This document shows positions 1 through 64,000 of a stretch of DNA of 64,000 bases, piece by piece (within the stretch, counting starts at the first letter, position 1; the number at the start of each line of letters is the position of its first letter). Position numbers and translations under genes: made by a program. The notes beneath the pieces were generated by a model. The model was not told the DNA's origin. It ran no database searches and saw nothing but the letters and a program-made list of their open reading frames with translations. The DNA is taken from positions 32,001 to 96,000 of the IMG/VR virus record IMGVR_UViG_3300021440_000014; one strand, written 5' to 3'. The DNA is from a virus.

Positions 1-3000
1 AGGAGAAACTCCCGCCCCGACTTCTCTACTTACTGCTTTAGAAAGAGATGAATAGTTAGGTATTAATCCTTTTGAGGCCGGAATTAGTCCAGAATCCCTC
101 AAGTATTTAGTTAAACTTAAGTCGTTTAGACCAACTTCCCTGCTTCTTCCAAATGTTCCATTTTTTACTAGAAATTTTAATTTAGGTTGAGCAAAAGCAT
201 TAGTAATAGCCTCTGCAACCGATTCAAGTTTATTTACATTTACTATTTTATTGGAAATTTTAGCAAAATCATTTTCTCCTGCAACAGAAATACCAGTTGC
301 AGTATTAAGGGTTTTTCCTCCTAGTTGAGAATGAGTTTCATCAAATATTTTAGAAGGGATTCTACTCGTTATATCTAGCTTGTCGTCAAGGAAATGAGAG
401 TATTCATGAATTAAGGCTCTTGAAGTTTTTCTGGCGGAAATAGACTGAAGATCTTCCTTCATTCTGCCAGAGAGTTGACCGTATCCTCCTTTGAAGCCAA
501 AATTATCGTCTAGTTTTCCAGCTAAATTATCAAAATTTAAAGTAATTAAATCTGGATCATATACCGCTTTTGTGCTAGAAGATAATTTGCCCTCTATCTT
601 TCTAAAATCTTTTGCCACGTCTAATTTTGGTGTTGCGCCCACTTTACCAAGAATAAAATTAGAATATTTCTCGAAAGATTCAGTAGAGAGGGCTTTACTT
701 ATAAATTCATCAGGAGTAAGAGAAAAATTACTATAAGACTTAGGATCTGTCACCAACCTATCTTCTAAATTAATACTGCTAAATAAATTACTCGCGTAAT
801 TAGGAACTATTCCAGCCGCGCCAAATTGAGATTTCAACTCTTTTAATCTTGATTTAGATAATTTAAATTCTCCGGGATCTATAACGGTCGCCAAGCTTCC
901 ATTGGCCACCATTGCGGCAAATGTTTGAGAATTTTTATCTCCAAATCCACTTAAGAAATTAGCAGAATTTCTGCTATTAGCTAAAGCAGAAAGCTCCCTG
1001 CTTAATCTATCATTAACAGTAAAATTACTTAAATGAAGATCATCTGGCGTTATCCCATGATTTAAATCGAAATTTTCAAAAGCCTTACCTATGTATGAAG
1101 TTGAAAAAAGTCTAGTTACTGCGTCAGAAGAGTTTTCATGACTCGTTGGATCTTTTATAAACTCTTTATAAATACCTCCTTCAGATAATGAATTATTTAA
1201 AGATTTAAAAATTTTAGGAAATTTTACTCCCGGCAAAGAAATACTTTCGAGATACTTAGAGATTAAGTATTCTTTTTCAATCTCTCTAGGATCTACAAAT
1301 TTTTTAAATTGTTTAAAACCAACTGGAACGCCGCCAATTAGCTGTTTTAAATCTAGGAATCTTGCGTTTTGGCCTATCTCCCCAATTTGCTCTCCTTGTA
1401 TTCTATAATTTGGAACAAGACCAGCCGCAAAATTCTTATATGGATCAAACCCATGAACATCTTCGAAAGCTTTTTTATAGTTCGTGCCAGCTTCACTATT
1501 TTTAGGAGGAAGGATAGCGGGTTGACTCATCCCGAAGTCTTTAACTTGTTCTTTTGAGTTATAAATCACATTTCCCATGCCGGGAACTGACATCCTCTTT
1601 ATAGAACCAGCTTCGTAACCACCTAGCAATGCGCCAACCTTTTCTTTCGTCTCTTCAGGGATTAATCCTCCAGCAGCGGTCTTACCCGGAGAATTTGGCA
1701 ACACTATTTTACCAGCCTTATCAAAGCCTATCTGATTAGATTTCAAGAAATTAGCTGAAGCCTTCGATGTTACAGCGTCTAATCTAGAAATAGCCTCAAG
1801 TCTTTGCTGAGTAAGAGACAATAATGTTCTTTCTACTTCAACTTGAGAAATTGTTTTATTAAGTATTTTTTCCCTTAATCCCGGCTCAAAAGAAAGAGTA
1901 TCTTTCAGTGCCTCGGATATCTGTTTCTGTTGCAGCGCAAATTTATTAAGACCAGCAAAGCTTTTTAATGCGTCTGCCGTAAATTCTGCGAAAGATAACG
2001 CCAATTTACCTACAGCAATAGAGACTATCGCCAGCCCCGGACCAGCAATAAACTCTCCAAGTCCCTTCAAGGCACCATCAGCTATTTGTCTTCCAATTCC
2101 TTTTGACTGTTCGCCAACATCCCCAAATAAAGACTCAACTATTCCCGTCGTGTTTTTTATAACAGGAGCGATGGTAAGATTGCCAACAGTTTCACCTAAC
2201 TGCCTAAATGTCTCTTTACTCTTGTTGAGAACCGAAGCCAAGCTTTTATTATATTCTTCGTTCCTTTTGCTGGCTTCGTTTTGGGACTGAGCGGATTTTT
2301 GAGTGGCTTGATCTACTACGCTGTATTCCTTAGACAAGTCGCCAAGCAAGGCTTTTAAAATGTTAATTTGATAAACGCTACCGACAAGTTCAGCTAAGTA
2401 AGACTGTTGAGAGTCCGAAGCACTATTAAAAGTTCCAGCAAAGTTCTTTAAAATCTCTGACACTGGCAAAATCTGTTGTCCCGCCCCTCTTACTACAGTT
2501 CCCAAACTTTCTAGTTGAGCAATAACTTCTGGTCTTTCTATTCTTGTGAAAATAGTCTTTAAAGCGTTACCAATTACAGCACCACCACGGGCAGTTGTCT
2601 GCTGCGCTGAGGTAACAAAACCTATCAAGCTGTCAATACTAACTCCAGCTTCGGCAGCGGTGCTACCCACACGTTTCAGAGCCTCGGCTAAGTCTTTTGA
2701 GCTAACGGCAAATGCCGCGTCAACATTAGCGAATTTGTTAATTACTTCTGTAGACGTTAATCCAGCCTTTGAAAAGCTGTTAACCGAAGCCGTAAGAGAT
2801 TCTACGCTATCTTCAAGAGATATACCGGCTTGCCTAGATAAAATAGCCGCATCTTTAAGTCTTATAAGGGTTTCTTCCGCACCAAGACCTTGACGTGCTA
2901 ATTCAGTAGCTCCAGCCGCAATTTCAGAAAAAGACTGACCCGTATCTTTAGCTATACTAAAGATTTCGTTTTTAAAATTAGAAAGCTCTTCAGCATTTTG

Positions 3001-3315
3001 ATTTAGGAGAGTATTTAATTCAGTAAATGACTTGTTAACTTCTATAGTAGAAGAAACTAAGCTTTTTATGCCCTGAGATACCTGAAATATTAAACCAGCA
3101 GAAGCTCCGAAAGCTATGACACGCGCATTCGCAGCCGCCATAGATTTCGAAAACTCGTCTGTAGAAGAGGTTATTTGACCAAGGGGTCTAGTTAAGGAGC
3201 TTGAATTGAGCCTTCTATTAAATAAATTCTGTATTTTAGACGCACTTTCCTCAGCTTGCCTAAATAAAGGAGAAAAATCTCCACCAACAGATAAATTGTA
3301 AGTCTCAACTGGCAT
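1..3315 (-). CDS. Tail tape-measure protein with internal kinase-like and HExxH metallopeptidase domains (3' end outside window)
   Basis: Hand translation from ATG at 3315 (MPVETYNLSVGGDF...) stays open to nt 1 (1105 codons). The N-terminal half has a typical TMP core (FSIAKDTGQSFSEIA...ELARQG...FAVSSKDLAEALKRVGSTA...GAVIGNALKTIFTRI). It lies downstream of the tail-tube and chaperone genes. Confidence 0.9.
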   Translation of the reverse strand, partial: MPVETYNLSVGGDFSPLFRQAEESASKIQNLFNRRLNSSSLTRPLGQITSSTDEFSKSMAAANARVIAFGASAGLIFQVSQGIKSLVSSTIEVNKSFTELNTLLNQNAEELSNFKNEIFSIAKDTGQSFSEIAAGATELARQGLGAEETLIRLKDAAILSRQAGISLEDSVESLTASVNSFSKAGLTSTEVINKFANVDAAFAVSSKDLAEALKRVGSTAAEAGVSIDSLIGFVTSAQQTTARGGAVIGNALKTIFTRIERPEVIAQLESLGTVVRGAGQQILPVSEILKNFAGTFNSASDSQQSYLAELVGSVYQINILKALLGDLSKEYSVVDQATQKSAQSQNEASKRNEEYNKSLASVLNKSKETFRQLGETVGNLTIAPVIKNTTGIVESLFGDVGEQSKGIGRQIADGALKGLGEFIAGPGLAIVSIAVGKLALSFAEFTADALKSFAGLNKFALQQKQISEALKDTLSFEPGLREKILNKTISQVEVERTLLSLTQQRLEAISRLDAVTSKASANFLKSNQIGFDKAGKIVLPNSPGKTAAGGLIPEETKEKVGALLGGYEAGSIKRMSVPGMGNVIYNSKEQVKDFGMSQPAILPPKNSEAGTNYKKAFEDVHGFDPYKNFAAGLVPNYRIQGEQIGEIGQNARFLDLKQLIGGVPVGFKQFKKFVDPREIEKEYLISKYLESISLPGVKFPKIFKSLNNSLSEGGIYKEFIKDPTSHENSSDAVTRLFSTSYIGKAFENFDLNHGITPDDLHLSNFTVNDRLSRELSALANSRNSANFLSGFGDKNSQTFAAMVANGSLATVIDPGEFKLSKSRLKELKSQFGAAGIVPNYASNLFSSINLEDRLVTDPKSYSNFSLTPDEFISKALSTESFEKYSNFILGKVGATPKLDVAKDFRKIEGKLSSSTKAVYDPDLITLNFDNLAGKLDDNFGFKGGYGQLSGRMKEDLQSISARKTSRALIHEYSHFLDDKLDITSRIPSKIFDETHSQLGGKTLNTATGISVAGENDFAKISNKIVNVNKLESVAEAITNAFAQPKLKFLVKNGTFGRSREVGLNDLSLTKYLRDSGLIPASKGLIPNYSSLSKAVSREVGAGVSP

Positions 3316-3340
3316 ATATAAACCTTATTCCTAGTTTATA

Positions 3341-3346
3341 TTACAC
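3341..3346 (-). promoter_or_regulatory. Putative late promoter core GTGTAA upstream of the TMP gene
   Basis: GTGTAA lies 25 nt upstream of the ATG. The same hexamer precedes at least 16 genes (see findings). Confidence 0.7.
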
Positions 3347-3352
3347 AGGTTT

Positions 3353-4336
3353 TTATACATTACTTATCCTTAACATATCTTCCATGCTTAATTTTCCACC
3401 CCTCTTGGCGGCTTCTTTAATAAGGTTATTCTTGGAAACTTGGCCACCAAGACCTATATGATCAAGATCTTCTTTAGTCGCGCCAACCAAGGAAACGTTA
3501 GAATTATCCTTATCATATTTACTAAGAACTTTTTCGGCATTCTTGTTAGTCTCAAACCATTCTACAATCTTGTCGGGGTCGTCTTTAATATCGTCTGGTA
3601 TACCATTAGTATTAGCTAAGATGGATTTATAATATTTTGCGTGGGAAAATACTTCATTTTGATAGAAAGAAAGATGGGCAACTGGTTTGCCCCAAAAAGC
3701 ACAAGGATCTTCGCTGCAAATATAAAAATAGTTCATGAAAGAAGGGGAAATGCTTATTTTTTTTAGAGTTCTTGAGCTAAATTTCTCTGTATGCTCTAAA
3801 AATTTAGAAGAAATAGAAATATATTCATCTGGCTCCAATTCGTCATAGTCCTCTTCTGTCCAAAATGAATTTTTTAAATTTTCGTCCGAAAAAGATGACA
3901 GAAAGAAGAATTTGTCATTTATTCTTTTATCAGCGAAACTTTCTGCTGTTATACCAATTGCTTTATCTTTTTTAGACTGTAATTCCTTTATTTTCTTTTC
4001 AAATTCGGCTATCTCAAATTTCATATACTCAATCTGAGATTTAAGAAACATTTTCCTTTTGGTTTCTTCCAGTCTTTTTACGTAGTCTATTTTTTCCTCT
4101 AAATCTCTCTCTTCTTTTTGAGTCCATTCCCCGGAGGAGTATACTTCTTGCAGTTTCTCCTGATATGTTTTTACTCCTTTTTTGGCGGCTTTCTCCAAGC
4201 TATCAGCGTAAATCTCTTCTAACTCCCCAGATATGAAAATGTCTATATGTTTTACATATAGACATTTACCCTGAAAATTATACTTACTATATCCTTTTAT
4301 TATTTCGGATTGAAGTTTTTTTAAATTTTCACTCAT
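3353..4336 (-). CDS. Putative tail assembly chaperone (coiled-coil)
   Basis: Immediately upstream of the TMP gene; charged and helical; shares motifs with 4329..5078. Confidence 0.5.
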   Translation of the reverse strand: MSENLKKLQSEIIKGYSKYNFQGKCLYVKHIDIFISGELEEIYADSLEKAAKKGVKTYQEKLQEVYSSGEWTQKEERDLEEKIDYVKRLEETKRKMFLKSQIEYMKFEIAEFEKKIKELQSKKDKAIGITAESFADKRINDKFFFLSSFSDENLKNSFWTEEDYDELEPDEYISISSKFLEHTEKFSSRTLKKISISPSFMNYFYICSEDPCAFWGKPVAHLSFYQNEVFSHAKYYKSILANTNGIPDDIKDDPDKIVEWFETNKNAEKVLSKYDKDNSNVSLVGATKEDLDHIGLGGQVSKNNLIKEAAKRGGKLSMEDMLRISNV

Positions 4337-5078
4337 TAGCCGCTTTTTGCGTAGCTACTTCAACTTTATCTTCAACTGGCTTTTGTTCTGGATTTTTATT
4401 AAGCCCAACCGTGTCAGCTAATACATCAAAATCTTCTTTGTTTTCAATTCTTCCAGTATACCAAGCAGTAACCAAAAGAAGCATTTTTCTAGCGAGATTG
4501 ATATAGAAATCATCATCTCTCTCAGCAAAGTCATCATAAGTTTTTAACTTAGTTTTATAGTCTCCTTCACCGAAAAACGGTTTTTCGTTTTTAAAGAAGG
4601 CTAACTGGAATAGCCACCACAAAACAGTTTTATTTCTTGAGATAGTTTCAGCCGTGTGCTCATACAAAGACTGTTGTGAAGATTCTATGCTTTGGAGGAT
4701 TCCTCTTAAGTCAGAGATTTCATTAATAATTGCATTAATTTTATCCTTTTCTTCTTTAGTTCTTTCGTCTTCCTTTTTAAGAGACAAAGCCTGATACTCA
4801 GACTCTTTAGCTTTAATGAGTCCAACAGACTCAATATAAGTTTCTTTGTCTTTTTGGGAAAGCGTTCCTAATTCATCTGCGAATTTTACAGCCAGTTGAT
4901 TTCTAGTTAGCAGCCCTTCTTTAATGCAATTAGAAAGCGCGACGCCATAAAACATCTCTTCCTCTTCGAAAAGAACACGATTAGGTTTTCTTAAAAAGAG
5001 TTCAATTGCCTCGTATTTGTCTTCACCTTTTTCGTTTTTTACTTTTTTATAAGCCGTGAATTCGTATAATTTTTTCAT
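4329..5078 (-). CDS. Putative tail assembly chaperone (coiled-coil)
   Basis: Between tail-tube and TMP genes; helical and charged. Confidence 0.5.
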   Translation of the reverse strand: MKKLYEFTAYKKVKNEKGEDKYEAIELFLRKPNRVLFEEEEMFYGVALSNCIKEGLLTRNQLAVKFADELGTLSQKDKETYIESVGLIKAKESEYQALSLKKEDERTKEEKDKINAIINEISDLRGILQSIESSQQSLYEHTAETISRNKTVLWWLFQLAFFKNEKPFFGEGDYKTKLKTYDDFAERDDDFYINLARKMLLLVTAWYTGRIENKEDFDVLADTVGLNKNPEQKPVEDKVEVATQKAANE

Positions 5079-5299
5079 ATTTTATTTTCTATAAAAGTCT
5101 TTGTCTGATTTAAATTTGTTTTGCCGCCAAGTGTTATTAAAAAGTTTTTCTTTTTGGAGTCATCCCAAGAATTGTATAGTTTTTTAAAATCATTGGAATT
5201 AAAAAATTTTACATTTACAAATTTTACTCCAAAAGCTTCTATGGCTCTTGCTGTGCTCTGCAATTTTATTCTTTGTTCTATAATATTAACAATGTTCAT
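5075..5299 (-). CDS. Hypothetical protein
   Basis: 74-aa ORF with ATGA overlaps to both neighbours. Confidence 0.6.
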   Translation of the reverse strand: MNIVNIIEQRIKLQSTARAIEAFGVKFVNVKFFNSNDFKKLYNSWDDSKKKNFLITLGGKTNLNQTKTFIENKI

Positions 5300-5532
5300 T
5301 TTAAGTAAATCGATATCTTATCAAAATCCTGATCTATCTCTCTGGCAGTATCATTGCCACAGTCGAGAATCTTCTTTCTTATCTTTTTGAAGTCCTCTTC
5401 TTTTAAATTATATGGTGGATTTTTAATATCTTCTAATATAATTAGAAGATTTTTGTATAAGTTGGTGATTTTTCTTTGAGTTTGAAACTTAAAGAATTCA
5501 GATATCTCTTTACTCTTATCTATAGAAGCCAT
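5296..5532 (-). CDS. Hypothetical protein (start revised to ATG 5532, MASIDKSK...)
   Basis: The GTGTAA at 5565-5570 and a hairpin lie inside the track's longer ORF, which favours the internal ATG. Confidence 0.6.
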   Translation of the reverse strand: MASIDKSKEISEFFKFQTQRKITNLYKNLLIILEDIKNPPYNLKEEDFKKIRKKILDCGNDTAREIDQDFDKISIYLK

Positions 5533-5589
5533 AATCCCTTTTGAAAACCTTTTTCCAAAAGGGATTACACTTTTATGCAAATGATAGAA

Positions 5590-6912
5590 TTAACTTATTA
5601 ACGTATTGCCTACACTAGGTAAGTATCCGCTCATGAAAAGACCTCTATCGCTTTGGAGTGGACCGCCAATCTGTGAAGAAAAGCTTAAGGAAACTCCTTT
5701 ATTTGGGCCAATAGATGAGGTATATGATTGAGAATCAAGTTTAGCGTTTTTCAGCACGTATTTCATCATTGTAAAATTACCCGTCTGAGGATGAGCTATA
5801 TTTACTTCTATATCATAGTTTTTATCTTGAGATATTGCTTCTACTAAATTTCCAGTAGAGATATCACCAAGATTTGCGTCGATAGAAAGGTTTACCTGAA
5901 CAGGGAACCTAATTTCTCTACTAAAAGCATACTTGCTTCCAAGTTTTTCGAGCGGATCTCTAGAAAGTGAAAAGCTTAGATTATAACTTTGAATTTTAGC
6001 ATCAGATATTAATGCACCAAGTTCCTGCTGATTAGAACTGCTTCCGCCCTGAAGAACTTTAAAAGTAATATCTCCCGGTTTAAGAACGCTTATTGAATAG
6101 GGACTTCTAAATTGACTTGCTGTAGGAGTAGCATTAGGTCCATTTACTGAGGTAGTAAATGAAAATCCAGACCAAGGATTAGTAACGGCAACAGGCACAC
6201 ATACAAATTTTTGGTTATTATTGGACGCAGAAACATTTACAGCAGATCCATCAGCGGGGTTGACGGCTGGATTATTAATTAAATATATACCAGAGAATCC
6301 TTCACCACCTTCATAATTACCAAATCCAGCACCATTGGTAGGGAGTGGCGTTTGGAACATTATATTAAGCCCCTCTAACGAAACATTAGTAGTAGGAAAA
6401 TTGCCTACCGAACCTTCTGTAGAGAAATTAGAAATAAAACAATTGCCTAAAGAGACGAAAGATATTTTATTATAATTACTTCCATTGTTTTCGCCGTGAT
6501 TTATCGCATCAATACCTTCTGGGACAGTTTTTACAAAGTAATTTTTGTCGTCCTGAGTTTTATTAAGAATATTAGAAATGCAGCTTACATTTTGGTTAGA
6601 GCCAGAATTGATTGTGAATCCAAGCATTTGTTCATTATAGAAATTCGCATTTAAATAAGAGAAATCAAGATTAACAGTAGGAGACTCAAGAAGAATTCTA
6701 TCTATAGCCGCCAATTCCCCAAATTGGTTAACATCTCTTCTGTTCAAAGAATAACCGTAGTTAATAGATTGGACTCTAAAAAGTTGTTTAGTTAGCGGTC
6801 TTGGATTTAAACCTGTATTAACTATTAAATTATCATCATTTTGTATTCCTGTAGAAGGACTTGGCCCAACGTATAGGACTTCGTTTTGGTAAATTACTCT
6901 ATTCTTTGGCAT
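5590..6912 (-). CDS. Tail tube protein paralog 2
   Basis: Long identical peptide blocks with 6986..8245; beta-rich; tail-module position. Confidence 0.7.
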   Translation of the reverse strand: MPKNRVIYQNEVLYVGPSPSTGIQNDDNLIVNTGLNPRPLTKQLFRVQSINYGYSLNRRDVNQFGELAAIDRILLESPTVNLDFSYLNANFYNEQMLGFTINSGSNQNVSCISNILNKTQDDKNYFVKTVPEGIDAINHGENNGSNYNKISFVSLGNCFISNFSTEGSVGNFPTTNVSLEGLNIMFQTPLPTNGAGFGNYEGGEGFSGIYLINNPAVNPADGSAVNVSASNNNQKFVCVPVAVTNPWSGFSFTTSVNGPNATPTASQFRSPYSISVLKPGDITFKVLQGGSSSNQQELGALISDAKIQSYNLSFSLSRDPLEKLGSKYAFSREIRFPVQVNLSIDANLGDISTGNLVEAISQDKNYDIEVNIAHPQTGNFTMMKYVLKNAKLDSQSYTSSIGPNKGVSLSFSSQIGGPLQSDRGLFMSGYLPSVGNTLIS

Positions 6913-6933
6913 AATATCTAAATAAAATTACAC

Positions 6934-6962
6934 AAAAAAACGCGGGAATTTTCCCGCGTTTA
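6934..6962 (-). terminator. Rho-independent terminator after the major tail gene
   Basis: AACGCGGGA-ATTT-TCCCGCGTT hairpin followed by a U-run on the - strand. Confidence 0.85.
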
Positions 6963-6985
6963 TGTTTTATTATTTTATCAACTTT

Positions 6986-8245
6986 TTAGTAATCAATACT
7001 AGGAGCAAGACCGCTGAAGAACAAGCCCTTAGTCGTCTGCAACGGACCACCGATTTGAGACGAGAAGCTCAATGACACAGACTTATTAGGTCCAATTGAC
7101 GAAGTATAAGACTGAGAATCCAACTTAGCATTTCTCAAAGTATACTCAAGTGCTCTTAGAGAACCTGTTTGAGGGTGCTTAATTGCAATTCTAATGTCGT
7201 AGCTCTTATCTGCTTGAATAACGTCAACCAAGTTACCAGTGGTAAGGTCGCCAACGTTTGCGTCAACAGAAAGGTTCACTTGGACAGGGAATCTAATTTC
7301 TCTGGCGAACGCATATTTGCTGCCCAGCTTTTCAAGCGGATCTCTTGAAAGAGAGAAGCTTAGGTTGTAGCTCTGAATCTTCGCATCAGAAATCGTAAGA
7401 CCAGCTTCGTTAAGAGAGTTAGTTGTTCCAGCGTCCCAGAAGTCGAACGTGATGTCTCCCGGTCTTAAAGCCGAAATATTGTATGCATATCCTGCGTCAC
7501 CTACTCCAAGGTTTCCGCTTCCATAAGTGCCGAACATCTTACCATTAATAGCGTTACTCTTGAACGGAGGAATAGCAGCGTAAGTGCTTAATCCAGAGCC
7601 ATCAACGGGATTAACTGCTGGGCTAGGAACCCAAGATCCAGTTGCAAGTAATCCACCAGTAGCAGGAGCAACGAATCCGTTACCGCTTTGCTTTTGAGTA
7701 AATAAAATGTTAAGACCTTCTACGGAAACGCTAGTCGTTGGGAAATTACCAACGGACGCCTCGGTAGAGAAGTTAGAAATGAAACCGTTACCAATCGCAA
7801 TATATTGTTCTGGATTAGCACCGGAAAGTCCAGCATATTCAGCGGCATCAACACCTTCTGGAACAGTTTTAATAAAATAGTTTCTATCGTCTTCGGTCTT
7901 GTTAAGAATGTTAGCGATAGCAGATACATATCCCTGACCAGTATTAATGTAAAAACCTAACGCTTCTTCATTAGAGAAAGACGAGTTAAGATAAGAAAAG
8001 TCGAGGTTAACGGTAGGGGATTCAAGCAAAATACGGTCAATAGCAGCGAGTTCACCAAATTGGTTCACGTCCCTTCTATTCAAAGAGTAACCATAGTTAA
8101 TGGATTGAACTCTGACTAATTGTTTAACCTTGTAAAAACCAGTAGTTTGCCCAGCGGCAGTAACGGTTCCGTATTGCGTTCCTGTTGCAGGTGCAGGACC
8201 GGCTAGTAAACCTTCTGTTTGGTAAATTATTCTATTTTTTGCCAT
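6986..8245 (-). CDS. Major tail tube protein (paralog 1)
   Basis: Follows the neck genes; has its own GTGTAA site (8279-8284) and terminator, as expected for a high-copy protein. Confidence 0.7.
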   Translation of the reverse strand: MAKNRIIYQTEGLLAGPAPATGTQYGTVTAAGQTTGFYKVKQLVRVQSINYGYSLNRRDVNQFGELAAIDRILLESPTVNLDFSYLNSSFSNEEALGFYINTGQGYVSAIANILNKTEDDRNYFIKTVPEGVDAAEYAGLSGANPEQYIAIGNGFISNFSTEASVGNFPTTSVSVEGLNILFTQKQSGNGFVAPATGGLLATGSWVPSPAVNPVDGSGLSTYAAIPPFKSNAINGKMFGTYGSGNLGVGDAGYAYNISALRPGDITFDFWDAGTTNSLNEAGLTISDAKIQSYNLSFSLSRDPLEKLGSKYAFAREIRFPVQVNLSVDANVGDLTTGNLVDVIQADKSYDIRIAIKHPQTGSLRALEYTLRNAKLDSQSYTSSIGPNKSVSLSFSSQIGGPLQTTKGLFFSGLAPSIDY

Positions 8246-8306
8246 AAAATTATTTAATTTTTAAAATTCTAATATCTGTTACACGTTATTTTATCCTTAT
8301 AGAATA

Positions 8307-9167
8307 TTAAAGTCTTGGATTACGGACCAGTTCTATTCTCATATCTATGATGTTTGGAAATACTCCGGGGTTTAGAGTTTTTATCTCATTTACTATTGCG
8401 GATCTATAAGAGATTTGAGTAGTAGAAACGTTGGCTATACATGCCATATCAGAGAACGGTATGCTATTGGCTATTTGCGTATAGTTATAATTTCCATTTT
8501 TAGAATAACCTAAGTTATTATAAGGCATATCATTTTCAGAAAAAATAGGTATGAAAGTATACTTCTTATCCCTTAATATTGAAGAAACCGCGTCACATGA
8601 GAACTGAGAGTTAGCTAAAACTATTAATTTAATGTTAAAAACAGTAGTATCTGTGCCGCCAAAAGCAAAAGGTTCGTTAACGCTTCCATCGTTCTTAACA
8701 AAAATACAGGGGAAAGTCAGTGTTTGTGGGGCTAATCCAGTGAAAGGTCTATTAATCTTGGGTCTTGCCTCGTATTTAGTTTCAAATAGCAATTTATACT
8801 CAGGTTCGTTTGTCAGGTAAACATTAAAATCTTTGATAGCGTAATTTCCGCTAATAGTTTGGTTATTAAGACTTTGAGAAAAATATAATTGGCCTTCATT
8901 GAAATTTACGCCAGAATATCCAGACTCACCAACCGAAACATAGTTATTATTTAAATAAACTCCAGAAAGAATATTCGCATTTGGGATAGATGTATCTGCG
9001 ACTATCTGTTTGAATGGAGAAGCGTAAGCGTAGTAATCGCTAAATATAGAATCTATTCGGTAAAATTGACCGGATACATTGGTATAAGCTTCTCCTTTAT
9101 CTAATAGAGTATGATCGAGCCATAATAACACGCTCGACATTAATTTATTGTCTAATTGAGGCTTCAT
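8307..9167 (-). CDS. Putative tail completion/terminator protein
   Basis: Position between neck and tail-tube genes; FPCIFV...FAFGG core. Confidence 0.5.
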   Translation of the reverse strand: MKPQLDNKLMSSVLLWLDHTLLDKGEAYTNVSGQFYRIDSIFSDYYAYASPFKQIVADTSIPNANILSGVYLNNNYVSVGESGYSGVNFNEGQLYFSQSLNNQTISGNYAIKDFNVYLTNEPEYKLLFETKYEARPKINRPFTGLAPQTLTFPCIFVKNDGSVNEPFAFGGTDTTVFNIKLIVLANSQFSCDAVSSILRDKKYTFIPIFSENDMPYNNLGYSKNGNYNYTQIANSIPFSDMACIANVSTTQISYRSAIVNEIKTLNPGVFPNIIDMRIELVRNPRL

Positions 9168-9766
9168 TTAGTTGTAAATTTTAATTTTAAATCATTAAGT
9201 ATCTTAGAGATATAAGGAGTTGGCTTAAATGCGCCATCTCTAAGTCTGTCTATAGATTGTAAGCCCCTGCCAGATCTACTAGAAGATGAAGTTGAAAAAT
9301 TTTTCCAGTAAATATATTCCGTAAATCCAGATATACCATTTTCAATACCTCTTAACCAACTATTACCAGAATCCCAAGGAAGAGGAGTCAAATCATATAA
9401 AGTCCTATAAGAAGGTATTTTTACTTTATAGTTAAAAATTATTTTTGTGCCCCGTTCTATTATAGTAGGGGTATCGTTCATGGAAATAAGTAATTCTAAA
9501 GCCCTTAAGACATCTTCTATTGGAGTAGATCCTGAATCGAAACCTATAAACGAGAATAAATTTCCTTTTCCAGCCAAAGTCTGAGAAATATTAGAAGAAT
9601 TTTCGTCACTTAATTCTTTACTGACCTTATGTTCTTCAAATTGCTCTAATGCAGCTATTTTAGCCGCATTAAATCTTGCTTCAGCGGCATTATAAGCAAT
9701 GTTTTTCAAGGAATTTATTCTAGCCTTCCTTGTTTCGTTATTAAACTGTATTGCGTTAAATCTCAT
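9164..9766 (-). CDS. Putative neck/virion morphogenesis protein
   Basis: Position in neck cluster; basic C-terminus ending KPTPYISKIL. Confidence 0.45.
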   Translation of the reverse strand: MRFNAIQFNNETRKARINSLKNIAYNAAEARFNAAKIAALEQFEEHKVSKELSDENSSNISQTLAGKGNLFSFIGFDSGSTPIEDVLRALELLISMNDTPTIIERGTKIIFNYKVKIPSYRTLYDLTPLPWDSGNSWLRGIENGISGFTEYIYWKNFSTSSSSRSGRGLQSIDRLRDGAFKPTPYISKILNDLKLKFTTK

Positions 9767-10212
9767 TAAGTAGTGCTATACAAAGTAAAATAATAATAAA
9801 TTAACCCCTGAAAGTTTTGGACGCTTTCGCCCCCAATATTATTATAACTTATTCCATCCATCTCGAATAGTTCGTTTCTTCCGTTTTTTATAAATTCTCT
9901 GGCATCTTTTTGAACTTTAATCCTAGACATATTCACGCTAGATAAGCTTTGAACGTCTGGTTGGTTCGCAGAGTTTTGATTTTTATTATCTACCTTGATA
10001 ACCGGGAATATGCCAGAAACAGGAACCATTATAAAATTATCCTCATTCGAAGAAAATTGATATCCTGCATAAATATTCTCAGAACTGTTAACAATTACCC
10101 TTTTCGGCTCTTTATGAACAATTAAATTCCTTCCATTTGAGAATGTGTCAAAATGTCTCGCGAAAATACCTGTTTTTGAATATATTTGAGAGTCTGAAAG
10201 TAAACTACTCAT
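9766..10212 (-). CDS. Putative head-closure protein
   Basis: 148 aa, beta-rich; synteny only. Confidence 0.4.
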   Translation of the reverse strand: MSSLLSDSQIYSKTGIFARHFDTFSNGRNLIVHKEPKRVIVNSSENIYAGYQFSSNEDNFIMVPVSGIFPVIKVDNKNQNSANQPDVQSLSSVNMSRIKVQKDAREFIKNGRNELFEMDGISYNNIGGESVQNFQGLIYYYFTLYSTT

Positions 10213-10215
10213 GTG

Positions 10216-10689
10216 TTATCTCCTTTGATAGTAATCTCTTGGGCGGACCTCTATTAATTCTTCATCGCCGCAAACTTGCACAGGAGCAACGGAATTGTTA
10301 TTATATCCTTTAACAAGTTTATCAAGGGATTCCTGTTCCAGTTTTTTCATCTGAATGTAGCTCTTGCTTATTTCGTTTTTATTGACTGTTCTCACAGTTC
10401 CTCCGTCAGATGAGACTTCGAGTATTATATCCTGAGAGGCCACGCCAAGAAAACTCCTTATCTTCTTATCGTAAAAATAAATGCTATACAATTTTTTTAG
10501 TATAGCTTTTTCGTCAACATTCAATTCTGGGGAGATGTCAATAGAATCCTCTGACACTTGGAATGAAGTTGCTATTAAATTATTTAAATCTCCTATGTTA
10601 TTGACTATCCAATAACTAATAGAAGGAGTTGAAAGAGAGCTATCGTCTAGCTCTCTTCTTATTTCATCTGCAATTGATACAACTTTCAT
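10216..10689 (-). CDS. Putative head-tail adaptor
   Basis: 157 aa, helical with a beta-hairpin (VSSDGGTVRTV); first gene of the neck unit, GTGTAA at 10702-10707. Confidence 0.45.
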   Translation of the reverse strand: MKVVSIADEIRRELDDSSLSTPSISYWIVNNIGDLNNLIATSFQVSEDSIDISPELNVDEKAILKKLYSIYFYDKKIRSFLGVASQDIILEVSSDGGTVRTVNKNEISKSYIQMKKLEQESLDKLVKGYNNNSVAPVQVCGDEELIEVRPRDYYQRR

Positions 10690-10719
10690 ATCTATGTATT
10701 ATTACACAGATATGTATTT

Positions 10720-11058
10720 TTATTTACCTTCGCCGAGAATTTTTAATGCGCTAGTTGAAATACTTTTGCCATTATTGGTTTGTTTTGCGGGCATTTTATA
10801 TAAACCAACGTATGCATTAAACTCTTTAACGAGTTTTCTGACGATAAGATCTCTGTTATCGCTGGGCTGAACACCAACTTTTCTTGCGTGAAGTTGTAAA
10901 TCAGACAGATTCATAGATTGAATCTCTTTGATATATTCGTCTAGCTTAAGTGTTCCGTATTTAGTCATTCCTTTGTCACCCCAAACTTGATCTAGAGTAG
11001 AGGGCGCGAAATTTTCTTCTTTACCGTTAATTTGAGTGATTTTTTTTGGTTTTGCCAT
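10720..11058 (-). CDS. Small protein with a HeH/Rho-N-like helical motif
   Basis: MNLSDLQLHARKVGV...RDLIVRKL pattern. Confidence 0.45.
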   Translation of the reverse strand: MAKPKKITQINGKEENFAPSTLDQVWGDKGMTKYGTLKLDEYIKEIQSMNLSDLQLHARKVGVQPSDNRDLIVRKLVKEFNAYVGLYKMPAKQTNNGKSISTSALKILGEGK

Positions 11059-11091
11059 ATATATTATTTTACTATTTTATATTTTTAATTT

Positions 11092-13005
11092 CTAATCTAT
11101 TTTCTTGAAGCCGGGACCGATATCTCTTCTTCTAGAGCTATTTCCAGAATAAGACGCTTTTGGATCTGCTACGAATGGATTAGTTCCATAATAATATCTA
11201 TATCCTGCGGGAATCCTTGTTGGTTCATTTTCGGTAGGCTTATATGGATCGTATGGTGGCCACTGTAAGCTACCAAAGAATGTAGGCTTTGAAGTTAAAT
11301 AAAAGCTATTTGGAATTGTTTTATCATAAGTATGAACTACATTTTTTTCATCCCAAACAATTGCAGATCCGGGAGCTAAATCGCTGGCTCTATAACTCCA
11401 ATTACCCCATCTTATCATTGTTTCTCTTACGTTAGTATCGTATTCAAGAGATTCTCTTGGATTACGAGAATCATCTCCTGAACCATTTATTATATACCCT
11501 AATTTAAAAAGCGTAGTATAAACGTTGTCGTAAGGGAAATATTTTAGATTATAACACTCGTAAATAGATTCTGGTGCCCCTCCCGTTGTTCCTCCTAAAA
11601 TATTACCAACAAACATCCAATAATGATTTCTTCTACAAACATCTACGGTTATCGTCTGGGCGTCTATAAATTCATTCCCTCTATCTTGAGAAAATATTCT
11701 ATTTCTAAGAATAGTAAAATGAGAGCTTGTCCCCCAATATTCGTCTGCTCTTATACCTGATGCTGAAAAATTTCCTTCTATTAAATTCATAAAAGGATGT
11801 CCTCCGTGCATCAAATTACTAAATCTTCTAATAATATCTGAATCTCCTTCTCCTAATCTCCACCAAATATTTGTAACGAAATTATAGCTAACTACATTTC
11901 CAGAAGTGCATCCTTCAAAACATACTGTTCCTATCGTTAGTTTTTCTGATATATTATCCGTAATCAATAAAGCAGAAGTATGAGGGCCAAGAAAAATAGG
12001 ATATGCCCTGTCTGAAGTATAATGTAAATCTCTTTCGTTTCCGACCGGAACTCCTCCATAGAGATAGCAACCGCTTATTTCTGACCATAAAGCGTTATAA
12101 ACCCAGAAAGCCCTTCTATGTGCTCCTATCAATTTCACATTTTTTACCCAACAATTAACCCATCCAAAAACCGTAATAGTATCAAACGCATCTGAGTCTA
12201 GGTTATCAAGAGTTAAATTTTCTAAACCAGCCTCCTCTACCATTGGCCCAATTCTTACCGCTTGAGGTTGGTTTGTATAAGAAAAATACAAAGGAGGATC
12301 TATTTGAACCGTCGTTGAATTAACTACGTTAGTTATTTTGACTATTTGCCCACATGGTCTAGTCCCAGATTCTCTACCCAACCAAGTAGCATACTGATTA
12401 GCTCCTCCTCCTCCTGTTCCGGCTGATGTAAAATTCGAAACAGGAAGAATAGCACCCTCATTCGTTTTAGTGTCTACTATGAGATATTGACCTACTGACC
12501 AATTATGTGTTGTAGAAGTAGTTAAATTAACGGAATCTTTTGTTGGAGACACTAAATCAAAAGCTGGATAAGTTGACCAAGAGAAATCAAAACCCATATC
12601 AAAATTAACCATTCTTTTTGATAAAAGTTTAATTGGAGTAATTACTCCTGTTTCTGCATTCGTTGAATAGGAAGATATATAAAAAAGATCTGGAGAAACC
12701 CCTTTAATAATAGTTTCATACATGTTTTCTCCTTTTAAAGTTACATAACTTGGGATTTTTAAAGCTTCATCTATTAAATATGTTCCATTTTTTAAAAGAA
12801 CAATTTTATTTGGTGGGCAGTTACTTATAGCTGCTTGTATTTGTTTCGTTGTAGCCCCCGGATTTATAATAGTATAAATTTCTCTGTCCGTATTCACCGT
12901 AGATCTAAGACCCGGATTCCAGTTTATTCTTAAATTATCTGGAATAATAGTAGAAAAACAGTTATGAATAAATAGGAAAAAAAGTAAAAAATAAATTGAT
13001 TTCAT
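11092..13005 (-). CDS. Secreted right-handed beta-helix (pectate-lyase-like/depolymerase-like) protein, copy C3
   Basis: Sec signal MKSIYFLLFFLFIHNCFS; IQAAISNCP...VLLKNGTY...VTLKG and GLENLTL beta-helix motifs; paralog of 14890..16698 and 16767..18596. Confidence 0.8.
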   Translation of the reverse strand: MKSIYFLLFFLFIHNCFSTIIPDNLRINWNPGLRSTVNTDREIYTIINPGATTKQIQAAISNCPPNKIVLLKNGTYLIDEALKIPSYVTLKGENMYETIIKGVSPDLFYISSYSTNAETGVITPIKLLSKRMVNFDMGFDFSWSTYPAFDLVSPTKDSVNLTTSTTHNWSVGQYLIVDTKTNEGAILPVSNFTSAGTGGGGANQYATWLGRESGTRPCGQIVKITNVVNSTTVQIDPPLYFSYTNQPQAVRIGPMVEEAGLENLTLDNLDSDAFDTITVFGWVNCWVKNVKLIGAHRRAFWVYNALWSEISGCYLYGGVPVGNERDLHYTSDRAYPIFLGPHTSALLITDNISEKLTIGTVCFEGCTSGNVVSYNFVTNIWWRLGEGDSDIIRRFSNLMHGGHPFMNLIEGNFSASGIRADEYWGTSSHFTILRNRIFSQDRGNEFIDAQTITVDVCRRNHYWMFVGNILGGTTGGAPESIYECYNLKYFPYDNVYTTLFKLGYIINGSGDDSRNPRESLEYDTNVRETMIRWGNWSYRASDLAPGSAIVWDEKNVVHTYDKTIPNSFYLTSKPTFFGSLQWPPYDPYKPTENEPTRIPAGYRYYYGTNPFVADPKASYSGNSSRRRDIGPGFKKID

Positions 13006-13775
13006 AAAGGATCGCTTCCAATTTTATCAGGGCTAACTCTCACTTTGTCTATTCTATAATCTGATGGAGTGTACTCAGAGTAAAACCATATTCCATTAGC
13101 TGAACCAGTTGACTTACCATTTGTTATCGCAGTGTAAAAAGATGATCCGCTGGCAGGTTTAGTTTCGCTATTCAAAGCCATAAATACTTCAGCAAGTGAA
13201 TTAGCTCCAGTTCCGGCAACATAATGTAACCATATACTTATAGTATCCGTAGGTGCTGCGGCACCAACTGTAGATATTTCTACATAGCCAGTTGATCCAA
13301 AAGCTCCTTCTATTAATTTCAAAGTGCCATTATAATTTAAATACAGCGAACAAATAGGAGTGTTATCTTGACTCCCAGACATTAAATTAAAAATAGTTGT
13401 TCCGTCTTGATATGTAACTCTTTTGAATCTAAAATACACATATACCTCTGAAGTTAAATCAAAAGCCCCAACGTAGTAGATACGAGCACCATCTTGAAGT
13501 CTTAAACTTTTAGAGCCAACAAGAGGATCTGTAGCATACGCGAATTCAACAGTTCCCACTAAAGGAAAACCAACAACAAATTGTTGAACCCAACCCGGAA
13601 GAAAAACTCCTTCTTGAGCATCCTCGAAATCTTCTTTATAAATATAAGTTGGAGCAGCCTCACAACAATCTGGGTTTTTAGTTAAATGATTTTTTCTTTT
13701 AAAGATTGAAACCTGCTGAGAAAAACACTGAGTAGATAAAAGAAATAAAAATATTAAATTTAAAATTTTTACCAT
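13002..13775 (-). CDS. Secreted ConA/lectin-like beta-sandwich protein, copy B2
   Basis: Signal peptide; EDFE...GSKSLRL...IDKVRVS pattern; paralog of 18593..19360. Confidence 0.65.
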   Translation of the reverse strand: MVKILNLIFLFLLSTQCFSQQVSIFKRKNHLTKNPDCCEAAPTYIYKEDFEDAQEGVFLPGWVQQFVVGFPLVGTVEFAYATDPLVGSKSLRLQDGARIYYVGAFDLTSEVYVYFRFKRVTYQDGTTIFNLMSGSQDNTPICSLYLNYNGTLKLIEGAFGSTGYVEISTVGAAAPTDTISIWLHYVAGTGANSLAEVFMALNSETKPASGSSFYTAITNGKSTGSANGIWFYSEYTPSDYRIDKVRVSPDKIGSDPL

Positions 13776-14890
13776 GTTGCCGTCTCCTCTGGATCAACTA
13801 AGTTCTCGAAATACCTTATGACAATGAAATATATTTTGGCTACTCCGGGTAAGTCGTCTGCGGTTTCATCAACTAATCTTCTTATTCTTAAATCTAGAAT
13901 AGCCCCAGAAGTAGACGTTGAATGCCCAAGATTTAAGTTGCCACTTGAAGAGGATTTTATTAAATCGTTAAAAGCGGTTTGCGAGCTAGTTATTTTTATT
14001 TCAGTGCCATAAGATTGATCTACTGGATCATCGTGTTCTACCATATCTGCGGATATACCCCAAACTACGGATTTACTTGGGATTGCATTTGAAGCCGACC
14101 AATAGACTTTTACCTCTACATTACCTTTATCCCAAGTTTCAGGCATCGGGACGGAAGCGCAAACAGTTTGTATAGTCGTATTTGTAAACTCCATAAAGTC
14201 TCTTCTTTTAAAATTTACGATACTTTCTTCTGTCCCATAAATTGCGCCAGCCGTAAAATTAGTTAGCATGGCTCCCGCTGGTATAGCTAAGGTTCTGTAA
14301 ATACCAGATCTAGAATTATTCCTCCACTCTCCTTCTCCAGTGGTAGAATTAGTGCATGTCCAAACGTAGTTACTTTGCGCATTGCTATTGGGAATTCTAA
14401 TGTCAAATAATGTTGGACTGCGATTATAAACATTAGTATTATATAGACCCGTTCTATTATTTTGATATGAATCACACCAAAACTTTTGATTACTATAATT
14501 AAAGAAATACATGTTAGTAGAAGGGATTCCTCCTAAAACTGGATTGCTACCATCTAACTCTTTCGCATTAGAAGGAAAATACGCAAAAACAGAATTAGTA
14601 TTAACCAATTCTACAACTACCTGTTTAAATGTATTCGCTTCGTTTGGTTGATTGGCAAATGATATAGTGAAATTATTGCTAGGATAAACTATATAGTAAT
14701 TAGTCCTCCAATCTACAACTATGTTTGTTGTATTGTTAAGTTTAATCATCGTTTTAGATCCATTTTTAAGATTAAAAATGGAAAGACCTGTCTGAACAAC
14801 GAACCCAGTAACAGGATCATATTGAACAGTTCTTAGTTGTCCGAAACAAGTAATGGCACTAAGCAATAAAAATAAAAATATATTTCTCAT
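13769..14890 (-). CDS. Secreted fibre/adaptor-like protein, copy A2
   Basis: Signal peptide; N-terminal domain paralogous to 19351..20115; extra C-terminal beta-sandwich (VPMPETWDKG). Confidence 0.6.
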   Translation of the reverse strand: MRNIFLFLLLSAITCFGQLRTVQYDPVTGFVVQTGLSIFNLKNGSKTMIKLNNTTNIVVDWRTNYYIVYPSNNFTISFANQPNEANTFKQVVVELVNTNSVFAYFPSNAKELDGSNPVLGGIPSTNMYFFNYSNQKFWCDSYQNNRTGLYNTNVYNRSPTLFDIRIPNSNAQSNYVWTCTNSTTGEGEWRNNSRSGIYRTLAIPAGAMLTNFTAGAIYGTEESIVNFKRRDFMEFTNTTIQTVCASVPMPETWDKGNVEVKVYWSASNAIPSKSVVWGISADMVEHDDPVDQSYGTEIKITSSQTAFNDLIKSSSSGNLNLGHSTSTSGAILDLRIRRLVDETADDLPGVAKIYFIVIRYFENLVDPEETATW

Positions 14891-16698
14891 TAGTCTTTCT
14901 TGATTATAATTTCAAATTTTCCTTTTCCAAAAATCGTTTCTGGCGCAGGAGTTGGATCTACTACGGGTGGGGGTTCCTGTGTTCCTCCAGAAGAAGCGGG
15001 TGGATTTACTCCATAAACATATCTATATCCTGCTGGAATATTTGTTGGCGAAAAATTAGGATTAGAAGGATCGTATGGGGGCCATTTTAGGAAACCGAAA
15101 GAAGAAGGTTTGCTAGTGAGATAAAAGCTATCAGGAATTACTTTGCTAGTAGTATCTACGACATTATTAGGGTGCCAAGTTTGACCTGAGCCAGCTATCG
15201 TATCATTTGTCCTATAGCACCAATTGCCCCATCTAATCATAGTAATCAAAGTAGAAGGATCATAGCTTGTTGCCCCACTTCCTAGGCTATTATAGCCTAT
15301 TTTCCAAATAGAAGAAATAGAACTGCTATAAGGAGCAGGCTCTCCATTAATTAATTCGTAATTTCCCTCTTGGACTTCCGTTCCGCCAAGTAAATTACCA
15401 ATGAAAGACCAATACCAATTACGTCTTTCAACGTCTACTGTCCAAGTTTGTGCGTCATCTGCGCCTCTATCTATCTGGCAAATTCTATTTCTCAACGCAG
15501 TGAAATGAGAGCTTGTTCCCCAATACTCGTCTGCCCTGATACGTCCGCCACTCCAATTTCCTTCTATAAGATTCATCATGGGGTGAGGACCATGCATAAG
15601 CGGGCCAAAGCGTCTCGGGCTATCTCCAGTATTAGACCACCAAATATTTGTAATAAAATTATAGCTGAAAACATTACCAGAAGAGTTACCCTCCCAGCAC
15701 ATACCCATCGTAAGTTTTTCGAGAATATTGTCAGTAATTAAACATGCGGTCGCGTGTGGGCCAAGAAAAGGAGCATAAGATCTATCGCTAATATAAGCTC
15801 CGCTATTATCTGTTCCTACGGGGCGACCCTCATGAATTAAACATCCATTAATTTCGAACCATAGCGCATTATAAACCCAATAAGATCTTCTATCTATACC
15901 TCTCACTTCTATGTTCTTTGTCCAGCAATTAACTGCCCCAAAAACGCCTACGTTGTCTCTAACCCTAACTGGATGACCATTTAGCGACAAATCCTCTGCT
16001 CCAGCATACTCTGTGATTCCTGTCATTTTTACTCCCTGCGGAGAATTTGCGTAGCTCCAGTAAAGAGGGGGACTAAATGTAACGCTTGTTGGAGAAACTA
16101 CTGACGTAATTTTGACAAGTTGACCAACGCATCTTCTGCCTGAGTCTCTACCTACCCAATTAGCAGAACCTAAAGAGCCAGCATGATCCATTGGGGGGTT
16201 TCCGGCTGGCTGCTCTAACATATCAAAAAGAACTAAATCTCCAGTCACCCATCCATGTGCTGTAGTTGTGCTAATTGTATCACTATCTTTAACGGCTGAT
16301 ACTATAGATTTGGCGGGTTGACTCCAACTTTCATCAAAATTATTATCGAAAGAAATAATAGTGCTTCCAGAAAAGGCTGCGGCAGGTTGAAGGATAGTAT
16401 TACTAATTCCCGCCCCCCTCAAAGTAACTTTACTTGGGATTACTAGAGTCGAAGAAAGATTATAAGTTCCAGAAGATAATTGAACTACCTGATTTTGAGG
16501 ACAAGTATCTAATGCCGATTGAATTTCTGCTTTCGTCGCTCCAGCAGCAATAGTTTTAAAAATTACTGTTCTATTGGGGATTCCGCCTCTAACTCCAGCG
16601 TCCCAATTGATTCTATAAGAAGGAGGAAGAATTTCGCTTAAGCAACTGAAAGCGAAAAACATAAAAATAATAAAAATGGTAAATCTGATTTTGTTCAT
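14890..16698 (-). CDS. Secreted beta-helix protein, copy C2
   Basis: Signal peptide; shares HGPHP.MNLIEGN and RADEYWGTS with C1/C3; Pro-rich C-terminal linker. Confidence 0.8.
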   Translation of the reverse strand: MNKIRFTIFIIFMFFAFSCLSEILPPSYRINWDAGVRGGIPNRTVIFKTIAAGATKAEIQSALDTCPQNQVVQLSSGTYNLSSTLVIPSKVTLRGAGISNTILQPAAAFSGSTIISFDNNFDESWSQPAKSIVSAVKDSDTISTTTAHGWVTGDLVLFDMLEQPAGNPPMDHAGSLGSANWVGRDSGRRCVGQLVKITSVVSPTSVTFSPPLYWSYANSPQGVKMTGITEYAGAEDLSLNGHPVRVRDNVGVFGAVNCWTKNIEVRGIDRRSYWVYNALWFEINGCLIHEGRPVGTDNSGAYISDRSYAPFLGPHATACLITDNILEKLTMGMCWEGNSSGNVFSYNFITNIWWSNTGDSPRRFGPLMHGPHPMMNLIEGNWSGGRIRADEYWGTSSHFTALRNRICQIDRGADDAQTWTVDVERRNWYWSFIGNLLGGTEVQEGNYELINGEPAPYSSSISSIWKIGYNSLGSGATSYDPSTLITMIRWGNWCYRTNDTIAGSGQTWHPNNVVDTTSKVIPDSFYLTSKPSSFGFLKWPPYDPSNPNFSPTNIPAGYRYVYGVNPPASSGGTQEPPPVVDPTPAPETIFGKGKFEIIIKKD

Positions 16699-16766
16699 AT
16701 AAGTATTATAATAATTAAAGTATGTAATATATACTTTTTTACACTATTTTAGGGATAATCAATAGA

Positions 16767-18596
16767 TTACCTGTCCATAGATTTTATATTAGGTCTTCCT
16801 TTACCATTTATGACTCTAATGTTTCCAGTTGATAGCCCAGATCCAGAACCCCCTCCACCCCCGCCTCCTTCTTGAGGGGGATTCCCTAGTCCAAAAGCTC
16901 TCCAAGCCGCAGGAAGATTAGTAGCAGTATTCATTGCTAAAGATCTAGTAGGATCAAACGGTGGCCAACTTAGCCCAGCAAAATTAGTTGGTTTAGCACT
17001 AAGATAAAATGAGTTAGTTATAGTAGTGTAAGAAGTATCTAAAACGCTGTTCGTGTGCCAAACTTGACCACTACCACTTATGCTATCATTAGTTCTGTAA
17101 GTCCAGCAGCCCCAACGAATTGTATTTGTCCATACATAAGGATCATAATTTGCACTGGTATTGCCTAAACTTTCATAGCCCAACTTCCAAATTGTTGCAG
17201 TTCCTTCTGAAAAAGATTCGCCTAATATGTATTCATAATTGCTTTCGTTGACACCGGGAGCACCACCTGCAACTTCGCCAAGAAACACCCAATTGCGGTT
17301 GTTTCTTTCAATGTCGTAAGTCCAAGCTTGTTGGGCGGGCGAACCTCTATCAACCTGAAGAACTCTATTGCGTAAGCTTACAAAACTATCTGAAGTTCCA
17401 AAGTATTCGTCTGCCCTTGTTCTGCCAGCAAGCCAATTGCCTTCAATAAGGTTTAAAGTAGGGTGAGGTCCGTGCATCAATACTGCAAAGCGGCGAGGAG
17501 GATCAGTGTTTGCGTCCCACCAGATATTAGTAGTATAATTATAAGAAAATACATTACCAGAAGCAGCACCTTCAAAAGATATCGCCATAGTAACCTTTTC
17601 TATCCAATTATCTGTAATTAAACCTGCGGAGCAGTGCGGACCAAGAAACCCACCATAGGCACGTTCGCTAGTATACTGCGCGTCATTATCATTTCCTACC
17701 GGAATACCTCCTTCAATATGGTTTGCTGAAATTGTTGGCCACAAAGCTCCATAAACCCAATATGCTCTAGATTTTATACCTCTTATATGGCACCTAGTAA
17801 CCCAACATTCTATGGCTCCTTGCCATTGAGTATTATGATCTATGGTTAAAGAGCTATTAGCGATAGTTACATCTTCCACTCCAGCCCTGTGAACTAATCC
17901 AGTTATTTTCGCTGACTGAGGGGAATTACTATAGCTACTATAAAAAGGAGGATCTATTTGAAATACAGTAGTAGATACAATATTTGTAATTTTAGATACT
18001 TGACCATTAGGGCGGTTTCCTACCGCCGCTGGTCTTCCGCAGTAATTACAATCTCCAAGTGTCCCTCTATTCCTGATAGGCTTTAAATTAGAAGTATTAG
18101 TAACTTGATCTATTATGACATAATCGCCTGCGCTGTAACCATGAGCCACGGAAGAGGTTGCATTCACGCTACCTTTTACTGGAGTGACTAAATCTCTTAT
18201 TGGTCCACTATCCCAATGGTAGCTATAACCATTATCAAACATTACTATTGTATTTCCTGAAAAAGTAGGAGCATTAGTCAATATAGTTACTCCCATGCCA
18301 GCCCCTCTTAAAGTCACGCCATCTTTACTCATCTCTATACTAGCAGAAAGAGAGTAAACTCCAGCAGATAAAAGGACTACTTGGTTCGATGGACACGCAG
18401 CTATAGCAGCATTAATTGTTGCTGCTGAAGCACCAGATACTATTGTGGTATAAATCGTTTGACGATCTGGAATGCCCCCTCTAACCCCCGGATTCCATTC
18501 TATAATTCTTTCATCTGGAATTATGGGCGAAAAGTTCTGAGATAGAGCATTAAAACAAAATGCTAATATAAATAAAATTGAAAATATTTTTTTCAT
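16767..18596 (-). CDS. Secreted beta-helix protein, copy C1
   Basis: Signal peptide; same family; poly-Gly linker and basic tail. Confidence 0.8.
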   Translation of the reverse strand: MKKIFSILFILAFCFNALSQNFSPIIPDERIIEWNPGVRGGIPDRQTIYTTIVSGASAATINAAIAACPSNQVVLLSAGVYSLSASIEMSKDGVTLRGAGMGVTILTNAPTFSGNTIVMFDNGYSYHWDSGPIRDLVTPVKGSVNATSSVAHGYSAGDYVIIDQVTNTSNLKPIRNRGTLGDCNYCGRPAAVGNRPNGQVSKITNIVSTTVFQIDPPFYSSYSNSPQSAKITGLVHRAGVEDVTIANSSLTIDHNTQWQGAIECWVTRCHIRGIKSRAYWVYGALWPTISANHIEGGIPVGNDNDAQYTSERAYGGFLGPHCSAGLITDNWIEKVTMAISFEGAASGNVFSYNYTTNIWWDANTDPPRRFAVLMHGPHPTLNLIEGNWLAGRTRADEYFGTSDSFVSLRNRVLQVDRGSPAQQAWTYDIERNNRNWVFLGEVAGGAPGVNESNYEYILGESFSEGTATIWKLGYESLGNTSANYDPYVWTNTIRWGCWTYRTNDSISGSGQVWHTNSVLDTSYTTITNSFYLSAKPTNFAGLSWPPFDPTRSLAMNTATNLPAAWRAFGLGNPPQEGGGGGGGSGSGLSTGNIRVINGKGRPNIKSMDR

Positions 18597-19360
18597 GGTG
18601 CTGACGTGGAATCTCCTACTTGAATTTTATCGTAGATTAATTCCATAATACCTGTAAAGTCTACCCAGCCTATAGCCAGCCAGTTAGCATTTGCTGTTCC
18701 TGTTCCAGTGCTTAAGCTAGTAAAATTATTTCCAGAAGTGGGACGAGAGCCATCTGTAGAGAAACATACTGAAGCAACTCCATTTGCCCCGCTACCCGCA
18801 ACGTATCTAATATAAACATGATAAGTGGTTCCATCAGACATTGTTCCAACAGTAGCAGACGAAGAGGTCGCCCCATGTCTTACTTTCAGTGCCCCGCCAG
18901 ATGTCAATAAAACATCTGCAATCCTACTTTGAGAAGAGTTCCATATTTCTAGCATTTTGGCGTCTCCAGAATTAGGTGTGCTAACTGGTCTTATCATGAA
19001 ATAAAACCATCTTTCTGATCCAGCAGTAAAAGTATTGTATATGAAACTAGAAGCATCACTTGCAGTTAATATTCTTAAAGATTGGCTACCATCTAGAACC
19101 GTAGTAGTATAGTCTTCATTAACTGTTCCTCCTCCAAGGGATTCAGTCCACGCAGGGGAAGTAGTTGAATATCCTGTTCCTTCAAAAGTTTCGTTTAAAA
19201 GAGTAGAAGTAAGTCCTCCGCTACCTCCCCCACCACCACCGCTAGACACTTTATATTTTAATATAGATGAAATAAATGAAACGTTCCTAACCCCAACTGA
19301 ATAAGAAGGCGTAAAAGAAAAAAGAATGAATAATATGATTAAATATTTTTTCATTTCCAT
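18593..19360 (-). CDS. Secreted ConA/lectin-like protein, copy B1
   Basis: Signal peptide, short N-terminal peptide, poly-Gly linker, then ETFEG...GSQSLRI domain. Confidence 0.65.
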   Translation of the reverse strand: MEMKKYLIILFILFSFTPSYSVGVRNVSFISSILKYKVSSGGGGGGSGGLTSTLLNETFEGTGYSTTSPAWTESLGGGTVNEDYTTTVLDGSQSLRILTASDASSFIYNTFTAGSERWFYFMIRPVSTPNSGDAKMLEIWNSSQSRIADVLLTSGGALKVRHGATSSSATVGTMSDGTTYHVYIRYVAGSGANGVASVCFSTDGSRPTSGNNFTSLSTGTGTANANWLAIGWVDFTGIMELIYDKIQVGDSTSAP

Positions 19361-20115
19361 TCAGAAATAGTTGTATAAACGTTCGTTCCTTCTGCGTCTA
19401 AAGTTAATATATAAGTTATCGAATTCGTAAGAGTAGACCAAATAGGAGAGTTGACGTTTGTATAAAAATAAGTTGCAAAACTAGGTCCACCTAAAGTAGG
19501 ATAAACTACAGTTCTGTTTACAAGTTGAGGTTTTATATATATAACTTTTGTTTTGCTTGTGCCAGCCTGCAAACCAGTTACATTCGTTATACTTATGTTA
19601 TTAGTAAGATACCAAGTCTCTGTTGGGACTTCCAAGTTTACTGTTAAATTACTGTTTACAGTGCTATTCGTGGCAACGTTTATAGTCGTTAAATTTTGAT
19701 ATATTTCCTGATGTGAATCTATCCAAAAAGTAGTTCCATTATATCTCATTGTGAACCAATTAGTTGACGGAGCCGCAGACATAAATGGAGTCGTAAAATT
19801 AGGCCCATTTGTAGGGAAATAAGCTATAGTAGAGTTGGTATTAACTACCTCTAAAACTATCGAGGCATAAGTTGATCCCGAACTTGGAACATTCGTCCAA
19901 GAAATAGAGAAATCATTACTCGGAGTAGCTCGGTAGTAATTCGTATTCCAACTGAGTAATACGTTTGTCGTATTGCCCAAATCAACCTGAGAATTTCTAA
20001 GTGCCGTTGGGACTAATTTTCTAGTAGAAGAATCGTATATTACAGTATTATATGTTGCCGCAAAAATAGAATTAAGCGTCAAAAAAAACAAGCAAATTAT
20101 TAATATTTTTTTCAT
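19351..20115 (-). CDS. Secreted fibre/adaptor-like protein, copy A1 (Thr/Asn-rich)
   Basis: Signal peptide MKKILIICLFFLTLNSIFA; two similar beta domains; many TN/NxT motifs. Confidence 0.6.
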   Translation of the reverse strand: MKKILIICLFFLTLNSIFAATYNTVIYDSSTRKLVPTALRNSQVDLGNTTNVLLSWNTNYYRATPSNDFSISWTNVPSSGSTYASIVLEVVNTNSTIAYFPTNGPNFTTPFMSAAPSTNWFTMRYNGTTFWIDSHQEIYQNLTTINVATNSTVNSNLTVNLEVPTETWYLTNNISITNVTGLQAGTSKTKVIYIKPQLVNRTVVYPTLGGPSFATYFYTNVNSPIWSTLTNSITYILTLDAEGTNVYTTISEWK

Positions 20116-20438
20116 TAAGAAACGTCCTCAATTACAGCGAAAATAAAATTATTTCCGGGTGGAAAAGTCATTTGGTTAGAGTCAGGAAAAGTTACCAAAA
20201 ACTCACCTTCATAAAAACCTTTTACAGATGTATCTCCAGAAACCCATGAATATTGGGCTATTCCCTGAGATGCGTCATAAACAGAGCCAGTCCTAGTAAT
20301 TATATCTCCAGAAGGGCGCAATTTATAATTAAAATTGACCAAGCAACCAGAGAGGTTAATGTTCTCTTCATTAGAGTCCTGTAGTTGAACTCTTAATACA
20401 GGGAGCACGTCCCCCTTTTTTAAATAAAAATCTATCAT
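20115..20438 (-). CDS. BppU N-terminal-like (Ig-like fibre attachment) protein
   Basis: LKKGDVLP.LRVQL...INLSG...GIAQYSW..GDT...G.Y.GEF.VTF....TFP matches the BppU_N/DUF2479 pattern. Confidence 0.75.
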   Translation of the reverse strand: MIDFYLKKGDVLPVLRVQLQDSNEENINLSGCLVNFNYKLRPSGDIITRTGSVYDASQGIAQYSWVSGDTSVKGFYEGEFLVTFPDSNQMTFPPGNNFIFAVIEDVS

Positions 20439-20452
20439 AAAATATTTTACAC

Positions 20453-23400
20453 TTATAACTTCCTAATAACTGTCCTGCTATCCGAATACGGACTCTTTAT
20501 GGTTATAAAATTACCAGCATTTTTAATCTTTGGATTTAAATTCGCATTAGAGTTTTTTATAATTATAGAACTTGAAGGAGCGACAAAAATCCTTGCTCTT
20601 GCAGACTGATGAACAGAAGAATAAGGTGCAGAACCAATAAGAGCTTTACCTGAAATGCTCTTGTCCAAAGATTTTCTAATTCTTGCAATCGCATTAATAT
20701 ATTTCTGAGCAACTAATGAAACTCTAGCTCTAGCAAGTATATTTTTGAAATTAGCATTCGCGATACTAGAAACAGCAAATTGATTTCTAAATACAGATCT
20801 AGATACTCTAGCAATAGAATTAATATTTTTCTGCGAAGAAATTTTAATCCTTGCGATTGCTAACTGATTCTTTAAGTAAAGAACTGATATAGAAGCCCTT
20901 GAAGACTGATTATAAGAGCTTGTTCTTGTTACTCTTGCTAACGATTGCTGGTTTTTAGCCAACGTAGCCGCAATCCTAGCTCTACCAGAGATAGACTGAA
21001 CCTGTAACGCGCTTCCAATTCTAGCAATACCAGATATATTTAAGCTATTCGTTTTACGTATCCTAGATATAGCCTGAATATTTTGAGCAGAAGATATATA
21101 AATAGAGCTTCTTGCGCTAATATTCTGAGAATAAGTTCTAGAAATTCTTGATACAGCATTTAAATTCTTCTGAGCCGAAGAAGTTATTCTTGCTCTAGCT
21201 GTAATTGAGTTTTGCTGTAATGCTGAACCGATTCGAGATACAGCAGAAATATTGTAACCTAAAGATTTAGATAACCTAGAGATAGCCTGAATATTATAGC
21301 TATTTGTTTTTGATACTCTGGATAAAGCAGATTGATTTTTATCAAAAGTTCTCTTTACTCTTGATAAAGCCTGAATATTTTGCTGTCTTACAGCAGTAAT
21401 GCGCGAAACAGAGCTTATATTAGCCGTATTCTGCTTTTGTATCCTAGATACAGAAGAGATATTTCTATTATATGTAGCTTTAACTCTCGATACGCCACTT
21501 ATGCTATAACTAGAGCTATTTTTAATTCTAGCTATACCTTGTTGGTTTTTCGAGGCAGAAGGATTGCCGATATAAGCTCTACCAGAAATACTAGAGAACC
21601 CAATGCTGTCTTGAGAAACTCTTAATGTTACCGTATCTCCCTCTAGGACAAGATAAATTCTATGATACGTTCCATCATCGGGGCAATATAGTATTACGTC
21701 ATTTCTATAGGGGCTTGAAGTCTCCGTTTGATTTATAGAAACGAATACATTATTAGAGTCTGATTCGTCCGCGAAAACATTGTAAGCTTTAGCGGAATCT
21801 TGGCAGAACAAGTTCCAGTTTAAAGCCGCAGAAGGAGGATTAGACTGATATTGGTCTATGTTTAATGTATAAACTCCATCCTGAGTTCTTAATCTTAGGG
21901 CATACCAGTTACTAGAATTTCCTAAAATTAAAACATCTGTGGAGTCCGCATTTTTAATTACTCTTGCTACCGACTGCTGATAAACGGAGCTAGGAGTTCC
22001 ACTCGAAATATATGCTCTGGCCTGCTGAGTCTTATTAACTTGACCTCTTATGTTAGAAGTTCCAGAAATACTTCTGTCTATAGCTGCTGTTCCAATCCTA
22101 GCGACAGCCTGAATGCTCTTTATAGCTGGGGCTTTAACATTCGCTAAAGACTGAATATTTTTGCTATAAGAAACTTTTATTCTAGATATAGAGCTTTGAT
22201 TTTTGCTGCTCGTTAAAGATATCCTAGATATAGCCTGTTGGAATTTTAAGCTGGAATTGGATATTCTTGCTCTTCCTTGAATATTATTCTGTTTTGCGGA
22301 AGTTATTCTTGAAACAGATTGAATATTATAATTAGAAGCTTTCGATAATCTAGATATAGCAGATTGATTTTTCGAGAACGAAGCAGAAATTCTAGCAATC
22401 GACTGCTGATTCTTGGATATAGATATTTTTATCCTAGAAATGGCTTGAATACTATACAGCCTAGAATTGGCGACACGCGCCAAAGCCTGTATATTATTAT
22501 TACCTTTAGTCGCTGTTATTCTGGCTATACCTTGCTGATTTTTGGAAACAGAAGAGGTTATTCTAGAAACGGACTGAATATTATAAAGCTTAGAATTAAC
22601 AACTCTCGATATAGATTGTATGTTGTTATTATTCTTTGTGGCTGTTATTCTGGATAGAGCCTGCTGATTCTTTTGAGTAGAAATGAATATTCTAGAAACA
22701 GATTGGATATTATAAAATCTAGCATTGACTATTCTTGCCGTGCTCTGGATGAAATAGTTTTTACCAGAAGTAATTCTTGATATCGCTTGTTGATTTTTAT
22801 TTAGTGAATTTCTAACGGAAGAAATAGACTGAATAAATTTTTGGCCAGACGCAGTAATCTTAGCGACAGAAGATATATTCTTGAATAAACTATTACTAAT
22901 TCTAGCTCTTGCTTGCTGGAAATTATTAGTTTTAGCAGACGTTATTCTTGAGACTGCACTTAAATTATAATTACGACCAACGGAAATCCTAGAAATACCC
23001 TGTTGGTTCTTCTGAAAACTATTAGATATCTTAGCGATACCCTGAATACTTTTATTATTAGATACTGTTATCCTTGATCTTCCAGATATAGAATAATCTA
23101 AAGTTTTCGAAACCCTAGCCAAAGATTGCTGGTTCTTCTGATTGGCTATGTAAATTCTAGATATCGACTGGATATTTTTCGCTGAAGAATTTGACAGTCT
23201 AGATACAGAAGAAATATTATACTGACTACTTCTACTTACTCTAGAAATAGCCTGTATATTATAAAATTTAGATAAAGATATTCTTGATATCGCCTGCTGA
23301 TTTATAAAAGAAGATTTATAAATTCTGGCAACAGACTGTATATTTTTGGATACACTTGACTGAATTCTAGCTTTAGCTTGCTGATCCGCAGAGTCTACAA

Positions 23401-24940
23401 CTTTAATTCTAGATACTGCTTGAATATATTCTAGGTTAAAATTAGAAATTCTAGATATAGCCTGAATGTTTTTCTGGGTAGACTGTAAAATACTAGACTT
23501 ACCTTGTATATAATAATTGGAAGTAGAACTTCCTCCCCCGCCACCAGAAGGCGCATTACCAGTAAAAGGATTTAAAGCAACGGCATGTAAAAGAGCATTT
23601 GATGCCGCCATTTCAACGCTAATGTAGCCGCTTGTAAAAATGTCTCTTTCATCTAAACCATCGTTTGTAGTGCTAAACGCTGCGTTTGGCTGAGTATTAT
23701 AAACAGTTAAAGTTCCAGAGGTTCCAGATCCACCAACATCATTTGCGTATGTAAAGTTTACCGCAAATCTTTGGCTGGGACTACCAGTGACAAGAAAATC
23801 ATACCTTGGTGAAGCTTTATATCCTGAAAATTTAGATCCAGTTGGACTTGTTAAATTAACTCCAGAATATTCTATTAAACCGGCAGCTAAAGTAATTGTA
23901 TCGAAAGCCCCGCCAGTGCTTTGAATTCTTACTGTAAATGGATTATTACCAGTTCTGGGATTTAAAAGATAATATTGGTGAGCGTGATTCCAAAATGGAT
24001 CAATCGTCTTACCTATCTCCGTAAAAACTTGATCTCCCCAACAAACACCAGAAATTCCAGAAGGATTAATGCCAGTTGTTACATTACTTTGATTATATGT
24101 AATGTTAGCTATTAATATTGTATTATTATTCGAGTAAGAAGTAAACCCAGAATAAGAAACTACGTATCCGCTACTTGAGGGATCGAAAATAGATCTTTCT
24201 CCTTTGCCGGATATTAAGGCAATTGTAGTTGGCCTGTATAAAGATGCTACGCTAGATTGATTTCTACTATTTTGCCTAGTAATTCTAGAAATACCCGAAT
24301 TACGACCATAGCCCCAAGTCGTAATAGGGTTAGAGAAACCAAGCCAAGGGTTGCCCGTTTGAGTTCCAGACTCTATATAAGGCAAATCTCCAGATTGTGC
24401 ATTGTAACCAAATCTATGCGTCGCCGTTCTAGATGTCGCCAACGCTTCGTAGGCTATAAAACCAACTTCAACAACTAATCTATCACCACCAGAAACGTTA
24501 ATATTTCCGCTGACTCCAGTATAAGGAGGGAAAAATCTTCCGCTTAAAGTAGGGGATAGAGGAAACTCCTGAGATGTTCCAGAATTGGGAAATCCAGAAT
24601 AAATTACGGCTCTTAAAGCGTTAGTAGGAGTAACAGCTTTAATAAGTATAGCATACTGCTGGTTAGCTAATAAGTTATTCTCGGAAACTTGAATGATACC
24701 GCTAATAAAACCGCTAATAGACTGCGTGGCTAATTCATCAGAAACGTATTGGCGAGTAAGAACCCTATAAGGGGTTGTAGCGATTGCTTTTGTGCTTAAC
24801 TTTCCAGTAAAAGCATGGTTAACTGGATTTATGCTGAGGTATCTTTTATCCGCTTCAGTAGTTCTATTCCAGCCGCTCTCGTAATTAATGTTCGTTACGG
24901 GCGCATTACCAGACTGAATAAAATAAAAACGATATGGCAT
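20453..24940 (-). CDS. 1495-aa virion-associated repeat protein
   Basis: Two N-terminal globular domains, a Gly linker, then dozens of 14-15-aa repeats (..KNIQ.ISRI) interrupted by a triple CPDDG-type module. Confidence 0.7.
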   Translation of the reverse strand: MPYRFYFIQSGNAPVTNINYESGWNRTTEADKRYLSINPVNHAFTGKLSTKAIATTPYRVLTRQYVSDELATQSISGFISGIIQVSENNLLANQQYAILIKAVTPTNALRAVIYSGFPNSGTSQEFPLSPTLSGRFFPPYTGVSGNINVSGGDRLVVEVGFIAYEALATSRTATHRFGYNAQSGDLPYIESGTQTGNPWLGFSNPITTWGYGRNSGISRITRQNSRNQSSVASLYRPTTIALISGKGERSIFDPSSSGYVVSYSGFTSYSNNNTILIANITYNQSNVTTGINPSGISGVCWGDQVFTEIGKTIDPFWNHAHQYYLLNPRTGNNPFTVRIQSTGGAFDTITLAAGLIEYSGVNLTSPTGSKFSGYKASPRYDFLVTGSPSQRFAVNFTYANDVGGSGTSGTLTVYNTQPNAAFSTTNDGLDERDIFTSGYISVEMAASNALLHAVALNPFTGNAPSGGGGGSSTSNYYIQGKSSILQSTQKNIQAISRISNFNLEYIQAVSRIKVVDSADQQAKARIQSSVSKNIQSVARIYKSSFINQQAISRISLSKFYNIQAISRVSRSSQYNISSVSRLSNSSAKNIQSISRIYIANQKNQQSLARVSKTLDYSISGRSRITVSNNKSIQGIAKISNSFQKNQQGISRISVGRNYNLSAVSRITSAKTNNFQQARARISNSLFKNISSVAKITASGQKFIQSISSVRNSLNKNQQAISRITSGKNYFIQSTARIVNARFYNIQSVSRIFISTQKNQQALSRITATKNNNNIQSISRVVNSKLYNIQSVSRITSSVSKNQQGIARITATKGNNNIQALARVANSRLYSIQAISRIKISISKNQQSIARISASFSKNQSAISRLSKASNYNIQSVSRITSAKQNNIQGRARISNSSLKFQQAISRISLTSSKNQSSISRIKVSYSKNIQSLANVKAPAIKSIQAVARIGTAAIDRSISGTSNIRGQVNKTQQARAYISSGTPSSVYQQSVARVIKNADSTDVLILGNSSNWYALRLRTQDGVYTLNIDQYQSNPPSAALNWNLFCQDSAKAYNVFADESDSNNVFVSINQTETSSPYRNDVILYCPDDGTYHRIYLVLEGDTVTLRVSQDSIGFSSISGRAYIGNPSASKNQQGIARIKNSSSYSISGVSRVKATYNRNISSVSRIQKQNTANISSVSRITAVRQQNIQALSRVKRTFDKNQSALSRVSKTNSYNIQAISRLSKSLGYNISAVSRIGSALQQNSITARARITSSAQKNLNAVSRISRTYSQNISARSSIYISSAQNIQAISRIRKTNSLNISGIARIGSALQVQSISGRARIAATLAKNQQSLARVTRTSSYNQSSRASISVLYLKNQLAIARIKISSQKNINSIARVSRSVFRNQFAVSSIANANFKNILARARVSLVAQKYINAIARIRKSLDKSISGKALIGSAPYSSVHQSARARIFVAPSSSIIIKNSNANLNPKIKNAGNFITIKSPYSDSRTVIRKL

Positions 24941-25014
24941 AAAAACTTAACCATATCTCTACTTTTATATTGTATTATAACTAAGAGATATTGTATTATC
25001 TCTATTTATTACAC

Positions 25015-25413
25015 TTATTCTAGCTCAATAACATATTGCACATTATTGCCATGAATATCTAACGCTTGCCAACCTAACTTAAATGTGACTTCTTTATGTA
25101 GCGGCTCTAAACCTTGAGTAAAATTCAAAACATTTCTTCTGAAATAGATAATTCTTCTATTGGTAAAAAAATGCTCGGAATTGTGGATGTTAAATTTTAC
25201 TCCATTAACTTCAAAATGCCCATCATTTAAATCTACTAAATAATCATTAACTCCGTCCGCCAAGCAAAACAACTCTAATTGATTACCGTTTTCCTCTTCT
25301 TTTAAAACGTCGTAAAATGAAGATTTTAATGGATCTATGGAAGAAATGTCGTCGGGCTGTTGTTGCAAAATTTTACCGTCTTTAAATCTGGCTGCAAATA
25401 GATATTTTAGCAT
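25015..25413 (-). CDS. Hypothetical protein
   Basis: 132-aa ORF, co-oriented with the module. Confidence 0.7.
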   Translation of the reverse strand: MLKYLFAARFKDGKILQQQPDDISSIDPLKSSFYDVLKEEENGNQLELFCLADGVNDYLVDLNDGHFEVNGVKFNIHNSEHFFTNRRIIYFRRNVLNFTQGLEPLHKEVTFKLGWQALDIHGNNVQYVIELE

Positions 25414-25514
25414 ATTAGTATATTAATTCCTATTTCTTATAAAAAATAAAACCCATATAATAAATTATATGAGTTTTGTTGAATTTATCTAGTTAATTTT
25501 CGTCTTATCTCAAA

Positions 25515-26057
25515 TCAGTTTTCATCAAATCTGAGAGATAGCGTAATTATTGCAGAATCGCCGGGGGGTGCAGCAGCAGAAGTCTTTAACTGAGTTACCA
25601 AATAACTCGTATAACCAGTAGAAGGCAATGTAGTTGCAGCCGCTCTAGCATTTTCAGGACCAGTAGTTCCAAAGAAAACAGGAACGCCAGTAGTTAGAAG
25701 ACCCGTAAGAGTCAAATCAACAGCAGTTCCAGCCAATGCAGTAGTGGCAGGAGTTGTGTAGCCCGAAATACCAGTATAAACTAACGTGAATCCGGGTTGA
25801 GTAAAGTCACCAGTAGTATGTTGGAATAAGCAATTGCTAATCTGGTTGAAAGTTCCCGAGAAAACTCCAAACTGATATTTTGGATAGCTATTACTTCCAG
25901 CCGAAATCGGAGAAGAAGAGTAAACAGTGTTTACGTCATCTGTATTCTTCCAATTTGCTTGAGAAACGTTGAAAGTTCTAGTAGTCCCCTTTGAGGCTCC
26001 GCTCAAAGATGCTACGGCAGTTCCATTGTCTTCCGCCCAAAAAAATGTACTAGCCAA
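25515..26057 (-). CDS. Putative minor capsid/decoration protein
   Basis: TTG start with GGAGG upstream; Thr/Ser/Gly-rich; ends LSLRFDEN; immediately after the MCP gene. Confidence 0.55.
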   Translation of the reverse strand: MASTFFWAEDNGTAVASLSGASKGTTRTFNVSQANWKNTDDVNTVYSSSPISAGSNSYPKYQFGVFSGTFNQISNCLFQHTTGDFTQPGFTLVYTGISGYTTPATTALAGTAVDLTLTGLLTTGVPVFFGTTGPENARAAATTLPSTGYTSYLVTQLKTSAAAPPGDSAIITLSLRFDEN

Positions 26058-26152
26058 GATAGACCTCCAGTTTTAATTGTTTGAAATTTTTCATATATTA
26101 AATTAATTCAATAAGATTTACACCAAAATATTTAAATAGTCTTTAAGGTTTT

Positions 26153-26186
26153 AAAAAAAAACGACTTACGTTTTTGCGTAAGTCGC
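26153..26186 (-). terminator. Terminator after the major capsid gene
   Basis: CGACTTACG...CGTAAGTCG hairpin with an A9 run (U-tract on - strand). Confidence 0.85.
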
Positions 26187-26207
26187 TTGTTATTTTATCT
26201 CTTGATA

Positions 26208-27305
26208 TTAGACAATCAAGCCGCAAACGCCACGGGCGTCAACGCAAACTCTACCTTCTTCAAGGGCACCGTAAGTTCCGATCTTTTCAGAACGGGAAAC
26301 CCACTGGTCGTCAGGAACCACGCTGAACGTAGAACCAGAGTCAGCATTTTGAGCGATAGGACGAATAAACGCTTCTCTGCTCAAGTCGAAACCAATCAAG
26401 ATTTCATCGTTTGAAGCACTGAAGGTAGCACCGTCATAGTTAGTTGAACCTGCGAATTCCGAGAAGAGAACGTTATACTTCTTACCTGCGCCAAGTTCTA
26501 GCAAGTCCGTTATAGAAACTCCATAGATTTCAGAGCTACCAGCAGAGTTGAAGATATTCTCACGAATAGCGTCAGGAAGAGGAATAGAAGTCGTGCCAGA
26601 TCCAGCCTGACGAGTATTCATCGGGTTGAATGCGAAGTTACGAATCTGTTCTTTAACTTCTGGGCTAACAAATAAGTCAGTAAGACCTTCCGTGTCAACT
26701 CCAGTTGCGGTTCCACCGTTGAAAGCGGCGTTAATTCTGCGAAGCTTAGTGATAAGCTTGCTCAAATCAGGAACAATAAACACGTCGTCTGTTCCAGACT
26801 GATAAACGTGCTGTAACCCCTGAGTGCTCGCTTCGGCAAGAGCCTTAAGAACAACCGCCCAAGCATTACGCTCCTGTTTAATAAGGATTTCCTGAGCCAT
26901 TCTCTCCGTTGCTTTAGCAACAACATCCAAGCGCGAACGTCTAGCATATTTCTTCATGAAAGAAATCGCTGAGTCGAGACGGTATGTGGAGATTTTCATC
27001 TCTTTCACGCCTTCAACTTGGTTCGTAGGAAGACCACCAGCTTGAGATTGCGCCCAAGTGCTAATCGTTCCAACGCTTTCGTCGTAGTATAAGTCAAGCG
27101 GAATGCTCGGACTATCATCTTCGTTATATGGCTTGTCAGAGTAAACTCTTGAAGCTGTTCCAGCAGAATTGATAACTTGCTGAATCACGGGACCGATGAA
27201 ACCGGCGAAAATAGAAACAGCCTCATTAGAAACCGTTTGATCCTTAGATCCCATCGCCTTAATTAGCTCAATCTGGTCTGGTGTATTTTTGAATTGAATC
27301 TTCAT
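26208..27305 (-). CDS. Major capsid protein (HK97 fold inferred)
   Basis: 365 aa; order portal-protease/scaffold-decoration-MCP; followed by a strong terminator. Confidence 0.8.
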   Translation of the reverse strand: MKIQFKNTPDQIELIKAMGSKDQTVSNEAVSIFAGFIGPVIQQVINSAGTASRVYSDKPYNEDDSPSIPLDLYYDESVGTISTWAQSQAGGLPTNQVEGVKEMKISTYRLDSAISFMKKYARRSRLDVVAKATERMAQEILIKQERNAWAVVLKALAEASTQGLQHVYQSGTDDVFIVPDLSKLITKLRRINAAFNGGTATGVDTEGLTDLFVSPEVKEQIRNFAFNPMNTRQAGSGTTSIPLPDAIRENIFNSAGSSEIYGVSITDLLELGAGKKYNVLFSEFAGSTNYDGATFSASNDEILIGFDLSREAFIRPIAQNADSGSTFSVVPDDQWVSRSEKIGTYGALEEGRVCVDARGVCGLIV

Positions 27306-27338
27306 ATTTTTTAATTTTTTATCTTTCGATTATTATGA

Positions 27339-27893
27339 TTAGAGAGTGTTGATCTTGATAAGGACTAAACCGTTTGCACTCTTCGGTCCAAGAGCAATAC
27401 CGACCTTGTTAGCTTGAGGAAGCGCAGTAGCACCTGCTCCAGTAGTATGGACAGTAAGTTCTCCGTTAGTAGTAGCGTAAAGGTTTGCACCCGGAGTAAC
27501 AACTCCGTTAACTCCGCTGTATAAGAATACACCGCGAGTAACAACAGGAACAGCCTGTCCGCTTAGAGCAACCTGCATTTCTGCGGCTTTTCTTGGGTTA
27601 TAAATGAGCTTCTCTCCGTTTTCGTCGAACTCTCTCACGTCAAAGAGGGTCATACCGATAGCGGTGTCGCCCGTTGCAGTTGCGGTAACAGCAGGACGAA
27701 CTCCGTAACGCAATGAAACTACGTTAGTATAACTTGAAGCAAATGGATCTGCGGAATGGACTTCTCCATCGCTTGTCCAGCCAGTTACAATCTTGACGAA
27801 TGTTCCTTTGTTAACGTTATCGCTACCGCTGTAACGATATAAGTTAATTACATCGTGTTCATCGTAGTCTCTGAATGGTCTTAGGTTTGGCAT
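27339..27893 (-). CDS. Capsid decoration/cement protein
   Basis: 184 aa between scaffold and MCP; AIGM...VPVVTRG...VGIALG beta-tulip-like pattern. Confidence 0.65.
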   Translation of the reverse strand: MPNLRPFRDYDEHDVINLYRYSGSDNVNKGTFVKIVTGWTSDGEVHSADPFASSYTNVVSLRYGVRPAVTATATGDTAIGMTLFDVREFDENGEKLIYNPRKAAEMQVALSGQAVPVVTRGVFLYSGVNGVVTPGANLYATTNGELTVHTTGAGATALPQANKVGIALGPKSANGLVLIKINTL

Positions 27894-27930
27894 AATTTTA
27901 TTTTATAAATTTTTTAGTATTTTTTATTTA

Positions 27931-29451
27931 TTAGCGTTTTTTGATTAAAACATTTTCAGGGGCAAACGCTTTGGCCCATCTGTCTTTTTGAGAATCTTCC
28001 TTTGAAGGAGTCGCCGGAACGGAAGGAGTTTGAACCTTCGCACTTGCAACGGCATCAGCAACAACTTGCTCTTCTTGAGCTTTTTGTTCTGAAGCTACGA
28101 CAGTAGAGGCGCAGGCTTCGTCGCCTTTCTTATCCATCGGCTTTTGGCCCTTCGGCATTTTCTTCTTATTCTTCAGGAAAGTCTGAGCATTCTTTTTAAA
28201 TGCAGCATAAGACTCATCTGTTTTTAAATTTTTAATCTCGGAAGCAAGAGCAGAACGATCTTCGTCATCTAAGTTATAATCAGCGTCAAATTCGCTCATT
28301 CTAGCAGAGAAGATTTCTTCACTCTTTTTCTCTTCGATAGCTTTTTGAATCTTATCAACTTCAGCTTTTAGGGTTTCAATCTCCTTATTTGCTTTAGCAA
28401 GAGTTTCATTAAGTGTGTTAACTTCTTCTTTGTGGGCTTTTAAAAGATTTTCTTTTGCTTCTTTTTCTTTTAAGAACTCGTCGTTAGCTTTCTTAATTTC
28501 TTCAGAAACGAAATCCGTAATTGCAGAAGCTTCAATTACTTTAATGGATTCAGCGTTTATGTCTTTTAAGCTGGTAATTTTCATATTTATCTTATTCTCT
28601 TTTACATTAGTTATTTTAACTTGTGAAATATTATTTGATATATTTTCGCTCGCGGCAACCTGTAGCGAAGCGTTTTCCGTATCTATCTCCTCTTCTTTAG
28701 TCTCTTCTTCGCAAGCGACGCCTTGAACATCTGCTGCGGGAGATTCTGTAAGTCCAATGCCAATGGCTAAAACTCCTTCAGTAGGACAACGATATAAATT
28801 TTCTTCTCCAATTTTACCTTTTCCGCCAAAAGCAGTTAAATTAGCTTTTATTTTAGTAACTTCTTCTTTGTCGTTAATCACTCTTCCGTCTTCGGAATTT
28901 TTGCTATCTCCTTCTATTGCAAGAATAGAAAAATCTTTATAACCCAATTCCCAAGAAGCACTTACTTTCAAATAGTTTTGGGATTCTGGGTCAGCACAGT
29001 CTTCAATTAAATCAGCGAGTTCATCAGAAACATTTCTCCATATAACTCCTCCCAAAGTAATATTAAATGGAGAAGTCATATCTTTAACTTGCTCTAATGT
29101 TAAAGGCTTTTCTGTTCCAAACTCGGAAAAGCCCGCAGAAACAATGCATCCAACTACTTTCTTCTGATTGTGATCTAAGTTAATCGGCTTATTAATGAAA
29201 GTATCATAAATATTTAAAGCCGTAGAAGTAAGTATTACGTCTTTGTTCTTGTTAACTCTATTAACAACACATGCGCTAAAAGATATAGGAAGAAGATCGT
29301 AATTCTTTTCAGAATCAACGTCAGGCAAAAACTTCTTAAGCTGATCAATTGAAGCCAAGGAAAGATATTTGTCTTTTTCAGCCGAAACTATAGGTTTAAC
29401 AGTTAGCGAGCCGAAAATAGACTTATATTCTAATTCTTTTCTCTTTTTCAT
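27931..29451 (-). CDS. Prohead protease-scaffold fusion
   Basis: N-terminal NKNKD...KPINLDH...VVG...SASWE protease-like motifs; acidic linker; C-terminal coiled coil. Confidence 0.75.
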   Translation of the reverse strand: MKKRKELEYKSIFGSLTVKPIVSAEKDKYLSLASIDQLKKFLPDVDSEKNYDLLPISFSACVVNRVNKNKDVILTSTALNIYDTFINKPINLDHNQKKVVGCIVSAGFSEFGTEKPLTLEQVKDMTSPFNITLGGVIWRNVSDELADLIEDCADPESQNYLKVSASWELGYKDFSILAIEGDSKNSEDGRVINDKEEVTKIKANLTAFGGKGKIGEENLYRCPTEGVLAIGIGLTESPAADVQGVACEEETKEEEIDTENASLQVAASENISNNISQVKITNVKENKINMKITSLKDINAESIKVIEASAITDFVSEEIKKANDEFLKEKEAKENLLKAHKEEVNTLNETLAKANKEIETLKAEVDKIQKAIEEKKSEEIFSARMSEFDADYNLDDEDRSALASEIKNLKTDESYAAFKKNAQTFLKNKKKMPKGQKPMDKKGDEACASTVVASEQKAQEEQVVADAVASAKVQTPSVPATPSKEDSQKDRWAKAFAPENVLIKKR

Positions 29452-29813
29452 TTCTTTTTAATGTAAGCCGCGTTAAGAACTTTGTTTTTAGGGTTGGCAG
29501 AAGAAGCGGAAATATAAATAGAAGGAACTTCTACTTCGTAATCATCTTCCATTCCACAGGCTTTTAAAGCCTTCATCATTTGGCTTGATGATTTAATTTT
29601 AGGTAAGTGACCTTTTCCATGATCGTAAGTATATTTATAAAAATCTTCAGTTATGTAATTTATTCTTGAATGAATATTGCTCATCGCATACATTAGATCT
29701 TCCATCATGACCTTCATTTTGTCGGAAGAAGTATAATCATCAGCACTAACTGTCTTTAATTTACTTTCTATTGTGGCAAAACTTTTTGAAAGTTCTTCAA
29801 TTTTTTCTTTCAT
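29448..29813 (-). CDS. Hypothetical protein
   Basis: 121 aa; GTGTAA at 29828-29833 heads the capsid operon. Confidence 0.65.
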   Translation of the reverse strand: MKEKIEELSKSFATIESKLKTVSADDYTSSDKMKVMMEDLMYAMSNIHSRINYITEDFYKYTYDHGKGHLPKIKSSSQMMKALKACGMEDDYEVEVPSIYISASSANPKNKVLNAAYIKKK

Positions 29814-29842
29814 AAATCTAAGAAATGTTACACTTAATAAAA

Positions 29843-30595
29843 CTAACTTATCATCTTTTTGATGATTTCTTGGTTTTCTGGAGACTGATTTATTTTATGA
29901 GAGGTATGAAATAAGTCCAAAATCTTTTCTTTCATTTCAGGATCTTCTATTTCTTCTTCTATTCTCTTTTTAAATTCCTGCCCACCATGCAGCATTTGAG
30001 TGGCTAATTCAGCAGTTTTCTTTCCTAAGCCAAAAACTCCTCCAGATATTACTTTAGATCCTACGGAAACGACTGCTCCCGCTGCTGGATTTAAAACGCT
30101 TAATACTTTTAAAGCTATCCAAACAAATGCTAGTATAATAGCTATTACAATAAATTGAGTAAAATACCCTATTTGAATGGCCCCCGTTCCTTCTATTTTT
30201 TTGCCTGCATTTTTATCGTTATCCTCCCTAAAATCTTCAAGCTTAGAATCTAATTTCGCATCTAGTCTATCTAGTTTAGCTTTAAGTAATTCAGCCTCTT
30301 GTCTCCAAGGATCTACGGGTTTACCTAAACTTCCGGCTAGAGAATTAGCCACAGATTCGGCCTCTATTGCCGGTTTTAAAACATTAGTTGGAGAATCTGA
30401 TCTAACAGCCTCTATAACTGTCTCTTTAGTTTTTCTGGCAACGTAATCGGCGGCTTCTTTTTGAATTTCTTTATGTTGAATAGTAGCTTCTGGAACTTTC
30501 TCAACTTTATCCTGCATAAATTCTACTTTTTTGGGGAATAATGAGCACCCATTCAAAACCATAAACAGGGGTAATACTAATAATATTTTTTTCAT
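29843..30595 (-). CDS. Lipoprotein with internal TM helix (unimolecular-spanin-like)
   Basis: Lipobox LNG|C17; coiled-coil region; hydrophobic FIVIAIILAFVWIAL. Confidence 0.55.
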   Translation of the reverse strand: MKKILLVLPLFMVLNGCSLFPKKVEFMQDKVEKVPEATIQHKEIQKEAADYVARKTKETVIEAVRSDSPTNVLKPAIEAESVANSLAGSLGKPVDPWRQEAELLKAKLDRLDAKLDSKLEDFREDNDKNAGKKIEGTGAIQIGYFTQFIVIAIILAFVWIALKVLSVLNPAAGAVVSVGSKVISGGVFGLGKKTAELATQMLHGGQEFKKRIEEEIEDPEMKEKILDLFHTSHKINQSPENQEIIKKMIS

Positions 30596-30598
30596 AAA

Positions 30599-32542
30599 TT
30601 AAATAGGTTCAAATTTAGCGTAAACTCTTGTAGGCATAGTTGGGAAATAATTACCTTCAAACATATTATCTGCGTCAAATAGATTCCATATTCCATACGT
30701 AGAACCATCCGATATAATGGTATCATTTGTATCATAATGATCTGTATTAGCGAAAACAGTTTTAGAACTAATAGATCCAGTGTCCATATAAGAAACTGAA
30801 CATGTTTTAATAGACGATACTGGAAGTCTACCGGCTATATTACCTTTATCCCCCTGAACACTTGGATCGTATCCTGTGCCCTGATTACAAGAAAGAATAC
30901 TTATGTAATTAGAGCTAGAAAACGGTCTATTAAAAATGATTTGATGATGGAAACTATTTATTTCTAATTCATTTAATGAAGCGGTATTACTATGTTTCTT
31001 GCCCCTAACTGGAACAATTCCGCTAATATTATTTAACCATCCAGATTTATAATGCACTAAAATGTAAGGAACCCAACCACTTGAAGTTCCCGCTACACTA
31101 GGTCTTGGCATTGGAAGTCCAGTTGGGTTTAAATAAAGTAATTTACGATTACTAAGGTTATCGTTTATAGAATTAACAGTAAAAAATCCATTGTAAGATT
31201 TATCCAAACGATTTTGTTGAGTATTTGTTGCTGCGGCCGAATCTAAAATACCAGACACGTAAACAATGTCTCCAGCCTCAAAAACAGAAGTATCCCATTT
31301 CACAGACCTACTATCAATAGGATCTTTGAGGATAAAAACAATTTTATTTACTCCCACACCTGAATCCATGTATATTCCATCTGTAACCCCTACTTTAACC
31401 TGCGGATCAAACATGCATTTTTTCTGCGTATCGTCCTGAATGCCATTCGGGAACAAAGCAGTTCCGCTAACATTTAAATTTCCATGAACAACCAAGTGCC
31501 CACTTACAAATCCACTACCCTGAATGTGAGTGGCATTATTTATTCCATAGCCCAAAAATGTTTTGCCACTTACAAATAGTTGATCTCCAACATTAAGCCC
31601 AGATCTTATAAATCCACTTTGATTAGCGAGCAAATGACCGCTAATTACAACATTTCCAGTTACGTCTATACCTCCAGAAACTTCAATTTTTCTGTTAAAA
31701 ACTGTTTTACCAACTAAAGTAATATTATCGTTTTGGCTGTTGCCTAAATATGTATCGCCGCTGACTCTTAAGTCGCCAACAACTCCCAAGTTAGAACCGA
31801 CGTTTACGGTACTTTGAAATAAAGCAGGGGCACTAAATGTTGAAGCGGCGTTTACCGTAAGAGTATTCGTTGAGGATTGCCCTAAAACAGTATCTCCGCT
31901 TGCCCCAAGTATTTTTTGGGAAGCTATGTTACCAGCAATATATAAATTGTCATTTCCGGTTATTAATCCTAAAGATTTAATCCCACTATTAAAAATACCA
32001 GTATGATCAACAGTAGTAAGTCCATTAAAGTAAAATGTATTTGGTCTACCTGCTGTTCCAAATTTTCCAGAACCAGTTATATCTATATTTCCGGTTACTT
32101 TAACGTTACCTACATTACCTAAATCCCCATAATTATAAGTATTACCAACAATTTTTAAATTACCTGAAACTTGGGTAATAGAATTAATATCTTTACCTAA
32201 ATTAACATTGCCGCTTACTCCCAACCCTCCAGTTACTTGTATATTTCCAGAAATATTTAAATTTCCGCTTTGATTAAGGTTTCCAATTATAGTAACAGAA
32301 TTACTAGAAGATTTACCAAATTTCGCATTTCCAGAACCTAAAATATCTCCAGTAACAAGTACTCTTCCAGATATTAATACGTCTCCACTATAATTAAATG
32401 TTCTATTTAGGCCGGGATCATTAGAAAAAAGCTCTTTAACTTGTCTTAAGGTAGCTTTATAAGTATTAGAGCCTTGAACTAGAGCTATTGAGTCTCCAGA
32501 TTGCAAAGCCGCTAACGATGGTAAATTTGAAATTGTCTTCAT
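30599..32542 (-). CDS. Tail fibre-like protein with SG/TG-rich beta repeats
   Basis: N-terminus KTISNLPSLAALQSGDSIALVQGSNTYKATL is a common fibre-head motif; (V/I)(S/T)G(N/D) repeats. Confidence 0.65.
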   Translation of the reverse strand: MKTISNLPSLAALQSGDSIALVQGSNTYKATLRQVKELFSNDPGLNRTFNYSGDVLISGRVLVTGDILGSGNAKFGKSSSNSVTIIGNLNQSGNLNISGNIQVTGGLGVSGNVNLGKDINSITQVSGNLKIVGNTYNYGDLGNVGNVKVTGNIDITGSGKFGTAGRPNTFYFNGLTTVDHTGIFNSGIKSLGLITGNDNLYIAGNIASQKILGASGDTVLGQSSTNTLTVNAASTFSAPALFQSTVNVGSNLGVVGDLRVSGDTYLGNSQNDNITLVGKTVFNRKIEVSGGIDVTGNVVISGHLLANQSGFIRSGLNVGDQLFVSGKTFLGYGINNATHIQGSGFVSGHLVVHGNLNVSGTALFPNGIQDDTQKKCMFDPQVKVGVTDGIYMDSGVGVNKIVFILKDPIDSRSVKWDTSVFEAGDIVYVSGILDSAAATNTQQNRLDKSYNGFFTVNSINDNLSNRKLLYLNPTGLPMPRPSVAGTSSGWVPYILVHYKSGWLNNISGIVPVRGKKHSNTASLNELEINSFHHQIIFNRPFSSSNYISILSCNQGTGYDPSVQGDKGNIAGRLPVSSIKTCSVSYMDTGSISSKTVFANTDHYDTNDTIISDGSTYGIWNLFDADNMFEGNYFPTMPTRVYAKFEPI

Positions 32543-32567
32543 ACCTTATGCCTATATATTTTACACG

Positions 32568-34364
32568 TTAAAATACTTGTGGGCCATAAAGAATAGGTTC
32601 GGTAAGTAAAATATGTCCGTCTTCTGTAGTTAATTGCTCGGAATTGTCTCCACTTACTATCTCAGATTGGACGTATATTGTATCAACAACACTACCTCCA
32701 ATTTGGCTCATTCCTTCTCCGTATACGGAAGCATTATTAGCTACAGCTTGTCCGCTGACTATATAATTATTTAAAATTCCACTAAGAAATAGTCCTTTTC
32801 CAAAATTGTCTGGGTCTATTTCAGTATAGAAATTTAATTTTACAGTTTTCTTACTTCTTATATCTGATGAGAAATCTACAGAATTTAATTTAAGGTTCTT
32901 AATATCAAAAGCTAACGCTGTTTCCTGTCCAGCATAGATTTCTGATAATGAATTTTTTATTTTAATATTCGCATCATAAGAATAGTCTAAGTATCTAAGT
33001 CTATTTAAAGAACCGTGTGCCCCAAAACCAGATACTTCTGCTTCTGGTGCGCCCGTATAGGTTTGATCTATTTGAATAATTATATATCCAAACTCTACGA
33101 CTAATCTTATATTATGGAATGTCCCGTCTGTAGCTTGAACGACTTTATAATCAGATCCGGTTTCTCCACTCGGGGTTTGTTCTACTTCAAAAAATATTCC
33201 ATCAGGCTGAGTAGTTAAATAAACCTTATATTTTTGCCCATCATCAGGACAGTTTATTATCCAATAATCTTCTGTGCCGTAAGCTGGCTCAGAACTCGTT
33301 TGATCTATGTCAAAAATATATTCCGCGCCATTAAAATAAAGTCTAAAAGCATAATATAGCCCATCTGTAGATTTAAGCCAACTGTTCGCGTAAGATATGG
33401 AAGTGAATTGATAGCTGCCAACAAGCAAGTCTCCAACTATAGCTTCTAGAGAAAGATTTACTGGTATTGGATAATTAGGTGGCCTGTCAACAGGATGTTT
33501 TTTGCCCAAGAATTGAAGCTTTTCTCTTGGAATACTTATATCTATTGAGTAATTTTGCAGCTTACAGTCTTTAAAATTAAAACCCATGTCAGGAAGAGTG
33601 GGATCATAGCCTATTCCAGTTAGAGAGAATGTTATGTCTCCGGGTTTCAGAGCCGAAGGTATTTTATCCTGATAATGTCTAGGTATTGAAACTCTGTAGT
33701 TAGAGTATTGACCTGATTTTAAATTTTGACTAAGAATTGGAACATGTAATCCACTTCCACTTATGAAATAAACTAAATCATCTGCAACAAATTTAGTTCT
33801 TACCATTGGGAAGTCACCTACCGTAGCATTATAAGATATATTTGTCAGGTAAGAATTGACGAAAGCAACTATTTCGTAGTTAAAAGAATAAGGATCTACA
33901 AAATCTTTAAGCCCATAGCCGCTAACCCCAGAAGCAAAAGTAGGAAGATAATAAGAATGGCCATCTTGCCCAGATTTATTTATGGCTATATAAAAATTCC
34001 TTCTATCCTTGTCCCTGTTTAAATCTAAATAACCAGAAAAGATACATTCTCCCGTAGGGTAAATAGCCTCACTTCCGCTTAGATTATAATTTGGGTTCAT
34101 CCCCATTTTAGCTTCATTCGAAACGCTAAACTGATAATAATCGAATTCGAAAGAGACATCTGGATGCCTATTTAAATTGCTATTTATAGATGATTTTGTT
34201 CCTAATTCGTAAATATTGCTTCTATTTAAGTCATAGCCGTAATTAAATGACTGTATTCTATATAATCGTTGCAGTAGGTGCGCTTCAGGAAGTAGAACTG
34301 CCTGAGAGTCGCTATGCGGTCCAACATAAACGTTTTGGACATTGTATAGAATTTGATTAGACAT
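32568..34364 (-). CDS. Tail tube paralog 3 with inserted triple-repeat module
   Basis: ILYNVQNVYVGP, RIQSFNYGY, ALKPGDITF, KLQNYS, PVNLS and KNLKL align with the two tail-tube proteins. Confidence 0.7.
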   Translation of the reverse strand: MSNQILYNVQNVYVGPHSDSQAVLLPEAHLLQRLYRIQSFNYGYDLNRSNIYELGTKSSINSNLNRHPDVSFEFDYYQFSVSNEAKMGMNPNYNLSGSEAIYPTGECIFSGYLDLNRDKDRRNFYIAINKSGQDGHSYYLPTFASGVSGYGLKDFVDPYSFNYEIVAFVNSYLTNISYNATVGDFPMVRTKFVADDLVYFISGSGLHVPILSQNLKSGQYSNYRVSIPRHYQDKIPSALKPGDITFSLTGIGYDPTLPDMGFNFKDCKLQNYSIDISIPREKLQFLGKKHPVDRPPNYPIPVNLSLEAIVGDLLVGSYQFTSISYANSWLKSTDGLYYAFRLYFNGAEYIFDIDQTSSEPAYGTEDYWIINCPDDGQKYKVYLTTQPDGIFFEVEQTPSGETGSDYKVVQATDGTFHNIRLVVEFGYIIIQIDQTYTGAPEAEVSGFGAHGSLNRLRYLDYSYDANIKIKNSLSEIYAGQETALAFDIKNLKLNSVDFSSDIRSKKTVKLNFYTEIDPDNFGKGLFLSGILNNYIVSGQAVANNASVYGEGMSQIGGSVVDTIYVQSEIVSGDNSEQLTTEDGHILLTEPILYGPQVF

Positions 34365-36390
34365 TTTTACTATGATATAATAATGTAGCTAAAAATTCAT
34401 CTATATCATGCTCGCATCTTATGTCATCGATTTGCTTGCATGTCTCTTCGTTTTTATCAGGCAAATTTTTAATATAACTAGCTATAACTTTTTCATCATT
34501 CCATTTTTCAGGAGATTCATTAATCCTGACAATAGAGCATAACTCGTCAACTAATAACCTTTGATTTTCATTTATGTCTTTCACTCCATAAATGCTTTTG
34601 ACTTTTTCCTCCGTTAACTGCTCTAACTTAGAAGATACGGCCATTATATCTTTAATTTTACTTAAACTATAAGATGTAAACGCCGATTCGGATGCGCCAA
34701 CTTTACCCGGTTTCTTAGGGGAAGATGTTCCAGAAGGTCTTCCTTTTGGGGCGGCTGGATTGGCGGGTTGCTTATAAATATTTGGATTTTCAGCAATATG
34801 TTTAAGCTCCCTAGAGTGCTTCTTATCATCCAAAGCCATCTTATCTTTTTCAAGAGACTGCTGGCTTTTAAGAGAATCCTCCTGCATTTTCTTTTGAGAA
34901 AACGGACCACCAACAATAGGTTCATAGAACCCTTTATCTTTATGGGATCTAAATTCTTTCTGGTTTTCTAACGACTCTTCTTTTGAGGGTAATCTTCCTT
35001 CCTCAATACAATCCAGTGTCTCTGAGGGTGTTAGGATTCCTAATTCTGCAAGTCTTGTATAAATTTTCGCATACTCAAGGCTATCTTTAAGTTCGATATC
35101 TTCAAAATATGGAGTAGGATAATTCTTAAGCCCTAATTCTTTAGATATTCTGATAATTTCAGGCAATAAGAATTCCTCAATAAAGGATTGTCTCGCCTGT
35201 CTAAGCCTTTCCACGAAAACATCTATTTTAACACTTGCATTTGCAAATTTATCTTCTGAATTTATAAGTAGATTGTTTAGACCTTCTCTAATATCTCTAT
35301 CTACAACAGCATATTTTTTAGGATCTAGAAGACTAGCCACATCTGGAATTACCCATTCTGCTTTAGTAGTATAGTCTGCGACTAATACTCTTGCAACGGA
35401 TTCGTTCTGGAAAAATCTTTGGATGGCTTCGATATGTTTCTGGTTAACTCCTCCTTTTTCTGGTTCTGCGCCCATTGTTACAAGTAATATTACTTGATTC
35501 AATGTTCTCATTACTGCCATGTCCATTTTCTTCATTTCAGTTTTCCAGTTTATGTCCGAAAGGACTGGATATCCCATTGGAACCGAAAAAGGCTCATAGT
35601 CTTGCTTCTTATAAAAGATGGCGGAAATTTCATCCTTATCTAAAGGAAGTAATACTTCTAAAGTTGAAGAGTTTTTAATTTTACTTACAATTTCTTTTGG
35701 AAGCCTATTTAAAACAGCCTTATCTTCTTCAGTTTTTGGCTTTTTAAGTCTTTCAAGCTCATAGTCAGAAATTCTTTTGTAGTAAATCGCGCTAGCAAAA
35801 GATATATTTCCGCCTACTTTAATGTCAGCGGGATTAAGTATTATATATTTAACTGGAATAGTTACTGTTTCAGCTTTAGAAACGGAAAGTCCATAGACTT
35901 GATTCATTTTTTTAAGAGCTTCAATCTCTATCTCTCCTATCATCCTGTAAATGAATACGTTTCCAGATCTGTAATACTCCCTAAAGAACTTATCTTGCAA
36001 AGAATTTATATTTATCTTAGAAAACAAAGCTTCAAAGAAGTCTCTAGATTTTTTGCTACCATTTTTGAAGAATATTTTACTGGTAGAAAATTCTGTCATT
36101 AAATCTATGGTATTTCTAAAGATTGAAAAGTTATAATATGCTTTTTGACATAAAATAACTGCATCCCTAATATCCATATTTGAAGATCCATAGTCAGAAG
36201 AGCTATGAGACTTAAATGGAATGATGCCGTTTTCTATATTAGCAAATTCATTACTTCTAGGGAGGATGCCTGCCAAATTCTTTCTTTTTGGCGAATCAGT
36301 ATTAGCGATAATAACCTCCAGAGGTCCGCCAACCGCTTCCTCTGCATCAGTCAACAACGAAGATATATTACCTTTTGCCTTTCTTTTCAT
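34357..36390 (-). CDS. Portal protein
   Basis: 677 aa directly after terminase; FFREYYRSGNVFIY, YIILNP, ILLVTMG; low-complexity basic tail. Confidence 0.8.
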   Translation of the reverse strand: MKRKAKGNISSLLTDAEEAVGGPLEVIIANTDSPKRKNLAGILPRSNEFANIENGIIPFKSHSSSDYGSSNMDIRDAVILCQKAYYNFSIFRNTIDLMTEFSTSKIFFKNGSKKSRDFFEALFSKININSLQDKFFREYYRSGNVFIYRMIGEIEIEALKKMNQVYGLSVSKAETVTIPVKYIILNPADIKVGGNISFASAIYYKRISDYELERLKKPKTEEDKAVLNRLPKEIVSKIKNSSTLEVLLPLDKDEISAIFYKKQDYEPFSVPMGYPVLSDINWKTEMKKMDMAVMRTLNQVILLVTMGAEPEKGGVNQKHIEAIQRFFQNESVARVLVADYTTKAEWVIPDVASLLDPKKYAVVDRDIREGLNNLLINSEDKFANASVKIDVFVERLRQARQSFIEEFLLPEIIRISKELGLKNYPTPYFEDIELKDSLEYAKIYTRLAELGILTPSETLDCIEEGRLPSKEESLENQKEFRSHKDKGFYEPIVGGPFSQKKMQEDSLKSQQSLEKDKMALDDKKHSRELKHIAENPNIYKQPANPAAPKGRPSGTSSPKKPGKVGASESAFTSYSLSKIKDIMAVSSKLEQLTEEKVKSIYGVKDINENQRLLVDELCSIVRINESPEKWNDEKVIASYIKNLPDKNEETCKQIDDIRCEHDIDEFLATLLYHSKNV

Positions 36391-36419
36391 AAAATCTATT
36401 TAATTTACACTTTTTATGG

Positions 36420-38255
36420 TTACTTTATAAAAATTGGAGCAAAACTATAATTAATATCTTCCTGCACCACATTATTCATATTATTATATATCTTCATGCC
36501 CCAAACTCCCAACATTAATGTTGTATAGTTATCTTTTCTTGCCCTATTAGGATCTTTACTCTTTTTAAGATGGGATGGAAGCTCAAAAGTAAGGTGGCCT
36601 CTAGCTGAGGTTTTAACTTCTATAAGAGCGCACTGCTTTTTTACTGAATGTATTAGCTCATCTTGGTAGTCTATTAATTCCCCAACATCTTTAAAGTCCG
36701 TTAACTCCAAAGGAACTCTAGAACTGCTAACTTTTTCGAAAATAGAGCCGTCAGGATTTATTTTTGAGCCAAACCATATCTTTTTATAATCTATAGCTGC
36801 CTGTAGGTTCTCATTACCTCTTCTTACAAACTCTACAGAGAAATGCTGTTTAATACAAATTCTTCTAGCTTCCCTGTTATAAGATCTTTTTACCTTTTTC
36901 ACCATTTCCTCATACTCAACACCTTCCAAGTCAGAGTCCCATTCTTCTATAAATTTTAATTCTATTTTATTCTTAATGGCAACATCGCTATTATTAAAAC
37001 TTGGAATAAAATTTCCATCTGCTGAGTCTGTAACAATTAAAATAGGATCGAATGCCTCAAGTAAATAATAGAAATAGTCCAAATGGTCCTTTAAGTCGCC
37101 ACCGGCATTTGCATAGTTGTGAACAACTGTTCCTATTTCTGGATTTTCGTCTATTTCTATGACTGCCATAGCAAAATAATCAGCCGCTTGGCTGTTGCTC
37201 AAGTTAGGATCAATTGATAAAATATATTTTTTGTTCTTTTCTCCTATTAGCTTAAGGTGAGGATATTCGCCATCTGGAATCGTGCATTCTTGCATCTTTT
37301 TCGCACTGAAATAACCATCACTTCCGTCTGTAAATTGAGCGCAATACTCTCTAAGGAAAGAAGGGTTTTCTAAGCCACCAGACATAGCCTCTTCAATGAC
37401 TGATTTTTCCACCATGTATGAAGGAATAGCATTAAAAGCAATTTGAGAAACAAAATAGGTAGACTCTCTTTTTTGATCGTCATATATATTTGCCATCCAC
37501 TCCTTATAAGTTTTATAAAGGTTCTCAAAAGTAAAACTCGCAGAAGAAAGGGCTATCATTTGTGCCGTATTACCAAATACAGTCCTATCTGACTCCTTCA
37601 TTTCTCCTGACGCTATTAATTCACTTTCTATTTCTATTATCTCCTGTCTTTCTCCGATGTTCTGAGGAGCCACTAAGAAGGGAAGTAAAACGTTTTTAAT
37701 CATTTCTTCACTTAGTAGCAAAAATTCGTCAAGGATTAGAACATTACATCTAAAACCACGAATCTTTTCTCCGTTTAATGGAATGGCTACAATAGATCCA
37801 CCATTGACACTCCAAGAAAGCAAGTCATTTCTATGGGCGGGTTCATTACAGAAAGCCTGCGCGAGCAATTTAGCGTTTGGGCTATTAACTATCTTTTCTA
37901 GTTCTGTAAAAATATTTCTAGCCGTTCTAAAAGTAGGACCAGCTATGAGTATTTTAGTTCTTGGCTCAAATATACATTTTAAAAAGCAGTATATAGCCGC
38001 CATTGTGCTTTTACCGGCACCACGTCCCCATACATTTAAACAGTAGTTCCTATTAAACCAAGCTTTAAGAATTATCTCTTGATATTCTGCCGGTCTAAAT
38101 CCACTTAGTATTTCAGTGGCAAGTCCCAGATTGTTTCTTAGAAAATTAGCAAGAAAAATTTTAGCATCCTTATCAGAAAGCTCTCCTTTTATCTTCAGAA
38201 ACTCTTCGTTTTTATCAGGAAGGTTTCTTTTATATTTTTCTGGTTCATACCACAT
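36420..38255 (-). CDS. terL: Terminase large subunit
   Basis: YQ adenine motif, Walker A GRGAGKS, Walker B VLILDE, RNase H-like SIDP and terminal KD. Confidence 0.92.
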   Translation of the reverse strand: MWYEPEKYKRNLPDKNEEFLKIKGELSDKDAKIFLANFLRNNLGLATEILSGFRPAEYQEIILKAWFNRNYCLNVWGRGAGKSTMAAIYCFLKCIFEPRTKILIAGPTFRTARNIFTELEKIVNSPNAKLLAQAFCNEPAHRNDLLSWSVNGGSIVAIPLNGEKIRGFRCNVLILDEFLLLSEEMIKNVLLPFLVAPQNIGERQEIIEIESELIASGEMKESDRTVFGNTAQMIALSSASFTFENLYKTYKEWMANIYDDQKRESTYFVSQIAFNAIPSYMVEKSVIEEAMSGGLENPSFLREYCAQFTDGSDGYFSAKKMQECTIPDGEYPHLKLIGEKNKKYILSIDPNLSNSQAADYFAMAVIEIDENPEIGTVVHNYANAGGDLKDHLDYFYYLLEAFDPILIVTDSADGNFIPSFNNSDVAIKNKIELKFIEEWDSDLEGVEYEEMVKKVKRSYNREARRICIKQHFSVEFVRRGNENLQAAIDYKKIWFGSKINPDGSIFEKVSSSRVPLELTDFKDVGELIDYQDELIHSVKKQCALIEVKTSARGHLTFELPSHLKKSKDPNRARKDNYTTLMLGVWGMKIYNNMNNVVQEDINYSFAPIFIK

Positions 38256-38257
38256 AA

Positions 38258-39193
38258 TTATAACTCTTTCAAATCATATTCTAGTTGTAAATCATATTTT
38301 AAATGAAGATTTCCAAAGTATAGAATCTTTTCTACAAGCCTAGACGCCTCGCTTCTACTATCTACAAATAGAAATTGAATATTTTTATTTGACTGCATTA
38401 AGGATCTTACGTTATGAAAAACATATTCTTCAGTAACTAAAAGTCTTGGCGAAATTAAATTCCTTTTCTTAAAATTCAAGGCATCGTTAGAAGACTGCTC
38501 AACCAAAACGACTAAATAGCAGTTGGCATTTGTCGCTCTATCTAGTTCTCTTTTAAATCTATCAAATCCAGTTGAGAAAGTTGAAACAAAATCAGATAAG
38601 CTTTTTCTCTCAATTGCGAGTTTTTGAGGCAATGGATCTTTTTCTAATTTATAATCCCCATAAGGAAGGCTAGATATTTTTTTCTTTATCTCGTATCTGA
38701 AAAACAAAGGAGACTGCTCTCTAGTATCTATAAGTATTGGGTTTGAATCTTTATTAGTTTCTATCACTTCTGTTTTTAATGATAGTCTATTAATAAGTCC
38801 AAGATTTTCGAAAAATTGAATGTAATTAGGGATTATCTTTTTTATAGTGATTAACGAAGGACACATTAAACTCTTAAGTTCTACTTGTGAAGGAATAAAA
38901 ACTAAACCTTTCCTCTCTATTCTTTCGCGAACGAAAGATTCTATGAACTTAATCTGGTTTTCTAAGTCTGAAGAATTAAACCAGATTTTTAGATTGTCTT
39001 TACAAAGGAAATCCGTAGTTAAATACTGCTCTCTATTTTTAAATGGTATTGGTTCTCCGGTAAGTAGGTCTTTTTTAGAATAGTATTTTAAATAATATTC
39101 CTCTATTTTAATCTTATGGGATTTAAGATGCCCATGTAATTCTCTTTCCTTACTAAAAATAGACTGACACACTAAACATTTTATATCATCCAT
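38258..39193 (-). CDS. C2H2 zinc finger + ERCC4/XPF-family nuclease
   Basis: CxxC..HxxxH; ILIDTREQ, GDY and IERKSLSDF ERCC4 signature. Confidence 0.85.
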   Translation of the reverse strand: MDDIKCLVCQSIFSKERELHGHLKSHKIKIEEYYLKYYSKKDLLTGEPIPFKNREQYLTTDFLCKDNLKIWFNSSDLENQIKFIESFVRERIERKGLVFIPSQVELKSLMCPSLITIKKIIPNYIQFFENLGLINRLSLKTEVIETNKDSNPILIDTREQSPLFFRYEIKKKISSLPYGDYKLEKDPLPQKLAIERKSLSDFVSTFSTGFDRFKRELDRATNANCYLVVLVEQSSNDALNFKKRNLISPRLLVTEEYVFHNVRSLMQSNKNIQFLFVDSRSEASRLVEKILYFGNLHLKYDLQLEYDLKEL

Positions 39194-40331
39194 TTAAAAT
39201 CTCGTTTTCAGTTATTCCTACTATTCTTGATTTTAGCTCATCCATCGTCATGAACTCACTAATAGTTTTTTTAACTCCTTCTTGTCTTTTCTGTGCAAGC
39301 TTAATTAATTTTACCCTACTCTCTTCCTGTTTTGCTAATTCTACCAAGTTTAATATGCTTGCTTGACCCTCTTTGCCTTTTCCTTCTTTTTCGCTTCTTT
39401 TCATTTTGAGCGAATCAAGAAGTTTCTGTTGCCTAGAAATACATGCGTTATATTCAGACTGAGTTTTGCCAATAGCCTCAACCCAACTCATAGATATAGA
39501 CTTATCTTCGTTATTAGTTGCGTCATCCAGTTTATTATTCAGTAACTCAAGTCTTCTCTGAATACTCGCCGCTATAACTACTTCAGTTGCAAGAACGGTA
39601 TATTGATCTACCTCTTCCTGAGCTAAATCGAATTTATCATAAGTGTATCTTAAAAAAGTGCTCTCAAATAAATCTCTATCTTTCTGGCTCGAATAACTAT
39701 TTATCTGTTGCAGGAACCTAAAGTTATTCATGTAGCCCAAAAGAGAATTTATATCTTTCTTCTGTTTTCCCGTTAGCGAGCTTTTATCTATTCCATGAAA
39801 AATGTATTTATTTATTCTAGTCAGCACCCCTTCTGGAGTTCTCGGGGCACTGTAATCCCCTTCTGGGGTATTTTCGTCTATGTTAAGGAAGGACTCTGGA
39901 AATGTTTGTCTAGCATAGCTGGCAACAGTCCTAGTCTCTGTATCTAAATTCGTTAGTGCTCTTTTATTGAAAAGAATCTTCGCAATCTCTAATGAGTTAA
40001 GTGCTTTTTCGTCTAACGGGTGAGCGGCTTTATGATTATTATCAATAAAGTCTTTTTGTTCCTGAGTTAACTCTATTAAACCTTTTGGTTTATATTTACT
40101 TTTAGGTAAATCTACTCCAGAGCTAGATAATTTCTTTTTTATTGCCCTGCCTTCTTTGCTTCTTCCATCCAAATCTTTTCTTCCAAAAGCTATCTCTATT
40201 AGCTCAGGTATGGATGGAGGATTTTCTTTTCTAGAATTCCATTCTCTAGCTACGGCTTGCCATTGCAAATCAGTAAGAACTATTTCCTCTTCTAAGGCAT
40301 TATTAAAACCTTGTTCATTTGGCTCAATCAT
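39186..40331 (-). CDS. Hypothetical helical protein (possible small terminase)
   Basis: HTH-like N-terminus and coiled-coil C-terminus; upstream of terL; synteny only. Confidence 0.4.
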   Translation of the reverse strand: MIEPNEQGFNNALEEEIVLTDLQWQAVAREWNSRKENPPSIPELIEIAFGRKDLDGRSKEGRAIKKKLSSSGVDLPKSKYKPKGLIELTQEQKDFIDNNHKAAHPLDEKALNSLEIAKILFNKRALTNLDTETRTVASYARQTFPESFLNIDENTPEGDYSAPRTPEGVLTRINKYIFHGIDKSSLTGKQKKDINSLLGYMNNFRFLQQINSYSSQKDRDLFESTFLRYTYDKFDLAQEEVDQYTVLATEVVIAASIQRRLELLNNKLDDATNNEDKSISMSWVEAIGKTQSEYNACISRQQKLLDSLKMKRSEKEGKGKEGQASILNLVELAKQEESRVKLIKLAQKRQEGVKKTISEFMTMDELKSRIVGITENEILNG

Positions 40332-41038
40332 ACTATGTCAATCTCCCCATCTTTCAGACATTTTTTAACCTTGTCTATAATTTTCTTTTGTATGTTTTTA
40401 AGTTGCTTATAGCCGGGGCTTCTTCCTTTTTCCGTGGTCTTATACCCCATTAACTTAGCAGTCTCGTCTTCTGTCTTATGATGTATATAAAGATATTCGT
40501 AAACTTTATACTCAGAGGCTTTAAGAACTGTTTTCATTTTAGCATGAATGTTCTGAGCCGTTTTTTCTACATCTATAGCTTCTTGAGGCTTATCAAAAAC
40601 TTCCTGAGAGTGAAGTTCTAATGAAACTGGAAGTTTTGTTTCGTAAGCATTCTTTTTGGATTTTTCCCAATTGCTAAAAGCAGGACAATTGCTGCATTGC
40701 TTTTCATAAATTTTGCATCCATCCTCACCTTCAGCGGCTTCGCACTTCAAACATGGTCTACAATAGTTACCATAATTATTACGAATTATGTTTTTAATTT
40801 GGTTAGATATGGCTCTATTGACCCAAGGACCAAGGGGTCTTTGAGGGTCATATAAGTGCCACTTTTTACAAAGGTGAATTCTAAGAATTTGAGAAACATC
40901 ATCAAAATCAAACCAAGGAAGAATGGATAATGTCCATTTACTTTTCCTTTTACTGATTTCTTTGTTTATAAATTCTAAATTACCCTCAAACGTGTTACTT
41001 TTTTGGTCTAAGTGATCCGGCTTCTTGTCTATACTCAT
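40328..41038 (-). CDS. Phage sigma70-family factor with Cys-rich insertion
   Basis: Region-2-like DDVSQ...KKWHLYD...WVNRAISNQIKNIIR; region-4-like LKASEYKVY...TEDETAKLMGY. Confidence 0.7.
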   Translation of the reverse strand: MSIDKKPDHLDQKSNTFEGNLEFINKEISKRKSKWTLSILPWFDFDDVSQILRIHLCKKWHLYDPQRPLGPWVNRAISNQIKNIIRNNYGNYCRPCLKCEAAEGEDGCKIYEKQCSNCPAFSNWEKSKKNAYETKLPVSLELHSQEVFDKPQEAIDVEKTAQNIHAKMKTVLKASEYKVYEYLYIHHKTEDETAKLMGYKTTEKGRSPGYKQLKNIQKKIIDKVKKCLKDGEIDIV

Positions 41039-41441
41039 TTAAAATTTGTTTTTTATTGATTTTAATCTTTGTAGAAGGAGATACGGGAGACGGAGTTCCT
41101 CCACCTGAAGAAGCCAAAGCTCCTACAGTAAGTTTATTCTCTTTTGGCATGGTTATCTCTACGCTAAGTCCATTTATCTCTGGAACAGTTTCTATAATAT
41201 CATCTGTCCCAGATACTTCATCATCCTCATCATCTATATCGTCCGCAATTACTCTTTGCGGAGGTCTTTTCAGGGTAGGTTTAGGGATGTTCCTACTAAA
41301 GGAAGGTTTTGGCTGAGTTTGTTGAGGTTCCTCAGTTGTTTTAGCATTCGATGTCAGGTTAGAAAATGGTTTCCCACACCCCATGCAAAAATTAGCAAGT
41401 AACTCATTAGGTTTACCACATACACAATATTTCTTTGACAT
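40995..41441 (-). CDS. Zinc-ribbon protein
   Basis: CxCG...FCxxCG at the N-terminus. Confidence 0.65.
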   Translation of the reverse strand: MSKKYCVCGKPNELLANFCMGCGKPFSNLTSNAKTTEEPQQTQPKPSFSRNIPKPTLKRPPQRVIADDIDDEDDEVSGTDDIIETVPEINGLSVEITMPKENKLTVGALASSGGGTPSPVSPSTKIKINKKQILNEYRQEAGSLRPKK

Positions 41442-41506
41442 AGCTCTATATTTAATTATAGATTACACTTTTCAAAAATCTAATATATAATCGTGTAAAA
41501 CAGGTA

Positions 41507-41824
41507 ATGAAGCCATTTTTAGAATATAAAAATGCAGAAGGGGTAAAATACGCAATGTATTTTAAGAAACCTACTATCGTAAAATATAAAAATAAGAAAA
41601 GGATAGTTACTGAATTAGATGGTAGCTGCGAGTCTCCAGATTGCAAAAATCCAGAAATAAATATAAATAAAAAGCTAGGAGACAGAAGGGAAATGGCAGT
41701 AATAATTGAAGAGATAGTCCATTCTTTCTTTTTTGATAAACTCGAAAAAGAAGTAAGACCTTTGGCTAGTGTAATAACCAAGGTCTTATACAAAAAAGGA
41801 TGGAGAAAAAAGAAACTTAAGTAA
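41507..41824 (+). CDS. Hypothetical protein, minimal zincin-like
   Basis: GxC...I.I..KL...IIEEIVH (degenerate HExxH); + strand GTGTAA at 41493-41498. Confidence 0.5.
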   Translation: MKPFLEYKNAEGVKYAMYFKKPTIVKYKNKKRIVTELDGSCESPDCKNPEININKKLGDRREMAVIIEEIVHSFFFDKLEKEVRPLASVITKVLYKKGWRKKKLK

Positions 41825-42539
41825 GTGGAGTATTATTTAATTTACCTACTATAAATTTAACGATTTCACTTCTTACAATATCTTCCTGTTCTAACTTAAA
41901 GCAGAATATACCGTTTTTACGACTCTCTTCATCATTAAAAAGATTTATCATTTTAAAGAATCCAGATTTTCCATTGATATCAGATTGGAAACTGTCTCCG
42001 CAGACTATAAGTTTAGAGAACTTTCCTATTCTTGTTAAAAGAGTAACAAGTTCTTTATATTCGAAGTTTTGAGCCTCGTCCGCAAACAAATAATTCGCAT
42101 TAAAGCTGCACCCTCTAAGATAGTTAACAGGTATAGCTCTAACTCTTTCATCTTTAATTAAACCATCCACTTCTCCCTTTGATAAAAACTCGTCTAGCTT
42201 TTCCTGTAAAGGAGTAATAAAAGGTTTAAACTTATCACAGAATTCGCCGGGGAGATAACCCAATCCTTTTGCGGCACTTTCAATGACAGTTCTAAAGTAG
42301 ATGATTTCTGATATCTTTTTATCAGAAAGCATTTGTAGCCCACAATACGTAGATAAGAAAGTCTTGCTTGTGCCCGCGACTCCATCAATAAATACAACTT
42401 TAGTATCCTTATCTAAAATGCATTTTATTATTTCTTGCTGTTTTGAAGTCCAGTCGTAGAGTTTCCTTATGGTGAGTGATGTTTTAAGTTTGTCCCTTTG
42501 CGGGATTCTTACATTTCCAGAAGCGTCTTTTTTAGACAT
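41817..42539 (-). CDS. phoH: PhoH-family ATPase (start revised to ATG 42539)
   Basis: GVAGTSKT, LGYLPG, YLRG, DEAQN, LLTRIG, GDSFQSD, DIVRS. Confidence 0.95.
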   Translation of the reverse strand: MSKKDASGNVRIPQRDKLKTSLTIRKLYDWTSKQQEIIKCILDKDTKVVFIDGVAGTSKTFLSTYCGLQMLSDKKISEIIYFRTVIESAAKGLGYLPGEFCDKFKPFITPLQEKLDEFLSKGEVDGLIKDERVRAIPVNYLRGCSFNANYLFADEAQNFEYKELVTLLTRIGKFSKLIVCGDSFQSDINGKSGFFKMINLFNDEESRKNGIFCFKLEQEDIVRSEIVKFIVGKLNNTPLT

Positions 42540-42552
42540 ATCTATTAATATA

Positions 42553-42978
42553 TTACACCCTATCCTCTTGGTTTTCAATTCTTTTTTGACTGTCGCCGGG
42601 AAGAACCCTATAGGAGTCCTCATCAAAATGTTGAGTGGAAAATTCAGCAATTATTCCATAATCTTTACTTCCAGTGTCTAAACATTCCAATTGATGCGGG
42701 CATCCAACAGGAATATCTACAACATCTCCATCATAAATTATTTTCTCTTTTTTCTCTGCCGTATCTGTATCTAAATAGTATAATCTAAACTTTCCATTGA
42801 TAACGTAGAATGTCTCAGATTTTAATACATGAAAATGTAAAGAGAATTTTGCTCCCTTTTTGAAATTCAATATTTTACCGCAATAGGATTCATTATTCTC
42901 TATCCAAATTTCGTTACCCCATTCTTTAGGAACAACTTTTCTCGGGAGTCTTACAGAGCATTTTTTATGTATTTCCAT
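42553..42978 (-). CDS. Cupin (sugar isomerase-like)
   Basis: VPKEWGNE, SLHFHVLKSETFYV, PHQL and EFST motifs of D-lyxose/mannose-6-P isomerase-type cupins. Confidence 0.8.
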   Translation of the reverse strand: MEIHKKCSVRLPRKVVPKEWGNEIWIENNESYCGKILNFKKGAKFSLHFHVLKSETFYVINGKFRLYYLDTDTAEKKEKIIYDGDVVDIPVGCPHQLECLDTGSKDYGIIAEFSTQHFDEDSYRVLPGDSQKRIENQEDRV

Positions 42979-43247
42979 ATTCTATTATTTTCTTTACTTT
43001 TTTAATTTCAATTTTATTTTCTGATATTAATTTCTCAACATACTGTCTTATTTCAGAGTGCGGTATAAAGATTTTCGGCTGATCAACCTCTACTTGAGTT
43101 TTTCTTTTATTATTTAAATTAAAAATACCCAATTCTATACTCCAAACAGTGTCATCTATAGCGTCTTCCTTATTTAAATGTAAAGTATTCTCGAAAAAAT
43201 GTTCTACAGTTTTCCCATTAAAAACAACTATATAATATTCACCCTCT

Positions 43248-43535
43248 TTATTCTTGGGGTTTTGGTTCGGGAACAACTTGTTCAGTTGGTTTGTTATTAG
43301 CTCCTGCGGCGAATTTCCGCTTGTAGGCAAGGACTTTTCTTCTGTTTCTTTGTTGCCATTTTTTAACTTTTGGGATAATGTCTTGTTTTTTTTCGTCATA
43401 TCTTTTTTTGGCTCTTTTGTCGTCGCAGCTTTTGCACGTATATTTAAGACCATCTTTATTTTTACTTTGCTTTCTAAAGTGGTCGTGCGGCAAATCCTGA
43501 TTACAAGTAGTGCATCTTTTAAGTATGCTGCTCAT
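43248..43535 (-). CDS. Small zinc-finger protein (CxxC...CKxC, as in HNH N-termini)
   Basis: KRCTTC...F...KDGL...CKSC; no HNH catalytic part. Confidence 0.6.
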   Translation of the reverse strand: MSSILKRCTTCNQDLPHDHFRKQSKNKDGLKYTCKSCDDKRAKKRYDEKKQDIIPKVKKWQQRNRRKVLAYKRKFAAGANNKPTEQVVPEPKPQE

Positions 43536-43613
43536 ATTTTATTATATTAAATAAAAGCATCTTTTTAAAAAATAACCTCTTGATTATCAATAGACCTTTT
43601 GTATAATAGAAAA

Positions 43614-44744
43614 ATGGATAATCGAAAGAACGTATCAGATAGCATAAACTGGATAGATTATAGGCATTTAAGGCAGGATGTAGAATTCTATTTCCTTAAT
43701 GAATTTGGTCGGATACCTAAAATAGTTCGAGCACTCCACCTATACGATTCTAGAGTAGGAGAGATAGAAGATTTAATTAAAGAGATTAAAAATGAAGAAA
43801 TCATTTTTAGCCATGAAATAGAAGGCAAATTTATATTTAAAAAAAATGAGAAAACTCCAAAACTGGATCGTTCTTATATAATTTTTAATGTAGACGAACG
43901 CAAGATGGCTAAAATAGTATTAGGATCAAATGGTTCAATATCTATATATATGTGCGGCGACTCAGAAAATGTTATAGATGATTTCCTAAAGAAAATAGAG
44001 AAGATTGTCCTGAAGCAAAGCAAAAAGAATAAAGATAGTGAAGAGCAAAAGATTTTTATTGCATGTATGGAATATGGGGAAATGACTTTTAAGGAATTCC
44101 CGCTAAAACAAGTAAAAATAAATCTAGAAACAAATTACGGAAAAAACTTTAAAGAAGTCCATGAAGAAATAATAAACAAACTTTCAAATAATGAAAGCGG
44201 TTTATTTATATTTAGGGGAGATCCCGGCTCAGGAAAAAGCTCTTACATAAAATATCTAACTTCTATTCCGTCAATTTCCGACAGAAATTTTATATTTATA
44301 CCTTCCAGCATGGTGGCTAGTATGGCCGATCCTAGTTTTATAGCATTATTATCTCAGCAAAAGGGAAGAGTCCTAATTATAGAGGATGCGGAAAAGATAA
44401 TTACTTCTCGCGAGGCGAATGTTGGTAACTCGGACTTGGTTTCGACTATTATTAATTTAACTGATGGCATTTTAAGCTCGGCACTAGGTATAAGCGTTAT
44501 CCTTACCTTCAATACAGGAAAGGAAAACATAGATCCCGCCCTACTTAGGAAAGGAAGACTTTTAGTTGACCACGACTTTAGAAAACTCACCAAGGAAGAG
44601 GCGCAGCTAGTAATGGACGACTTAAAAATCGACGCCAAAGCAGAAGACGAAATGACGCTTGCGGAAATATACAATTTAGACAAGAAAGATTATAGAAAAA
44701 ATTTCGCCAAGGAACAGAAAGGGCCAATAGGATTTAAACCATGA
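43614..44744 (+). CDS. AAA+ ATPase
   Basis: GDPGSGKS, LIIED, TFN sensor, IDPALLRKGR, C-terminal IGF; promoter TTGATT-16-TATAAT ends 6 nt before the ATG. Confidence 0.92.
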   Translation: MDNRKNVSDSINWIDYRHLRQDVEFYFLNEFGRIPKIVRALHLYDSRVGEIEDLIKEIKNEEIIFSHEIEGKFIFKKNEKTPKLDRSYIIFNVDERKMAKIVLGSNGSISIYMCGDSENVIDDFLKKIEKIVLKQSKKNKDSEEQKIFIACMEYGEMTFKEFPLKQVKINLETNYGKNFKEVHEEIINKLSNNESGLFIFRGDPGSGKSSYIKYLTSIPSISDRNFIFIPSSMVASMADPSFIALLSQQKGRVLIIEDAEKIITSREANVGNSDLVSTIINLTDGILSSALGISVILTFNTGKENIDPALLRKGRLLVDHDFRKLTKEEAQLVMDDLKIDAKAEDEMTLAEIYNLDKKDYRKNFAKEQKGPIGFKP

Positions 44745-44986
44745 AAATAAAAACATTAATAAAGAAACTGCAAAAGATGAACCCAGAAATGGAGGTATTA
44801 TGCTCCTCTGATATGGAAGGAAACAATATAGGGCCATTACATGTATTAACTCTAGCCAAATATAGAAAAAACAAAAGAGATGAATTTGATTCTTTTGGAA
44901 GAAATATAGAGTTATTTGATGTAGAGGACAATGAAGAATACGCAAAAGGCGCAAAGGATTGTGTCGTTATGTGGCCCAACATGTAG
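44741..44986 (+). CDS. Hypothetical protein
   Basis: MKIKTLIKKLQKMNPEMEV N-terminus is common in small phage proteins. Confidence 0.7.
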   Translation: MKIKTLIKKLQKMNPEMEVLCSSDMEGNNIGPLHVLTLAKYRKNKRDEFDSFGRNIELFDVEDNEEYAKGAKDCVVMWPNM

Positions 44987-45124
44987 TAAATAAATAATTA
45001 TAGAATATTATTGTTTATTATAAATTATATCTTAAAAAGACCCCCCCCATATAAGGAATATAGGTATTACAAGATAAGTAATATCTGTATTTCTTATTTT
45101 TATATATCTATATTTTTATGTATA

Positions 45125-45337
45125 GATTTTTGAAACTTTAAAGAGAAAAACAAGTAAGGATAGTATACAAAATACAAACAATATATTTATATTTTGTTTT
45201 AAAAATTGATTGGATTTTTGAAACTTTATTGTTTACAAAAAACAGTATGAAATAGGAATAAAGGTATAAAGACAGTAATAGAAAGGTATGTTATAGTGTC
45301 GTTTATAGTGTTGTAGTGTGGATAGATTTTTGAAACT
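45125..45337 (+). repeat. Three direct repeats GATTTTTGAAACT in an AT-rich non-coding region
   Basis: Exact copies at 45125, 45213 and 45325. Confidence 0.85.
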
Positions 45338-45459
45338 ATGTTGGTTTAAAATCTCGGGGACGTTTAGAACTACCCCCTCCCCCGAATTTTTCACCCCTTG
45401 TCAAGCAAAAAATTTCATAAAAAGGCGGGGGGACTCCCCCCCCGTTGGCATACTTTCTG

Positions 45460-45702
45460 CTAGGCGATGTCCGCCATGTCTAGGATAGCGTCTTCCCGCA
45501 TTTCCCGTGCCAACCGCTCGGCTTTTTTCTCAAGTTTCTTTTGGTTGTCGCGCACCCATTGGCACGCTTCTTGCTTGTCGCATCCTTCAAAGTCGGCAAC
45601 CGAAAATTGCCAACCGTTCACTTCACACGCGAAAGCCTCTATCTCAATTGCGACTTGCTTATCGTCCGCGCCGATGTTCGTTTCAATGAAGATGTTCAAC
45701 AT
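45460..45702 (-). CDS. Hypothetical early protein
   Basis: TTGACG...TAGAGT promoter ends 6 nt before the ATG. Confidence 0.7.
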   Translation of the reverse strand: MLNIFIETNIGADDKQVAIEIEAFACEVNGWQFSVADFEGCDKQEACQWVRDNQKKLEKKAERLAREMREDAILDMADIA

Positions 45703-45905
45703 GGAATGACTCTATCACATAAAATCAATTCGTCAACAAATGAATTTACCTGATTATCAAGCACTTACGTATAATGTGCTAAATTTCGTTTCAAGCGTTC
45801 GGCAATGCCGATCCTTGTCTCATTAGGCAATGCGGGCAAACGTGCCTAGAAACTAAAGGGAGCGGGCAAGGCTAGGCAATGCCTAACCTGCCCACACTCC
45901 ACGAT

Positions 45906-46310
45906 CTACCCTCTGCAAAGGTGGGCGATGTCGCTATTTTCCCAATTAGGCGACGACGGGCGGATCTCCTTAGCTTTAGGAACAAGGGCAACAAGGGAGG
46001 GGATCGCATCCTCCCGCACTAAGGGCAGGATTTGTTTCCAGTAGCGTGGAGCTTTCCTCAAAACGATTTGATTCATCTTAGTAGAGAAGAATCCCTTGCG
46101 CTCAATACGTTGTGCAAATGACGTTAGGATCTCGGCATCGCATCCAGTGAAGCCGATTCCATTAGCGTCGGACGTGATCGCCGCACATTGCTCGCCTAGC
46201 GTTTGATTGCCATACACGATCAAGATCGCCATTTTAGCGAACGCCAGATCGGTGGACAATTTAAGTTTCAAACCCTGTTCGACTTGCTTTTTCGTATATG
46301 CTTTTGCCAT
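45906..46310 (-). CDS. Hypothetical phage protein
   Basis: VYGNQT..EQ...NGIGFTGCDA..LTSFA pattern; followed by a hairpin. Confidence 0.75.
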   Translation of the reverse strand: MAKAYTKKQVEQGLKLKLSTDLAFAKMAILIVYGNQTLGEQCAAITSDANGIGFTGCDAEILTSFAQRIERKGFFSTKMNQIVLRKAPRYWKQILPLVREDAIPSLVALVPKAKEIRPSSPNWENSDIAHLCRG

Positions 46311-46399
46311 AGTCCAGACAATTTATATGCGGAAATAAAATTAGGCAAGAAATTTTTTACGTTTCATGCCTAACTTGTTGATTTACAGGATAATAAAAA

Positions 46400-46780
46400 T
46401 CATCCCCAGCTTAATCCTTCAGACACGAAAACGAGCAAACGCAGGGTTGCCGCGTCCTTTGGATCACGTTGATTGTTAAAATGTTGACGCAAGATTTCAA
46501 CGCATTTCTCAAAGTCATTGCATGATCCGCTCACAGGGTCAAACCCCATACGTTGCAACGTGTTGCAAACTGTCTTGCCCCACCCATTCAAAAGAAAGTT
46601 GTCCAGATTGCCAAGGTTGCCATCGATGTTGCCATAGATAGCGTTATACTCATCCTCACCATAAGGATCGTTAAATTGCGCTTTGATAGCGTTTAGCTTG
46701 TTAGTCGTGCCCATAGGGACGCCCGCAAGGGTTTCGAGGTTGTTGGTTTTGCTAGTAGCAGGATAGAGGCGCGTTCCCAT
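46400..46780 (-). CDS. Hypothetical early protein (MGTRLYP...)
   Basis: A-rich leader (AACAAACAAACAAAAC) precedes the internal ATG. Confidence 0.65.
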   Translation of the reverse strand: MGTRLYPATSKTNNLETLAGVPMGTTNKLNAIKAQFNDPYGEDEYNAIYGNIDGNLGNLDNFLLNGWGKTVCNTLQRMGFDPVSGSCNDFEKCVEILRQHFNNQRDPKDAATLRLLVFVSEGLSWG

Positions 46781-46870
46781 AGTGTTTTGTTTGTTTGTTG
46801 TTTCTATTAACTGCAATCAATTTATCAGATCACAAAAGAAACGCAATCCTTTTCTCTCTTTTTCTCAAAA

Positions 46871-46920
46871 TAAATTTTTATGCCATCTAAATAATTATTC
46901 TTACTTGGCACAATACTAGC
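46871..46920. promoter_or_regulatory. TGCCA-N20-TGGCA palindrome 1 (sigma54-like half-sites)
   Basis: TGCCA 46881, TGGCA 46906; right half TTGGCACAATACTAGC is GG-N10-GC. Confidence 0.7.
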
Positions 46921-47102
46921 GTAGCGTGTCCTCCCCTTTAGGGTGTCCCGTGGTCCCCCACCCTTCGCGTGTTACCGCTAGTCCGGCTATTCGTGTCGCC
47001 GCCACGTATGATTTAATTTTTACTGTCGATAGACTAGCAAGGGAAAAGAAAAAAGGCAAGAGAATTTTTCAATTCAATTGCCTTGAATACCAACGGGTTG
47101 CG

Positions 47103-47336
47103 TTAATTCGCGAATGGGTCGATAGTTATAATGTTTTTATTCGTATCTAATTGCCAAGCACCAAACAAACCCCAATTGATCAATTCTTGACAAAAGCAAG
47201 AAACAAGATCTTGAGCGCAACTGTCGTCTCGAAAAGTTACGATCACTGTCTTGCGGTGAATCAAGTCGATATCCAGACCAACTTTGTAAATTTCGGCCAA
47301 TCGTTTTGTTTGCCAAAGTGCTTCGATTAAGTTCAT
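47103..47336 (-). CDS. Hypothetical early protein
   Basis: TTGACT...TAGTAT promoter just upstream. Confidence 0.6.
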   Translation of the reverse strand: MNLIEALWQTKRLAEIYKVGLDIDLIHRKTVIVTFRDDSCAQDLVSCFCQELINWGLFGAWQLDTNKNIITIDPFAN

Positions 47337-47395
47337 GGCAAGACAATACTAGAGGCGAAAAACAAAGTCAAAACTTTTCTCACTTTTTTCTAAAA

Positions 47396-47445
47396 TAAAA
47401 ATTCATGCCAAGCACGAAATAAATCGCACTTGGCACGAAAATTGT
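47396..47445. promoter_or_regulatory. TGCCA-N20-TGGCA palindrome 2
   Basis: TGCCA 47406, TGGCA 47431. Confidence 0.7.
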
Positions 47446-47853
47446 TTAGCTGTGGAAATAGGAAAAGATCTCAATTTTTCCGCTTTCCATGACATACCAT
47501 GACCAAAAAAGAAAAACTCCAGATCCGCAGTTTATATTCTGCGAACCATTCTTTTGATTGCCCTCAAAAATTTGATCGTAGAATCCAGCCGAGCTAAGTC
47601 CGGCATCGTTCAAAACTTTTGAGATCTTTTCAATGAATTGTTCCGTTGAATCGAAGTAGATCGGGTCGGTAATTTCCGCCAAGCTTTTATTCAAGCGGCG
47701 AACAAGGATCGAAAGCGTGGACACCTGCTGACATTTGATACGCTGAAGAATGCCGTTGCACACTTCCGAAGTTTGAGGCTTTGAATAAATCATATCGGCC
47801 AATGCCGCGCTGATGGTTGAAATCTCTTTTGCGCTCAATTGAATGTTTAACAT
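47446..47853 (-). CDS. Hypothetical early protein
   Basis: 135-aa ORF ending SWYVMESGKIEIFSY. Confidence 0.7.
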   Translation of the reverse strand: MLNIQLSAKEISTISAALADMIYSKPQTSEVCNGILQRIKCQQVSTLSILVRRLNKSLAEITDPIYFDSTEQFIEKISKVLNDAGLSSAGFYDQIFEGNQKNGSQNINCGSGVFLFWSWYVMESGKIEIFSYFHS

Positions 47854-47987
47854 GTGCTCAATTTATCAAGGGCCAATTAAAAAAGCAACGATAGAATTTT
47901 GTAAAAAATCGCATTAAATTAAAAGTTGGCGCGAAAATTGTTTTAAAAAATTGTTGACTTGCGCTCCCTTTGTGTTAATCTTAGCGC

Positions 47988-48059
47988 GTGAACGGGACGC
48001 CGCAGCCACTAAATTCTAAGGGAACCTGATCAAAAACTTTAACGTTATCGTAAAAAAGT
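47988..48059 (+). ncRNA. Repeated small RNA candidate, copy 1
   Basis: TTGACT-16-TAATCT promoter, then GAACGG..CCGCAGCC..AAATTCTAAGGGAACC..CTTTAACG. Confidence 0.6.
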
Positions 48060-48098
48060 AAAGGAAAACCCTCTTTCGAGGGAATTCCTGCTTGACTT

Positions 48099-48248
48099 TT
48101 AAGTTGTGACAAGATCCTGTTCGGTGAAAAACTTTTCAGCCTGTTGATCGAGCCACGCCTCGAATTCCGTTGTTTCTTCCGGCGTCATTTTTGCCAGCGT
48201 GGAGATTTCGTCTTGAGCGTCGATAGATTCAAATTGATTGATATTCAT
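48099..48248 (-). CDS. Small acidic protein (49 aa)
   Basis: Hand translation MNINQFESIDAQDEISTLAKMTPEETTEFEAWLDQQAEKFFTEQDLVTT. Confidence 0.6.
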   Translation of the reverse strand: MNINQFESIDAQDEISTLAKMTPEETTEFEAWLDQQAEKFFTEQDLVTT

Positions 48249-48310
48249 TACGGGTAAAATTTAACGTGCCCATAATAGAATAGCAATAAAAATCGTATTT
48301 TATCATAAAA

Positions 48311-48360
48311 TAAATTTTCATGCCATTCTATAAATAAAAATGACTTGGCACAAAGATTGC
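48311..48360. promoter_or_regulatory. TGCCA-N20-TGGCA palindrome 3
   Basis: TGCCA 48321, TGGCA 48346; TTGGCACAAAGATTGC is a near-perfect sigma54 -24/-12 site. Confidence 0.75.
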
Positions 48361-48465
48361 TATCAAAAATAGTTTCAAAAATAATCAAAAAACTCTTGCG
48401 CTCCTTTTGTGATCTGCTAGGATGTTCTCCGTTAAGCGAAACAACAACAAAGCAAAACAAAAAAA

Positions 48466-48939
48466 ATGAACACTGAAACAAAGCAAATTCTCGCGGAAAT
48501 GGGATTCAACGTTGGTTCTGTCCTGAATGTTCGCCGATCTCCTTTTCTAGGGTTAGAATTGACAATTCGGCCAAATGGAACGGGCACCGTCGTTTTTTGC
48601 AACGGTGGATTGAGCGAGTATCTTTTTCTTGCTCAATATGGCGCGGTGAAACCGCCAGTGAACGACGACGATGAAAGCATTCTTGAGAACATCAAAACCG
48701 TTGCTAATGGCATTCCCTACTTGACGATATCAAAATACAAATTTTTGCAAGTTCTCGAAGCAATGGCATTCAATCGGCTTTGCTTGACTGGCGCGGACAA
48801 AGGCAAAAAAGGAGGTTCGGTAGCTAAGTCTAAACGTCTCGCCGCTCTTTGGTTCAAACGTATCCCAAAGGAGGAAAACGAATTTTACAACGCGAAAGTC
48901 ACGACGGACGCAATGGAATCTGAGCTTATCGCCAGCTAG
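48466..48939 (+). CDS. Hypothetical early protein
   Basis: A-rich leader; hairpin terminator at ~48959-48990. Confidence 0.7.
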   Translation: MNTETKQILAEMGFNVGSVLNVRRSPFLGLELTIRPNGTGTVVFCNGGLSEYLFLAQYGAVKPPVNDDDESILENIKTVANGIPYLTISKYKFLQVLEAMAFNRLCLTGADKGKKGGSVAKSKRLAALWFKRIPKEENEFYNAKVTTDAMESELIAS

Positions 48940-49032
48940 AAACGTGCCAAACCAAAAGGAAAGCCCGAAATAAAAATCGGGCTTTCTTTCCTTTTCTATT
49001 GACTCCGCGCAAAGATTTGATATAGTCATGAC

Positions 49033-49108
49033 GTGAACGGTAAACACTCCGCAGCCACGAAATTCTAAGGGAACGTATCCAAAAGCTTTAACGATAACTT
49101 GATAAAGT
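49033..49108 (+). ncRNA. Repeated small RNA candidate, copy 2
   Basis: TTGACT-16-TATAGT promoter; same conserved core. Confidence 0.6.
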
Positions 49109-49170
49109 AGATTTTACAAAAAAAGTATTGACAAACGACTTTTTATTAGTTGTCAAGTCTTTTATGAAAA

Positions 49171-49220
49171 ACAATTACTGTGCCAACCATAGAAAGAATC
49201 GCGCTTGGCATGAAATTTGT
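49171..49220. promoter_or_regulatory. TGCCA-N20-TGGCA palindrome 4
   Basis: TGCCA 49181, TGGCA 49206. Confidence 0.7.
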
Positions 49221-49271
49221 TTTTTAGATTTTTATTGCCTATCATCAAATGCCTGCTATTATAGGGACGTA

Positions 49272-50165
49272 ATGAAAAACAACGTCGCTGAAATCATCGC
49301 CGATAAATTTATCGAAGCGATCAAAGCAAGCGGAAAATTGCCTTGGCAAAAACCTTGGCGCGTAATTAGTCCGCGTAATGCCGTCTCTGGTAATGTTTAC
49401 AAAGGGATCAACGTTCTAGCGTTGTCCATGTTTGGAAACGATACCGACTTTGTGACATTCAACCAAGCAAGGGATAACGGCGGATTTGTTAAAAAGGGAA
49501 GCAAGGGAATTCAAATTTGCTATTTCAAATTCATGGACAAAAAAGACGAAAAGGGATCGCCTGTCATTGTTGGCGGTAAAGTTAGCAAATGGCCATTGTT
49601 GCGATATTCGACAGTATTTAATCTTTCGGACATTGAAGGATGCGAAAAGCTCAAGGCAAAAGCATTGGAGCGAAAGAAAGTTATCGAATTCAAACCTATC
49701 GAAGCTTGCGAAAAGCTTGCTGCATTTGCGCCTTGCGCCGTATCGCACAAAGGGAATTCAGCTTTCTATTCGCCTGCCGTTCATGCAATAACAATGCCCG
49801 AAAAAGAGACTTTTAAGAGTGTTTCTCATTATTATTGCACGTTGTTTCATGAAATCGGACATTCAATGGCGCGAGAAGTTGGAACGGATTTGAACGGCCA
49901 ATTTGGGAGCGATCCGTATGCAAAGGAGGAACTTGTGGCCGAATTATTTGCCAACCTTTGCTTGTCGTTTGCTGGTATCGACTCAAGCGATCTTTTCGAT
50001 AACTCCGCAGCATATTTGCAGAACTGGCAAAAGCGGATCACTGACGATGCCACGATCCTTATTTCGGCAGCAAGCAAGGCAAGCAAGCGATTTGAATTGC
50101 TTTTAGAGCGGGCAGGACTCGCCGAAAAACAGGAAAGCGAGGAAAGCGAAACGGCAGCAGCCTAA
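49272..50165 (+). CDS. ardC: ArdC-like antirestriction/ssDNA-binding protein with zincin domain
   Basis: PWQKPW, N..SG..YKGIN, TFNQA..GG.VKKGSKG, VFN, AFYSP, HEIGH, YAKEELVAE, SAAYLQNW; start revised to ATG 49272. Confidence 0.92.
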   Translation: MKNNVAEIIADKFIEAIKASGKLPWQKPWRVISPRNAVSGNVYKGINVLALSMFGNDTDFVTFNQARDNGGFVKKGSKGIQICYFKFMDKKDEKGSPVIVGGKVSKWPLLRYSTVFNLSDIEGCEKLKAKALERKKVIEFKPIEACEKLAAFAPCAVSHKGNSAFYSPAVHAITMPEKETFKSVSHYYCTLFHEIGHSMAREVGTDLNGQFGSDPYAKEELVAELFANLCLSFAGIDSSDLFDNSAAYLQNWQKRITDDATILISAASKASKRFELLLERAGLAEKQESEESETAAA

Positions 50166-50241
50166 CAAAAAGGGGAGGAGAAAACCTCCCCTTTCCCTTG
50201 TTTATATTTGACATTTAATAAAAACAACCTAGAATTTTCTC

Positions 50242-50799
50242 ATGCCTAAATACTACCACGGCACAAGCGCGGACAATCTGCAATCTATTCTCGAAAATGG
50301 GTTTGACGGAACGAAGGGGAATCAAATTTGGAACGTATCAGGTGGGGCGAATTACTTCTGGAACCCCTTGGATATTCAAGAAACGGAAGACGTAGACGCC
50401 GAAAGAGCGGAAGAGATGGCAAGGGAATTTGCCTTTGGGGCGGCGGAAACGTCTCTTGCCAAGTCTAAAGATTGTCGGCGTGTCGTCTTTGAAATCGAGG
50501 CACCGGACGATCTTTTCTCGCCTGATAACTCTTGCCCTAACATGCAAGGGGCGGTCGTAAGCGATGAAATCATCGATCCAAGCTATATTTCGCGCTACTG
50601 GATAGATGAGCAAGATCTTTCTTTCTTTCGCGCATATTTCGCCGCTTGTATTCATGACAGGAAATTGGCGAACCCTTTGAATCTTTCAAGCGCAGAATTA
50701 AGTATGATCAAAGCCTTGCAAAAATCCGATGCAATGTGCGAAATCATGGACTCGCTTTCTGATATTACTTGCGAAGCTCTGGAAATTAAATTGAAATAA
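50242..50799 (+). CDS. ADP-ribosyltransferase-fold protein
   Basis: YYHGTS...SILENG start, then VVFEI and IDPSYI. Confidence 0.55.
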   Translation: MPKYYHGTSADNLQSILENGFDGTKGNQIWNVSGGANYFWNPLDIQETEDVDAERAEEMAREFAFGAAETSLAKSKDCRRVVFEIEAPDDLFSPDNSCPNMQGAVVSDEIIDPSYISRYWIDEQDLSFFRAYFAACIHDRKLANPLNLSSAELSMIKALQKSDAMCEIMDSLSDITCEALEIKLK

Positions 50800-50837
50800 A
50801 ACTTGTTATTTAATAAAAATCAAATAGAATTAACTCA

Positions 50838-51200
50838 ATGAAAACATTCAACCTTCCCGCTCCTCAATTTCTTTTCAACTATATTGCGAATCACCTGTTG
50901 ACGCAAAACAAAGTTTCGGCGAATTCTGAGGGAAGATGCCGCTACCGTCAGGGCGATCTTAAATGTGCCGCTGGCGCGATTATTTCCGATGATGTCTACG
51001 ATCCTAAAATGGAGGGGAAAAGAGCAAGATCGCCTAGACTTCATGAGGCTTTTATTTCCAGCCTCGGAAGGGACATTAGCGGAGAGGAAATGAATATAAT
51101 TTCAGATCTGCAAATAATGCACGACACTCAAAAGCCTTGGAATTGGAAAAATGATCTTAAGTATTTGGCGAAAAAATACTCTCTTACCTTTAATCTCTAG
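50838..51200 (+). CDS. Hypothetical phage protein (CRYR..KCAAG..LQxxHD)
   Basis: Putative metal-binding motif; own promoter. Confidence 0.7.
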   Translation: MKTFNLPAPQFLFNYIANHLLTQNKVSANSEGRCRYRQGDLKCAAGAIISDDVYDPKMEGKRARSPRLHEAFISSLGRDISGEEMNIISDLQIMHDTQKPWNWKNDLKYLAKKYSLTFNL

Positions 51201-51425
51201 TTGACTTTTCGCAAAAATAGAGTATTCTATATTTGCGGTTAAACACGAAATGCTCGATTAACAATATATTCGCCATGAATAAAGACCCGCCCGCTTAACC
51301 CAAAAATGGCTCATTATAGATATATGATTAAAAATTAAAGCAAAAAAAATAAATAGTCAACAAGAAAGGATTTTTATGAAGAGTTAACATATTTGCCAGC
51401 CTAAAAAGCTGGCATTTTTTATTTG

Positions 51426-51453
51426 TTGACATTGAATAAAAATAGTATAGAAT
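51426..51453 (+). promoter_or_regulatory. Representative early sigma70-type promoter (leaderless)
   Basis: TTGACA-16-TAGAAT, 6 nt before ATG 51460; more than 30 similar sites in 43.5-64 kb. Confidence 0.85.
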
Positions 51454-51459
51454 TTAACC

Positions 51460-51756
51460 ATGAACACTCAAGAAGCAATTAAGCACCTTGAAAGTCTAGG
51501 GTTCAAGATTTATCCTAAAGGCGACAAGTTCGCGATTTGGTGGCCGAATCAAAAGAATAATGACGAAGATTTTCGCTATACTGCGCGAAAACTTATTGGA
51601 CTGGCAAAGCTAAAATGGAATAATAAATCTAATGGCAATCGCTACCTCAAGAAAAGAATGATGGATTTTCCCTGTAGAAGGGGTCATGGCAGATTCATTA
51701 AAGATGCCACTAAGCGAAAATCTCGGCGCGATGCTAAAAGGATTGACTTGGAATAA
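51460..51756 (+). CDS. Hypothetical basic protein
   Basis: Own promoter. Confidence 0.7.
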   Translation: MNTQEAIKHLESLGFKIYPKGDKFAIWWPNQKNNDEDFRYTARKLIGLAKLKWNNKSNGNRYLKKRMMDFPCRRGHGRFIKDATKRKSRRDAKRIDLE

Positions 51757-51776
51757 AAATAGAGTAGGATTTAGGC

Positions 51777-52175
51777 ATGAAACTAACCTTGTCACTTCTA
51801 ATGCTGGGGATCGTCTCTGTTAGTGCTAAATTGCCGGATAGGTTTACCAAAGCCATTCACAAGGTAGAGGCAAGCGGGAAAGTCGGCCCTATCTTGGGAG
51901 ACTATAACAAGAAAACGGGTGAGTATGAAGCTCTCGGCCCTTTGCAGATTCATCGTGAATACTGGCAGGATTCGGGCGTGGCGGGAAGTTATGAGCAATG
52001 CAAGGATCTGGAATACTCTAAGAAAGTCGTTGAAGCTTACTTGTTGCGCTTTGGTCGTAAGTTTGTGCAGGCTAATAACTTCGAGGCAATGGCGCGAATC
52101 CATAACGGTGGACCATTGGGATTCAAAAACCAAAAGACAATTCAATACTGGCAAAAAGTAAAAAAGCATCTGTAA
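51777..52175 (+). CDS. Secreted lysozyme-like protein (i-type/destabilase or SLT-like)
   Basis: Signal peptide; AIHKVEASG, GPLQIHREYWQD, ARIHNGGP. Confidence 0.8.
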   Translation: MKLTLSLLMLGIVSVSAKLPDRFTKAIHKVEASGKVGPILGDYNKKTGEYEALGPLQIHREYWQDSGVAGSYEQCKDLEYSKKVVEAYLLRFGRKFVQANNFEAMARIHNGGPLGFKNQKTIQYWQKVKKHL

Positions 52176-52240
52176 CCTTGACAAAAAATAAAAATAAAGT
52201 AAGATAGAAAAGTAGTAAACGAAACAACAAACAAAAACAA

Positions 52241-52501
52241 ATGAAAAAAGTTGAATCCTATAAAGCTGAAGACGGTCGCCTCTTTGAAGATAAGGAAGAA
52301 TGCTTGAAGCATGATTTCCTTCTGTCGGTGCGCGGCTTCATTCAGACGAAGAACAGCAGCAAGTCGCCGACAATTCAGGTGAGCGATGTCGCGGCGTTGA
52401 TCGCGAATAACTTCCCCACATTCTACGACATGATGAAGCGGCAGAATCAGCTTCTCGTTGCTGCGCGGCCTAAGAAAGAAATGCCGATGCGCGTTGTCTA
52501 A
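52241..52501 (+). CDS. Hypothetical protein
   Basis: YKAEDGRLFEDKEECLKH motif; promoter upstream, terminator downstream. Confidence 0.75.
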   Translation: MKKVESYKAEDGRLFEDKEECLKHDFLLSVRGFIQTKNSSKSPTIQVSDVAALIANNFPTFYDMMKRQNQLLVAARPKKEMPMRVV

Positions 52502-52592
52502 TTTCCTTTGTTGTTTGTTTTCACCCCACCTAGTTGAAAAATTAGGTGGGTCTTTTCTTGACATCCTATAAAAAAAATATAACATCTTAAAA

Positions 52593-52859
52593 ATGAGTGA
52601 ATTCAATGTTTTCCATTATCTTTTTTATGCTTTGGAATTTGATGAAACTTCTGACGTTTTAGAGCATAACGGAAATTTCTGTCAATTGGCCTGCATAGAA
52701 CATCCTTTTGATGGGATTATCTTTTATGTCCTTCTTATCAATGGAGCGGTATCGAACACAACGGAGCATAAGTCAAGAATGGGAAAGCTTTTAAAAGAAT
52801 GGAGAGCGGGCGAAAGAGAAATAGACAAAGGCATTTTAACGCTTTCTTATAAAAAATAG
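52593..52859 (+). CDS. Hypothetical protein
   Basis: Own promoter TTGACA-16-TAACAT. Confidence 0.6.
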   Translation: MSEFNVFHYLFYALEFDETSDVLEHNGNFCQLACIEHPFDGIIFYVLLINGAVSNTTEHKSRMGKLLKEWRAGEREIDKGILTLSYKK

Positions 52860-52896
52860 TTCTTTACTTTTAAGAAAAACAAAGTAGTATTTATCT

Positions 52897-53085
52897 ATGG
52901 CAATACAAGAAGCTCTCTATAAATACTTCTCACTCATTGGAATGAGTGCTGAATTTGAAGAGGCTGGAAAGATTGGATTGGCAAATCAATGTCGTTGCAT
53001 TGCTCAGTCAGTGGCCGAAGAATTTGAGTTGACAGAAAAGGAAATCTCAACTGGAATTTCAGAAGATTTTCATAAATTAAAATAA
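52897..53085 (+). CDS. Hypothetical protein
   Basis: Own promoter TTTACT-16-TAGTAT. Confidence 0.6.
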   Translation: MAIQEALYKYFSLIGMSAEFEEAGKIGLANQCRCIAQSVAEEFELTEKEISTGISEDFHKLK

Positions 53086-53315
53086 CTCTTTACTTCTGAT
53101 AAAAATAGATTAGCATTTAACCATGAGAACGAAATCTTTAGGCGGAACTTTGTTAGTGATCAAAGGTCTTAACGACTGTGCCACAATCGAACGAGGCAAA
53201 AATTCCAAGCCGTGCATTGTCTCTATAGAAGGAACTTGGACAAAAGAAGAGTTAAGAGAGGCTCTCTCCTTATGGAATAGATCGGAAGCTCAAAGGAGAT
53301 AAAAAGGGTTTAGCC

Positions 53316-53504
53316 ATGACAAAACAACAAGACATCTACAAATTTTTCCGAATCATTGCAGTAGGTAGTCGCAAAGGCTGGCGAATTTATGACAACGGAG
53401 AAAACTATCACCCTACTACGGGAAGATGGCAGGCATTCCGACATGGAGTTAGAATTGGGAATTCAACAAAATCTGGGCTACTCCAAATGATTGATAATAA
53501 ATAA
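53316..53504 (+). CDS. Hypothetical protein
   Basis: 62-aa ORF, co-oriented with neighbours. Confidence 0.55.
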   Translation: MTKQQDIYKFFRIIAVGSRKGWRIYDNGENYHPTTGRWQAFRHGVRIGNSTKSGLLQMIDNK

Positions 53505-53543
53505 AAACCTTTACTTCCCATAAAAATAGTCTATTCTACAAAT

Positions 53544-53600
53544 ATCGAACGGTAGCCAACCCGCAGCCGAAAAATTCTAAGTGAACCTGATCTAATTTTT
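53544..53600 (+). ncRNA. Repeated small RNA candidate, copy 3 (3'-divergent)
   Basis: TTTACT-16-TATTCT promoter; GAACGGTAGCCAACCCGCAGCCGAAAAATTCTAAGTGAACCTGATC. Confidence 0.55.
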
Positions 53601-53634
53601 TAGATGAAATAAAAAGGGGCACTTGCCCCGTGTT

Positions 53635-53775
53635 TTACTCATCTCGATAATCATCGGCCTCGTTTGCGTTGAAATCGGCCAAGTCATCGGTGCCGCTACC
53701 ATCTCCCGGCCAACCTTTATCGTCGTCGGGCAATTCGGTTTGCAAGTCGTAATTATCTTCTAGTCCTTCATCCAT
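53635..53775 (-). CDS. Very acidic 46-aa protein
   Basis: MDEGLEDNYDLQTELPDDDKGWPGDGSGTDDLADFNANEADDYRDE; TTGACA-16-TAGGAT promoter. Confidence 0.75.
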   Translation of the reverse strand: MDEGLEDNYDLQTELPDDDKGWPGDGSGTDDLADFNANEADDYRDE

Positions 53776-53809
53776 AATTTAATCCTATACTATTTTTATG
53801 TTTTGTCAA

Positions 53810-53992
53810 TTACGGAAAATACAAAGTGGGGTTATCGTATTCGGGATCATACTTGGCAACTTGTGAATTCTCAAGGTGCCCCTGCTCTTTGAGTTTGGCA
53901 ATCCAGCGTTCCACCCTTTCCTGCTCTACAGAGTCAGCAAAGAAAAGCATCGCAACCAATTTTTTCGGATTGTGTTCTGTTTTAACTGGCAT
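53810..53992 (-). CDS. Hypothetical protein
   Basis: Own promoter TTGACT...TAGTAT. Confidence 0.7.
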   Translation of the reverse strand: MPVKTEHNPKKLVAMLFFADSVEQERVERWIAKLKEQGHLENSQVAKYDPEYDNPTLYFP

Positions 53993-54203
53993 GTCTAAAT
54001 ACTAAATCATTTTTCTAAAAAGTCAAATGCAAATTGATGTTTGACAAAAAGGAAAAATAGAATAAACTTTCTACAGTTGAACATCGGAACGGTTGGCGCA
54101 TTGCGTCGCCACAATAACGGAATCGGACTTCCTGCTTAGTAGATAGAAAGAAAGAGCTTGACATTCAAGCAAGGTAACTGTTAAAGGTTCAACTACTAAT
54201 TTT

Positions 54204-54467
54204 ATGGCTAAACTTAATCTTGACTCAATCGAAAATCGCGCTATAGTTACGGTTACAAATTTGCCTTGGGGCGACGATGATACTGGCAAAACTTCCCTTC
54301 AATTGACGGGTCAACTTGAGAAAGCGGAAGATGAAGGGGAAGATCATTACTTGCGTTGCCCTACGTTTTGCGGGGAACTTAATGGCGTTTCGTTCTCAGA
54401 TAAGGATATAACCGAAATTGAAACTCTACCTAGTGGCAGAATTCTTATCGTCTTGCGAAACTTTTAA
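54204..54467 (+). CDS. Hypothetical protein
   Basis: Promoter upstream. Confidence 0.65.
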   Translation: MAKLNLDSIENRAIVTVTNLPWGDDDTGKTSLQLTGQLEKAEDEGEDHYLRCPTFCGELNGVSFSDKDITEIETLPSGRILIVLRNF

Positions 54468-54505
54468 TTGACTTTTAGAAAAAATACTCTAAACTCTTAA
54501 TCGTA

Positions 54506-55045
54506 ATGAATAAACAACTCATCGAAGCTCTCGAAAATCAGGGAACAAACTGCCGCTTGATCTCTTTCACCTATACGGCTAAGGGGACAGGCGAAACGGC
54601 TCGCTACGTGATTCGCACGAATGTAGACTATACCAAGGTATGCAAAGACGACATCACGGAACTTGAAATCCGCGCACAAACGGCAATCGGTATCGAAAAA
54701 ATTTGCATTGACGCGCAGATCGCTACGCTTAAAGAGTCGATCAAGGCTCAGGAAACGGGCGTGGCTCACTCGAAATACACTAAAGCGGGACTCTATCGCT
54801 CTGTTTGTCCCGGTATCAAATTGAGCTTGAACGATCAAAGCCTTGAATTGCACGGCTTTGTGCATTCTAAGGTGGTTCTAAAGCCGGGATTCTATGCGAA
54901 AGTAAATCATCGCTCAGAAGAGACGGCAAAGAAAGAAGAGATTCGCAAGTCTCTCAAGGTTGGCAAGTTCCGCTCTTTCTCGCTCGATAGCGGGCTTGTT
55001 CACGGCGCAAAGGTAAACGGGGAAGAGATTACTTTTGAACAGTAA
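54506..55045 (+). CDS. Hypothetical phage protein
   Basis: Promoter upstream; terminator ACCCGGA-GTAAAA-TCCGGGT at ~55053-55077. Confidence 0.75.
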   Translation: MNKQLIEALENQGTNCRLISFTYTAKGTGETARYVIRTNVDYTKVCKDDITELEIRAQTAIGIEKICIDAQIATLKESIKAQETGVAHSKYTKAGLYRSVCPGIKLSLNDQSLELHGFVHSKVVLKPGFYAKVNHRSEETAKKEEIRKSLKVGKFRSFSLDSGLVHGAKVNGEEITFEQ

Positions 55046-55392
55046 ATAAACAACCCGGAGTAAAATCCGGGTTTTTTCTTGCTTTTAGATAAAAACAAAG
55101 TAGAATCTTCTCAATGGCAACACCAATTCATTGCGGGAAAGCTACTAAAATATATCGCAAGGTATATCAGCAGGCTTTCTACTATCGAGATAAAAATGGC
55201 AATCGTAAGTTTTCGCCTTGTAGCTACGAAGTCGGCTTTCAATGCGTAGTCTGTAAACAGATTCGCATTCCTGATATTTAAAAGCCTTTCGATAGATCAG
55301 ACATGGAAAAGATGGATGCTATTAGAGAAGAAGGAATTAAATTTGACGAAAGTTTGGCTTGCAATTAAATAAAAAAAGAATAAGATTTAACT

Positions 55393-55668
55393 ATGAAACT
55401 TACACTCTCCTATCTTAAAGCTTCCGAAATCATTGCGGACCGTCACAATCTCAGCGGCTATCAAGTAGAGATTGAGCCTAAGCCTATAATCGAAGGTAGT
55501 CAAACTAAACCTATCTTTCCACTTCACCAATTGATTCTTTTAGTGCGCGGCTATCGCTATCGTGGCGATGAAAAGATTGCAGCTATCAAAGCAGTGCGAG
55601 AATATGGGAATCGGTATGGAGTGTCAATTGGTTTGGCCGACGCAAAGAATTTTGTCGAATCGCTCTAA
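55393..55668 (+). CDS. Protein with ribosomal L7/L12 C-terminal-like domain
   Basis: KIAAIKAVRE...IGLADAKNFVE matches the bL12 CTD motif KIxxIKxVR...GLKEAKxxVE. Confidence 0.8.
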   Translation: MKLTLSYLKASEIIADRHNLSGYQVEIEPKPIIEGSQTKPIFPLHQLILLVRGYRYRGDEKIAAIKAVREYGNRYGVSIGLADAKNFVESL

Positions 55669-55712
55669 TTATTTGCCTTGCAATCGACTAAAAATAGTCT
55701 ATCATAATCAAT

Positions 55713-55994
55713 ATGAAAATCAAGGTTGCTCTTACTAAGTCGGATGGGAAGTATTCGCCTAATAGAGATCCTCTTACCGATTGCCTTGTTGCCCGCGCAT
55801 TAAAAAGAGCTTTGAAGCGAGACAAGATTAAGTATTCACGCATTACGGTAGGACTGGTATCTGTAAGGATTGATGATAAGGTAGTTTATCTTAATGATAC
55901 TATCGTAACTCTGATACATAAATGGGGTGAATTTGACGCAATAAGGAAAGATTTTATCCCTCCGCGCATTAGCTTCACTTTGGAATTCAACTAA
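55713..55994 (+). CDS. Hypothetical protein (DCLVARAL motif)
   Basis: Own promoter. Confidence 0.7.
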   Translation: MKIKVALTKSDGKYSPNRDPLTDCLVARALKRALKRDKIKYSRITVGLVSVRIDDKVVYLNDTIVTLIHKWGEFDAIRKDFIPPRISFTLEFN

Positions 55995-56551
55995 ATGAAA
56001 AAATGGTTTGCAATCTATCGTGAAACTTACGGCATTACCGTTAAGTATCTAGGCGAATTTGAGACGTGCCCGAATCATTTGGATGAAGGCTATTTGGATA
56101 TCGTCGATGCTTTTGAATTACGGGCTTTCAAAGAGTCTATAATCAATTGTCTTGTGGTTTATGCAGATTAGTTTGACTTTTCCTAAAAATACCTCATAAT
56201 AACAACGATGAAAACAAAAATGACAATTCGCGCCCGCCGCATTATGTTTGGTTTCTCCCGAATGGTTATCTCTGTCAAACGCTAAATGAATAAAATCCCG
56301 CTAAAATATATGGAATCAAAACCTGTTCACATTAAAGTCGAGGAAAAGCTGACAAAGAAAGAGTTTCTCGTAATATGGATTTTGCTGGTTATAGCGCGTT
56401 TTCTGTGCGAAGATGAGCAAACCAAGAAAGAGATCGGCGACATTAAGACTCATATTTATTTGCACACTAGATAATATGGGATTCTTTGTTCTCTGTTTAT
56501 TACTTTTGGTAATAGCGTTTTCCTTTTACTTATTTTCTTAAGTATTTATAT

Positions 56552-56628
56552 TGGCCTGTAGCTCAATTGGTTAGAGCAGAGCACTCATAATGCTTTGGTT
56601 CTCGGTTCAAGTCCGAGCAGGCCAACCA
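56552..56628 (+). tRNA. tRNA with CAT anticodon (elongator Met or Ile2)
   Basis: TGGCCTG/CAGGCCA acceptor, loop CTCATAA, GTTCAAGTC, CCA. Confidence 0.92.
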
Positions 56629-56676
56629 ATTTAAGTTTGACTTCTTAGAAAAAAAATGCTAACATCATAAACACTT

Positions 56677-56753
56677 GCTTCCGTAATTCAATTGGATAGA
56701 AATTTTGCCTTCTAAGCAAAAAGTTATAGGTTCAAATCCTATCGGAAGCACCA
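56677..56753 (+). tRNA. tRNA-Arg(TCT)
   Basis: GCTTCCG/CGGAAGC acceptor, TTTGC-CTTCTAA-GCAAA, CCA. Confidence 0.92.
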
Positions 56754-57136
56754 ATTTTTCTTTACTTAATCTAAAAAACATATATCATAAAAATATGAAA
56801 GTAACCTCTGAACCAATTACTGAAAAAGAAGAATTTCCTTTTATTGGCTTCTACACACTTAGCAAAGGGGACGGCTTGTTCTTGTTACAGGATATGGAGC
56901 AAATAAATCTTTCTATAAAGGAATAATGATTACTCCAAGTGATGTTTATAAAGCTTTTGCATATGATAGTGATCATTGGGACAAAAACACAATAAAACGA
57001 TTTAGAGGCAAAATTACAATCGAGTGCCCTTAATTTATATTATTGACTTCACGCAAAAATCTGTTAGATTAGTAACGTTCTTTGATGATTTCTAATTATT
57101 AGGTGTAATAGTAGATATAAGTTAATATCTGCTATT

Positions 57137-57694
57137 ATGCCAATATGTAAAAAATGCAACAACAAGTTTCCGTGTAAAATTACCTTAAATGGTAAAGAAA
57201 AGTTTTTACATACTAGATCTTACTGTTTAGATTGCTCTCCATTAGGTAAAAATCTAGGCTATGATTTAAGAAAAGAATCGAACGATAAGAAATATATTGA
57301 TTTATTCCAAAAAGAAGGAGTAATAAAATGTAGAATATGCGAAAGATCTTATCTAAGGAAAAAGAAAAACAATTTAATATGTTCTACTTGTAGGAATTCT
57401 TATTTTAGATTTAATCAAAGAAATAAAGCGATAGATTCATTAGGCGGGAAATGCTCTAAATGCGACTGCAAAGATAAAGAAGTATTACAGTTCCACCATA
57501 CAGATCCAAATCAAAAAGATTTTAATTTATCTGGCAACTGGTCACAAAAAGAATGGTTGACTTTAGAAAAAGAAATAGTAAAATGTATTTTATTATGTGC
57601 TAACTGCCATTCTAAAGAACATCGAAAAGACTTAACAAAAATCATTGAATTTTATGGGCAAGTGGCGAAGTTGGATGAAACGCAGCAGACTTAA
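57137..57694 (+). CDS. Free-standing HNH endonuclease
   Basis: Several CxxC; LGGKCSKC...LQFHHTDPNQK...KCILLCANCHSKEH. Confidence 0.9.
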   Translation: MPICKKCNNKFPCKITLNGKEKFLHTRSYCLDCSPLGKNLGYDLRKESNDKKYIDLFQKEGVIKCRICERSYLRKKKNNLICSTCRNSYFRFNQRNKAIDSLGGKCSKCDCKDKEVLQFHHTDPNQKDFNLSGNWSQKEWLTLEKEIVKCILLCANCHSKEHRKDLTKIIEFYGQVAKLDETQQT

Positions 57695-57744
57695 AATCTG
57701 CTACATAAGAAACACCGTGGGTTCGATCCCCACCTTGCCTACCA
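57656..57744 (+). tRNA. tRNA-Leu(TAA)
   Basis: GGGCAAG/CTTGCCT acceptor, GCAGA-CTTAAAA-TCTGC, long variable region, GTTCGATCC, CCA. Confidence 0.9.
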
Positions 57745-57753
57745 TTTTAATAT

Positions 57754-57872
57754 TTACCCGTGCTTATGCTAACCGAGAAGACTTTAGGGTCAACAAGTGT
57801 GAGAGAGCACAACTGAACACAAGTAGGTTCCTATCGAAAGGAAACGAGTAGAAGGACTCTCGCAGCGGGTAA
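57754..57872 (+). ncRNA. Unknown structured RNA
   Basis: Closing helix TTACCCG../..CGGGTAA enclosing three hairpins. Confidence 0.5.
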
Positions 57873-57883
57873 CTCAATTTAGT

Positions 57884-58004
57884 GGATACGTGGCGGAAAA
57901 TAGACGCAGCATAGTGTATAACTTGCACGGATAAGTAACCTATACTATGACAGAGGGAGAACGTGTATGAACCCTCATGCAAGTGTCAAACCTTGCCGTA
58001 TCCA
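57884..58004 (+). ncRNA. tRNA-like RNA with enlarged anticodon and variable arms
   Basis: GGATACG/CGTATCC acceptor, Leu/Ser-type D arm, GCAAG/CTTGC T stem. Confidence 0.6.
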
Positions 58005-58046
58005 TATTCTATTTGACATTTAGTAAAAATATCATATTCTTTAGAT

Positions 58047-58286
58047 ATGAAATACATAGCTTTTGAATGCAATGGGCAGGTGATGCCAATTCTGTTTGCA
58101 GATCATACGGATCATTCAATGATTGCCCGCTGTGTCAAATCAGAATATCCCGGCTATAAGGTTAAATCCGCTGGTTTTGCGGGGCGCAATGGATCTGTAT
58201 GGGGCGAATCAGTTTCGCTTAGAGTCAAGTCCGATGTCGAAGATGAATTTTACATAAAAAGAATTTTGGGCATTGACATTGATTAA
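58047..58286 (+). CDS. Hypothetical phage protein
   Basis: MKYI...PILF...H...SAGF...GESVSL pattern; own promoter. Confidence 0.75.
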   Translation: MKYIAFECNGQVMPILFADHTDHSMIARCVKSEYPGYKVKSAGFAGRNGSVWGESVSLRVKSDVEDEFYIKRILGIDID

Positions 58287-58311
58287 AAATAAGTTAAACT
58301 CTTTATCTAAC

Positions 58312-58387
58312 GCGCTTATAGCTCAATTGGTAGAGCACGACACTTTTAATGTTGTGGTTTCGGGTTCGAGTCCCGATGGGCGCACCA
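58312..58387 (+). tRNA. tRNA-Lys(TTT)
   Basis: GCGCTTA/TGGGCGC acceptor, CGACA-CTTTTAA-TGTTG, CCA. Confidence 0.92.
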
Positions 58388-58429
58388 ATTTAACATTGAC
58401 TAAAAATAAAAATAAGCTAGGATAGAACT

Positions 58430-58615
58430 ATGGAATTCACTGAAGCTCAAATCAGCAACTTCAAAGCTTACGAAAAAGTCCGTGCGAGCGGCAAATATAA
58501 TATGTTTGATCCTAGAGCTATACGAGCGTCTGGATTGCCTCAGAGCGAATACATTTTCGTTATGGATAATTATACTGCATTGGAAGCGGCGGCAGCAGAA
58601 CAAATAGCTAACTAA
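58430..58615 (+). CDS. DUF5049-like small protein
   Basis: VRASGKYNMFD...NY..L motif. Confidence 0.65.
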   Translation: MEFTEAQISNFKAYEKVRASGKYNMFDPRAIRASGLPQSEYIFVMDNYTALEAAAAEQIAN

Positions 58616-58617
58616 TT

Positions 58618-58794
58618 TACTCATAGGTATAATAACAAGCAGTCCCATGCGGGATGAATGACAACCGCCAATCGTCATGGCGACAAATCAGCGGCTCCAT
58701 TATGACGAAAGAATGGAGTAAAGCGGCTTATTGGTCGCGAAAAACACCTAGAGTATGCCGTGAGAGTAAGCCTGATAAGGGAAGAAATCACGGC
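58618..58794 (+). ncRNA. Unknown multi-stem structured RNA
   Basis: TACTCATAGGT/ACCTAGAGTA closing helix, three inner stems, then a GCCGTGA/TCACGGC hairpin. Confidence 0.55.
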
Positions 58795-58837
58795 TAAATT
58801 TTCTTTACTTCTAATAAAAATAACTTAACCTTAAATC

Positions 58838-59104
58838 ATGGCTGAATTATTCAAAGTCTTGTTTGGTCGCTCTAAAAAGAGAATGAAAACCATCATGGTT
58901 GATAAATATCAAAAATGCGAGAATTACGTTCTTGCCCGCAGTAATGTTTTGGGTTTTCATGAAATTGTTAAAGCAGAAAAAGGCGAAGAGACTTGGAGGC
59001 AAAAATCCGCCACTGTAGGCGGCAATCGTTGTGAATCTGTCGGGCGGGTAGGCAAAGGCGCAAGTGGTTATATCTCAAAAAACGGCTTTAATCCTCATAC
59101 TTAA
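58838..59104 (+). CDS. Hypothetical protein
   Basis: Own promoter. Confidence 0.65.
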   Translation: MAELFKVLFGRSKKRMKTIMVDKYQKCENYVLARSNVLGFHEIVKAEKGEETWRQKSATVGGNRCESVGRVGKGASGYISKNGFNPHT

Positions 59105-59106
59105 AA

Positions 59107-59261
59107 TGAAATTCGCTCTTTACTTTTTACTTGGAGCAGCTTTAGCTTTAATGGGTTTTCCAATCTTTCCAAAAGAGGGATTCAATATCGTAAATTTTCT
59201 AATACTAATTCTTTGTATGCTTATCCTTAAAATTATTCTCGGCGAGAAAAACGAAGAATAA
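59107..59261 (+). CDS. Small two-TM membrane protein (MKFALYFLLG...)
   Basis: Two hydrophobic stretches; start approximate. Confidence 0.5.
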
Positions 59262-59296
59262 TTTGACTAATCAAAAATAAATGGTATTGTATATCC

Positions 59297-59371
59297 AACG
59301 AGCGGTAAACAACCCGTAGACGTAAAATTCTAAGGGAACCTGCCCAAATAGCTTTAACGTCATAGTAAAGT
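59297..59371 (+). ncRNA. Repeated small RNA candidate, copy 4
   Basis: TTGACT-16-TATTGT promoter; GCGGTAAACAACCCGTAGACGTAAAATTCTAAGGGAACC..GCTTTAACG..TAAAGT. Confidence 0.6.
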
Positions 59372-59430
59372 AAATAATAAAGTTAAAAAAAGAATTGATT
59401 TTAGTAAAAAATAGATTACTCTTTCCTTAC

Positions 59431-59649
59431 ATGAAAATCAAAAAGATTACCACTGGTTTTGTTATTCAAACTTTCGACACTGATACTGGTAAGTATGTCA
59501 ATCAGGAATTTGTGGCGGGAGATCAAGTTGATTATGAAAATCAAAAGGGCGTAACCCTTGATCCTCTTATGATGGAAAATTTGAATTTCGGCCCCTATGC
59601 CGCAAACGAGCCTTATCTTTCCTTTGATATGGTTCAACCTAAAAACTAA
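59431..59649 (+). CDS. Hypothetical protein (MKIKKITTGFVIQ...)
   Basis: Start revised to the ATG after the promoter. Confidence 0.7.
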   Translation: MKIKKITTGFVIQTFDTDTGKYVNQEFVAGDQVDYENQKGVTLDPLMMENLNFGPYAANEPYLSFDMVQPKN

Positions 59650-59684
59650 TTGACTTTTAATAAAAATAATCCATAATAACTTAC

Positions 59685-59909
59685 ATGAACATAATCGTTA
59701 CTAAAATTCACAATAACTCACTTGGCAAAGTTGTTTCCGCAAGCTCTTTTGATGAAGCTAAAGACATTCTGCGCGGCTGGGCAGAGAAACAGTTCCAACG
59801 TCCGCTCACCGATGAGGAGATCGACGACTTGGAAGATGAAATGGAAATTTACGACGATACCGATTCAGATAATATCTATTCTTTTTCGGTAGGCATAGTG
59901 GAAGAATGA
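59685..59909 (+). CDS. Small acidic protein
   Basis: Own promoter; acidic C-terminal half. Confidence 0.7.
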   Translation: MNIIVTKIHNNSLGKVVSASSFDEAKDILRGWAEKQFQRPLTDEEIDDLEDEMEIYDDTDSDNIYSFSVGIVEE

Positions 59910-59975
59910 ATTGACAATTTCAAAAAATAGATTAGTATTTACCTGTAGCGAAAAACTAACTAAATAAAAAAAAAT

Positions 59976-60968
59976 ATGGCTCATAAAATCAACAAACGCG
60001 ACATTCAAACCGGACTCACTCAAGCGTGGCATGGCAAGACTAACCTTGTGGAAAAGATTACCCGCGAGAATAGCGGCATCGTTTATCCCATGAGCAAGCA
60101 ACCTCTCTTGCTTCCCAACAAGACAGAAACGGAACATTTTGCAATCGTTAGCGACGACGACGGTTTGCCAATTGGTAATCCTGTTAAAAAGGGTTACAAG
60201 CTCATTACTAATGAGCAGATGCTTGACATTATCGACAAAACCATTGCCGGAACAAGTCACCAAATTGTTTCCATCGGTTCCGTTAGTAATCGCGAGAAAG
60301 TTTTCGCCTCGATTAAGGTATCAGATGATTTCATCGCGGCGGGACGCAAGACAGAGAATACCCTAAACATTCTTTGGGGTCATGGCGGTGTGTTCAGCGT
60401 CATGGGTCGTTCTAGCTTTACTGTCGTCGTTTGCGCGAATACCTTTCAAATGGCTTTGGTTACGGGCGGAAAAGATTTTGCCTTTCGCATGAAGCATACC
60501 GGCAACGCTGTATTGAAACTGGATAACTTCTCAGAAGCTCTCGATTCACATTACGGCGTAGTTGCTGAATTCCGCGCAGCAATGGAAGAGTTTTCTAATA
60601 CTTCCATTTCTAAAGTTGATGCAAAACGCGCAATTGCAGGCTTTCTTGTCGAAGACGAAAAGCTTAATCAAATGCAGAAATTGCCTACTCGAACAACTAA
60701 CGTCATTGAGCGCGTCAATCAGTTGTTTACTGGTGGTCCCGGTAACAAGGGCGAAAATCTTGCTGACTTGTTCAATGGTTTTACTGATTACTATACCCAT
60801 GAAAGCTCTGGAATTGGTAGTGGCGGGAAAGATAACTGGAAACAGTTTGAATCATCGGAATTCGGAAGCGCGAATCGTAAGAAAATGGAAGTCTTCGATC
60901 TTCTCTCTGATTCCGATGCTTTTAATAAGACACTTGTGCGCGGCGACAAGGTTTTGCAGCTAATGTAA
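59976..60968 (+). CDS. DUF932-family phage/plasmid protein
   Basis: AWHG, YKLITNEQ, VVCANT, MKHT, LFNGFTDYYTH, FGS. Confidence 0.85.
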   Translation: MAHKINKRDIQTGLTQAWHGKTNLVEKITRENSGIVYPMSKQPLLLPNKTETEHFAIVSDDDGLPIGNPVKKGYKLITNEQMLDIIDKTIAGTSHQIVSIGSVSNREKVFASIKVSDDFIAAGRKTENTLNILWGHGGVFSVMGRSSFTVVVCANTFQMALVTGGKDFAFRMKHTGNAVLKLDNFSEALDSHYGVVAEFRAAMEEFSNTSISKVDAKRAIAGFLVEDEKLNQMQKLPTRTTNVIERVNQLFTGGPGNKGENLADLFNGFTDYYTHESSGIGSGGKDNWKQFESSEFGSANRKKMEVFDLLSDSDAFNKTLVRGDKVLQLM

Positions 60969-61037
60969 AAACAAAATGGGGAAGTAACTAACCCATTTGA
61001 TTCTTTACTTTCTATAAAAATGAAATAGAATTTAGGT

Positions 61038-61352
61038 ATGCAAACGGAACCAGATATTCTTACAGAACATTACGGAGTATCTCAAGGGTATGATATACCT
61101 AGATTTAGATCGACATTAAATTCCTCATGCGTCAATTTTATTAAATGGCAGGAAAAGCGTTTAGACGCGAATTGCAGCAAAGTATGGTGGCAAAAAAATA
61201 GATTAGGCGAAACTTTTTTATTCGGCAAATTCAATTGCAAAGATAAAAGCTGGATACCTGTTACGCTTGCTTATTATTACCCGAATGTAGGTTTCGTCAC
61301 TCAAAGACGGGAAGTTATAGAATTTAGATTAGCCCATAACCCTTTTGATTAA
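61038..61352 (+). CDS. Hypothetical protein
   Basis: Own promoter. Confidence 0.6.
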   Translation: MQTEPDILTEHYGVSQGYDIPRFRSTLNSSCVNFIKWQEKRLDANCSKVWWQKNRLGETFLFGKFNCKDKSWIPVTLAYYYPNVGFVTQRREVIEFRLAHNPFD

Positions 61353-61556
61353 AAATATGTATTTCGGCCTAACACATTGGAAAGGTGACTTGTTCGATAT
61401 GTTCTTTTGCAGTGATATTTCCTTCCATACTTGGAATAAAGAAATCATTTCTGAACCCTTCATTGAGATTCCTTATTGGGAAATTGGACAATTGCTAGGA
61501 GGTAATTGACAAAACAGAAAAACCTGCTAAAGTATAAGGGTAGCAGATAGTTAAAT

Positions 61557-61635
61557 GCGCCATTAGCTCATCGTAGGTTAGAGCAGTCTCTTTATAAGGG
61601 TCAGGTGGATCGTTCAAGCCGATCATGGCGTACCA
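61557..61635 (+). tRNA. tRNA-Ile(TAT)
   Basis: GCGCCAT/ATGGCGT acceptor, loop TTTATAA (imperfect anticodon stem), GATCG-TTCAAGC-CGATC, CCA. Confidence 0.8.
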
Positions 61636-61715
61636 ATTTTGCCGGTAGATTATAGAAAAAAGGGGGTAGGTGTTTCATTCATTACCTATAGTTTACCGGC
61701 TTTCTTTTTTTTATT

Positions 61716-61928
61716 ATGCAAATTAAAAAAGTTCTAATTTTAAATAGATGGGATTTCGATTTTGAGAAAAAGGAATTTAAAAATCTTTCCGTTGGCTTAC
61801 TTAATGCTGTGGATAGAGTCGAATATGATAACGGCGATACGCATATTCTACTTGACTATAAAATAAACGTATTTTCTACTCAGGAAAAATTTAATGCAAA
61901 AATGAAAGAATTGCGTTTAATGAATTGA
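61716..61928 (+). CDS. Hypothetical protein
   Basis: 70-aa ORF. Confidence 0.55.
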   Translation: MQIKKVLILNRWDFDFEKKEFKNLSVGLLNAVDRVEYDNGDTHILLDYKINVFSTQEKFNAKMKELRLMN

Positions 61929-61961
61929 CTTTTAATAAAAATAGAATAGGATTGTCTCGTA

Positions 61962-62624
61962 ATGAAATTCTCCTTCACTCTGGTTTCTCAAAACTCAAAA
62001 ACTGGTCCTATCCCTGTGACCGGAACAAGTAAGGACTCTTGCCCCGATGCTTGTCCGCTTAAGAATAACGGATGCTATGCCGCGAGCGGACGCTTGAACA
62101 TTCATTGGACTCGTTTAGAGAGCAAAGGATTAAACCTTGCCCAGCTTACGGAAAAGATTAAATCTATTCCTAGCGGTCGTTTGTGGCGACACAATCAGAT
62201 GGGCGACTTACCGGGAAAGAATGACAAGATCGACGGCAAAGCGGTAAACTCGATTGTTGAGGCTAACAAGGGGCGCAAGGGATTTACTTATACCCATTAC
62301 GATCCTTCTATCGGCAAGAATGCTTCAATCGTCAAATCCGCTAATCAAAATGGTTTTACGATTAACCTTTCCGCCGACAATCTAAGCGAGGCTGATACGT
62401 TCTCCGATATGGGAGTCGCGCCGGTCGTAACTATCTTGCCAAGCGATCAAAAGGGTAACACTGTTACACCTAAAGGGCGCAAGGTGGTAGTCTGTCCTAA
62501 CTATACTCATGGAGTGCAATGCATGGATTGTCAGCTTTGCCAGCGGGCAGATCGTAGCGTAATCGTCGGCTTCCCCGCTCATGGAATTTCGTTCAAAAGA
62601 GTAAATCAAATTGCAAAACAGTAA
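61962..62624 (+). CDS. Cys-rich putative Fe-S protein (Gp88-like/radical-SAM-like)
   Basis: NSKTG, CPDACP..GCYA, RHNQMGD, YTH, CP..CxxCxxC, FPAHG. Confidence 0.65.
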   Translation: MKFSFTLVSQNSKTGPIPVTGTSKDSCPDACPLKNNGCYAASGRLNIHWTRLESKGLNLAQLTEKIKSIPSGRLWRHNQMGDLPGKNDKIDGKAVNSIVEANKGRKGFTYTHYDPSIGKNASIVKSANQNGFTINLSADNLSEADTFSDMGVAPVVTILPSDQKGNTVTPKGRKVVVCPNYTHGVQCMDCQLCQRADRSVIVGFPAHGISFKRVNQIAKQ

Positions 62625-62709
62625 AATATGCCTATAATAGTAATCGCGCTAACAATCCTAATTGTCGTTATGATCGTAAGAATGATTAACCATAATCCAC
62701 ATAGCTAGA

Positions 62710-62955
62710 ATGAAACTGTTAAAACTAATTGAAGCGGCGACGCTTATCACCGCTAACGGAAAGGTCTGTAAGGCTACCGTTAGTCCCGAAATTGGAGATC
62801 CACAAAACCCTGTTCTAACTTTGAATTGGGGCAAAGGGAATGCTATTTTCCTAGAGGAGAATATCTCTAAGGCTTTGGACTATAAGGGCAGGCATCAAAT
62901 GCAATGTATGAAAGGTGACTGGTTTGAAATTGAAATTCACGCAAGATATATTTAA
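62710..62955 (+). CDS. Hypothetical protein
   Basis: 81-aa ORF. Confidence 0.6.
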   Translation: MKLLKLIEAATLITANGKVCKATVSPEIGDPQNPVLTLNWGKGNAIFLEENISKALDYKGRHQMQCMKGDWFEIEIHARYI

Positions 62956-62956
62956 A

Positions 62957-63262
62957 ATGAAAACAAAATACACTAAACAATACTTCTATGAATTCTTTTC
63001 TAAGCTTAAAAAGCAAGGTAAGCTTGGAACAGGTCAACTAATGAAAAACGATGGCAAAACACCTTGTTGTGCTTTAGGACACCTTGGAGTGAGATTTGAT
63101 AGATTCGCCGACTATAGATTTACTAATAAAGTTGTTAAAGAAAAAGTAATCGCACTAGGCCGGTTACTTGGAGTACCTAAAGATCAAAACGATATTGATG
63201 TTCATATTAATTGTATCATTGATGCGAATGACCATAATAAACTACTCAATAATCTTGAATAG
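62957..63262 (+). CDS. Hypothetical protein (CCALG...ND motif)
   Basis: Start revised to MKTKYTK; convergent terminator at ~63286-63312. Confidence 0.6.
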   Translation: MKTKYTKQYFYEFFSKLKKQGKLGTGQLMKNDGKTPCCALGHLGVRFDRFADYRFTNKVVKEKVIALGRLLGVPKDQNDIDVHINCIIDANDHNKLLNNLE

Positions 63263-63382
63263 CTTTATTTAGATACTATCAGTTAACCCGCCTTTATTTG
63301 GCGGGTTTTTTATTTGCATAGAAAAGAAAAAATGCCGCTTTTGGCGGCATTACTAAAACTAAGTAGGAATTACTATGGTAAA

Positions 63383-63664
63383 CTAATTCAAATCTCCTTT
63401 ATTAAAAAGGAATTTAGAATTATTTGGCCAAAGAACAGCCGTTCTAAGGCGACCAAGCATTTCATAATCCTTATTACAAAGCTTAACAACTTTTGAATAG
63501 TAGTGATGAGGGGCTTGCAAGATTTCAAGAACTTGGAAAATTCTGCCATCAAAATTCCCACTTTGTTCAACGATATCTCCCACTTTATAGTTGTGAGTAA
63601 TAGGTTTGGGCACTTTACTTGCAAATCTGCCATGACTATCTCTTAGGTAAGTTTTCTTTTCCAT
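63383..63664 (-). CDS. Hypothetical protein
   Basis: RDSHGRFAS and YKVGDIV motifs; promoter upstream. Confidence 0.65.
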   Translation of the reverse strand: MEKKTYLRDSHGRFASKVPKPITHNYKVGDIVEQSGNFDGRIFQVLEILQAPHHYYSKVVKLCNKDYEMLGRLRTAVLWPNNSKFLFNKGDLN

Positions 63665-63709
63665 ATTTATTTATTTATTTATTTTAATCTATATTTATTA
63701 TTTGTCAAT

Positions 63710-63988
63710 TTAAACGTTCGCAGCCTTACAAACTTCACGAATGTCTTCTATGGTAGTACTTTCAGCATCATTAAATCCTGCAACACTACAAAAGATATAT
63801 GGCACGTTTACTCTTTTTGATATTACCTTCCTTAATCGGTCAAATCCGCTTGCTCTTTCTCGTCCATTTACAATATAAATATCATGCATCGCGCCAACCA
63901 AGCATCTCTTTTCTCCTTTTCTCATTTGGCACTTCACCCATCTCTTCTTATTTGCGAAAAACTCTTGAAGACTTTTATATTTTCTCAT
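63710..63988 (-). CDS. DUF6197-like small protein
   Basis: W.K...RCLVGA...FNDA..TTIEDI pattern. Confidence 0.6.
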   Translation of the reverse strand: MRKYKSLQEFFANKKRWVKCQMRKGEKRCLVGAMHDIYIVNGRERASGFDRLRKVISKRVNVPYIFCSVAGFNDAESTTIEDIREVCKAANV

Positions 63989-64000
63989 AAATAGAATATT

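Follow-up and report, generated by a model that had tools for sequence, protein, structure and literature searches.

The tape measure protein (TMP) of a large siphovirus carries, behind its N-terminal core, an array of folded domains that are joined by copies of one short linker peptide and enclosed by two conserved modules, and the same scaffold with different cargo recurs in 246 related TMPs. This architecture is not an artefact, and a search of cultured phages and of the literature yielded no precedent for it. We propose that the array is a bounded series of cassettes, which would comprise host-directed effectors and in which the linker would serve as a processing or handling signal; as a whole, we hold this proposal to be probable, if only just. 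A bolder version, according to which the phage belongs to a widespread, uncultured siphophage family probably infecting Flavobacteriia or other Bacteroidota, the TMP is a modular effector magazine whose fixed scaffold of module A, linkers and module D takes up any folded cassette, the linkers are cleaved and the enzymes (kinase, nuclease, ADP-ribosyltransferase, peptidase) precede the DNA into the cell, is possible, though we rather doubt that it holds in all its parts.

Layout and cargo of the array

The window, i.e., the whole stretch of DNA analysed (64,000 nucleotides), comprises bases 32001-96000 of a virus record of 172,010 bp, which is rated complete and has a G+C content of 35%. An open reading frame at 1..3315 on the minus strand, which the earlier note had taken to continue beyond the window, proved real with an open 3' end: the gene spans bases 26358-35315 of the genome, runs a further 5643 nt past the left window edge and encodes 2985 aa. 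Judged by its sequence, the product is a TP901-type tape measure protein of a siphophage. The TP901-type core occupies residues 30-445 and is matched by the family HMMs PF10145 (E 7.6e-24, 85 bits, cut-off 33.2) and TIGR01760 (E 8e-37, 127 bits, cut-off 28.8) as well as by several TMP PHROGs. Homologues of the lambda-like tail tip proteins gpM, gpL, gpK, gpI and gpJ are encoded next to the TMP gene on the opposite strand in convergent orientation, and in relatives Phage_min_tail and Phage_tail_L genes lie downstream of the TMP gene. The combination of a TMP core and adjoining lambda-like tail-tip genes identifies the phage as a large siphovirus. Along the protein, the order is TMP core, linker 0, module A, linker 1, K cassette, linker 2, Z cassette, linker 3, module D, linker 4 and again TMP sequence:

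1..3315, minus strand: TMP gene, first 1105 codons (2985 aa in the full record)
2098..3081, minus strand: TP901-type TMP core (TIGR01760 at aa 79-406, PF10145 at aa 122-311)
1657..1677, minus strand: linker 0, AAGGLIPEE, degenerate (aa 547-553)
1429..1656, minus strand: module A, the opening bookend (about aa 554-629), a small alpha/beta domain with pLDDT >90
1405..1428, minus strand: linker 1, AAGLVPNY (aa 630-637), pLDDT <50
820..1404, minus strand: K cassette, a truncated protein-kinase-like domain (aa 638-832)
796..819, minus strand: linker 2, AAGIVPNY (aa 833-840), pLDDT <50
79..795, minus strand: Z cassette, a putative gluzincin (aa 841-1079)
394-408, minus strand: HEYSH within the Z cassette (aa 970-974)
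52..78, minus strand: linker 3, ASKGLIPNY (aa 1080-1088)
1..51, minus strand: module D, the closing bookend, first 17 codons (full span aa 1089-1156)
153-179 nt outside the window edge, minus strand: linker 4, AADGLIPNY (aa 1157-1165)

The TMP contains four irregularly spaced copies of the strict motif G-[LI]-[VI]-P-N-Y, which start at aa 632, 835, 1083 and 1159 and of which three lie in the window. A degenerate fifth copy, G-G-L-I-P-E-E, is found at aa 550, where most homologues possess a full G-F-I-P-N-F. All four PNY tripeptides of the TMP fall inside the motif, shuffling the TMP 20,000 times leaves an average of 0.0026 copies by chance, and the strict motif is absent from every other ORF of at least 60 aa in all frames of the 172-kb genome. 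The coordinates at which the earlier note had placed AAGGLIP (from 1677), AAGLVPNY (1428-1405), AAGIVPNY (819-796) and ASKGLIPNY (78-52) are exact, and the notion that the motif marks module boundaries holds up as well. In the structure models, the motifs are low-confidence, probably flexible, linkers joining confidently folded domains.

The rest of module D and linker 4 lie beyond the window. Extension of the contig uncovered this one additional motif copy past the edge and none from there to the end of the 2985-aa TMP; for this phage, the expectation that more cassettes might follow was thus wrong, and what follows is the conserved module D and linker 4 only. The ~1800 aa after linker 4 are ordinary TMP, including glycine-rich hydrophobic segments, and the C-terminal TMP region features two copies of a P-A-M-L-T-x-G-E repeat. 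Bookends A and D, as well as the end of the array just outside the window, had been overlooked before. Modules A and D as well as the K and Z cassettes were scanned against Pfam, NCBIfam and PHROG without a hit; module A also lacks a PDB sequence match, and PDB sequence and profile searches with the array segments returned noise only. The two bookends may be distant relatives of each other; their alignment reaches an hhalign probability of 81%, a value raised by the shared flanking motifs.

Between linkers 1 and 2 lies the ~195-aa segment that had been described as kinase-like, and this assignment is borne out by conserved catalytic motifs and by a kinase fold match. An alignment of 21 copies from related TMPs reveals K668, E682, D759, N764 and D813 as invariant, with D759 and N764 located in a D-L-H-x-x-N loop and D813 representing the Asp of D-P-G. 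The GxGxxG loop is present in most homologous copies and degenerate here (IGEIGQNA). The domain fits the bilobal kinase fold, comprising an N-lobe beta-sheet, the alpha-C helix and the catalytic loop region; Foldseek against the PDB assigns a probability of 1.0 to PRPK/Bud32, Rio2, Chk2 and many other kinases, and an ESM Atlas search led to Pkinase, RIO and ABC1 clusters. The Pfam models Pkinase, RIO1, APH and Kdo produced no match to K at E up to 10. A helical insert of ~49 aa separates the catalytic Asn from DPG, and the domain stops ~20 aa past DPG, so that the whole C-lobe is missing. A canonical eukaryotic-type protein kinase was considered and rejected, given the lack of a full C-lobe and of a Pfam Pkinase match. 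The minimal kinases Bud32/PRPK, Rio1/2, Ark1 and the ABC1-type Rv3197 are only 13-20% identical to K, which is set apart from them by the insert and the early end after DPG. According to sequence and model, the K cassette is a protein kinase without C-lobe that retains a complete set of catalytic residues, and its activity is predicted.

The ~240-aa segment previously likened to a zincin presents a mixed picture: it harbours a conserved HExxH and a downstream ExxxE, yet the zincin fold was not recovered in models or searches. HEYSH and ESVAE (aa 1031-1035) are invariant in Z and in its only two homologues found (29-31% identity), the cassette occurring in three of 247 TMPs. The chance expectation for HExxH is 0.0015 in a TMP with only 8 His, and residues E1031 and E1035, invariant in the three copies and candidates for the third zinc ligand, are located 61-65 aa downstream of HExxH, a spacing compatible with gluzincins. 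H970, E971 and H974 lie in a helix predicted with low confidence. The AF2 model of Z was built on only 3 sequences and reaches a pLDDT of ~45-55; with this low-confidence model, Foldseek found no match, and a wide VIA-align fold search matched the long helix only. Moreover, Z lacks Pfam, NCBIfam, PHROG and PDB sequence matches, and word-indexed searches among proteins of 423-2000 aa and 143-466 aa yielded no further homologues. An identity with ATLF was suggested by a weak Atlas lead only (score 0.83, 17% of one cluster) and is not relied on. A peptidase function of Z, proposed from the motif, is a reasonable but putative assignment.

Scaffold and cassettes of related tape measure proteins

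With aa 540-1170 as the query, HMMER was run against all 1.84 billion representatives (50%-identity level) and matched 749 proteins at E up to 0.001, including 129 at E up to 1e-30; a word-indexed search retrieved 255 proteins. The matches are giant TMPs of 1.8-5.4 thousand aa, plus shorter, probably partial, ORFs, and all matching TMPs stem from metagenomes or metagenome-assembled genomes (MAGs). The scaffold statistics are based on 246 related TMPs, which contain 1183 strict motifs, compared to 2.35 expected from shuffles. The number of linkers per TMP amounts to 1-13 in the first 121 retrieved and to 1-13 or more overall. Their consensus reads A-[SA]-x-G-[FL]-[IV]-P-N-[FY]-[AS], and in alignments anchored on the flanking modules rather than on the pattern itself, its P and N hardly ever vary. 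Module A is present in 237 and module D in 245 of the 246 TMPs; where both occur, the sequence before A is motif-free in 232 of 236 proteins and the sequence after D in 222 of 236. The reversed order, with D first and A last, was observed in two TMPs.

Across the relatives, the array from A to D measures between 276 and 2797 aa. Its length tracks protein length (r = 0.80) and explains most of the length variation, whereas the TMP outside the array is fairly constant at ~2000 aa (median about 1965 aa) and the array varies tenfold; in these phages, TMP length would be no simple readout of tail length. In one relative, the TMP core forms a separate ORF of 512 aa, which overlaps by 7 nt with the next ORF, and this second ORF begins ~30 aa ahead of the first linker; either the gene is truly split in this relative, or a frameshift arose in the assembly.

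Residues 540-1170 had no match among 50,697 phage genome records (tblastn). The whole TMP compared with cultured phages produced matches to phages of Bacillus, Brevibacillus and Staphylococcus, which cover the N-terminal core only; SPbeta and Sundance are among the phages whose TMPs have this core in common with the protein described here. A narrow alignment of module A matched three Flavobacteriales MAGs among bacterial genomes, and this finding hints at Flavobacteriales as the host group.

The inter-motif segments fall into at least 228 cassette types (BLAST-level clusters), 147 of which are singletons. Among 149 cassette representatives, Pfam recognised SNase (2), ART-PolyVal, Phage_CI_repr/HTH_3, Sigma70_r4_2, WYL_2, HHH_3 and others, and at least 135 were without a Pfam match; PDB profile searches and an Atlas search with the commonest cassettes of the relatives were empty. 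By analogy, the nuclease, ADP-ribosyltransferase (ART) and helix-turn-helix content is that expected of host-directed conflict proteins, and, since at least 135 of the 149 representatives lack a Pfam match, "effectors" as a term for the cassettes in general is an extrapolation. The K cassette is found in about 20 TMPs, where it starts anywhere between aa 612 and 2434 and occasionally occurs twice per protein.

In five pairs of related TMPs, most array differences concern whole cassettes with breakpoints at the motifs (10-aa resolution): a 74-aa module is present once or twice, one cassette stands in for another between the same two motifs, and a cassette of 150 aa and one of 190 aa are each present or absent. 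Two of the five pairs differ in the C-terminal part of the TMP as well. Across the related giant TMPs, the scaffold, consisting of core, module A, linkers, module D and C-terminal TMP, is constant, and it is entire cassettes that are acquired, lost, duplicated or exchanged. The earlier note had predicted variable cargo between conserved motifs, and this is what homologous TMPs contain; an invariant domain content is excluded, as is the possibility that the inter-motif segments are ordinary helical TMP, for they are folded non-TMP domains, one of them kinase-like.

Proposed function of linker and cargo

The array of folded domains is inserted behind the N-terminal TMP core, with module A opening and module D closing it. 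In the proposed mechanism, the cassettes probably act as effectors on the host and enter it together with the TMP, because TMPs are the first to leave the tail when a phage infects; the array would represent a tail-borne counterpart of the phage "polyvalent proteins". The K cassette would phosphorylate host proteins, and other relatives carry nuclease, ADP-ribosyltransferase and DNA-binding cassettes. More speculatively, the linker would signal processing or handling. Most likely, the cassettes would be released by cleavage at the linker, through a protease or through self-cleavage at the invariant Asn. Viral capsid maturation provides precedents for self-cleavage at an Asn before an aromatic residue. 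The linkers would also be the sole positions where an exchange of cassettes leaves a working protein.

An exposed, strictly conserved hexapeptide between domains resembles a processing site, and it resembles a short docking motif just as much. No protease conserved alongside the array emerged from the analysis, and Z is not a general processing enzyme, because the HExxH cassette occurs in only three of 247 TMPs. That no protease emerged is in line with a different role of the linker, namely as a docking peptide for one common partner, in which case the linker would not be cleaved and the TMP would stay intact. The tube lumen, a tail assembly chaperone, modules A and D, or a host chaperone or translocon are candidate partners, and the docking peptides would thread or hold the cassettes through assembly and ejection. 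A hydrophobic-Pro-Asn-aromatic peptide in low-confidence regions is usual for short linear motifs, and the linker is always accompanied by A and D. On the other hand, AF2 placed no linker onto the neighbouring domains A, K or D in the same chain, no partner emerged, and protease sites, too, are typically conserved this strictly. We regard docking without cleavage as improbable, if worth serious thought.

The geometry of the tail raises the question of where the cassettes act. The tail lumen is ~4 nm wide, and three folded kinases of 22 kDa each would be hard to fit into it, so that the array would have to be unfolded or extended, located elsewhere, or removed before completion of the virion. 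The magazine in the lumen envisaged by the earlier note is a conjecture. Alternatively, the cassettes might serve the producing cell or the assembly of the tail, the N-terminal part of the protein being trimmed or left outside the tube and the tail being measured only by the ~1800 aa behind module D. The poor fit of folded domains into the lumen, the fairly constant length outside an array that varies tenfold, and the relative whose separate core ORF ends ~30 aa before the first linker are in agreement with this explanation. Furthermore, the TMPs of lambda and T5 are known to undergo processing, which favours it as well. However, kinase, ART-PolyVal, nuclease and helix-turn-helix domains are typical of proteins injected with phage DNA, the fusion of late-acting enzymes to a virion protein brings no obvious benefit, and the rapid cassette turnover suggests an arms race rather than a role in assembly. 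An action in the producing cell or on tail assembly therefore strikes us as distinctly improbable, and we prefer host-directed cassettes that enter with the TMP.

The earlier note had also envisaged the motif as a recombination junction. Cassette replacements and indels do break at the motifs; yet the four copies use differing codons for G, L/I, V/I, P, N and Y and share only short stretches of identical DNA, and the motif is weak as a DNA recombination site because the codons differ between copies. Breakpoints are favoured at linkers anyway, since only such events leave the domains whole. Moreover, the peptide is kept although the flanking modules are only ~40-60% identical between TMPs. What is conserved is thus the linker peptide, not the DNA, with selection acting on the peptide; homologous recombination at the motif does not account for its conservation, and a motif that is chiefly a junction at the DNA level, without any peptide role, is very improbable. 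TMPs contain repeats with conserved aromatic residues, but the view of the protein as an ordinary TMP, with the motif as a periodic structural repeat and with merely accidental resemblances to a kinase and to HExxH, is scarcely credible. We reject it in view of the irregular spacing of the motif and the globular folds of the segments, and it is contradicted by the catalytic residues of K, the folds, the Foldseek matches and the scaffold statistics.

Implications and comparison with known systems

Phage counter-defence is usually pictured as the business of early gene products or of proteins packaged in the head. If the proposed mechanism is true, pre-made enzymes would be in the cell before the phage DNA, at the very stage at which restriction and abortive infection operate. 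Given its size, the family would provide a catalogue of clearly delimited candidate domains for host manipulation, including hundreds of types without a known family. Linker and bookends together amount to a testable rule for the exchange and perhaps the release of cargo, which could be of use where phage tails or tailocins are engineered to deliver proteins. Should the magazine reading be true, the TMP would constitute a new route of effector delivery and a natural plug-and-play platform for proteins. Full-text searches of the literature retrieved no description of the motif or of a TMP-embedded array of multiple cassettes, and the systems discussed below share individual features with it.

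Polyvalent proteins are reportedly anchored, as a rule, to a head-packaged MuF-type protein, a virion RNAP or a conjugation protein, whereas the carrier here is the TMP. ART-PolyVal, a signature domain of polyvalent proteins, is present in one cassette of a homologous TMP. According to Iyer, Burroughs, Anand, de Souza and Aravind (2017; PMC5512222), the repertoire of these proteins, which occur in phages and conjugative elements, includes a truncated kinase, zincins and ART, and proteolytic release of their domains has been proposed. As in the array, many unrelated conflict-type domains are assembled in one large polypeptide of a virion or transfer apparatus and shuffled among relatives, and the polyvalent kinase is devoid of a C-terminal subdomain, just as K lacks the C-lobe. 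In that kinase, the conserved His and Asp are split by an insert (PMC5512222), while K has a contiguous D-L-H-x-x-N; given this different layout, compared by description only, the two may represent distinct kinase lineages. The word "tape" occurs zero times in PMC5512222, and a text search of the paper found neither bookend modules nor a universal linker nor an embedding in TMPs.

Other TMPs also embed non-structural domains for entry, i.e., those of mycobacteriophage TM4 (Rpf-like motif), T5 (Pb2) and SPbeta (YomI, transglycosylase). These proteins possess one or two peptidoglycan-directed domains and no array, linker motif or bookends, and unlike their cell wall-directed domains the array cassettes seem to be aimed at cytoplasmic targets. 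Tme and Sle1 (PMC11126660, PMC13277306) likewise employ a TMP-like coiled-coil carrier, which resides in the tail tube, is ejected and bears an exchangeable domain; they belong to bacterial contractile injection systems and carry a single C-terminal domain, without a linker motif or a multi-cassette array.

Polymorphic toxins differ from the array in that they are substrates of bacterial secretion with a single C-terminal cargo and an immunity gene, whereas the cargos here are serial and internal, and immunity genes for the cassettes were not seen. As in the TMPs, the constant scaffold gives way to exchangeable cargo at a short conserved peptide, CdiA-CT following VENN and the Rhs tips following DPxGL. 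The Rhs junction motif is at the same time a site of self-cleavage. Polymorphic toxins thereby offer the closest analogy for a motif that would act as both a junction and a cleavage site.

Commonest cassettes of the homologous tape measure proteins

The cassette clusters found most frequently right behind module A, the conserved opening bookend of the cassette array in the tape measure proteins (TMPs), occur in 64, 39 and 44 TMPs, and are exemplified by three homologous metagenomic proteins.

Examples of the commonest cassettes directly after module A
P0078:627-909, alignment A9
P0037:627-884, alignment A11
P0087:659-897, alignment A10

The conserved residues of these cassettes follow the order invariant Glu, Asp and [DE]-x-K, and two of the three clusters are homologous across this core (hhalign 93%, E 3e-7). 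Judged by this residue pattern, the cassettes look like candidates for a PD-(D/E)xK nuclease core, but neither profile searches against PDB nor a search of the Atlas supported this reading.

Layout variants, a second repeat and a possible host group

Two kinds of altered layout were found among the relatives. In P0068 and P0071, module D, the closing bookend (approximately aa 570-643), precedes module A (approximately aa 1350-1540), a reversed order seen in only these two of 236 TMPs. In another relative, the 110-kb ENA contig L006, the TMP is encoded by two ORFs (L006:4469-9555), a 512-aa PF10145 core ORF and a 1184-aa ORF, which are joined by an ATGTTGA overlap. The longer ORF starts about 30 aa ahead of the first linker and module A. 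The gene may truly be divided in this relative, but a site of frameshifting or a misassembly could also account for the two ORFs.

The TMP of the focal phage itself (P0002) harbours a second conserved peptide repeat, which is not related to the PNY linker joining the cassettes.

C-terminal repeat of P0002 (gene at L002:10358-19315, - strand; outside the window)
aa 2575-2615, first copy
aa 2815-2855, second copy

In both copies, a G-G-rich stretch is followed by D-x-[VI]-P-A-M-L-T-x-G-E-[YF]-V-[IV]-K-[RK]-S-A-V.

Module A is also encoded by three contigs from Flavobacteriales or Flavobacteriaceae MAGs (L003, L004 and L005), with 59-68% identity to the query set. These matches are the sole clue to the group of hosts that TMPs of this family may be associated with.

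Genes around the TMP gene

Three features outside the TMP gene were noted.

Other genes
window 3353-10689, - strand, ten ORFs of 74-440 aa directly upstream of the TMP gene
window 20453-24940, - strand, an ORF of 1495 aa belonging to the same block of minus-strand genes
L002:1731-9506, + strand, a lambda-like tail-tip set just left of the window

None of the ten upstream ORFs matched a PHROG at E <=0.001; tube and chaperone genes would be expected at this place. The 1495-aa ORF likewise lacks a PHROG match, and it does not contain the PNY linker motif either. The tail-tip set resembles gpM, gpL, gpK, gpI and gpJ, and comprises, in this order, two gpM-like genes, gpL, gpK, gpI and a 1431-aa gpJ-like gene. 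Its transcription runs towards the TMP gene on the opposite strand, a convergent arrangement that is unusual for a tail module.

Follow-up and report, generated by a model that had tools for sequence, protein, structure and literature searches.

A minimal protein-kinase-like domain carried as an optional cassette in the tape measure protein of an uncultured phage

The tape measure protein (TMP) of an uncultured 172-kb phage almost certainly contains a kinase-fold domain with its catalytic residues intact, and the domain occupies a variable slot of the protein as a self-contained cassette that is optional. Family profile, conservation and predicted fold agree on the assignment, and they bear out an earlier sequence-only reading of the window (the whole stretch of 64,000 nucleotides analysed here), which had placed a minimal kinase-like domain inside the TMP and likened its D-x-H-x-x-N catalytic loop to those of RIO/ABC1/APH-type kinases. 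Plausibly, the domain works as an ATP-dependent phosphotransferase that the tail carries as cargo, and its place among several swappable cargo modules suggests that the tail ruler also delivers enzymes to the host. We put the probability of the mechanism that we favour, in which the kinase is ejected with the TMP and acts as an effector in the host cell, at roughly 0.45-0.5.

Results

The tape measure protein and its gene

The TMP gene (Table 1) extends past the window start by 5643 bases, and the full protein, P0002, has 2985 aa (genome positions 26358-35315, minus strand). It matches the PF10145 profile with 85 bits (cut-off 33.2), and PHROG TMP families match it down to an E value of 1e-56. 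Judged by its profile match, its great length and its position in a tail gene block, P0002 is a phage tail tape measure protein. The N-terminus shares 26-29% identity with the TMPs of large Bacillus, Brevibacillus and Lactococcus phages. No credible PHROG or Pfam match was obtained for the genes neighbouring the TMP, the single Pfam match lying below the cut-off; in the relative P0069, the genes upstream have a comparable series of sizes, and a Phage-tail_3 gene lies downstream in convergent orientation. In addition to the hydrophobic segment listed in Table 1, a Kyte-Doolittle scan revealed two more at aa 1449-1515, beyond the window. One relative's TMP was found, without the kinase, in a Flavobacteriales MAG contig, and that of another relative lies on a 139-kb contig that is binned as Saccharibacteria and is probably a phage.

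Table 1. Positions of the TMP features within the window
Feature	TMP residues (aa)	Window positions	Strand	Basis
TMP gene, first 1105 codons		1..3315	minus	ORF list and translation
PhageMin_Tail (PF10145) region	122-311	2383..2952	minus	Pfam match
Hydrophobic Gly/Ala-rich segment, upstream of cargo slot	422-440	1996..2052	minus	Kyte-Doolittle scan
Conserved flank modA, before variable slot	545-631	1423..1683	minus	phmmer
Linker GLVPNY, upstream boundary of kinase cassette	632-637	1405..1422	minus	Motif comparison
Minimal protein-kinase-like domain	638-834	814..1404	minus	Homologs, alignment A1, PDB profile, AF2 model, fold searches
Gly-rich loop QIGEIGQNA, between strands 1 and 2	643-651	1363..1389	minus	A1, model
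Beta3 Lys K668 in VGFKQF	665-670 (motif)	1312..1314 (K668)	minus	Conservation across modules
Helix-C Glu E682 in EIEKEY	678-683 (motif)	1270..1272 (E682)	minus	Invariant in A1
Hinge-like IYKEFI	715-720		minus	Translation
Catalytic loop HGITPDDLHLSNF, D759/H761/N764, D-x-H-x-x-N	753-765	1021..1059	minus	A1, module comparison
Helical insert, catalytic loop to DFG-like Asp	769-804	904..1011	minus	Model secondary structure
DFG-like metal-binding motif VIDPG, D813	811-815	871..885	minus	Invariant Asp
Linker GIVPNY, downstream boundary of kinase cassette	835-840	796..813	minus	Motif comparison
Second cargo cassette, HExxH (HEYSH, window 394-408)	841-1082	70..795	minus	3-sequence conservation
Linker GLIPNY	1083-1088	52..69	minus	Motif comparison
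Conserved flank modD, start only; runs off window	1089-1158	1..51	minus	Alignment A2

Catalytic motifs and their conservation

The six kinase motifs named in the sequence-only reading all lie where it had placed them and in the order it proposed, in one minus-strand frame of a single ORF, and the catalytic set K668, E682, D759, N764 and D813 is complete. The reading was also right that the domain ends shortly past the DFG-like motif, as the next linker motif starts 22 residues after D813. The Gly-containing loop is present at the expected place, but it is degenerate. Most homologs, P0017:1076-1281 among them, have a canonical loop, with the family consensus G-x-G-x-x-G-x-F; in the window's copy, G-E-I-G-Q-N-A, one residue is inserted and Ala replaces the third Gly. 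D759 and D813 are 54 residues apart, and the helical insert that separates the catalytic loop from the DFG-like Asp, about 35 aa long, varies in length among the homologs.

An exhaustive HMMER search with aa 628-842 as the query (E≤1e-3) yielded 28 representatives; it was required because a word-index search with aa 628-1090 found only one relative. At least 25 of the kinase-module relatives are giant TMPs, and the TMP N-terminus is common to 26 of the 28 representatives (25 relatives and the query itself). Three short matches of 206, 494 and 757 aa look like TMP fragments, since all of them bear linker motifs and two stop within a second kinase module. The exhaustive search returned no clear stand-alone form of the kinase. 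P0151, a kinase-like ORF of 215 aa that stands alone, can be counted as a remote relative at most (hhalign probability 36%).

In the alignment of the 28 sequences (A1, about 30% identity), only G645, G648, K668, E682, D759, N764 and D813 are invariant or at least 90% conserved. The K/E/D/N/D catalytic residues are almost invariant across the 36 kinase modules compared: the beta3 Lys is found in all 34 modules that cover the position and the helix-C Glu in 33 of 34, the catalytic Asn and the DFG-like Asp are invariant, and the catalytic Asp is missing from one module only. The full D-x-H-x-x-N loop is seen in 27 of the 33 modules covering it. Several relatives carry tandem copies of the kinase, each of them intact. 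The D/N/D triad recognised in the window is thus retained in the homologs, and this conservation, together with the fold described below, rules out a chance coincidence of motifs.

Profile searches, predicted fold and family placement

Single-sequence domain searches against Pfam, PHROGs and (by phmmer) PDB sequences were empty, and tblastn of the kinase domain against 50,697 GenBank phage records gave no match. In fact, the kinase signal emerges only via the family profile and the fold, and both provide the kinase-fold match that the sequence-only reading had anticipated. The family profile retrieved 493 matches from PDB sequences at E≤10, the best 60 of which are all protein kinases (top E 3.4e-4), and two of the profile-PDB alignments superpose the Gly loop, the Lys, the Glu and D-L-x-x-x-N. 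When applied to 401 genomes of the phylum of the Flavobacteriales MAG mentioned above, the same profile gave weak matches only, which are ordinary Ser/Thr kinases, the best of which itself matches the PF00069 kinase model at 1e-54; the family was not found in these genomes at family-level strength.

The AF2 model of the domain (pLDDT 86, pTM 0.83) is bilobal, with a five-stranded N-lobe sheet, helix C and a helical C-lobe, in which the catalytic and metal-binding loops lie, its elements running in the order b1-b2-b3-aC-b4-b5-aE-catalytic loop-b7-b8. The model has neither an activation segment nor the F-I helices; likewise, the window's copy has no PF00069 match and lacks the activation segment with APE. 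Foldseek returned at least 365 PDB matches at E≤1e-3, the best 50 all kinases with Bud32/PRPK first. The 50 matches listed by VIA-align are all of kinase fold, with Z scores of 11.3 for Rv3197 (ABC1), 10.0 for RIO2 and RIOK3, 9.8 for APH(2''), 9.0 for Bud32, 8.9 for OspG and 8.8 for NleH, although the kinase classes differ by no more than about 2 in Z, too little to tell them apart. The matches listed from the Atlas and BFVD searches are likewise all of kinase fold, the best reciprocal TM in the Atlas (0.57/0.59) being to a 199-aa RIO/Kdo-type cluster.

For every member, all Pfam kinase models stay below threshold. The best Pkinase E value is 0.027 (2 of 28 members); ABC1 (PF03109, E 0.1) and APH (PF01636, E 0.26) each appear in one of the 28 at a level that does not assign the domain to either family, and the linkers leave no space for the N- and C-terminal extensions specific to these families. 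The RIO1/Kdo models (PF01163, PF06293) match no member at E≤1, and the likeness to them is structural only. The domain nevertheless shows the features of the PKL fold superfamily, namely the bilobal fold, the Lys-Glu pair, the Asp-x4-Asn loop and a downstream metal-binding Asp. Since no Pfam kinase model matches at threshold, we regard the domain, as judged from its sequences, as an uncatalogued family, in which most of the C-lobe is missing, and as a candidate new PKL family for Pfam.

Cassette architecture of the variable slot

The kinase lies in a slot between two conserved flanks. The upstream flank, modA, was detected with phmmer in 125 of the 146 family members and is 53% identical to that of P0003; the downstream flank, modD, is present in 127 of the 146, with 63% mean column identity in A2. 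The slot ranges from 159 to 2505 aa among family members and is punctuated by the motif A-[SA]-x-G-F-[IV]-P-N-F, possibly a site of processing or docking; the linkers that bound the slot follow G-[LF]-[IV]-P-N-[YF]. The cassettes fall into 46 clusters. The TMP has more than 2300 relatives, and the kinase is absent from all of the 117 closest that were examined, which marks it as accessory cargo.

The cassette next to the kinase has relatives only in P0003, P0013 and P0032, and the H, E and H of its HExxH motif are invariant in three sequences; by this motif it is possibly a zinc peptidase. Its AF2 model, built from three sequences, has a pLDDT of 32, too low for fold assignment, and its Atlas feature scores (0.83-0.84) are uninformative. 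When 14 further cassette representatives were scanned against Pfam, none could be credibly assigned to a family. The punctuated cassettes expose dozens of uncharacterised cargo families, with no Pfam match among those tested.

Discussion

In the mechanism that we favour, the TMP would be expelled before the DNA and would insert in the cell envelope, the cassette region would arrive in the cytoplasm, refold and bind ATP, and the kinase would then phosphorylate at least one host protein ahead of any phage gene expression. The sequence-only reading had suggested that the kinase, once injected, might switch off host defence before the phage is transcribed. Accessory, effector-like behaviour is indicated by the lack of the kinase in the 117 nearest TMPs, the variable slot length, the tandem copies and the 46 cassette clusters. 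Several observations count against this mechanism: the degenerate Gly loop of the window's copy, the failure of all Pfam kinase models at threshold, the lack of a recognisable substrate-binding lobe, and the location of the cassette in the N-terminal third of the TMP, which by analogy with studied phages would leave the tail last. Moreover, as three folded 23-kDa domains (for a TMP trimer) would exceed the tail-tube lumen of about 4 nm, an unfolded stored state has to be assumed.

An intact and conserved kinase in the TMP would imply that some portion of the ruler protein gets into the cytoplasm and functions in it, which bears on two long-open questions, namely the fate of the TMP after ejection and the passage of DNA across the inner membrane. 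If true, this would be a new route of pre-transcriptional host manipulation beside capsid-packaged proteins. A more far-reaching version, which we regard as doubtful, is that the TMP of a large clade of uncultured phages is a programmable effector-delivery platform, with a slot between conserved flanks that takes one to a dozen exchangeable cargo domains, and a kinase cassette that hits targets of host defence or takeover before transcription.

The kinase might instead work on the TMP itself. RIO kinases and Bud32/PRPK share with it a bilobal core of about 200 aa without activation segment or G-I helices, as well as the Lys-Glu pair, the D-x4-N loop and the metal-binding Asp, and they give the best full-length structural agreement (the best fold matches include RIO2, RIOK3, RIO1 and Bud32/PRPK, with Z 9-10, top Foldseek rows and TM by target of 0.43-0.48, and the best reciprocal Atlas TM is to the RIO/Kdo-type cluster). 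RIO and Bud32 work mainly as ATPases, and this likeness counts against the reading of the domain as a protein-kinase effector. The domain could accordingly be an ATP-driven cis switch, that is, mainly an ATPase or autokinase that folds on contact with cytoplasmic ATP, hydrolyses it or phosphorylates itself, and so serves as arrival sensor or ratchet for TMP translocation and the opening of the DNA channel instead of modifying host proteins; its location between hydrophobic TMP segments and its lack of substrate-binding subdomains fit such a role. However, a mechanical role in ejection should belong to the core of the protein, yet the kinase is missing from the 117 closest TMPs, is tandemly duplicated in some relatives and has unrelated, swappable cassettes as neighbours, and we therefore consider a cis switch unlikely. 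The domain also differs from RIO kinases in having neither their N-terminal winged helix nor their flexible loop, and from both RIO and Bud32 in its helical insert and in being a module of a virion protein that is not free in the cell.

The catalytic loop raises the alternative of a small-molecule or lipid kinase, which would modify a lipid of the envelope or a precursor of the cell wall at the inner membrane (aiding penetration), a host metabolite or a signalling nucleotide. The His at D+2 is typical of APH/ABC1-type enzymes, many of which have small-molecule substrates, and it too counts against a protein-kinase effector. The D-x-H-x-x-N loop prevails among the modules, the ABC1/UbiB protein Rv3197 ranks first among the structural matches, Z values of 7.7-9.8 are obtained for ADCK3 and numerous APH and macrolide phosphotransferases, and the protein-atlas feature neighbours include APH/Kdo-annotated clusters (scores 0.91-0.92). 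On the other hand, the Z ranking does not separate the kinase classes, the best sequence-profile matches are Hanks-type protein kinases, and although the domain has the loop His in common with ABC1/UbiB and APH proteins, it lacks their KxGQ motif, N-terminal extension and C-terminal helical substrate lobe. Altogether, a small-molecule substrate seems improbable to us. Finally, it is very unlikely that the kinase acts late in the producing cell, on assembly factors or host proteins, or is a catalytically irrelevant spacer or plug that is cleaved or tolerated: the degenerate Gly loop of the window's copy, the difficulty of housing a folded domain in the tail tube and the linkers as potential processing sites would fit, but the near-perfect retention of five catalytic residues in 36 diverged modules points to selection on catalysis, a free gene would be simpler for a late intracellular job, and no clear stand-alone kinase came up in the exhaustive search.

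For the ejected effector that we favour, a parallel may be drawn with the minimal kinases that bacterial type III needles deliver. NleH and OspG also have very small cores (160-170 aa) with most of the C-lobe missing, travel through a narrow conduit, that of type III secretion, into the target cell and are active upon arrival; they align with the TMP kinase across 130-135 residues (Z 8.8-8.9) with no detectable sequence relationship. They are, however, free bacterial effectors directed against eukaryotic cells, whereas the TMP kinase is a phage tail module that would be directed against a bacterium. T7 gp0.7 is a phage kinase that modifies host proteins as soon as infection begins, as proposed here for the TMP kinase, but its early gene is expressed once the DNA has entered, and the protein is not a component of the virion or tail. 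It is not among the top 50 viral fold matches of the BFVD search.

Kinase domains that lack the C-lobe and keep the active-site residues have been described in the polyvalent proteins of phages and plasmids, which are giant, multidomain and thought to be delivered alongside the invading DNA (Iyer, Burroughs, Anand, de Souza, Aravind 2017, PMC5512222). Like the TMP kinase, these have lost the C-terminal subdomain and form one domain of a giant protein. Tape measure proteins are nowhere mentioned in that work, and the diagnostics it gives are that the last N-lobe strand bears a conserved Gln and that an insert separates a conserved His from the catalytic Asp (PMC5512222). In a comparison by description only, neither is evident in A1, where Lys-Glu is conserved in the strand and D759 has no His before it. 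Some Atlas feature neighbours of the TMP kinase come from Verrucomicrobiota, which for a link to polyvalent kinases is a lead only.

Catalytic modules of other kinds occur in the TMPs of large siphophages, including annotated lytic transglycosylases in the SPbeta-like and Sundance TMPs and a PF01832 domain in the relative P0145. To our knowledge, the TMP enzymes described so far have periplasmic peptidoglycan as their substrate and have no need of ATP, whereas a kinase depends on the ATP of the cytoplasm. No description of a kinase in a TMP was found in the literature searched, and if the delivery-platform reading is true, this would be the first known ATP-dependent, cytoplasm-acting enzyme carried in the tail lumen. 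The cassette architecture also suggests a natural scaffold to deliver proteins into bacteria. In contractile injection systems, Sle1-type effectors derived from TMPs similarly combine modular, exchangeable functional domains on a TMP scaffold (PMC13277306).

A kinase-fold domain within a tape measure protein

The ORF carrying the proposed kinase motifs encodes a tape measure protein (TMP) of 2985 codons (genome 26358-35315) in a virus record of 172,010 bases that is rated complete (window, bases 32001-96000). Residues 122-311 score 85 bits with PF10145 (cut-off 33.2), and the first 450 residues are matched by many PHROG TMP families (best E 1e-56). Over its N-terminal 540 residues the protein shares 26-29% identity with TMPs from large phages of Bacillus, Brevibacillus and Lactococcus, and this region also matches more than 2300 metagenomic giant-TMP clusters at E<=1e-40. 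All motifs named by the sequence-only reading lie in the TMP frame, exactly where it had placed them.

Features of the TMP and the window (residues are those of the TMP; L002 is the locus holding TMP parts outside the window)
Feature	Key residues	Residues (aa)	Window position	Strand
TMP ORF (ORF list)			starts at 3315, extends past window start	minus
modA, conserved flank		545-631	1423-1683	minus
G-[LFY]-[IV]-P-N-[FY], beside kinase		632-637	1405-1422	minus
QIGEIGQNA, Gly loop		643-651	1363-1389	minus
VGFKQF	K668	665-670	1306-1323	minus
EIEKEY	E682	678-683	1267-1284	minus
IYKEFI		715-720	1156-1173	minus
HGITPDDLHLSNF	D759, N764	753-765	1021-1059	minus
VIDPG	D813	811-815	871-885	minus
G-[LFY]-[IV]-P-N-[FY], beside kinase		835-840	796-813	minus
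HExxH cassette		841-1082	70-795	minus
HEYSH, within HExxH cassette			394-408	minus
G-[LFY]-[IV]-P-N-[FY], further copy		1083-1088	52-69	minus
modD, conserved flank (63% mean column identity)		1089-1158	1-51 plus L002:7842-8000	minus
G-[LFY]-[IV]-P-N-[FY], further copy		1159-1164	outside window	minus
Loose cluster of five tRNA genes (Met-CAT, Arg-TCT, Leu-TAA, Lys-TTT, Ile-TAT)			56552-61635	plus

As a single sequence, aa 620-850 has no match in Pfam, PHROGs, PDB sequences (phmmer) or GenBank phages (tblastn). When aa 628-842 were searched exhaustively with HMMER against 1.84 billion representatives, 28 proteins came up at E<=1e-3, 8 of them at E<=1e-10. Profile searching, which the sequence-only reading had proposed, does return the kinase fold: the profile of the 28-sequence alignment gave 493 matches at E<=10 against all PDB chain sequences, and every one of the 60 listed is a protein kinase (CDPK, CDK2, MLCK, Src/Abl, CK1; best E 3.4e-4). 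In the two alignments inspected, the Gly loop, beta3 Lys, helix-C Glu and D-L-x-x-x-N loop are all in register. None of the Pfam kinase models reaches threshold on any family member (best Pkinase 0.027, ABC1 0.1, APH 0.26).

An AlphaFold2 model built from the same alignment (pLDDT 86, pTM 0.83) runs through strands 1-3, helix C, strands 4-5, a long helix, the catalytic loop, a strand, three short helices, a strand, the DFG-like loop and a final helix. Foldseek against the PDB gave at least 365 matches (E<=1e-3), of which the 50 listed are without exception kinases, headed by Kae1-Bud32, LCK, DAPK, ULK1 and PRPK, and among the matches listed the TM-score by query is 0.41-0.53 while that by target peaks (0.43-0.48) at small PRPK/Bud32 chains. 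The best 50 rows of VIA-align against 48,161 chains are likewise all kinase-fold, with Z-scores that lie, for this predicted model, too close to assign one class: Rv3197 (ABC1/UbiB) 11.3, RIOK3 and RIO2 10.0, APH(2'') 9.8, RIO1 9.7, ADCK3 9.5, Bud32 9.0, OspG 8.9, Ark1 8.9 and NleH 8.8. In a shape search of the ESM Atlas, the matches listed are likewise all kinases (best reciprocal TM 0.57/0.59, to a 199-aa RIO/Kdo-type cluster). Among the BFVD viral structures listed, the named ones are overwhelmingly viral kinases or phosphotransferases, and no tape measure protein is present in the 50. Altogether, we are highly confident that aa 638-834 form a kinase-fold domain with intact catalytic residues.

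The catalytic and DFG-like Asp residues are 54 residues apart, with a helical insert of variable length between them; the spacing in standard kinases is about 18. As the sequence-only reading had it, the domain ends soon after the DFG-like motif, namely 22 residues past D813, and it therefore lacks the activation segment, the APE motif and helices F-I. The same losses are seen in RIO, Bud32, NleH/OspG and the kinases of polyvalent proteins (PMC5512222).

Conservation of the catalytic residues among relatives

In the alignment (28 sequences, about 30% identity to the query), G645, G648, E682, N764 and D813 are invariant, and conservation at K668 and D759 is 90% or higher. Across 36 modules aligned to the family model, K/E/D/N/D is kept but for two substitutions (Asp to Tyr in one case, Glu to Asp in another); the kinase call thus withstands the test of D/N/D conservation in homologs that had been set for it. 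A His two residues after the catalytic Asp is present in 27 of the 33 modules covering this position. The Gly loop of the window copy is degenerate (G-E-I-G-Q-N-A, with a one-residue insertion), whereas that of the homologs is far clearer (G-x-G-x-x-G-x-F). Seven relatives (P0004, P0005, P0006, P0007, P0010, P0012 and P0014) have two kinase modules each, and the catalytic residues are kept in all copies of sufficient length, bar a conservative Glu-to-Asp change in P0012.

Nearly all 28 proteins are 2500-5338 aa long, and the TMP N-terminus is common to 26 of them (the query and 25 relatives). Three short matches (206, 494 and 757 aa) all contain the linker motif, and two end inside a second kinase module; judged by these sequence features they look like TMP fragments, so that no clear stand-alone form of the family is found among the 28 proteins from 1.84 billion representatives. 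The alignment profile gave only weak matches over 401 genomes from the phylum of a Flavobacteriales MAG (best E 5e-7), the top one being a Hanks-type kinase (PF00069 at 1e-54). A genome of that phylum also encodes P0151, a 215-aa stand-alone ORF (L012:1294-1941, minus) with a Gly loop, V-F-K, D-x4-N and I-D-Y-E and no Pfam match. This uncatalogued mini-kinase is a remote relative of the TMP cassette at best (hhalign probability 36%).

A cassette slot in the TMP

The kinase is bracketed by copies of G-[LFY]-[IV]-P-N-[FY], with further copies downstream. The extended form A-[SA]-x-G-F-[IV]-P-N-F is found 600 times in 145 family TMPs, whereas shuffled sequences give 14 occurrences; it clusters at 20-50% of TMP length. 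It punctuates cargo modules family-wide; processing site, docking peptide and chaperone handle are candidate roles. The punctuated region is flanked by modA and modD, which are weakly alike (BLAST E 0.74): both read ...G-A/G...S-I-K...P-G-L-G-x-V-Y-N-[ST]-K-[DE]... and end in a PNY motif, and a single 70-90-aa module may have diverged into both. The slot has hydrophobic Gly/Ala-rich segments on either side (aa 422-440 and 1449-1515).

The modA-to-modD stretch measures 159-2505 aa (median 266 aa; 200-299 aa in 91 of 113 proteins). When the kinase-bearing proteins were cut at the motifs and clustered, 46 groups resulted, the kinase group being the largest because the proteins had been chosen for carrying it; 14 representatives of other cassettes gave no credible Pfam match. 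None of the 117 TMP relatives closest by N-terminus contains the kinase, which marks it as optional cargo rather than part of the ruler core. The next cassette of the window's TMP, shared only with P0003, P0013 and P0032, has an invariant HExxH and no Pfam match; its AlphaFold2 model has a pLDDT of 32, and so zinc peptidase is a guess.

Possible roles of the kinase cassette

The domain is an accessory, sometimes duplicated TMP cassette whose catalytic residues are strongly conserved. Its best reading, to which we give a probability of roughly 45-50%, is a host-directed kinase ejected from the tail. The cassette would ride in the tail, leave together with the TMP before the DNA does, arrive in the cytoplasm, refold, take up ATP and phosphorylate host proteins prior to phage transcription. 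An analogous logic applies to NleH/OspG, which are pushed through the type III needle, and to delivered polyvalent proteins (PMC5512222). The accessory spread, the tandem copies and the many unrelated cassettes alongside suit an effector in an arms race more than a mechanical part. Against this reading count the location of the cassette, within the first third of the TMP, and, as judged from its motif, the degenerate Gly loop of the window copy; moreover, three folded copies side by side would be too big for the tail tube, so the cassette would have to be stored unfolded.

An ATPase switch acting in cis, for which RIO and Bud32 are precedents, appears doubtful. The D-x-H-x-x-N loop and the top ABC1/APH matches would suit a small-molecule or lipid kinase, which we consider unlikely. 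A producer-cell or structural role is improbable.

Relation to known systems

Minimal domains of the kinase fold are well known, phage kinases acting on host proteins are also known (for example, T7 gp0.7), and database annotations place cell-wall hydrolase domains in known TMPs. A full-text literature search found no report of a kinase inside a TMP; we therefore regard the TMP kinase as a PKL family not yet catalogued, in a novel carrier. In the MinS1 paper, the kinase is a separate ORF and not part of the TMP. A 2017 paper that does not mention TMPs described kinases lacking the C-lobe in delivered polyvalent proteins of phages; compared by description, their diagnostic residues are not evident in the TMP kinase (PMC5512222). 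TMP-derived scaffolds with exchangeable effector domains have recently been shown in actinobacterial contractile injection systems (PMC13277306).

Genomic context

The phage belongs to a very poorly charted lineage: 13 minus-strand neighbour genes (window 3353-30000, including ORFs of 1495, 637 and 506 aa) have neither a PHROG match nor an above-cut-off Pfam match. The TMP gene comes last on its strand. Facing it, just beyond the window start, is a convergent plus-strand block (genome 17731-26375) that includes a 1431-aa ORF; the final gene of this block and the TMP stop overlap by 18 bases. Around the relative P0069, upstream gene sizes run similarly, and a Phage-tail_3 gene lies downstream, convergent on the TMP operon. 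A family TMP with the kinase cassette (E 5e-53) is also encoded on CAZDRR010000001.1 (138,977 bases; L004 / L006), binned as 'Candidatus Saccharibacteria' and probably a phage contig put in the wrong bin. The C-terminal part of the TMP (aa about 2540-2985; L002:2361-3700, outside the window) contains two copies (about aa 2590 and 2833) of the motif G-G-x-...-D-[DK]-[VI]-P-A-M-L-T-x-G-E-[YF]-V-[IV]-K-[RK]-S-A-V, which is kept in relatives such as P0003.

Follow-up and report, generated by a model that had tools for sequence, protein, structure and literature searches.

The record IMGVR_UViG_3300021440_000014 represents an uncultured phage and consists of a single 172-kb contig, rated complete, on which 227 genes were called. 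The window analysed here is a stretch of 64,000 nucleotides from this record (positions 32,001 to 96,000), to which all coordinates refer. Among its virion genes, seven consecutive ORFs occupy positions 11092–20115 of the (-) strand in the order A1-B1-C1-C2-A2-B2-C3, A being fibre-tip-like, B ConA-like and C beta-helix proteins. The reading frames of all seven are intact, and the G+C content of the cassette is 0.38–0.40, against about 0.34–0.35 alongside. A1 (19351..20115; 254 aa) has a signal peptide, a fibre-tip-like N-domain and a C-terminal part of its own, while B1 (18593..19360; 255 aa) has a signal peptide followed by a short peptide, a Gly linker and a ConA-like jelly roll. C1 (16767..18596; 609 aa) consists of a signal peptide, a right-handed beta-helix, a Gly-rich linker and a basic tail, and C2 (14890..16698; 602 aa), the copy that was modelled, of a signal peptide, a beta-helix, a Pro-rich linker and a basic tail. 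A2 (13769..14890; 373 aa) joins a signal peptide and the A N-domain to a C-terminal domain resembling viral fibre ends; B2 (13002..13775; 257 aa) carries a signal peptide, a short peptide and a ConA-like domain, and C3 (11092..13005; 637 aa) a signal peptide, a beta-helix and a basic tail.

Upstream on the same strand lies a gene for a 107-aa protein without a signal peptide (20115..20438), which matches PF10651 (BppU_N; 27.6 bits, cut-off 23.1, E 2.6e-6) and whose stop codon shares 1 nt with the start of A1; at this length, the C-terminal part that holds receptor-binding proteins is absent. It is preceded by the gene for a 1495-aa protein (20453..24940, - strand) of about 60 basic 14-aa repeats, also without a signal, which opens the variable slot holding the cassette. 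The motif GTGTAA, which on the (-) strand lies 9–69 nt upstream of late-gene starts at 12 of 16 sites, occurs at 20447..20452 (- strand), 9 nt upstream of the BppU_N-like gene, and at 16739..16744 (- strand) inside the 68-nt gap between C1 and C2, which is the only sizeable gap of the block. These two copies head two units, the first comprising the BppU_N-like gene, A1, B1 and C1, and the second C2, A2, B2 and C3. A first-pass annotation made from the sequence alone had placed the cassette behind a BppU-like gene under GTGTAA late control, and both the domain match and the motif positions bear this out. The phage also encodes lambda-like I and J tip proteins, neither with a signal, from genes on the opposite strand about 26 kb from the BppU_N-like gene.

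The heuristic used to call signal peptides required an n-region of net positive charge, an uncharged core of 10 residues averaging at least 2.2 on the Kyte-Doolittle scale, and a small residue at each of positions -3 and -1. All seven cassette ORFs pass, with basic n-regions, uncharged hydrophobic cores and small -3/-1 residues, whereas none of the immediate neighbours does (the BppU_N-like gene at 20115–20438, the 1495-aa protein, the gene at 10720–11058 and the connector genes); the earlier description of seven signal-bearing ORFs between signal-less flanks was exact in its coordinates. Genome-wide, 18 of the 227 called genes pass, and a run of seven or more signal genes arose in none of 200,000 shuffles of gene order. 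Gln occupies the +1 position in three of the seven (C1 ALS/Q, A2 CFG/Q and B2 CFS/Q, the slash marking the predicted cut) and in two more signal-bearing genes of the phage genome. The cleavage region of C2, FSC/LSE, is atypical and can be read as a weak lipobox. Gln at +1, known as the Q-rule, is a tendency and not a requirement. PMC10367356, citing Bochtler 2018, gives it as a feature of Bacteroidota signal peptidase I substrates. Hence, the host is probably a Bacteroidota diderm.

The same signals recur among relatives of the cassette proteins. They are predicted in 93 of 113 C relatives, always directly ahead of the conserved mature N-terminus IIPxxRxIxW..GVxGGIP, in 48 of 59 B relatives and in about half of the A-profile matches (67 of 138). 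The phage copies have I/F-rich cores and a CFS/Q-type ending, whereas relatives 60–65% identical to them have Ala/Leu-rich cores; the signal has therefore been recast to suit the host and not discarded. Relatives from other phyla display, at the same position, the AxA endings typical of those phyla, so that within each family the signal follows the style of the respective host. Judged by this conservation, the signals are family traits kept through deep divergence, not accidents, and export of the cassette proteins from the cytoplasm, as originally proposed, is well supported by their sequences.

A1 and A2 are 38% identical over their first ~150 residues and share the motif by which they had been paired. 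A2 consists of two fibre-tip-like domains, the shared N-domain and a C-terminal domain that is absent from A1. The domains of A are mostly those of viral fibre ends, and no solved structure was found by sequence for the A profile. Long A relatives (800–1800 aa) likewise begin with signals.

B1 and B2 are 29% identical. The B model is a ConA-like jelly-roll beta-sandwich (pLDDT 86.6) preceded by a disordered region at residues 21–45, in agreement with the previous reading of a ConA-like fold behind a short peptide and linker. Its Foldseek matches, at TM scores of about 0.45–0.6, include PL20 glucuronan lyase (E 2e-9), TtX122, PL36 and PL7 lyases and subdomains of lectin-like toxins. B has no Pfam match at E <= 0.1, and hence no curated family such as Laminin_G_3, and comparison of its profile with a C-PKD-LamG_3 fusion protein returned an hhalign probability of 0.1%. 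B genes are found in phage and metagenome contigs, adjoining other signal-bearing genes; 12 viral contigs contain one, while five genomes carrying C have none and 401 sampled Bacteroidota genomes yielded a single, weak match. The best hits do not, then, form a host operon unrelated to phages, the outcome that the first-pass annotation had named as fatal to its reading. Small unrelated phages carry B-containing, signal-bearing trios between portal and capsid genes or beside the terminase. Gene order and a fusion protein link A, B and C: two unrelated metagenome contigs have a C gene directly after a B gene, and one protein fuses a signal, A and B (hhalign probability 99.5%).

C1, C2 and C3, 47–52% identical among themselves, match PF12708 of the pectate-lyase superfamily over their N-terminal rungs only (30.0, 34.8 and 29.9 bits respectively; cut-off 27). 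The C2 model is a right-handed parallel beta-helix (pLDDT 88) beginning right after the signal. Its helix 2–18 corresponds to the signal, the beta-helix cap is confident from about residue 21 (pLDDT 87–95), the conserved mature N-terminus starts exactly past the predicted cut and packs onto the beta-helix, and the tail at 571–602 is disordered; the description of C as a beta-helix of some 600 residues with a linker and basic tail thus stands. The model contains no particle-binding or adaptor domain ahead of the beta-helix, and C relatives align from the cleavage site onward. Phage tailspikes are among the nearest folds in structure comparison, and the family alignment has invariant acidic and basic columns (D159, E235, H369, E379, D390 and E444). 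On the model, C is a right-handed beta-helix carbohydrate enzyme of predicted activity, and since C1–C3 differ in sequence they probably differ in substrate. Relatives of C occur in the genomes of at least 274 bacterial species, and the C-type basic tail also terminates bacterial relatives outside any phage context. One relative, in Citrifermentans bremense (35% identity), is flanked by a Wzx-type flippase (Polysacc_synt), a GT2 transferase, a GNVR chain-length protein and an asparagine synthase, which by its gene content is an exopolysaccharide locus. This relative is an exported beta-helix inside a polysaccharide locus, a description that is inapplicable to the phage copies.

The cassette had been called duplicated, and the identities above uphold the paralogy. 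A recent origin is not upheld, because C1, C2 and C3 are not mutual nearest relatives in a tree of the C family and the C-terminal domain of A2 is lacking in A1; by these signs, the paralogs are old. Related phages were compared at 80 loci around related capsid genes (50–61% identity) and 12 around connector genes. These share a core order of capsid-g10720-connector genes with variable fibre genes between, and the cassette occupies the slot where they hold collagen-like fibre genes. None of the 80 and 12 loci, representing about 90 phages, contains A, B or C, and signals are almost absent from them. With a lambda-like J tip encoded elsewhere in the genome, this comparison indicates that the cassette is accessory and dispensable for the particle.

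We favour, with even confidence, the view that the cassette encodes a kit for binding and degrading host envelope polysaccharide, expressed late and exported by Sec, whose products act as free proteins of the envelope or lysate and not as particle parts. We are led to it because all seven proteins have signals, the flanking ones have none and the length of the run was never matched by chance, and because C is a beta-helix without a particle-binding domain that has a bacterial relative in an exopolysaccharide locus. Transcription of the cassette would accompany that of the virion genes, in two compact units each headed by the common GTGTAA motif, and the seven pre-proteins would cross the inner membrane by Sec and be cut by signal peptidase I. 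In the periplasm, C1–C3 may cut nascent or surface capsule or exopolysaccharide, while B and A might bind the same glycans, or assist or target the C enzymes. The infected cell and its debris would thereby be stripped of the glycan by which phages are trapped or received, and the pay-off would be easier release and spread, fewer progeny lost on debris and possibly the exclusion of other phages. The first-pass annotation had offered two fates for the exported proteins; the remodelling or degradation of host capsule or surface polysaccharide fits better than docking on virions at lysis, given the Citrifermentans locus and the existence of periplasmic beta-helix lyases (PMC6003464).

Several observations sit uneasily with free enzymes. 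In this lineage the cassette occupies the fibre slot, and its neighbours are the gene of the giant repeat protein and that of the BppU_N-like adaptor, which overlaps A1; particle appendages would predict such a placement; the A domains are mostly viral fibre ends; and the head and packaging modules that house the B-containing trios are an odd site for mere accessory enzymes. Furthermore, Sec alone leaves a protein in the periplasm of a diderm host, and the cassette proteins have neither a T9SS sorting domain nor a clear lipobox.

The first three of these points are also what recommends an alternative that we think unlikely, in which A, B and C are appendages that fold in the periplasm and join the cytoplasm-built particle at lysis, with the 1495-aa repeat fibre or the BppU_N-like adaptor as docking site for the basic C-terminal tail of C and the N-terminal peptide of B. 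Co-packing and probable translational coupling with the BppU_N-like gene, tailspikes among the nearest folds of C, and short conserved end peptides that sit behind flexible linkers and resemble docking pieces would all suit such an arrangement. Against it, no tailed phage is known to assemble in this way and dilution at lysis would be unfavourable; C has no N-terminal anchor domain; the tail of C is shared with bacterial relatives and is therefore not a phage-specific dock; about 90 relatives manage without the cassette; and a signal-less J tip is present. The docking that was first suggested thus finds no support. The broader proposition, that part of the host-recognition gear, namely fibre tips, lectins and depolymerases, is routed through Sec, matures outside the cytoplasm and joins the particle at or after lysis via its end peptides, with B as a phage-specific exported adaptor common to many unrelated phages, is likewise improbable, if anything more so.

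A third reading, which we consider doubtful, is that the hydrophobic N-termini are never cleaved, and serve either as signal-anchors in the inner membrane or, if ignored by the export machinery, as trimerisation or attachment helices of a cytoplasmic pool built into particles. The cleavage call is heuristic only, C2 is atypical at this site, and the gene neighbourhood points to a particle role; these considerations are opposed by the full n/h/c architecture with small -3/-1 residues, by the Gln +1 residues of three proteins, a feature of Bacteroidota signal peptidase I substrates (Bochtler 2018, cited by PMC10367356), by the AxA endings which relatives in other phyla have at the same position, and by the mature N-terminus of C, which is modelled with confidence from residue 21, begins exactly at the predicted cleavage point and packs against the helix. 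Last, that the block is a passenger, whether a recently captured bacterial operon of secreted enzymes or mis-assembled host DNA with no phage role, is very improbable: C relatives abound in bacteria, related phages lack the cassette and its G+C is slightly higher, but B, present in 12 viral contigs, was absent from the five C-carrying genomes and gave one weak match in the 401 sampled Bacteroidota genomes, the A domains are viral, a copy of the phage's late motif sits inside the block (16739), whose first gene has a start/stop overlap with a phage gene, and all seven frames are intact on one complete contig.

The depolymerases of phages are familiar either as particle components or as soluble by-products of cytoplasmic synthesis, and we know of no phage spikes made via export from the cytoplasm; nor did we find a paper describing Sec signals on spike-like phage proteins. 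This phage and many unrelated uncultured phages nevertheless appear to keep ordinary secretion signals on late proteins that resemble spikes, lectins and fibre tips. Should they act as free enzymes in the periplasm, phages could take apart, from within, the capsule or matrix of the very cell that they occupy. This way of achieving release or exclusion would be comparable to the action of a receptor-destroying enzyme, and the proteins would also be a supply of enzymes already able to fold when exported. Should they join the particle instead, wholly cytoplasmic assembly would no longer hold for every tailed phage. Metagenomes can be searched for further cassettes of this kind by way of the B family and of gene pairs in which C follows B.

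Among known systems, the baseplate proteins BppU/BppA/BppL of lactococcal phages of the TP901-1 and Tuc2009 type resemble the cassette in that a BppU_N-like gene is followed by receptor-binding and carbohydrate-binding partners, although here only the ~100-residue BppU N-domain is present and the next genes bear signals and lie away from the tail-tip genes. Virion-bound depolymerases and tailspikes such as LKA1 gp49 (4ru4), the Klebsiella K1 lyase (7w1c), KP34p57 (8bke) and AP22 gp54 are signal-less and have an N-terminal particle-binding or adaptor domain, whereas in C the beta-helix cap directly follows the signal peptide. Phages of Porphyromonas gingivalis have signal-peptide genes that obey the Bacteroidetes Q-rule, read by Matrishin et al. 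2023 (PMC10367356) as adapted to host secretion and able to modify the envelope. Like the cassette, these have Sec signals exposing an N-terminal Gln, but they are few, of unknown function and in temperate phages, and that account mentions neither a cassette nor folds of the spike, fibre or lectin kind. In Bdellovibrio bacteriovorus, the mosaic adhesive trimer (MAT) fibres resemble phage fibres and consist of a signal peptide, a conserved domain next to it and swappable tips (Caulton et al. 2024, PMC10769870). A has this layout in miniature, but MAT fibres belong to the surface of a predatory bacterium, unlike the phage-borne A.

Closest to the exported kit that we favour are two bacterial enzymes. 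WceF of Pantoea stewartii is an exported, tailspike-like glycanase of the stewartan locus that trims the bacterium's own exopolysaccharide (Irmscher et al. 2021, PMC7949094), and like C it combines a tailspike-fold beta-helix with an export signal; WceF, a trimer, has a Tat signal and a P22-type head-binding domain, whereas C has a Sec-type signal and no such domain. VexL is a periplasmic pectate-lyase homologue from the Vi-capsule loci of Burkholderiales (Liston et al. 2018, PMC6003464), and when expressed in S. Typhi it strips Vi capsule polymer in transit (PMC6003464). It shares with C, by description, the right-handed beta-helix and, as for the Citrifermentans relative, a gene beside those for polysaccharide assembly, but VexL is a bacterial housekeeping gene, whereas C comprises three divergent, phage-borne predicted enzymes under late control, together with A and B.

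The source record is a single viral contig of 172,010 bp, rated complete, of which the window covers bases 32001-96000. The minus strand of the window carries a late morphogenesis operon that includes the large terminase (36420-38255; phrog_2, E 2e-26; best matches approximately 25% identical), a scaffold-like gene (27339-27893), the capsid gene (26208-27305), which has more than 100 relatives at 50-61% identity in viral contigs, connector-region genes (10689-6986) and the gene for a very long tape measure protein, running from 3315 downwards. The lambda-like tail-tip proteins I and J (J with 1431 aa; phrog_31, E 1e-157) have no signal and are encoded on the opposite strand, beyond the tape measure gene. 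The I (phrog_32) and J genes lie at genome positions 20558-25506 (L144:558-5506, plus strand) and converge on the tape measure gene, an unusual division of a tail module over two strands. Between 11092 and 20115 the operon is filled, almost without spacing, by seven minus-strand ORFs in the order A1-B1-C1-C2-A2-B2-C3, with overlaps of 1-10 nt and a single gap of 68 nt between C1 and C2. Megablast of this block against deposited phages gave no match, and none of them is closely related to the phage in its DNA sequence.

Signal peptides were sought in all called genes with a home-made heuristic that required a net positive charge in the n-region, an uncharged core of 10 residues whose mean hydropathy reached 2.2 or more, and small residues at -3 and -1. 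Eighteen of 227 genes genome-wide passed, seven of which are the block ORFs, while none of the neighbours of the block did so; when the gene order was shuffled 200,000 times, no run of seven signal genes appeared. The seven consecutive signal-bearing ORFs between signal-less flanks described in the first-pass annotation are thereby upheld, and their products would be exported and cleaved. Three predicted cut sites (C1, A2 and B2) expose Gln, the residue expected after the cut under the Bacteroidetes Q-rule (PMC10367356), and this, together with I/F-rich cores, points at the level of sequence to a probable host among the Bacteroidota.

Elsewhere in the late operon, a signal-like start is found only in a 250-aa product of the head module (29843-30595, minus strand), which has a lipoprotein-type signal with the lipobox LNG|C and two further hydrophobic stretches. 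Past the window end, at genome positions 116500-121000, three further consecutive signal-bearing genes occur, all on the minus strand (L237: 872-1798, 2015-2560 and 2660-3721), encoding products of 308 aa (cut at THA|Q), 181 aa and 353 aa (cut at GFS|Q); the 181-aa product ends in Phe, as outer-membrane beta-barrels do. Together with the cassette, this trio suggests that a considerable number of phage proteins are directed to the host envelope.

Signals are a family-wide trait of A, B and C. Among C relatives with a proper start, 93 of 113 have one, always directly before the motif IIPxxRxIxW..GVxGGIP, and it is present at 91 of 109 C loci from viral contigs and bacterial genomes; in such fetched loci each ORF was read from its first start codon. 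The corresponding figures are 48 of 59 for B relatives and 67 of 138 for A-profile matches, most of the long top matches included. The organisms from which these relatives come differ greatly in composition, and every signal follows the local style, so selection has kept the signal and it is not a leftover. In the literature we found no account of phage spike or fibre proteins that carry signal peptides.

All three C copies matched PF12708 above the cut-off, and a model of C2 built with 40 relatives (pLDDT 88.3) shows a signal helix at residues 2-18, a right-handed beta-helix at approximately 21-570 and a disordered tail at 571-602, in agreement with the beta-helix and tail first proposed. On the strength of these matches and this confident model, C is a carbohydrate-active beta-helix enzyme, predicted to act as a lyase or hydrolase. 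The conserved start of the mature protein lies at the predicted cut and belongs to the fold, and the model leaves no space in which a particle-binding domain could fit. A scan of viral sequences with only C2 as the query gave no match, PHROGs offered nothing useful for A, B or C, and Pfam found no known virion-anchor domains in the long C relatives from viral contigs, some of which are plainly bacterial-type multidomain secreted proteins.

C relatives are present in the genomes of at least 274 bacterial species, including Nannocystis (52%), Bdellovibrionales, Geobacter and its kin, Planctomycetota, Chloroflexota and Acidobacteriota, mostly as lone genes. In Citrifermentans bremense the relative belongs to an exopolysaccharide locus, where its neighbours are a Wzx-type flippase, a GT2 transferase, a GNVR chain-length protein and an asparagine synthase. 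Immediately upstream of the relative (L052:8193-9740, plus strand) lies a protein of 515 aa that combines an Fn3 domain with a sialidase-like CBM and may be a bacterial counterpart of the binding-partner role proposed for A or B. Very many C relatives (P0002-P0120) end, past a Gly/Pro linker, a few residues from a PxAPxNLRV(V)-like motif that resembles the first strand of an Fn3 domain, and in others the final residues form an alternating basic stretch of the RIRGxKxK kind. From sequence, the lone tethered strand at the very C-terminus may serve for strand donation to a partner. That C tails mimic the 14-residue repeat of the neighbouring 1495-aa protein (20453-24940) was rejected; the C1 tail is weakly alike and the tails of its closest relatives are not.

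The B model (pLDDT 86.6) is a ConA-like jelly roll in which residues 21-45, the short peptide and Gly run, are disordered, and so bears out the original description of B as a ConA-like domain behind a peptide and linker. Its fold neighbours are polysaccharide lyases with a jelly roll (PL20, PL7, PL36), TtX122 domains and lectin-like toxin subdomains; no curated sequence family matched B, and the viral library contains many LamG-like phage proteins. For A, a profile search of 1.8 billion representatives returned 596 matches. The N-domain of A is found inside long proteins of 800-1800 residues, while the A2 C-domain forms the very end of many proteins and is placed in the atlas among viral clusters, one of them collagen-bearing; this terminal position and viral company make the domain a fibre-end signature, consistent with the fibre-tip-like nature first ascribed to A. 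Long A-profile matches (P0196, P0199, P0207, P0218) and the ORF L025:7141-9453 carry the motif (I/V)IRNPxTTNxxMNxPxxGW right behind their signals, and a similar RN(V/P)xF... peptide precedes the Gly linker in B1 and its close relatives; the two may represent a common docking peptide.

B looks like the phage-specific member of an A-B-C set. It is absent from five C-bearing bacterial genomes, and one weak match was found among 401 sampled Bacteroidota genomes; with an 8-row alignment as the query for the viral scan, B was found in 12 viral contigs, as well as in 9 metagenome contigs. In the viral contigs it is flanked by signal-bearing ORFs of 570-1180 residues upstream and 390-870 residues downstream, one of these flanking proteins matching pectate lyase weakly, below the threshold, and another carrying a CBM5/12. 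Such trios sit inside morphogenesis modules, one each in the interval between a portal-like gene and protease plus capsid genes, beside the terminase, and after a capsid gene. In two unrelated metagenome contigs a C relative directly follows B, and one protein is a fusion of a signal, an A-like part and the B domain, so that A, B and C are a recurring, linked set. Contigs of 43.6 kb and 35.4 kb seem to carry both B1-like and C1-like genes, the hint being only the equal size of the gene-bearing contigs. Fusions of C with PKD and LamG_3 were discarded as a Rosetta stone for B and C, their LamG_3 having no detectable relation to B. A complex prediction, run without controls, for the N-domain of A1 with the mature forms of C1 and B1 scored B at 0.00 against a mark of 0.32, a value that speaks neither for nor against a complex.

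The proposal of a duplicated cassette stands in part. Paralogy of A1/A2, B1/B2 and C1/C2/C3 is real, but recent tandem duplication is ruled out by the tree of C copies, in which C1 groups with two metagenome proteins, C2 with four others and C3 stands alone; this separate placement indicates copies that are old or separately acquired. Late control by GTGTAA, also proposed at first pass, gained support. Although the hexamer is not enriched in the window overall (22 found against 22.4 expected), 12 of the 16 window copies on the minus strand between 3341 and 41463 sit 9-69 nt upstream of late-gene starts, and it probably indicates a late promoter or leader element. One copy precedes the BppU_N-like gene (20115-20438) by 9 nt and another is within the C1-C2 gap, and from this placement the block looks like two late units, BppU_N-like-A1-B1-C1 and C2-A2-B2-C3.

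We fetched related-phage loci around capsid genes (80) and around a connector-region gene (12). Their common order is terminase, portal, protease/scaffold, capsid, the homologue of gene 10720-11058 and connector genes, with two hypervariable slots (L145-L236), before and after that homologue, between the capsid and connector genes. Slot genes are large and unrelated; several encode collagen-like Gly-X-Y runs, and product lengths reach approximately 2000 aa. Some related phages have empty slots. Signals are almost absent from the slots, and no relative of A, B or C occurs in the 80 and 12 loci. The cassette is an accessory of this lineage, dispensable in its relatives.

That the cassette occupies a fibre slot is one argument for a less likely rival explanation, in which A, B and C are particle appendages that mature outside the cytoplasm; the adjoining BppU_N-like gene with its stop/start overlap, the viral fibre-end domains in A and the end peptides on linkers also speak for it. 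We favour a late exported kit, whose A, B and C proteins would act free and unattached on the host's own capsule or matrix, since C is anchor-less, its relatives are exported enzymes of polysaccharide loci, and this is the very activity of published beta-helix enzymes that are periplasmic or exported. By analogy, the role of C may be likened to that of VexL, which breaks down Vi capsule as this passes through the periplasm (PMC6003464), and of WceF, which trims stewartan (PMC7949094).

Follow-up and report, generated by a model that had tools for sequence, protein, structure and literature searches.

Outward-facing pairs of sigma-54-type sites in a conserved intergenic cassette among the early genes of an uncultured phage

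The DNA analyzed here is a 64,000-nt window (positions 32,001–96,000) of the 172,010-bp genome of an uncultured phage, IMG/VR record IMGVR_UViG_3300021440_000014 (designated G000). A search of the window for the palindrome TGCCA-N20-TGGCA revealed five exact matches, compared to 0.04 expected, and none of 100 shuffled sequences reached this number; the frequency thus lies far above that of shuffled DNA, the comparison proposed with the original prediction. The whole genome contains only the same five matches, all inside 2.3 kb, and a control search of it with the reversed pattern gave none. Four of the palindromes (46881, 47406, 48321 and 49181; P1 to P4) are intergenic, lie among early genes and coincide exactly, in position and 20-nt spacing, with those originally predicted. 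The fifth (47311–47340) overlies the start of gene 47103–47336(-); its halves score below 9 bits and are not sigma-54-like, and it is probably due to chance. Most of the early proteins encoded here have no known function. The pairs, single sites and neighboring promoters are summarized in Table 1.

Table 1. Sigma-54-type sites and sigma-70-type promoters around the palindromes (positions in the window; scores in bits of the site matrix)
Feature	Position	Strand	Score	Surroundings
Single site TGGCAT-N5-CTGC	45446..45460	+	9.6	antisense; last base in stop codon of gene 45460-45702(-)
Site inside gene 45460-45702(-)	45498-45512	-	16.7	sense
Site inside gene 45460-45702(-)	45560-45574	+	21.9 (perfect match)	antisense
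Sigma-70-type promoter of gene 46400-46780(-)	46819..46846	-		-35-like box 39 nt after T of P1 left-half TGGCA
P1 left half, TGGCAT-N5-TTTA	46871-46885	-	under 9	105 nt before ATG of gene 46400-46780(-)
P1 pair, TGCCA-N20-TGGCA	46881..46910
P1 right half, TGGCAC-N5-TAGC	46906-46920	+	13.8	faces GC-rich untranslated stretch, then 3' end of gene 47103-47336(-)
Sigma-70-type promoter of gene 47103-47336(-), TTGACT, 17 nt, TATTGT	47343..47371	-		-35 box 39 nt from P2 left half; ATG 6 nt past -10 box
P2 left half	47396-47410	-		74 nt before ATG of gene 47103-47336(-)
P2 pair	47406..47435
P2 right half	47431-47445	+	21.6	antisense to gene 47446-47853(-); abuts its stop codon (47446-47448) exactly
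Single site TGGCGC-N5-TTGT	47927..47941	+	18.6	27 nt before -35 box (47954) of sigma-70-type promoter of small-RNA copy
Sigma-70-type promoter of gene 48099-48248(-)	48259..48286	-		-35-like box 39 nt from P3 left half
P3 left half	48311-48325	-	9.8	77 nt before ATG of gene 48099-48248(-)
P3 pair	48321..48350			divergent intergenic region
P3 right half, TGGCAC-N5-TTGC	48346-48360	+	19.2	120 nt before ATG of gene 48466-48939(+)
Sigma-70-type promoter of gene 48466-48939(+), TTGCGC, 16 nt, TAGGAT	48396..48423	+		50 nt from P3 right half
Single site TGGCAC-N5-TAGC	48935..48949	-	17.4	antisense; over stop codon (48937-48939) of gene 48466-48939(+)
P4 left half	49171-49185	-	15.4	faces back to hairpin and small-RNA copy at about 49033-49100
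P4 pair	49181..49210
P4 right half	49206-49220	+	18.6	66 nt before ATG of ArdC-like gene 49272-50165(+)
Sigma-70-type promoter of ArdC-like gene, TTGCCT, 16 nt, TATTAT	49235..49262	+		29 nt from P4 right half

The pattern TGGCAY-N5-TTKH, describing halves read outward, was matched eight times (1.7 expected). A site matrix was derived from the sites of related contigs, and sites of at least 15 bits were classed as strong. The genome-wide matrix scan, a check for clustering suggested with the original prediction, placed 8 of the 11 strong sites within 3.9 kb, where 0.084 were expected, including five of at least 18 bits (0.009 expected). Elsewhere in the 172-kb genome their density is close to background (3 sites of this strength, with about 1.6 expected for the whole genome at 15 bits or more), and sigma-54-type sites in G000 total only about 13. 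GG and GC exactly 10 nt apart within TGGCAC-N5-TTGC are fully present at 48346(+), 45560(+), 45512(-), 46906(+), 48949(-) and 45446(+), while a T replaces the C of the -12 GC at 47431(+), 47927(+), 49206(+) and 49185(-). The -12 element reads TTGC at 48346(+), TAGC at 46906(+), and TTGT at 47431(+), 49206(+) and 49185(-). The leftward halves at 46885, 47410 and 48325 carry TTTA in its place and lack the GG/GC arrangement; since the -12 GC is absent, these three gene-facing halves, all copies of a single cassette, make poor sigma-54 sites.

These readings agree with the earlier grading of the halves, in which that at 48345 was called near-perfect and others were given GT or a degenerate -12 element. 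The single sites listed earlier, 45446(+), 47927(+; with GGCG) and 48949(-), are likewise present; the list had missed the palindrome at 47311 and the strong sites 45560(+) and 45512(-). The latter two, both intragenic, lie back to back, 47 nt apart (45498..45574). Complete -24/-12 sites occur singly as well as in pairs, and therefore the recognized unit appears to be the -24/-12 site and not the palindrome.

The same cassette was found in five related phage contigs (G001 to G005), of which G001, G002, G003 and G005 have a capsid, terminase and PhoH module in common at 30–55% identity. TGGCAY-N5-TTGY was matched 34 times in G002, 30 in G003, 4 in G001 and 7 in G004, and never by the reversed control. 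Among the 46 distinct sites of the relatives, positions free of selection are strongly biased: TGG is preceded by T (0.97), and TGGCAC is followed by G (0.91) and TTGC by T (0.93). The resulting consensus, TTGGCACG-N4-TTGCT, equals the sigma-54 consensus as written in PMC12316311, and its conserved -12 parts fall outside the palindrome. Variable spacing in relatives had been named as evidence against the original prediction; the gap there is instead constant at 20, apart from a second class of 9. Back-to-back gaps are 20 in G000 and G001, 20 and once 21 in G004, and 9 or 20 in G002 and G003, with a few stray values (24; 63–66). An AATCGC repeat in the spacer is partly conserved across the relatives. 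Consensus, clustering and conservation together strongly support the view, put forward from the start, that the halves are outward-facing, back-to-back sigma-54-type sites. Genes shared across G000 to G005 are head and packaging genes, a lysozyme-like protein and DUF932; no early protein co-occurring with the cassette was found across these six. Comparison of G002 with G003 (89–96% identical) revealed a replaced segment (16569–17300) flanked by pairs, as well as a difference in cassette copy number.

Every gene examined already has its own sigma-70-type promoter, and, as had been claimed for the neighboring genes, plausible boxes were located between the sites and the genes. In G000 the gene-facing halves have start codons 66–120 nt ahead, and the -35 boxes downstream of sites lie at offsets of 27, 29, 39 (three times) and 50 nt; offsets of 29, 39 and 41 nt recur in G004 and G002. 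Such fixed offsets look regulatory, resembling promoter architecture. Where genes follow one another on the same strand, the stronger half faces back to the 3' end of the preceding gene. Three of these back-facing sites (45446, 47431 and 48949) touch the preceding stop codon, and four sites of G002 lie 16–30 nt from a gene's 3' end. That the strongest sites face away from genes is odd for plain promoters and counts against the best explanation presented below, as do the sigma-70-type promoters already in place, the three TTTA halves and, as described below, the failure to find a sigma-54 gene, activator gene or enhancer-like site in G000 to G005, the E. coli data on silent sites and the terminator hairpin of P2.

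The spacing of such pairs was also analyzed in other phage contigs. Perfect back-to-back pairs among the 120 IMG/VR stretches listed formed 93 sequence clusters, whose gaps were distributed as follows: 0–4 nt, none; 5–10, 36 clusters; 11–14, 2; 15–21, 36; 22–25, 2; and 26–30, 17. The gaps in this listed sample follow a period of about 10.5 bp (vector strength 0.52, p < 5e-5), whereas same-direction pairs in it lack such phasing (vector strength 0.16). Phasing of the gap on the helix argues for simultaneous occupancy of both halves on double-stranded DNA. Some other phage contigs carry dense arrays with one pair every 47 nt.

Domain searches detected neither Sigma54_DBD nor Sigma54_CBD in G000, no Sigma54_DBD in G001 to G005, and no activator domain PF00158 in G000 to G005; in the same six, no enhancer-like upstream site or repeat was recognized. 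The neighboring AAA protein (43599–44744) matches only the general AAA family PF00004 and is absent from G001 to G005. The activator may be supplied by the host. Weak hints at the host's identity are the binning of one related contig with a Flavobacteriales MAG and the presence of genes without Shine-Dalgarno sequences.

Among bacterial sigma factors, sigma-54 alone binds DNA stably without initiating transcription. Promoters of this type require an AAA+ enhancer-binding protein, which usually has binding sites upstream, and their transcription starts about 12 nt downstream of the GC. With moderate confidence, we interpret the palindromes as outward-facing sigma-54-type pairs, set in a clade-conserved intergenic cassette, that dock host sigma-54 RNA polymerase as poised two-way modules; the identity, clustering, conservation, fixed spacing and helical phasing of the sites and their positions relative to genes are observed, whereas binding of the host enzyme and joint occupancy of the halves are inferred. 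The holoenzyme would occupy the two halves simultaneously in stable closed complexes, and a pair placed shortly before the next early gene's sigma-70-type promoter would form a poised, activator-dependent two-way module. Its gene-facing half would act as a second, conditional promoter for that gene, and its back-facing half would fire at the neighboring transcription unit or merely occupy DNA against it. Such back-facing activity would keep neighboring gene cassettes apart, and might link them via antisense transcription or supercoiling. A broader reading, possible but on the doubtful side, takes sigma-54 pairs as a distinct and widespread phage DNA element in which two host sigma-54 polymerases, parked back to back and held in helical register, serve as an architectural or boundary device between early gene cassettes and not as ordinary activator-dependent promoters; possible roles would be insulation, a supercoil barrier, or capture of polymerase or sigma-54.

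Several other explanations were weighed. Clustering of short palindromes by chance in a locally GC-richer region has practically no probability left: one of the five palindromes (47311) is itself likely to be fortuitous, but their number exceeds the expectation by far, as do the 8 strong sites compared to 0.084 expected under shuffles of local composition, and the cassette is kept in five other contigs. Chance is already refuted as an explanation. Rather unlikely, in our estimation, is that sigma-54 polymerase is held at the sites and never fires, either titrating scarce host sigma-54 or blocking read-through between cassettes. No activator gene or enhancer was found in G000 to G005, the strongest halves are directed against oncoming transcription and abut or overlap stop codons, G002 has its four sites close to gene 3' ends, and the arrays with a pair every 47 nt resemble docking tracks more than promoters; the helical phasing, too, is compatible with tightly packed bound polymerases. 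However, G000 has only its 13 or so sites, RNA-seq in E. coli speaks against bound sigma-54 polymerase repressing as a roadblock (PMC4591121), and the fixed sigma-70 offsets and distances to start codons are promoter-like. Of the decoy or roadblock array originally proposed, the sigma-54-type nature of the sites is strongly supported; its function is conjectural, the E. coli data speak against a roadblock, and the offsets look regulatory. Titration of host sigma-54 would grow with the copy number of phage DNA.

The sites might instead be read by a phage protein or another host DNA-binding protein, as a dimeric operator or through a sigma-54-mimicking phage factor. All eight TGGCA boxes of P1 to P4 are perfect while the -12 parts vary (TTTA in three), the gap is fixed, the AATCGC spacer repeat is partly conserved, and most early proteins here lack a known function. 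We nevertheless consider this unlikely, since the relatives' consensus matches that of sigma-54 over all 16 bp, down to the asymmetric -12 TTGCT, complete single sites exist, gaps fall into classes of 9 and 20 in one clade and over a wide phased range in other phages, and no early protein accompanies the cassette across G000 to G005. The operator for a dimeric phage protein suggested earlier is disfavored in particular: in place of a symmetric half-site pair at one fixed spacing, as in a dimeric repressor operator, there are single sites, -12 parts outside the palindrome and two gaps. Quite unlikely, finally, is a role in RNA or recombination, with hairpins that terminate or stabilize early transcripts, or gene-shuffling cassettes, and a secondary resemblance to sigma-54 sites. 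Read on the minus strand, P2 folds into a hairpin of 16 bp with a U tract behind it (-25.6 kcal/mol, z -8.2); it directly follows a stop codon and, because of this stable hairpin and U tract, is a likely intrinsic terminator. The 9-nt pairs of the relatives appear able to form stems of ~16 bp. Segment replacement between pairs and the differing copy number in G002 and G003 would suit shuffling, as driven by PeSLs (promoter-early stem-loops), cassettes of an early promoter and a stem-loop (PMC2839356). Against this, the folding of P3 and P4 does not surpass that of shuffled sequence and the folding of P1 does so only weakly (z -2.6), hairpins need neither the conserved 16-bp motif nor its single copies, and the 10.5-bp periodicity fits proteins on duplex DNA and not hairpin loops.

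Phage use of sigma-54 is close to undescribed in the literature searched. The cassette offers a compact conserved unit for testing (a pair of sites 20 bp apart with a sigma-70 promoter close by), and the helical phasing found for back-to-back pairs in many uncultured phages suggests a general rule, which predicts gap lengths allowing double occupancy. If they are true docking sites, the pairs would represent a new phage means of wiring or insulating fast-evolving early genes via a host factor, and could supply synthetic biology with compact parts for two-way use or insulation.

Comparison with known systems revealed both similarities and differences. The sigma-54 (RpoN) promoters, with the consensus TGGCAC-N5-TTGCT (PMC12316311) and such examples as glnAp2 and pspA, share the 16-bp -24/-12 motif, including in the relatives the T that precedes TGG, the G behind TGGCAC and the final T of TTGCT, and the distances to start codons observed here are compatible with promoters. 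Unlike them, the phage sites form outward-facing pairs 9 or 20 bp apart, many face gene 3' ends, some halves lack the -12 GC, and the gene they accompany has a sigma-70-type promoter as well, with no activator gene or upstream enhancer found on the phage. Silent, intragenic and antisense sigma-54 sites have been mapped by ChIP-seq in E. coli (PMC4591121) and Yersinia pseudotuberculosis (PMC7657599). RNA-seq in E. coli detected no effect of silent sites on the genes they overlap (PMC4591121), and in Yersinia mutation of antisense sites lowered sense-gene expression (PMC7657599). These chromosomal sites are likewise non-classical, antisense ones included, but they are scattered singles with no fixed partner or spacing, whereas the phage sites are paired, phased, intergenic and part of a conserved cassette. 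The PeSLs of the T4-type phages RB49 and phi1 (PMC2839356) are similar in being short repeated cassettes that pair an early sigma-70-type promoter with a stem-loop and lie between non-essential small early genes, and between the close relatives G002 and G003 differences map at the cassettes; the PeSLs are, however, without sigma-54-type boxes, and the cassette described here has a convincing terminator hairpin at P2 only. In the dmp system of Pseudomonas, a strong sigma-54 promoter, Po, lies back to back with the weak sigma-70 promoter Pr, which is driven via supercoiling (PMC5175336). Here, too, a strong sigma-54 site faces away from a nearby weaker sigma-70-type promoter, and by analogy dmp offers a tested way in which backward sigma-54 firing could raise forward sigma-70 output. 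The dmp regulon has one such pair, with the cognate activator DmpR and its binding sites, whereas the phage unit is repeated between many small genes and adds a gene-facing sigma-54-type half.

The palindrome TGCCA-N20-TGGCA is present in five copies in the window, compared with 0.04 expected, and is absent from the rest of the genome under study (G000; 172,010 bp, 35% GC, complete according to CheckV). Four copies (P1–P4, see table) are intergenic, as stated in the original prediction, confirming that the cluster is real. The fifth, at 47311, lies over a start codon, has flanks that are not sigma-54-like and is probably a chance occurrence. When read outward, the halves match TGGCAY-N5-TTKH in 8 cases (1.7 expected). 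The whole genome was then scanned with a weight matrix built exclusively from sites of related phages, which had themselves been chosen by a pattern. Eleven hits scored 15 bits or more, eight of which fell between 45512 and 49206. Shuffles preserving local composition gave an expectation of 0.084 for these eight hits and of 0.009 for the five that reach 18 bits, and outside this 3.9-kb cluster matrix hits were near background. The scan also added two strong sites that had been overlooked, 45560(+) and 45512(-), both inside a gene.

Genes, site pairs and sites in the window (bits, score against the matrix made from relatives' sites)
Feature	Position	Strand	Remark
Head, tail and packaging block (long)	left part of window	minus	
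Terminase gene	36420-38255	minus	in head/tail/packaging block
PhoH-like gene	41817-42650	minus	in head/tail/packaging block
Six small genes	45460-45702, 45906-46310, 46400-46780, 47103-47336, 47446-47853, 48099-48248	minus	
First plus-strand gene	48466-48939	plus	
ArdC-like anti-restriction gene	49272-50165	plus	follows 48466-48939
DUF932 gene	59976-60968		
P1	46881		back-facing half (+), 13.8 bits
P2	47406		back-facing half (+), 21.6 bits
P3	48321		
P4	49181		back-facing half (-), 15.4 bits; gene-facing half, 18.6 bits
Site	45446	plus	complete, single; overlaps TAG
Site	45512	minus	16.7 bits; inside gene 45460-45702
Site	45560	plus	complete, single; 21.9 bits; inside gene 45460-45702
Site	47431	plus	ends one base before TAA 47446-47448
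Site	47927	plus	complete, single
Site	48949	minus	complete, single; overlaps TAG

The cumulative GC skew turns at approximately 44–45 kb, and the block of small genes follows (small-ORF gene calls were made within this analysis). An Rfam search of 44.5–51 kb gave no relevant match. Together, the DUF932 and ArdC-like genes are reminiscent of plasmid leading-region gene content. In the minus-strand row, the two intergenic regions with no TGCCA-N20-TGGCA pair contain instead three palindromes of opposite polarity, TAGGCA...TGCCTA (45824-45848, 45873-45885 and 46342-46372; gaps of 13, 1 and 19 nt), with no further copies in the 172-kb genome; possible explanations are an operator of a second type or a cassette in decay. 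An untranslated GC-rich stretch (~60%; 46920-47045) lies directly downstream of the right half of P1, and folding of its RNA (46928-47045, both strands) revealed no significant structure.

No relatives were found using the small genes 48466-48939 and 47446-47853 as queries. The ArdC-like gene led to unrelated elements (one, L005, with 61% GC and without the motif), and the AAA gene to distant contigs from which the motif is absent. A DNA pattern for the pair, in turn, identified the same element on several contigs of uncultured phages in IMG/VR. The 20-nt-pair pattern matched 95 stretches, of which only about 20 represent the cassette (the repeated intergenic unit carrying the pair) and approximately three quarters belong to one irrelevant coding-sequence family in 30–37 kb prophages; the same pattern with a 21-nt gap, an incidental control, gave 11 matches, all unrelated. 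The pattern TTTATGCCA-N18-CTTGGCACG also marks a conserved coding sequence in 30–37 kb prophages of isolate genomes (L031-L125, ~75 loci), which varies at third codon positions and constitutes a false-positive class for this search.

The capsid, portal-region, terminase, nuclease and PhoH genes of G000 share 30–55% identity with those of four cassette-bearing contigs (G001, G002, G003 and G005), in the same order; a fifth, G004, has other genes in common with G000. The sites of G001, G002 and G003 are located in the small-gene region past the PhoH end of the head/packaging module, and the single pair of G005, at a contig end, is also past PhoH. When aligned on TGCCA, all 20-nt pairs prove to belong to a single homologous cassette, in which the flanks are conserved and the spacer partly so. 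Conservation between G000 and G001 does not extend to the small genes that separate the cassettes; therefore, the cassette outlives its genes. G002 and G003 are collinear and 89–96% identical, differing in cassette copy number and in a replaced segment bounded by pairs.

Further observations concern the surroundings of these cassettes. In G001, both perfect halves are followed by the same 80-nt GC-rich segment, which includes a hairpin. Every cassette of G002 contains a hairpin of ~60 nt (e.g. L126, 13440-13540) with GGGGCCCC at both start and end, flanked by two facing sigma-54-type sites, either of which would start transcription inside the stem. The DUF932 gene is common to G002, G003 and G004, and in G004 (89370-90331) it has 20-nt pairs on both sides. 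In a marine relative (contig C12 of MAG G006) a lone perfect sigma-54-type site (L148, 1271-1300) precedes by 14 nt the ATG of a gene whose product starts like a signal peptide.

The pattern TGGCAY-N5-TTGY occurs 34 times in G002, 30 in G003, 4 in G001 and 7 in G004, and the reversed pattern is absent. Among 46 distinct sites of G002 and G003, positions left unfixed by the pattern each favoured one base: TGG was preceded by T at a frequency of 0.97, and TGGCAC was followed by G at 0.91 and TTGC by T at 0.93. The resulting consensus, TTGGCACG-N4-TTGCT, is that of sigma-54, which has been written TGGCAC-N5-7-TTGCT (PMC12316311). Neither G000 nor any of G001–G005 encodes a sigma-54 domain or an activator domain for sigma-54; hence sigma-54, if it reads the sites, would be that of the host. 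The adjacent AAA protein, encoded at 43599-44744, was rejected as a phage activator, being of a general type without a sigma-54 interaction domain and absent from the relatives with the cassette. A common regulator of the cassette was also sought, but in the vicinity of the sites the proteins shared with cassette-bearing relatives, a lysozyme-like protein and DUF932, do not belong to the DNA-binding regulators.

Gene positions and -35 boxes were read from the sequence by the analyst. Start codons are located 66–120 nt beyond the gene-facing halves, with sigma-70-type promoters in between. For the three leftward halves, the distance from the T of TGGCA to the start of the -35-like box is exactly 39 nt; the offset is 27 nt for 47927(+), 29 nt for P4(+) and 50 nt for P3(+), and 29 and 39 nt in G004 and 41 nt in G002. 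These offsets differ by about one helical turn, in cases that are few and partly copies of one another. In same-strand gene rows the back-facing half is the better sigma-54 match, with perfect TTGC in G001 and G002. The gene-facing half is weaker in minus-strand rows (TTGT in the relatives, TTTA in G000); that of P4 is strong. Three back-facing sites reach a stop codon. Genome-wide, 27 sigma-70-type promoters were found (5.4 expected), often with an ATG 6–9 nt past the -10 box, a distance which suggests leaderless early mRNAs. The promoters form a family with TTGACA, an A-rich spacer and TAGRAT (e.g. 50208, 51426, 51743, 53809(-), 58396 and 61925).

Back-to-back gaps within the clade were determined from all matrix hits with spacing left free. 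The gap is 20 nt in the three above-threshold pairs of G000 and the two pairs of G001, 20 (twice) or 21 nt (once) in G004, and 9 (21 times) or 20 nt (10 times), with a few strays at 24 and 63–66, in G002 and G003, whose copies are partly duplicates. The 20-nt spacing is thus kept in relatives, with an additional 9-nt class in G002 and G003 that differs by 11 bp, approximately one helical turn. An IMG/VR scan for pairs with perfect TTGC on both halves and any gap of 0–30 nt gave at least 120 stretches, grouped by similarity into 93 clusters. Among the matches listed, gaps of 0–4, 5–10, 11–14, 15–21, 22–25 and 26–30 nt were represented by 0, 36, 2, 36, 2 and 17 clusters, respectively, so that both gaps of this clade fall within allowed windows. 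The strongest period among these matches was 10–10.5 bp (vector strength 0.52; equalled in none of 20,000 uniform resamplings). Same-direction pairs among the matches listed were excluded below ~24 nt start to start, with no comparable periodicity (0.16). On some unrelated contigs of IMG/VR, perfect pairs with a gap of ~10 are repeated in tandem every 47 nt, three or four to an array; such dense tracks of alternating sites occur in L155 (3441-3621), L161, L166, L172, L181, L184 and L188.

A helical gap rule of this kind is expected if two bulky proteins must occupy both halves simultaneously; it is not predicted if the pairs act as RNA hairpins. One pair does fold well: the P2 hairpin, which lies directly past a stop codon and has a U tract, reaches -25.6 kcal/mol (z -8.2) and is the sole convincing terminator candidate among P1–P4. 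The fold of P1 is marginal, and P3 and P4 fold no better than shuffled sequence. The proposal that the sites are simple operators of a dimeric phage protein is argued against by complete sites that occur singly, from which it follows that the recognised unit is the asymmetric 16-bp site and not the palindrome.

The original prediction had also considered a roadblock or a decoy. Antisense RpoN sites affect sense genes in Yersinia (PMC7657599), but a pure roadblock is weakened by data from E. coli (PMC4591121). A decoy titrating sigma-54 is possible, yet unsupported at only ~13 sites. Taken together, the data support paired sigma-54-type docking sites within a conserved early-region cassette. 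From the sequence we infer binding of host sigma-54 polymerase and double occupancy, and the favoured reading is that a bound pair would form a poised two-way promoter or a boundary module.

No cultured relatives were found (terminase identity at most 25%). A terminase relative (57% identity) is encoded by a 77-kb contig assigned by binning to a Flavobacteriales MAG, and of 40 gene starts examined in the window 35 have no upstream Shine-Dalgarno motif, with A/T-rich leaders; together these features hint weakly at a Bacteroidota host. However, the phage's own promoters follow the TTGACA/TAGAAT pattern rather than that of Bacteroidota, which counts against such a host. In Flavobacteriia, chaperone genes are reportedly transcribed from sigma-54 promoters (PMC12316311).

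The turnover between G002 and G003, in both the replaced segment and the cassette copy number, is reminiscent of PeSL cassettes in phages of the T4 type (PMC2839356). For the poised two-way promoter, a precedent for back-to-back coupling of sigma-54 and sigma-70 through supercoiling is provided by the dmp system of Pseudomonas, in which a strong sigma-54 promoter drives the weak sigma-70 promoter placed back to back with it (PMC5175336).
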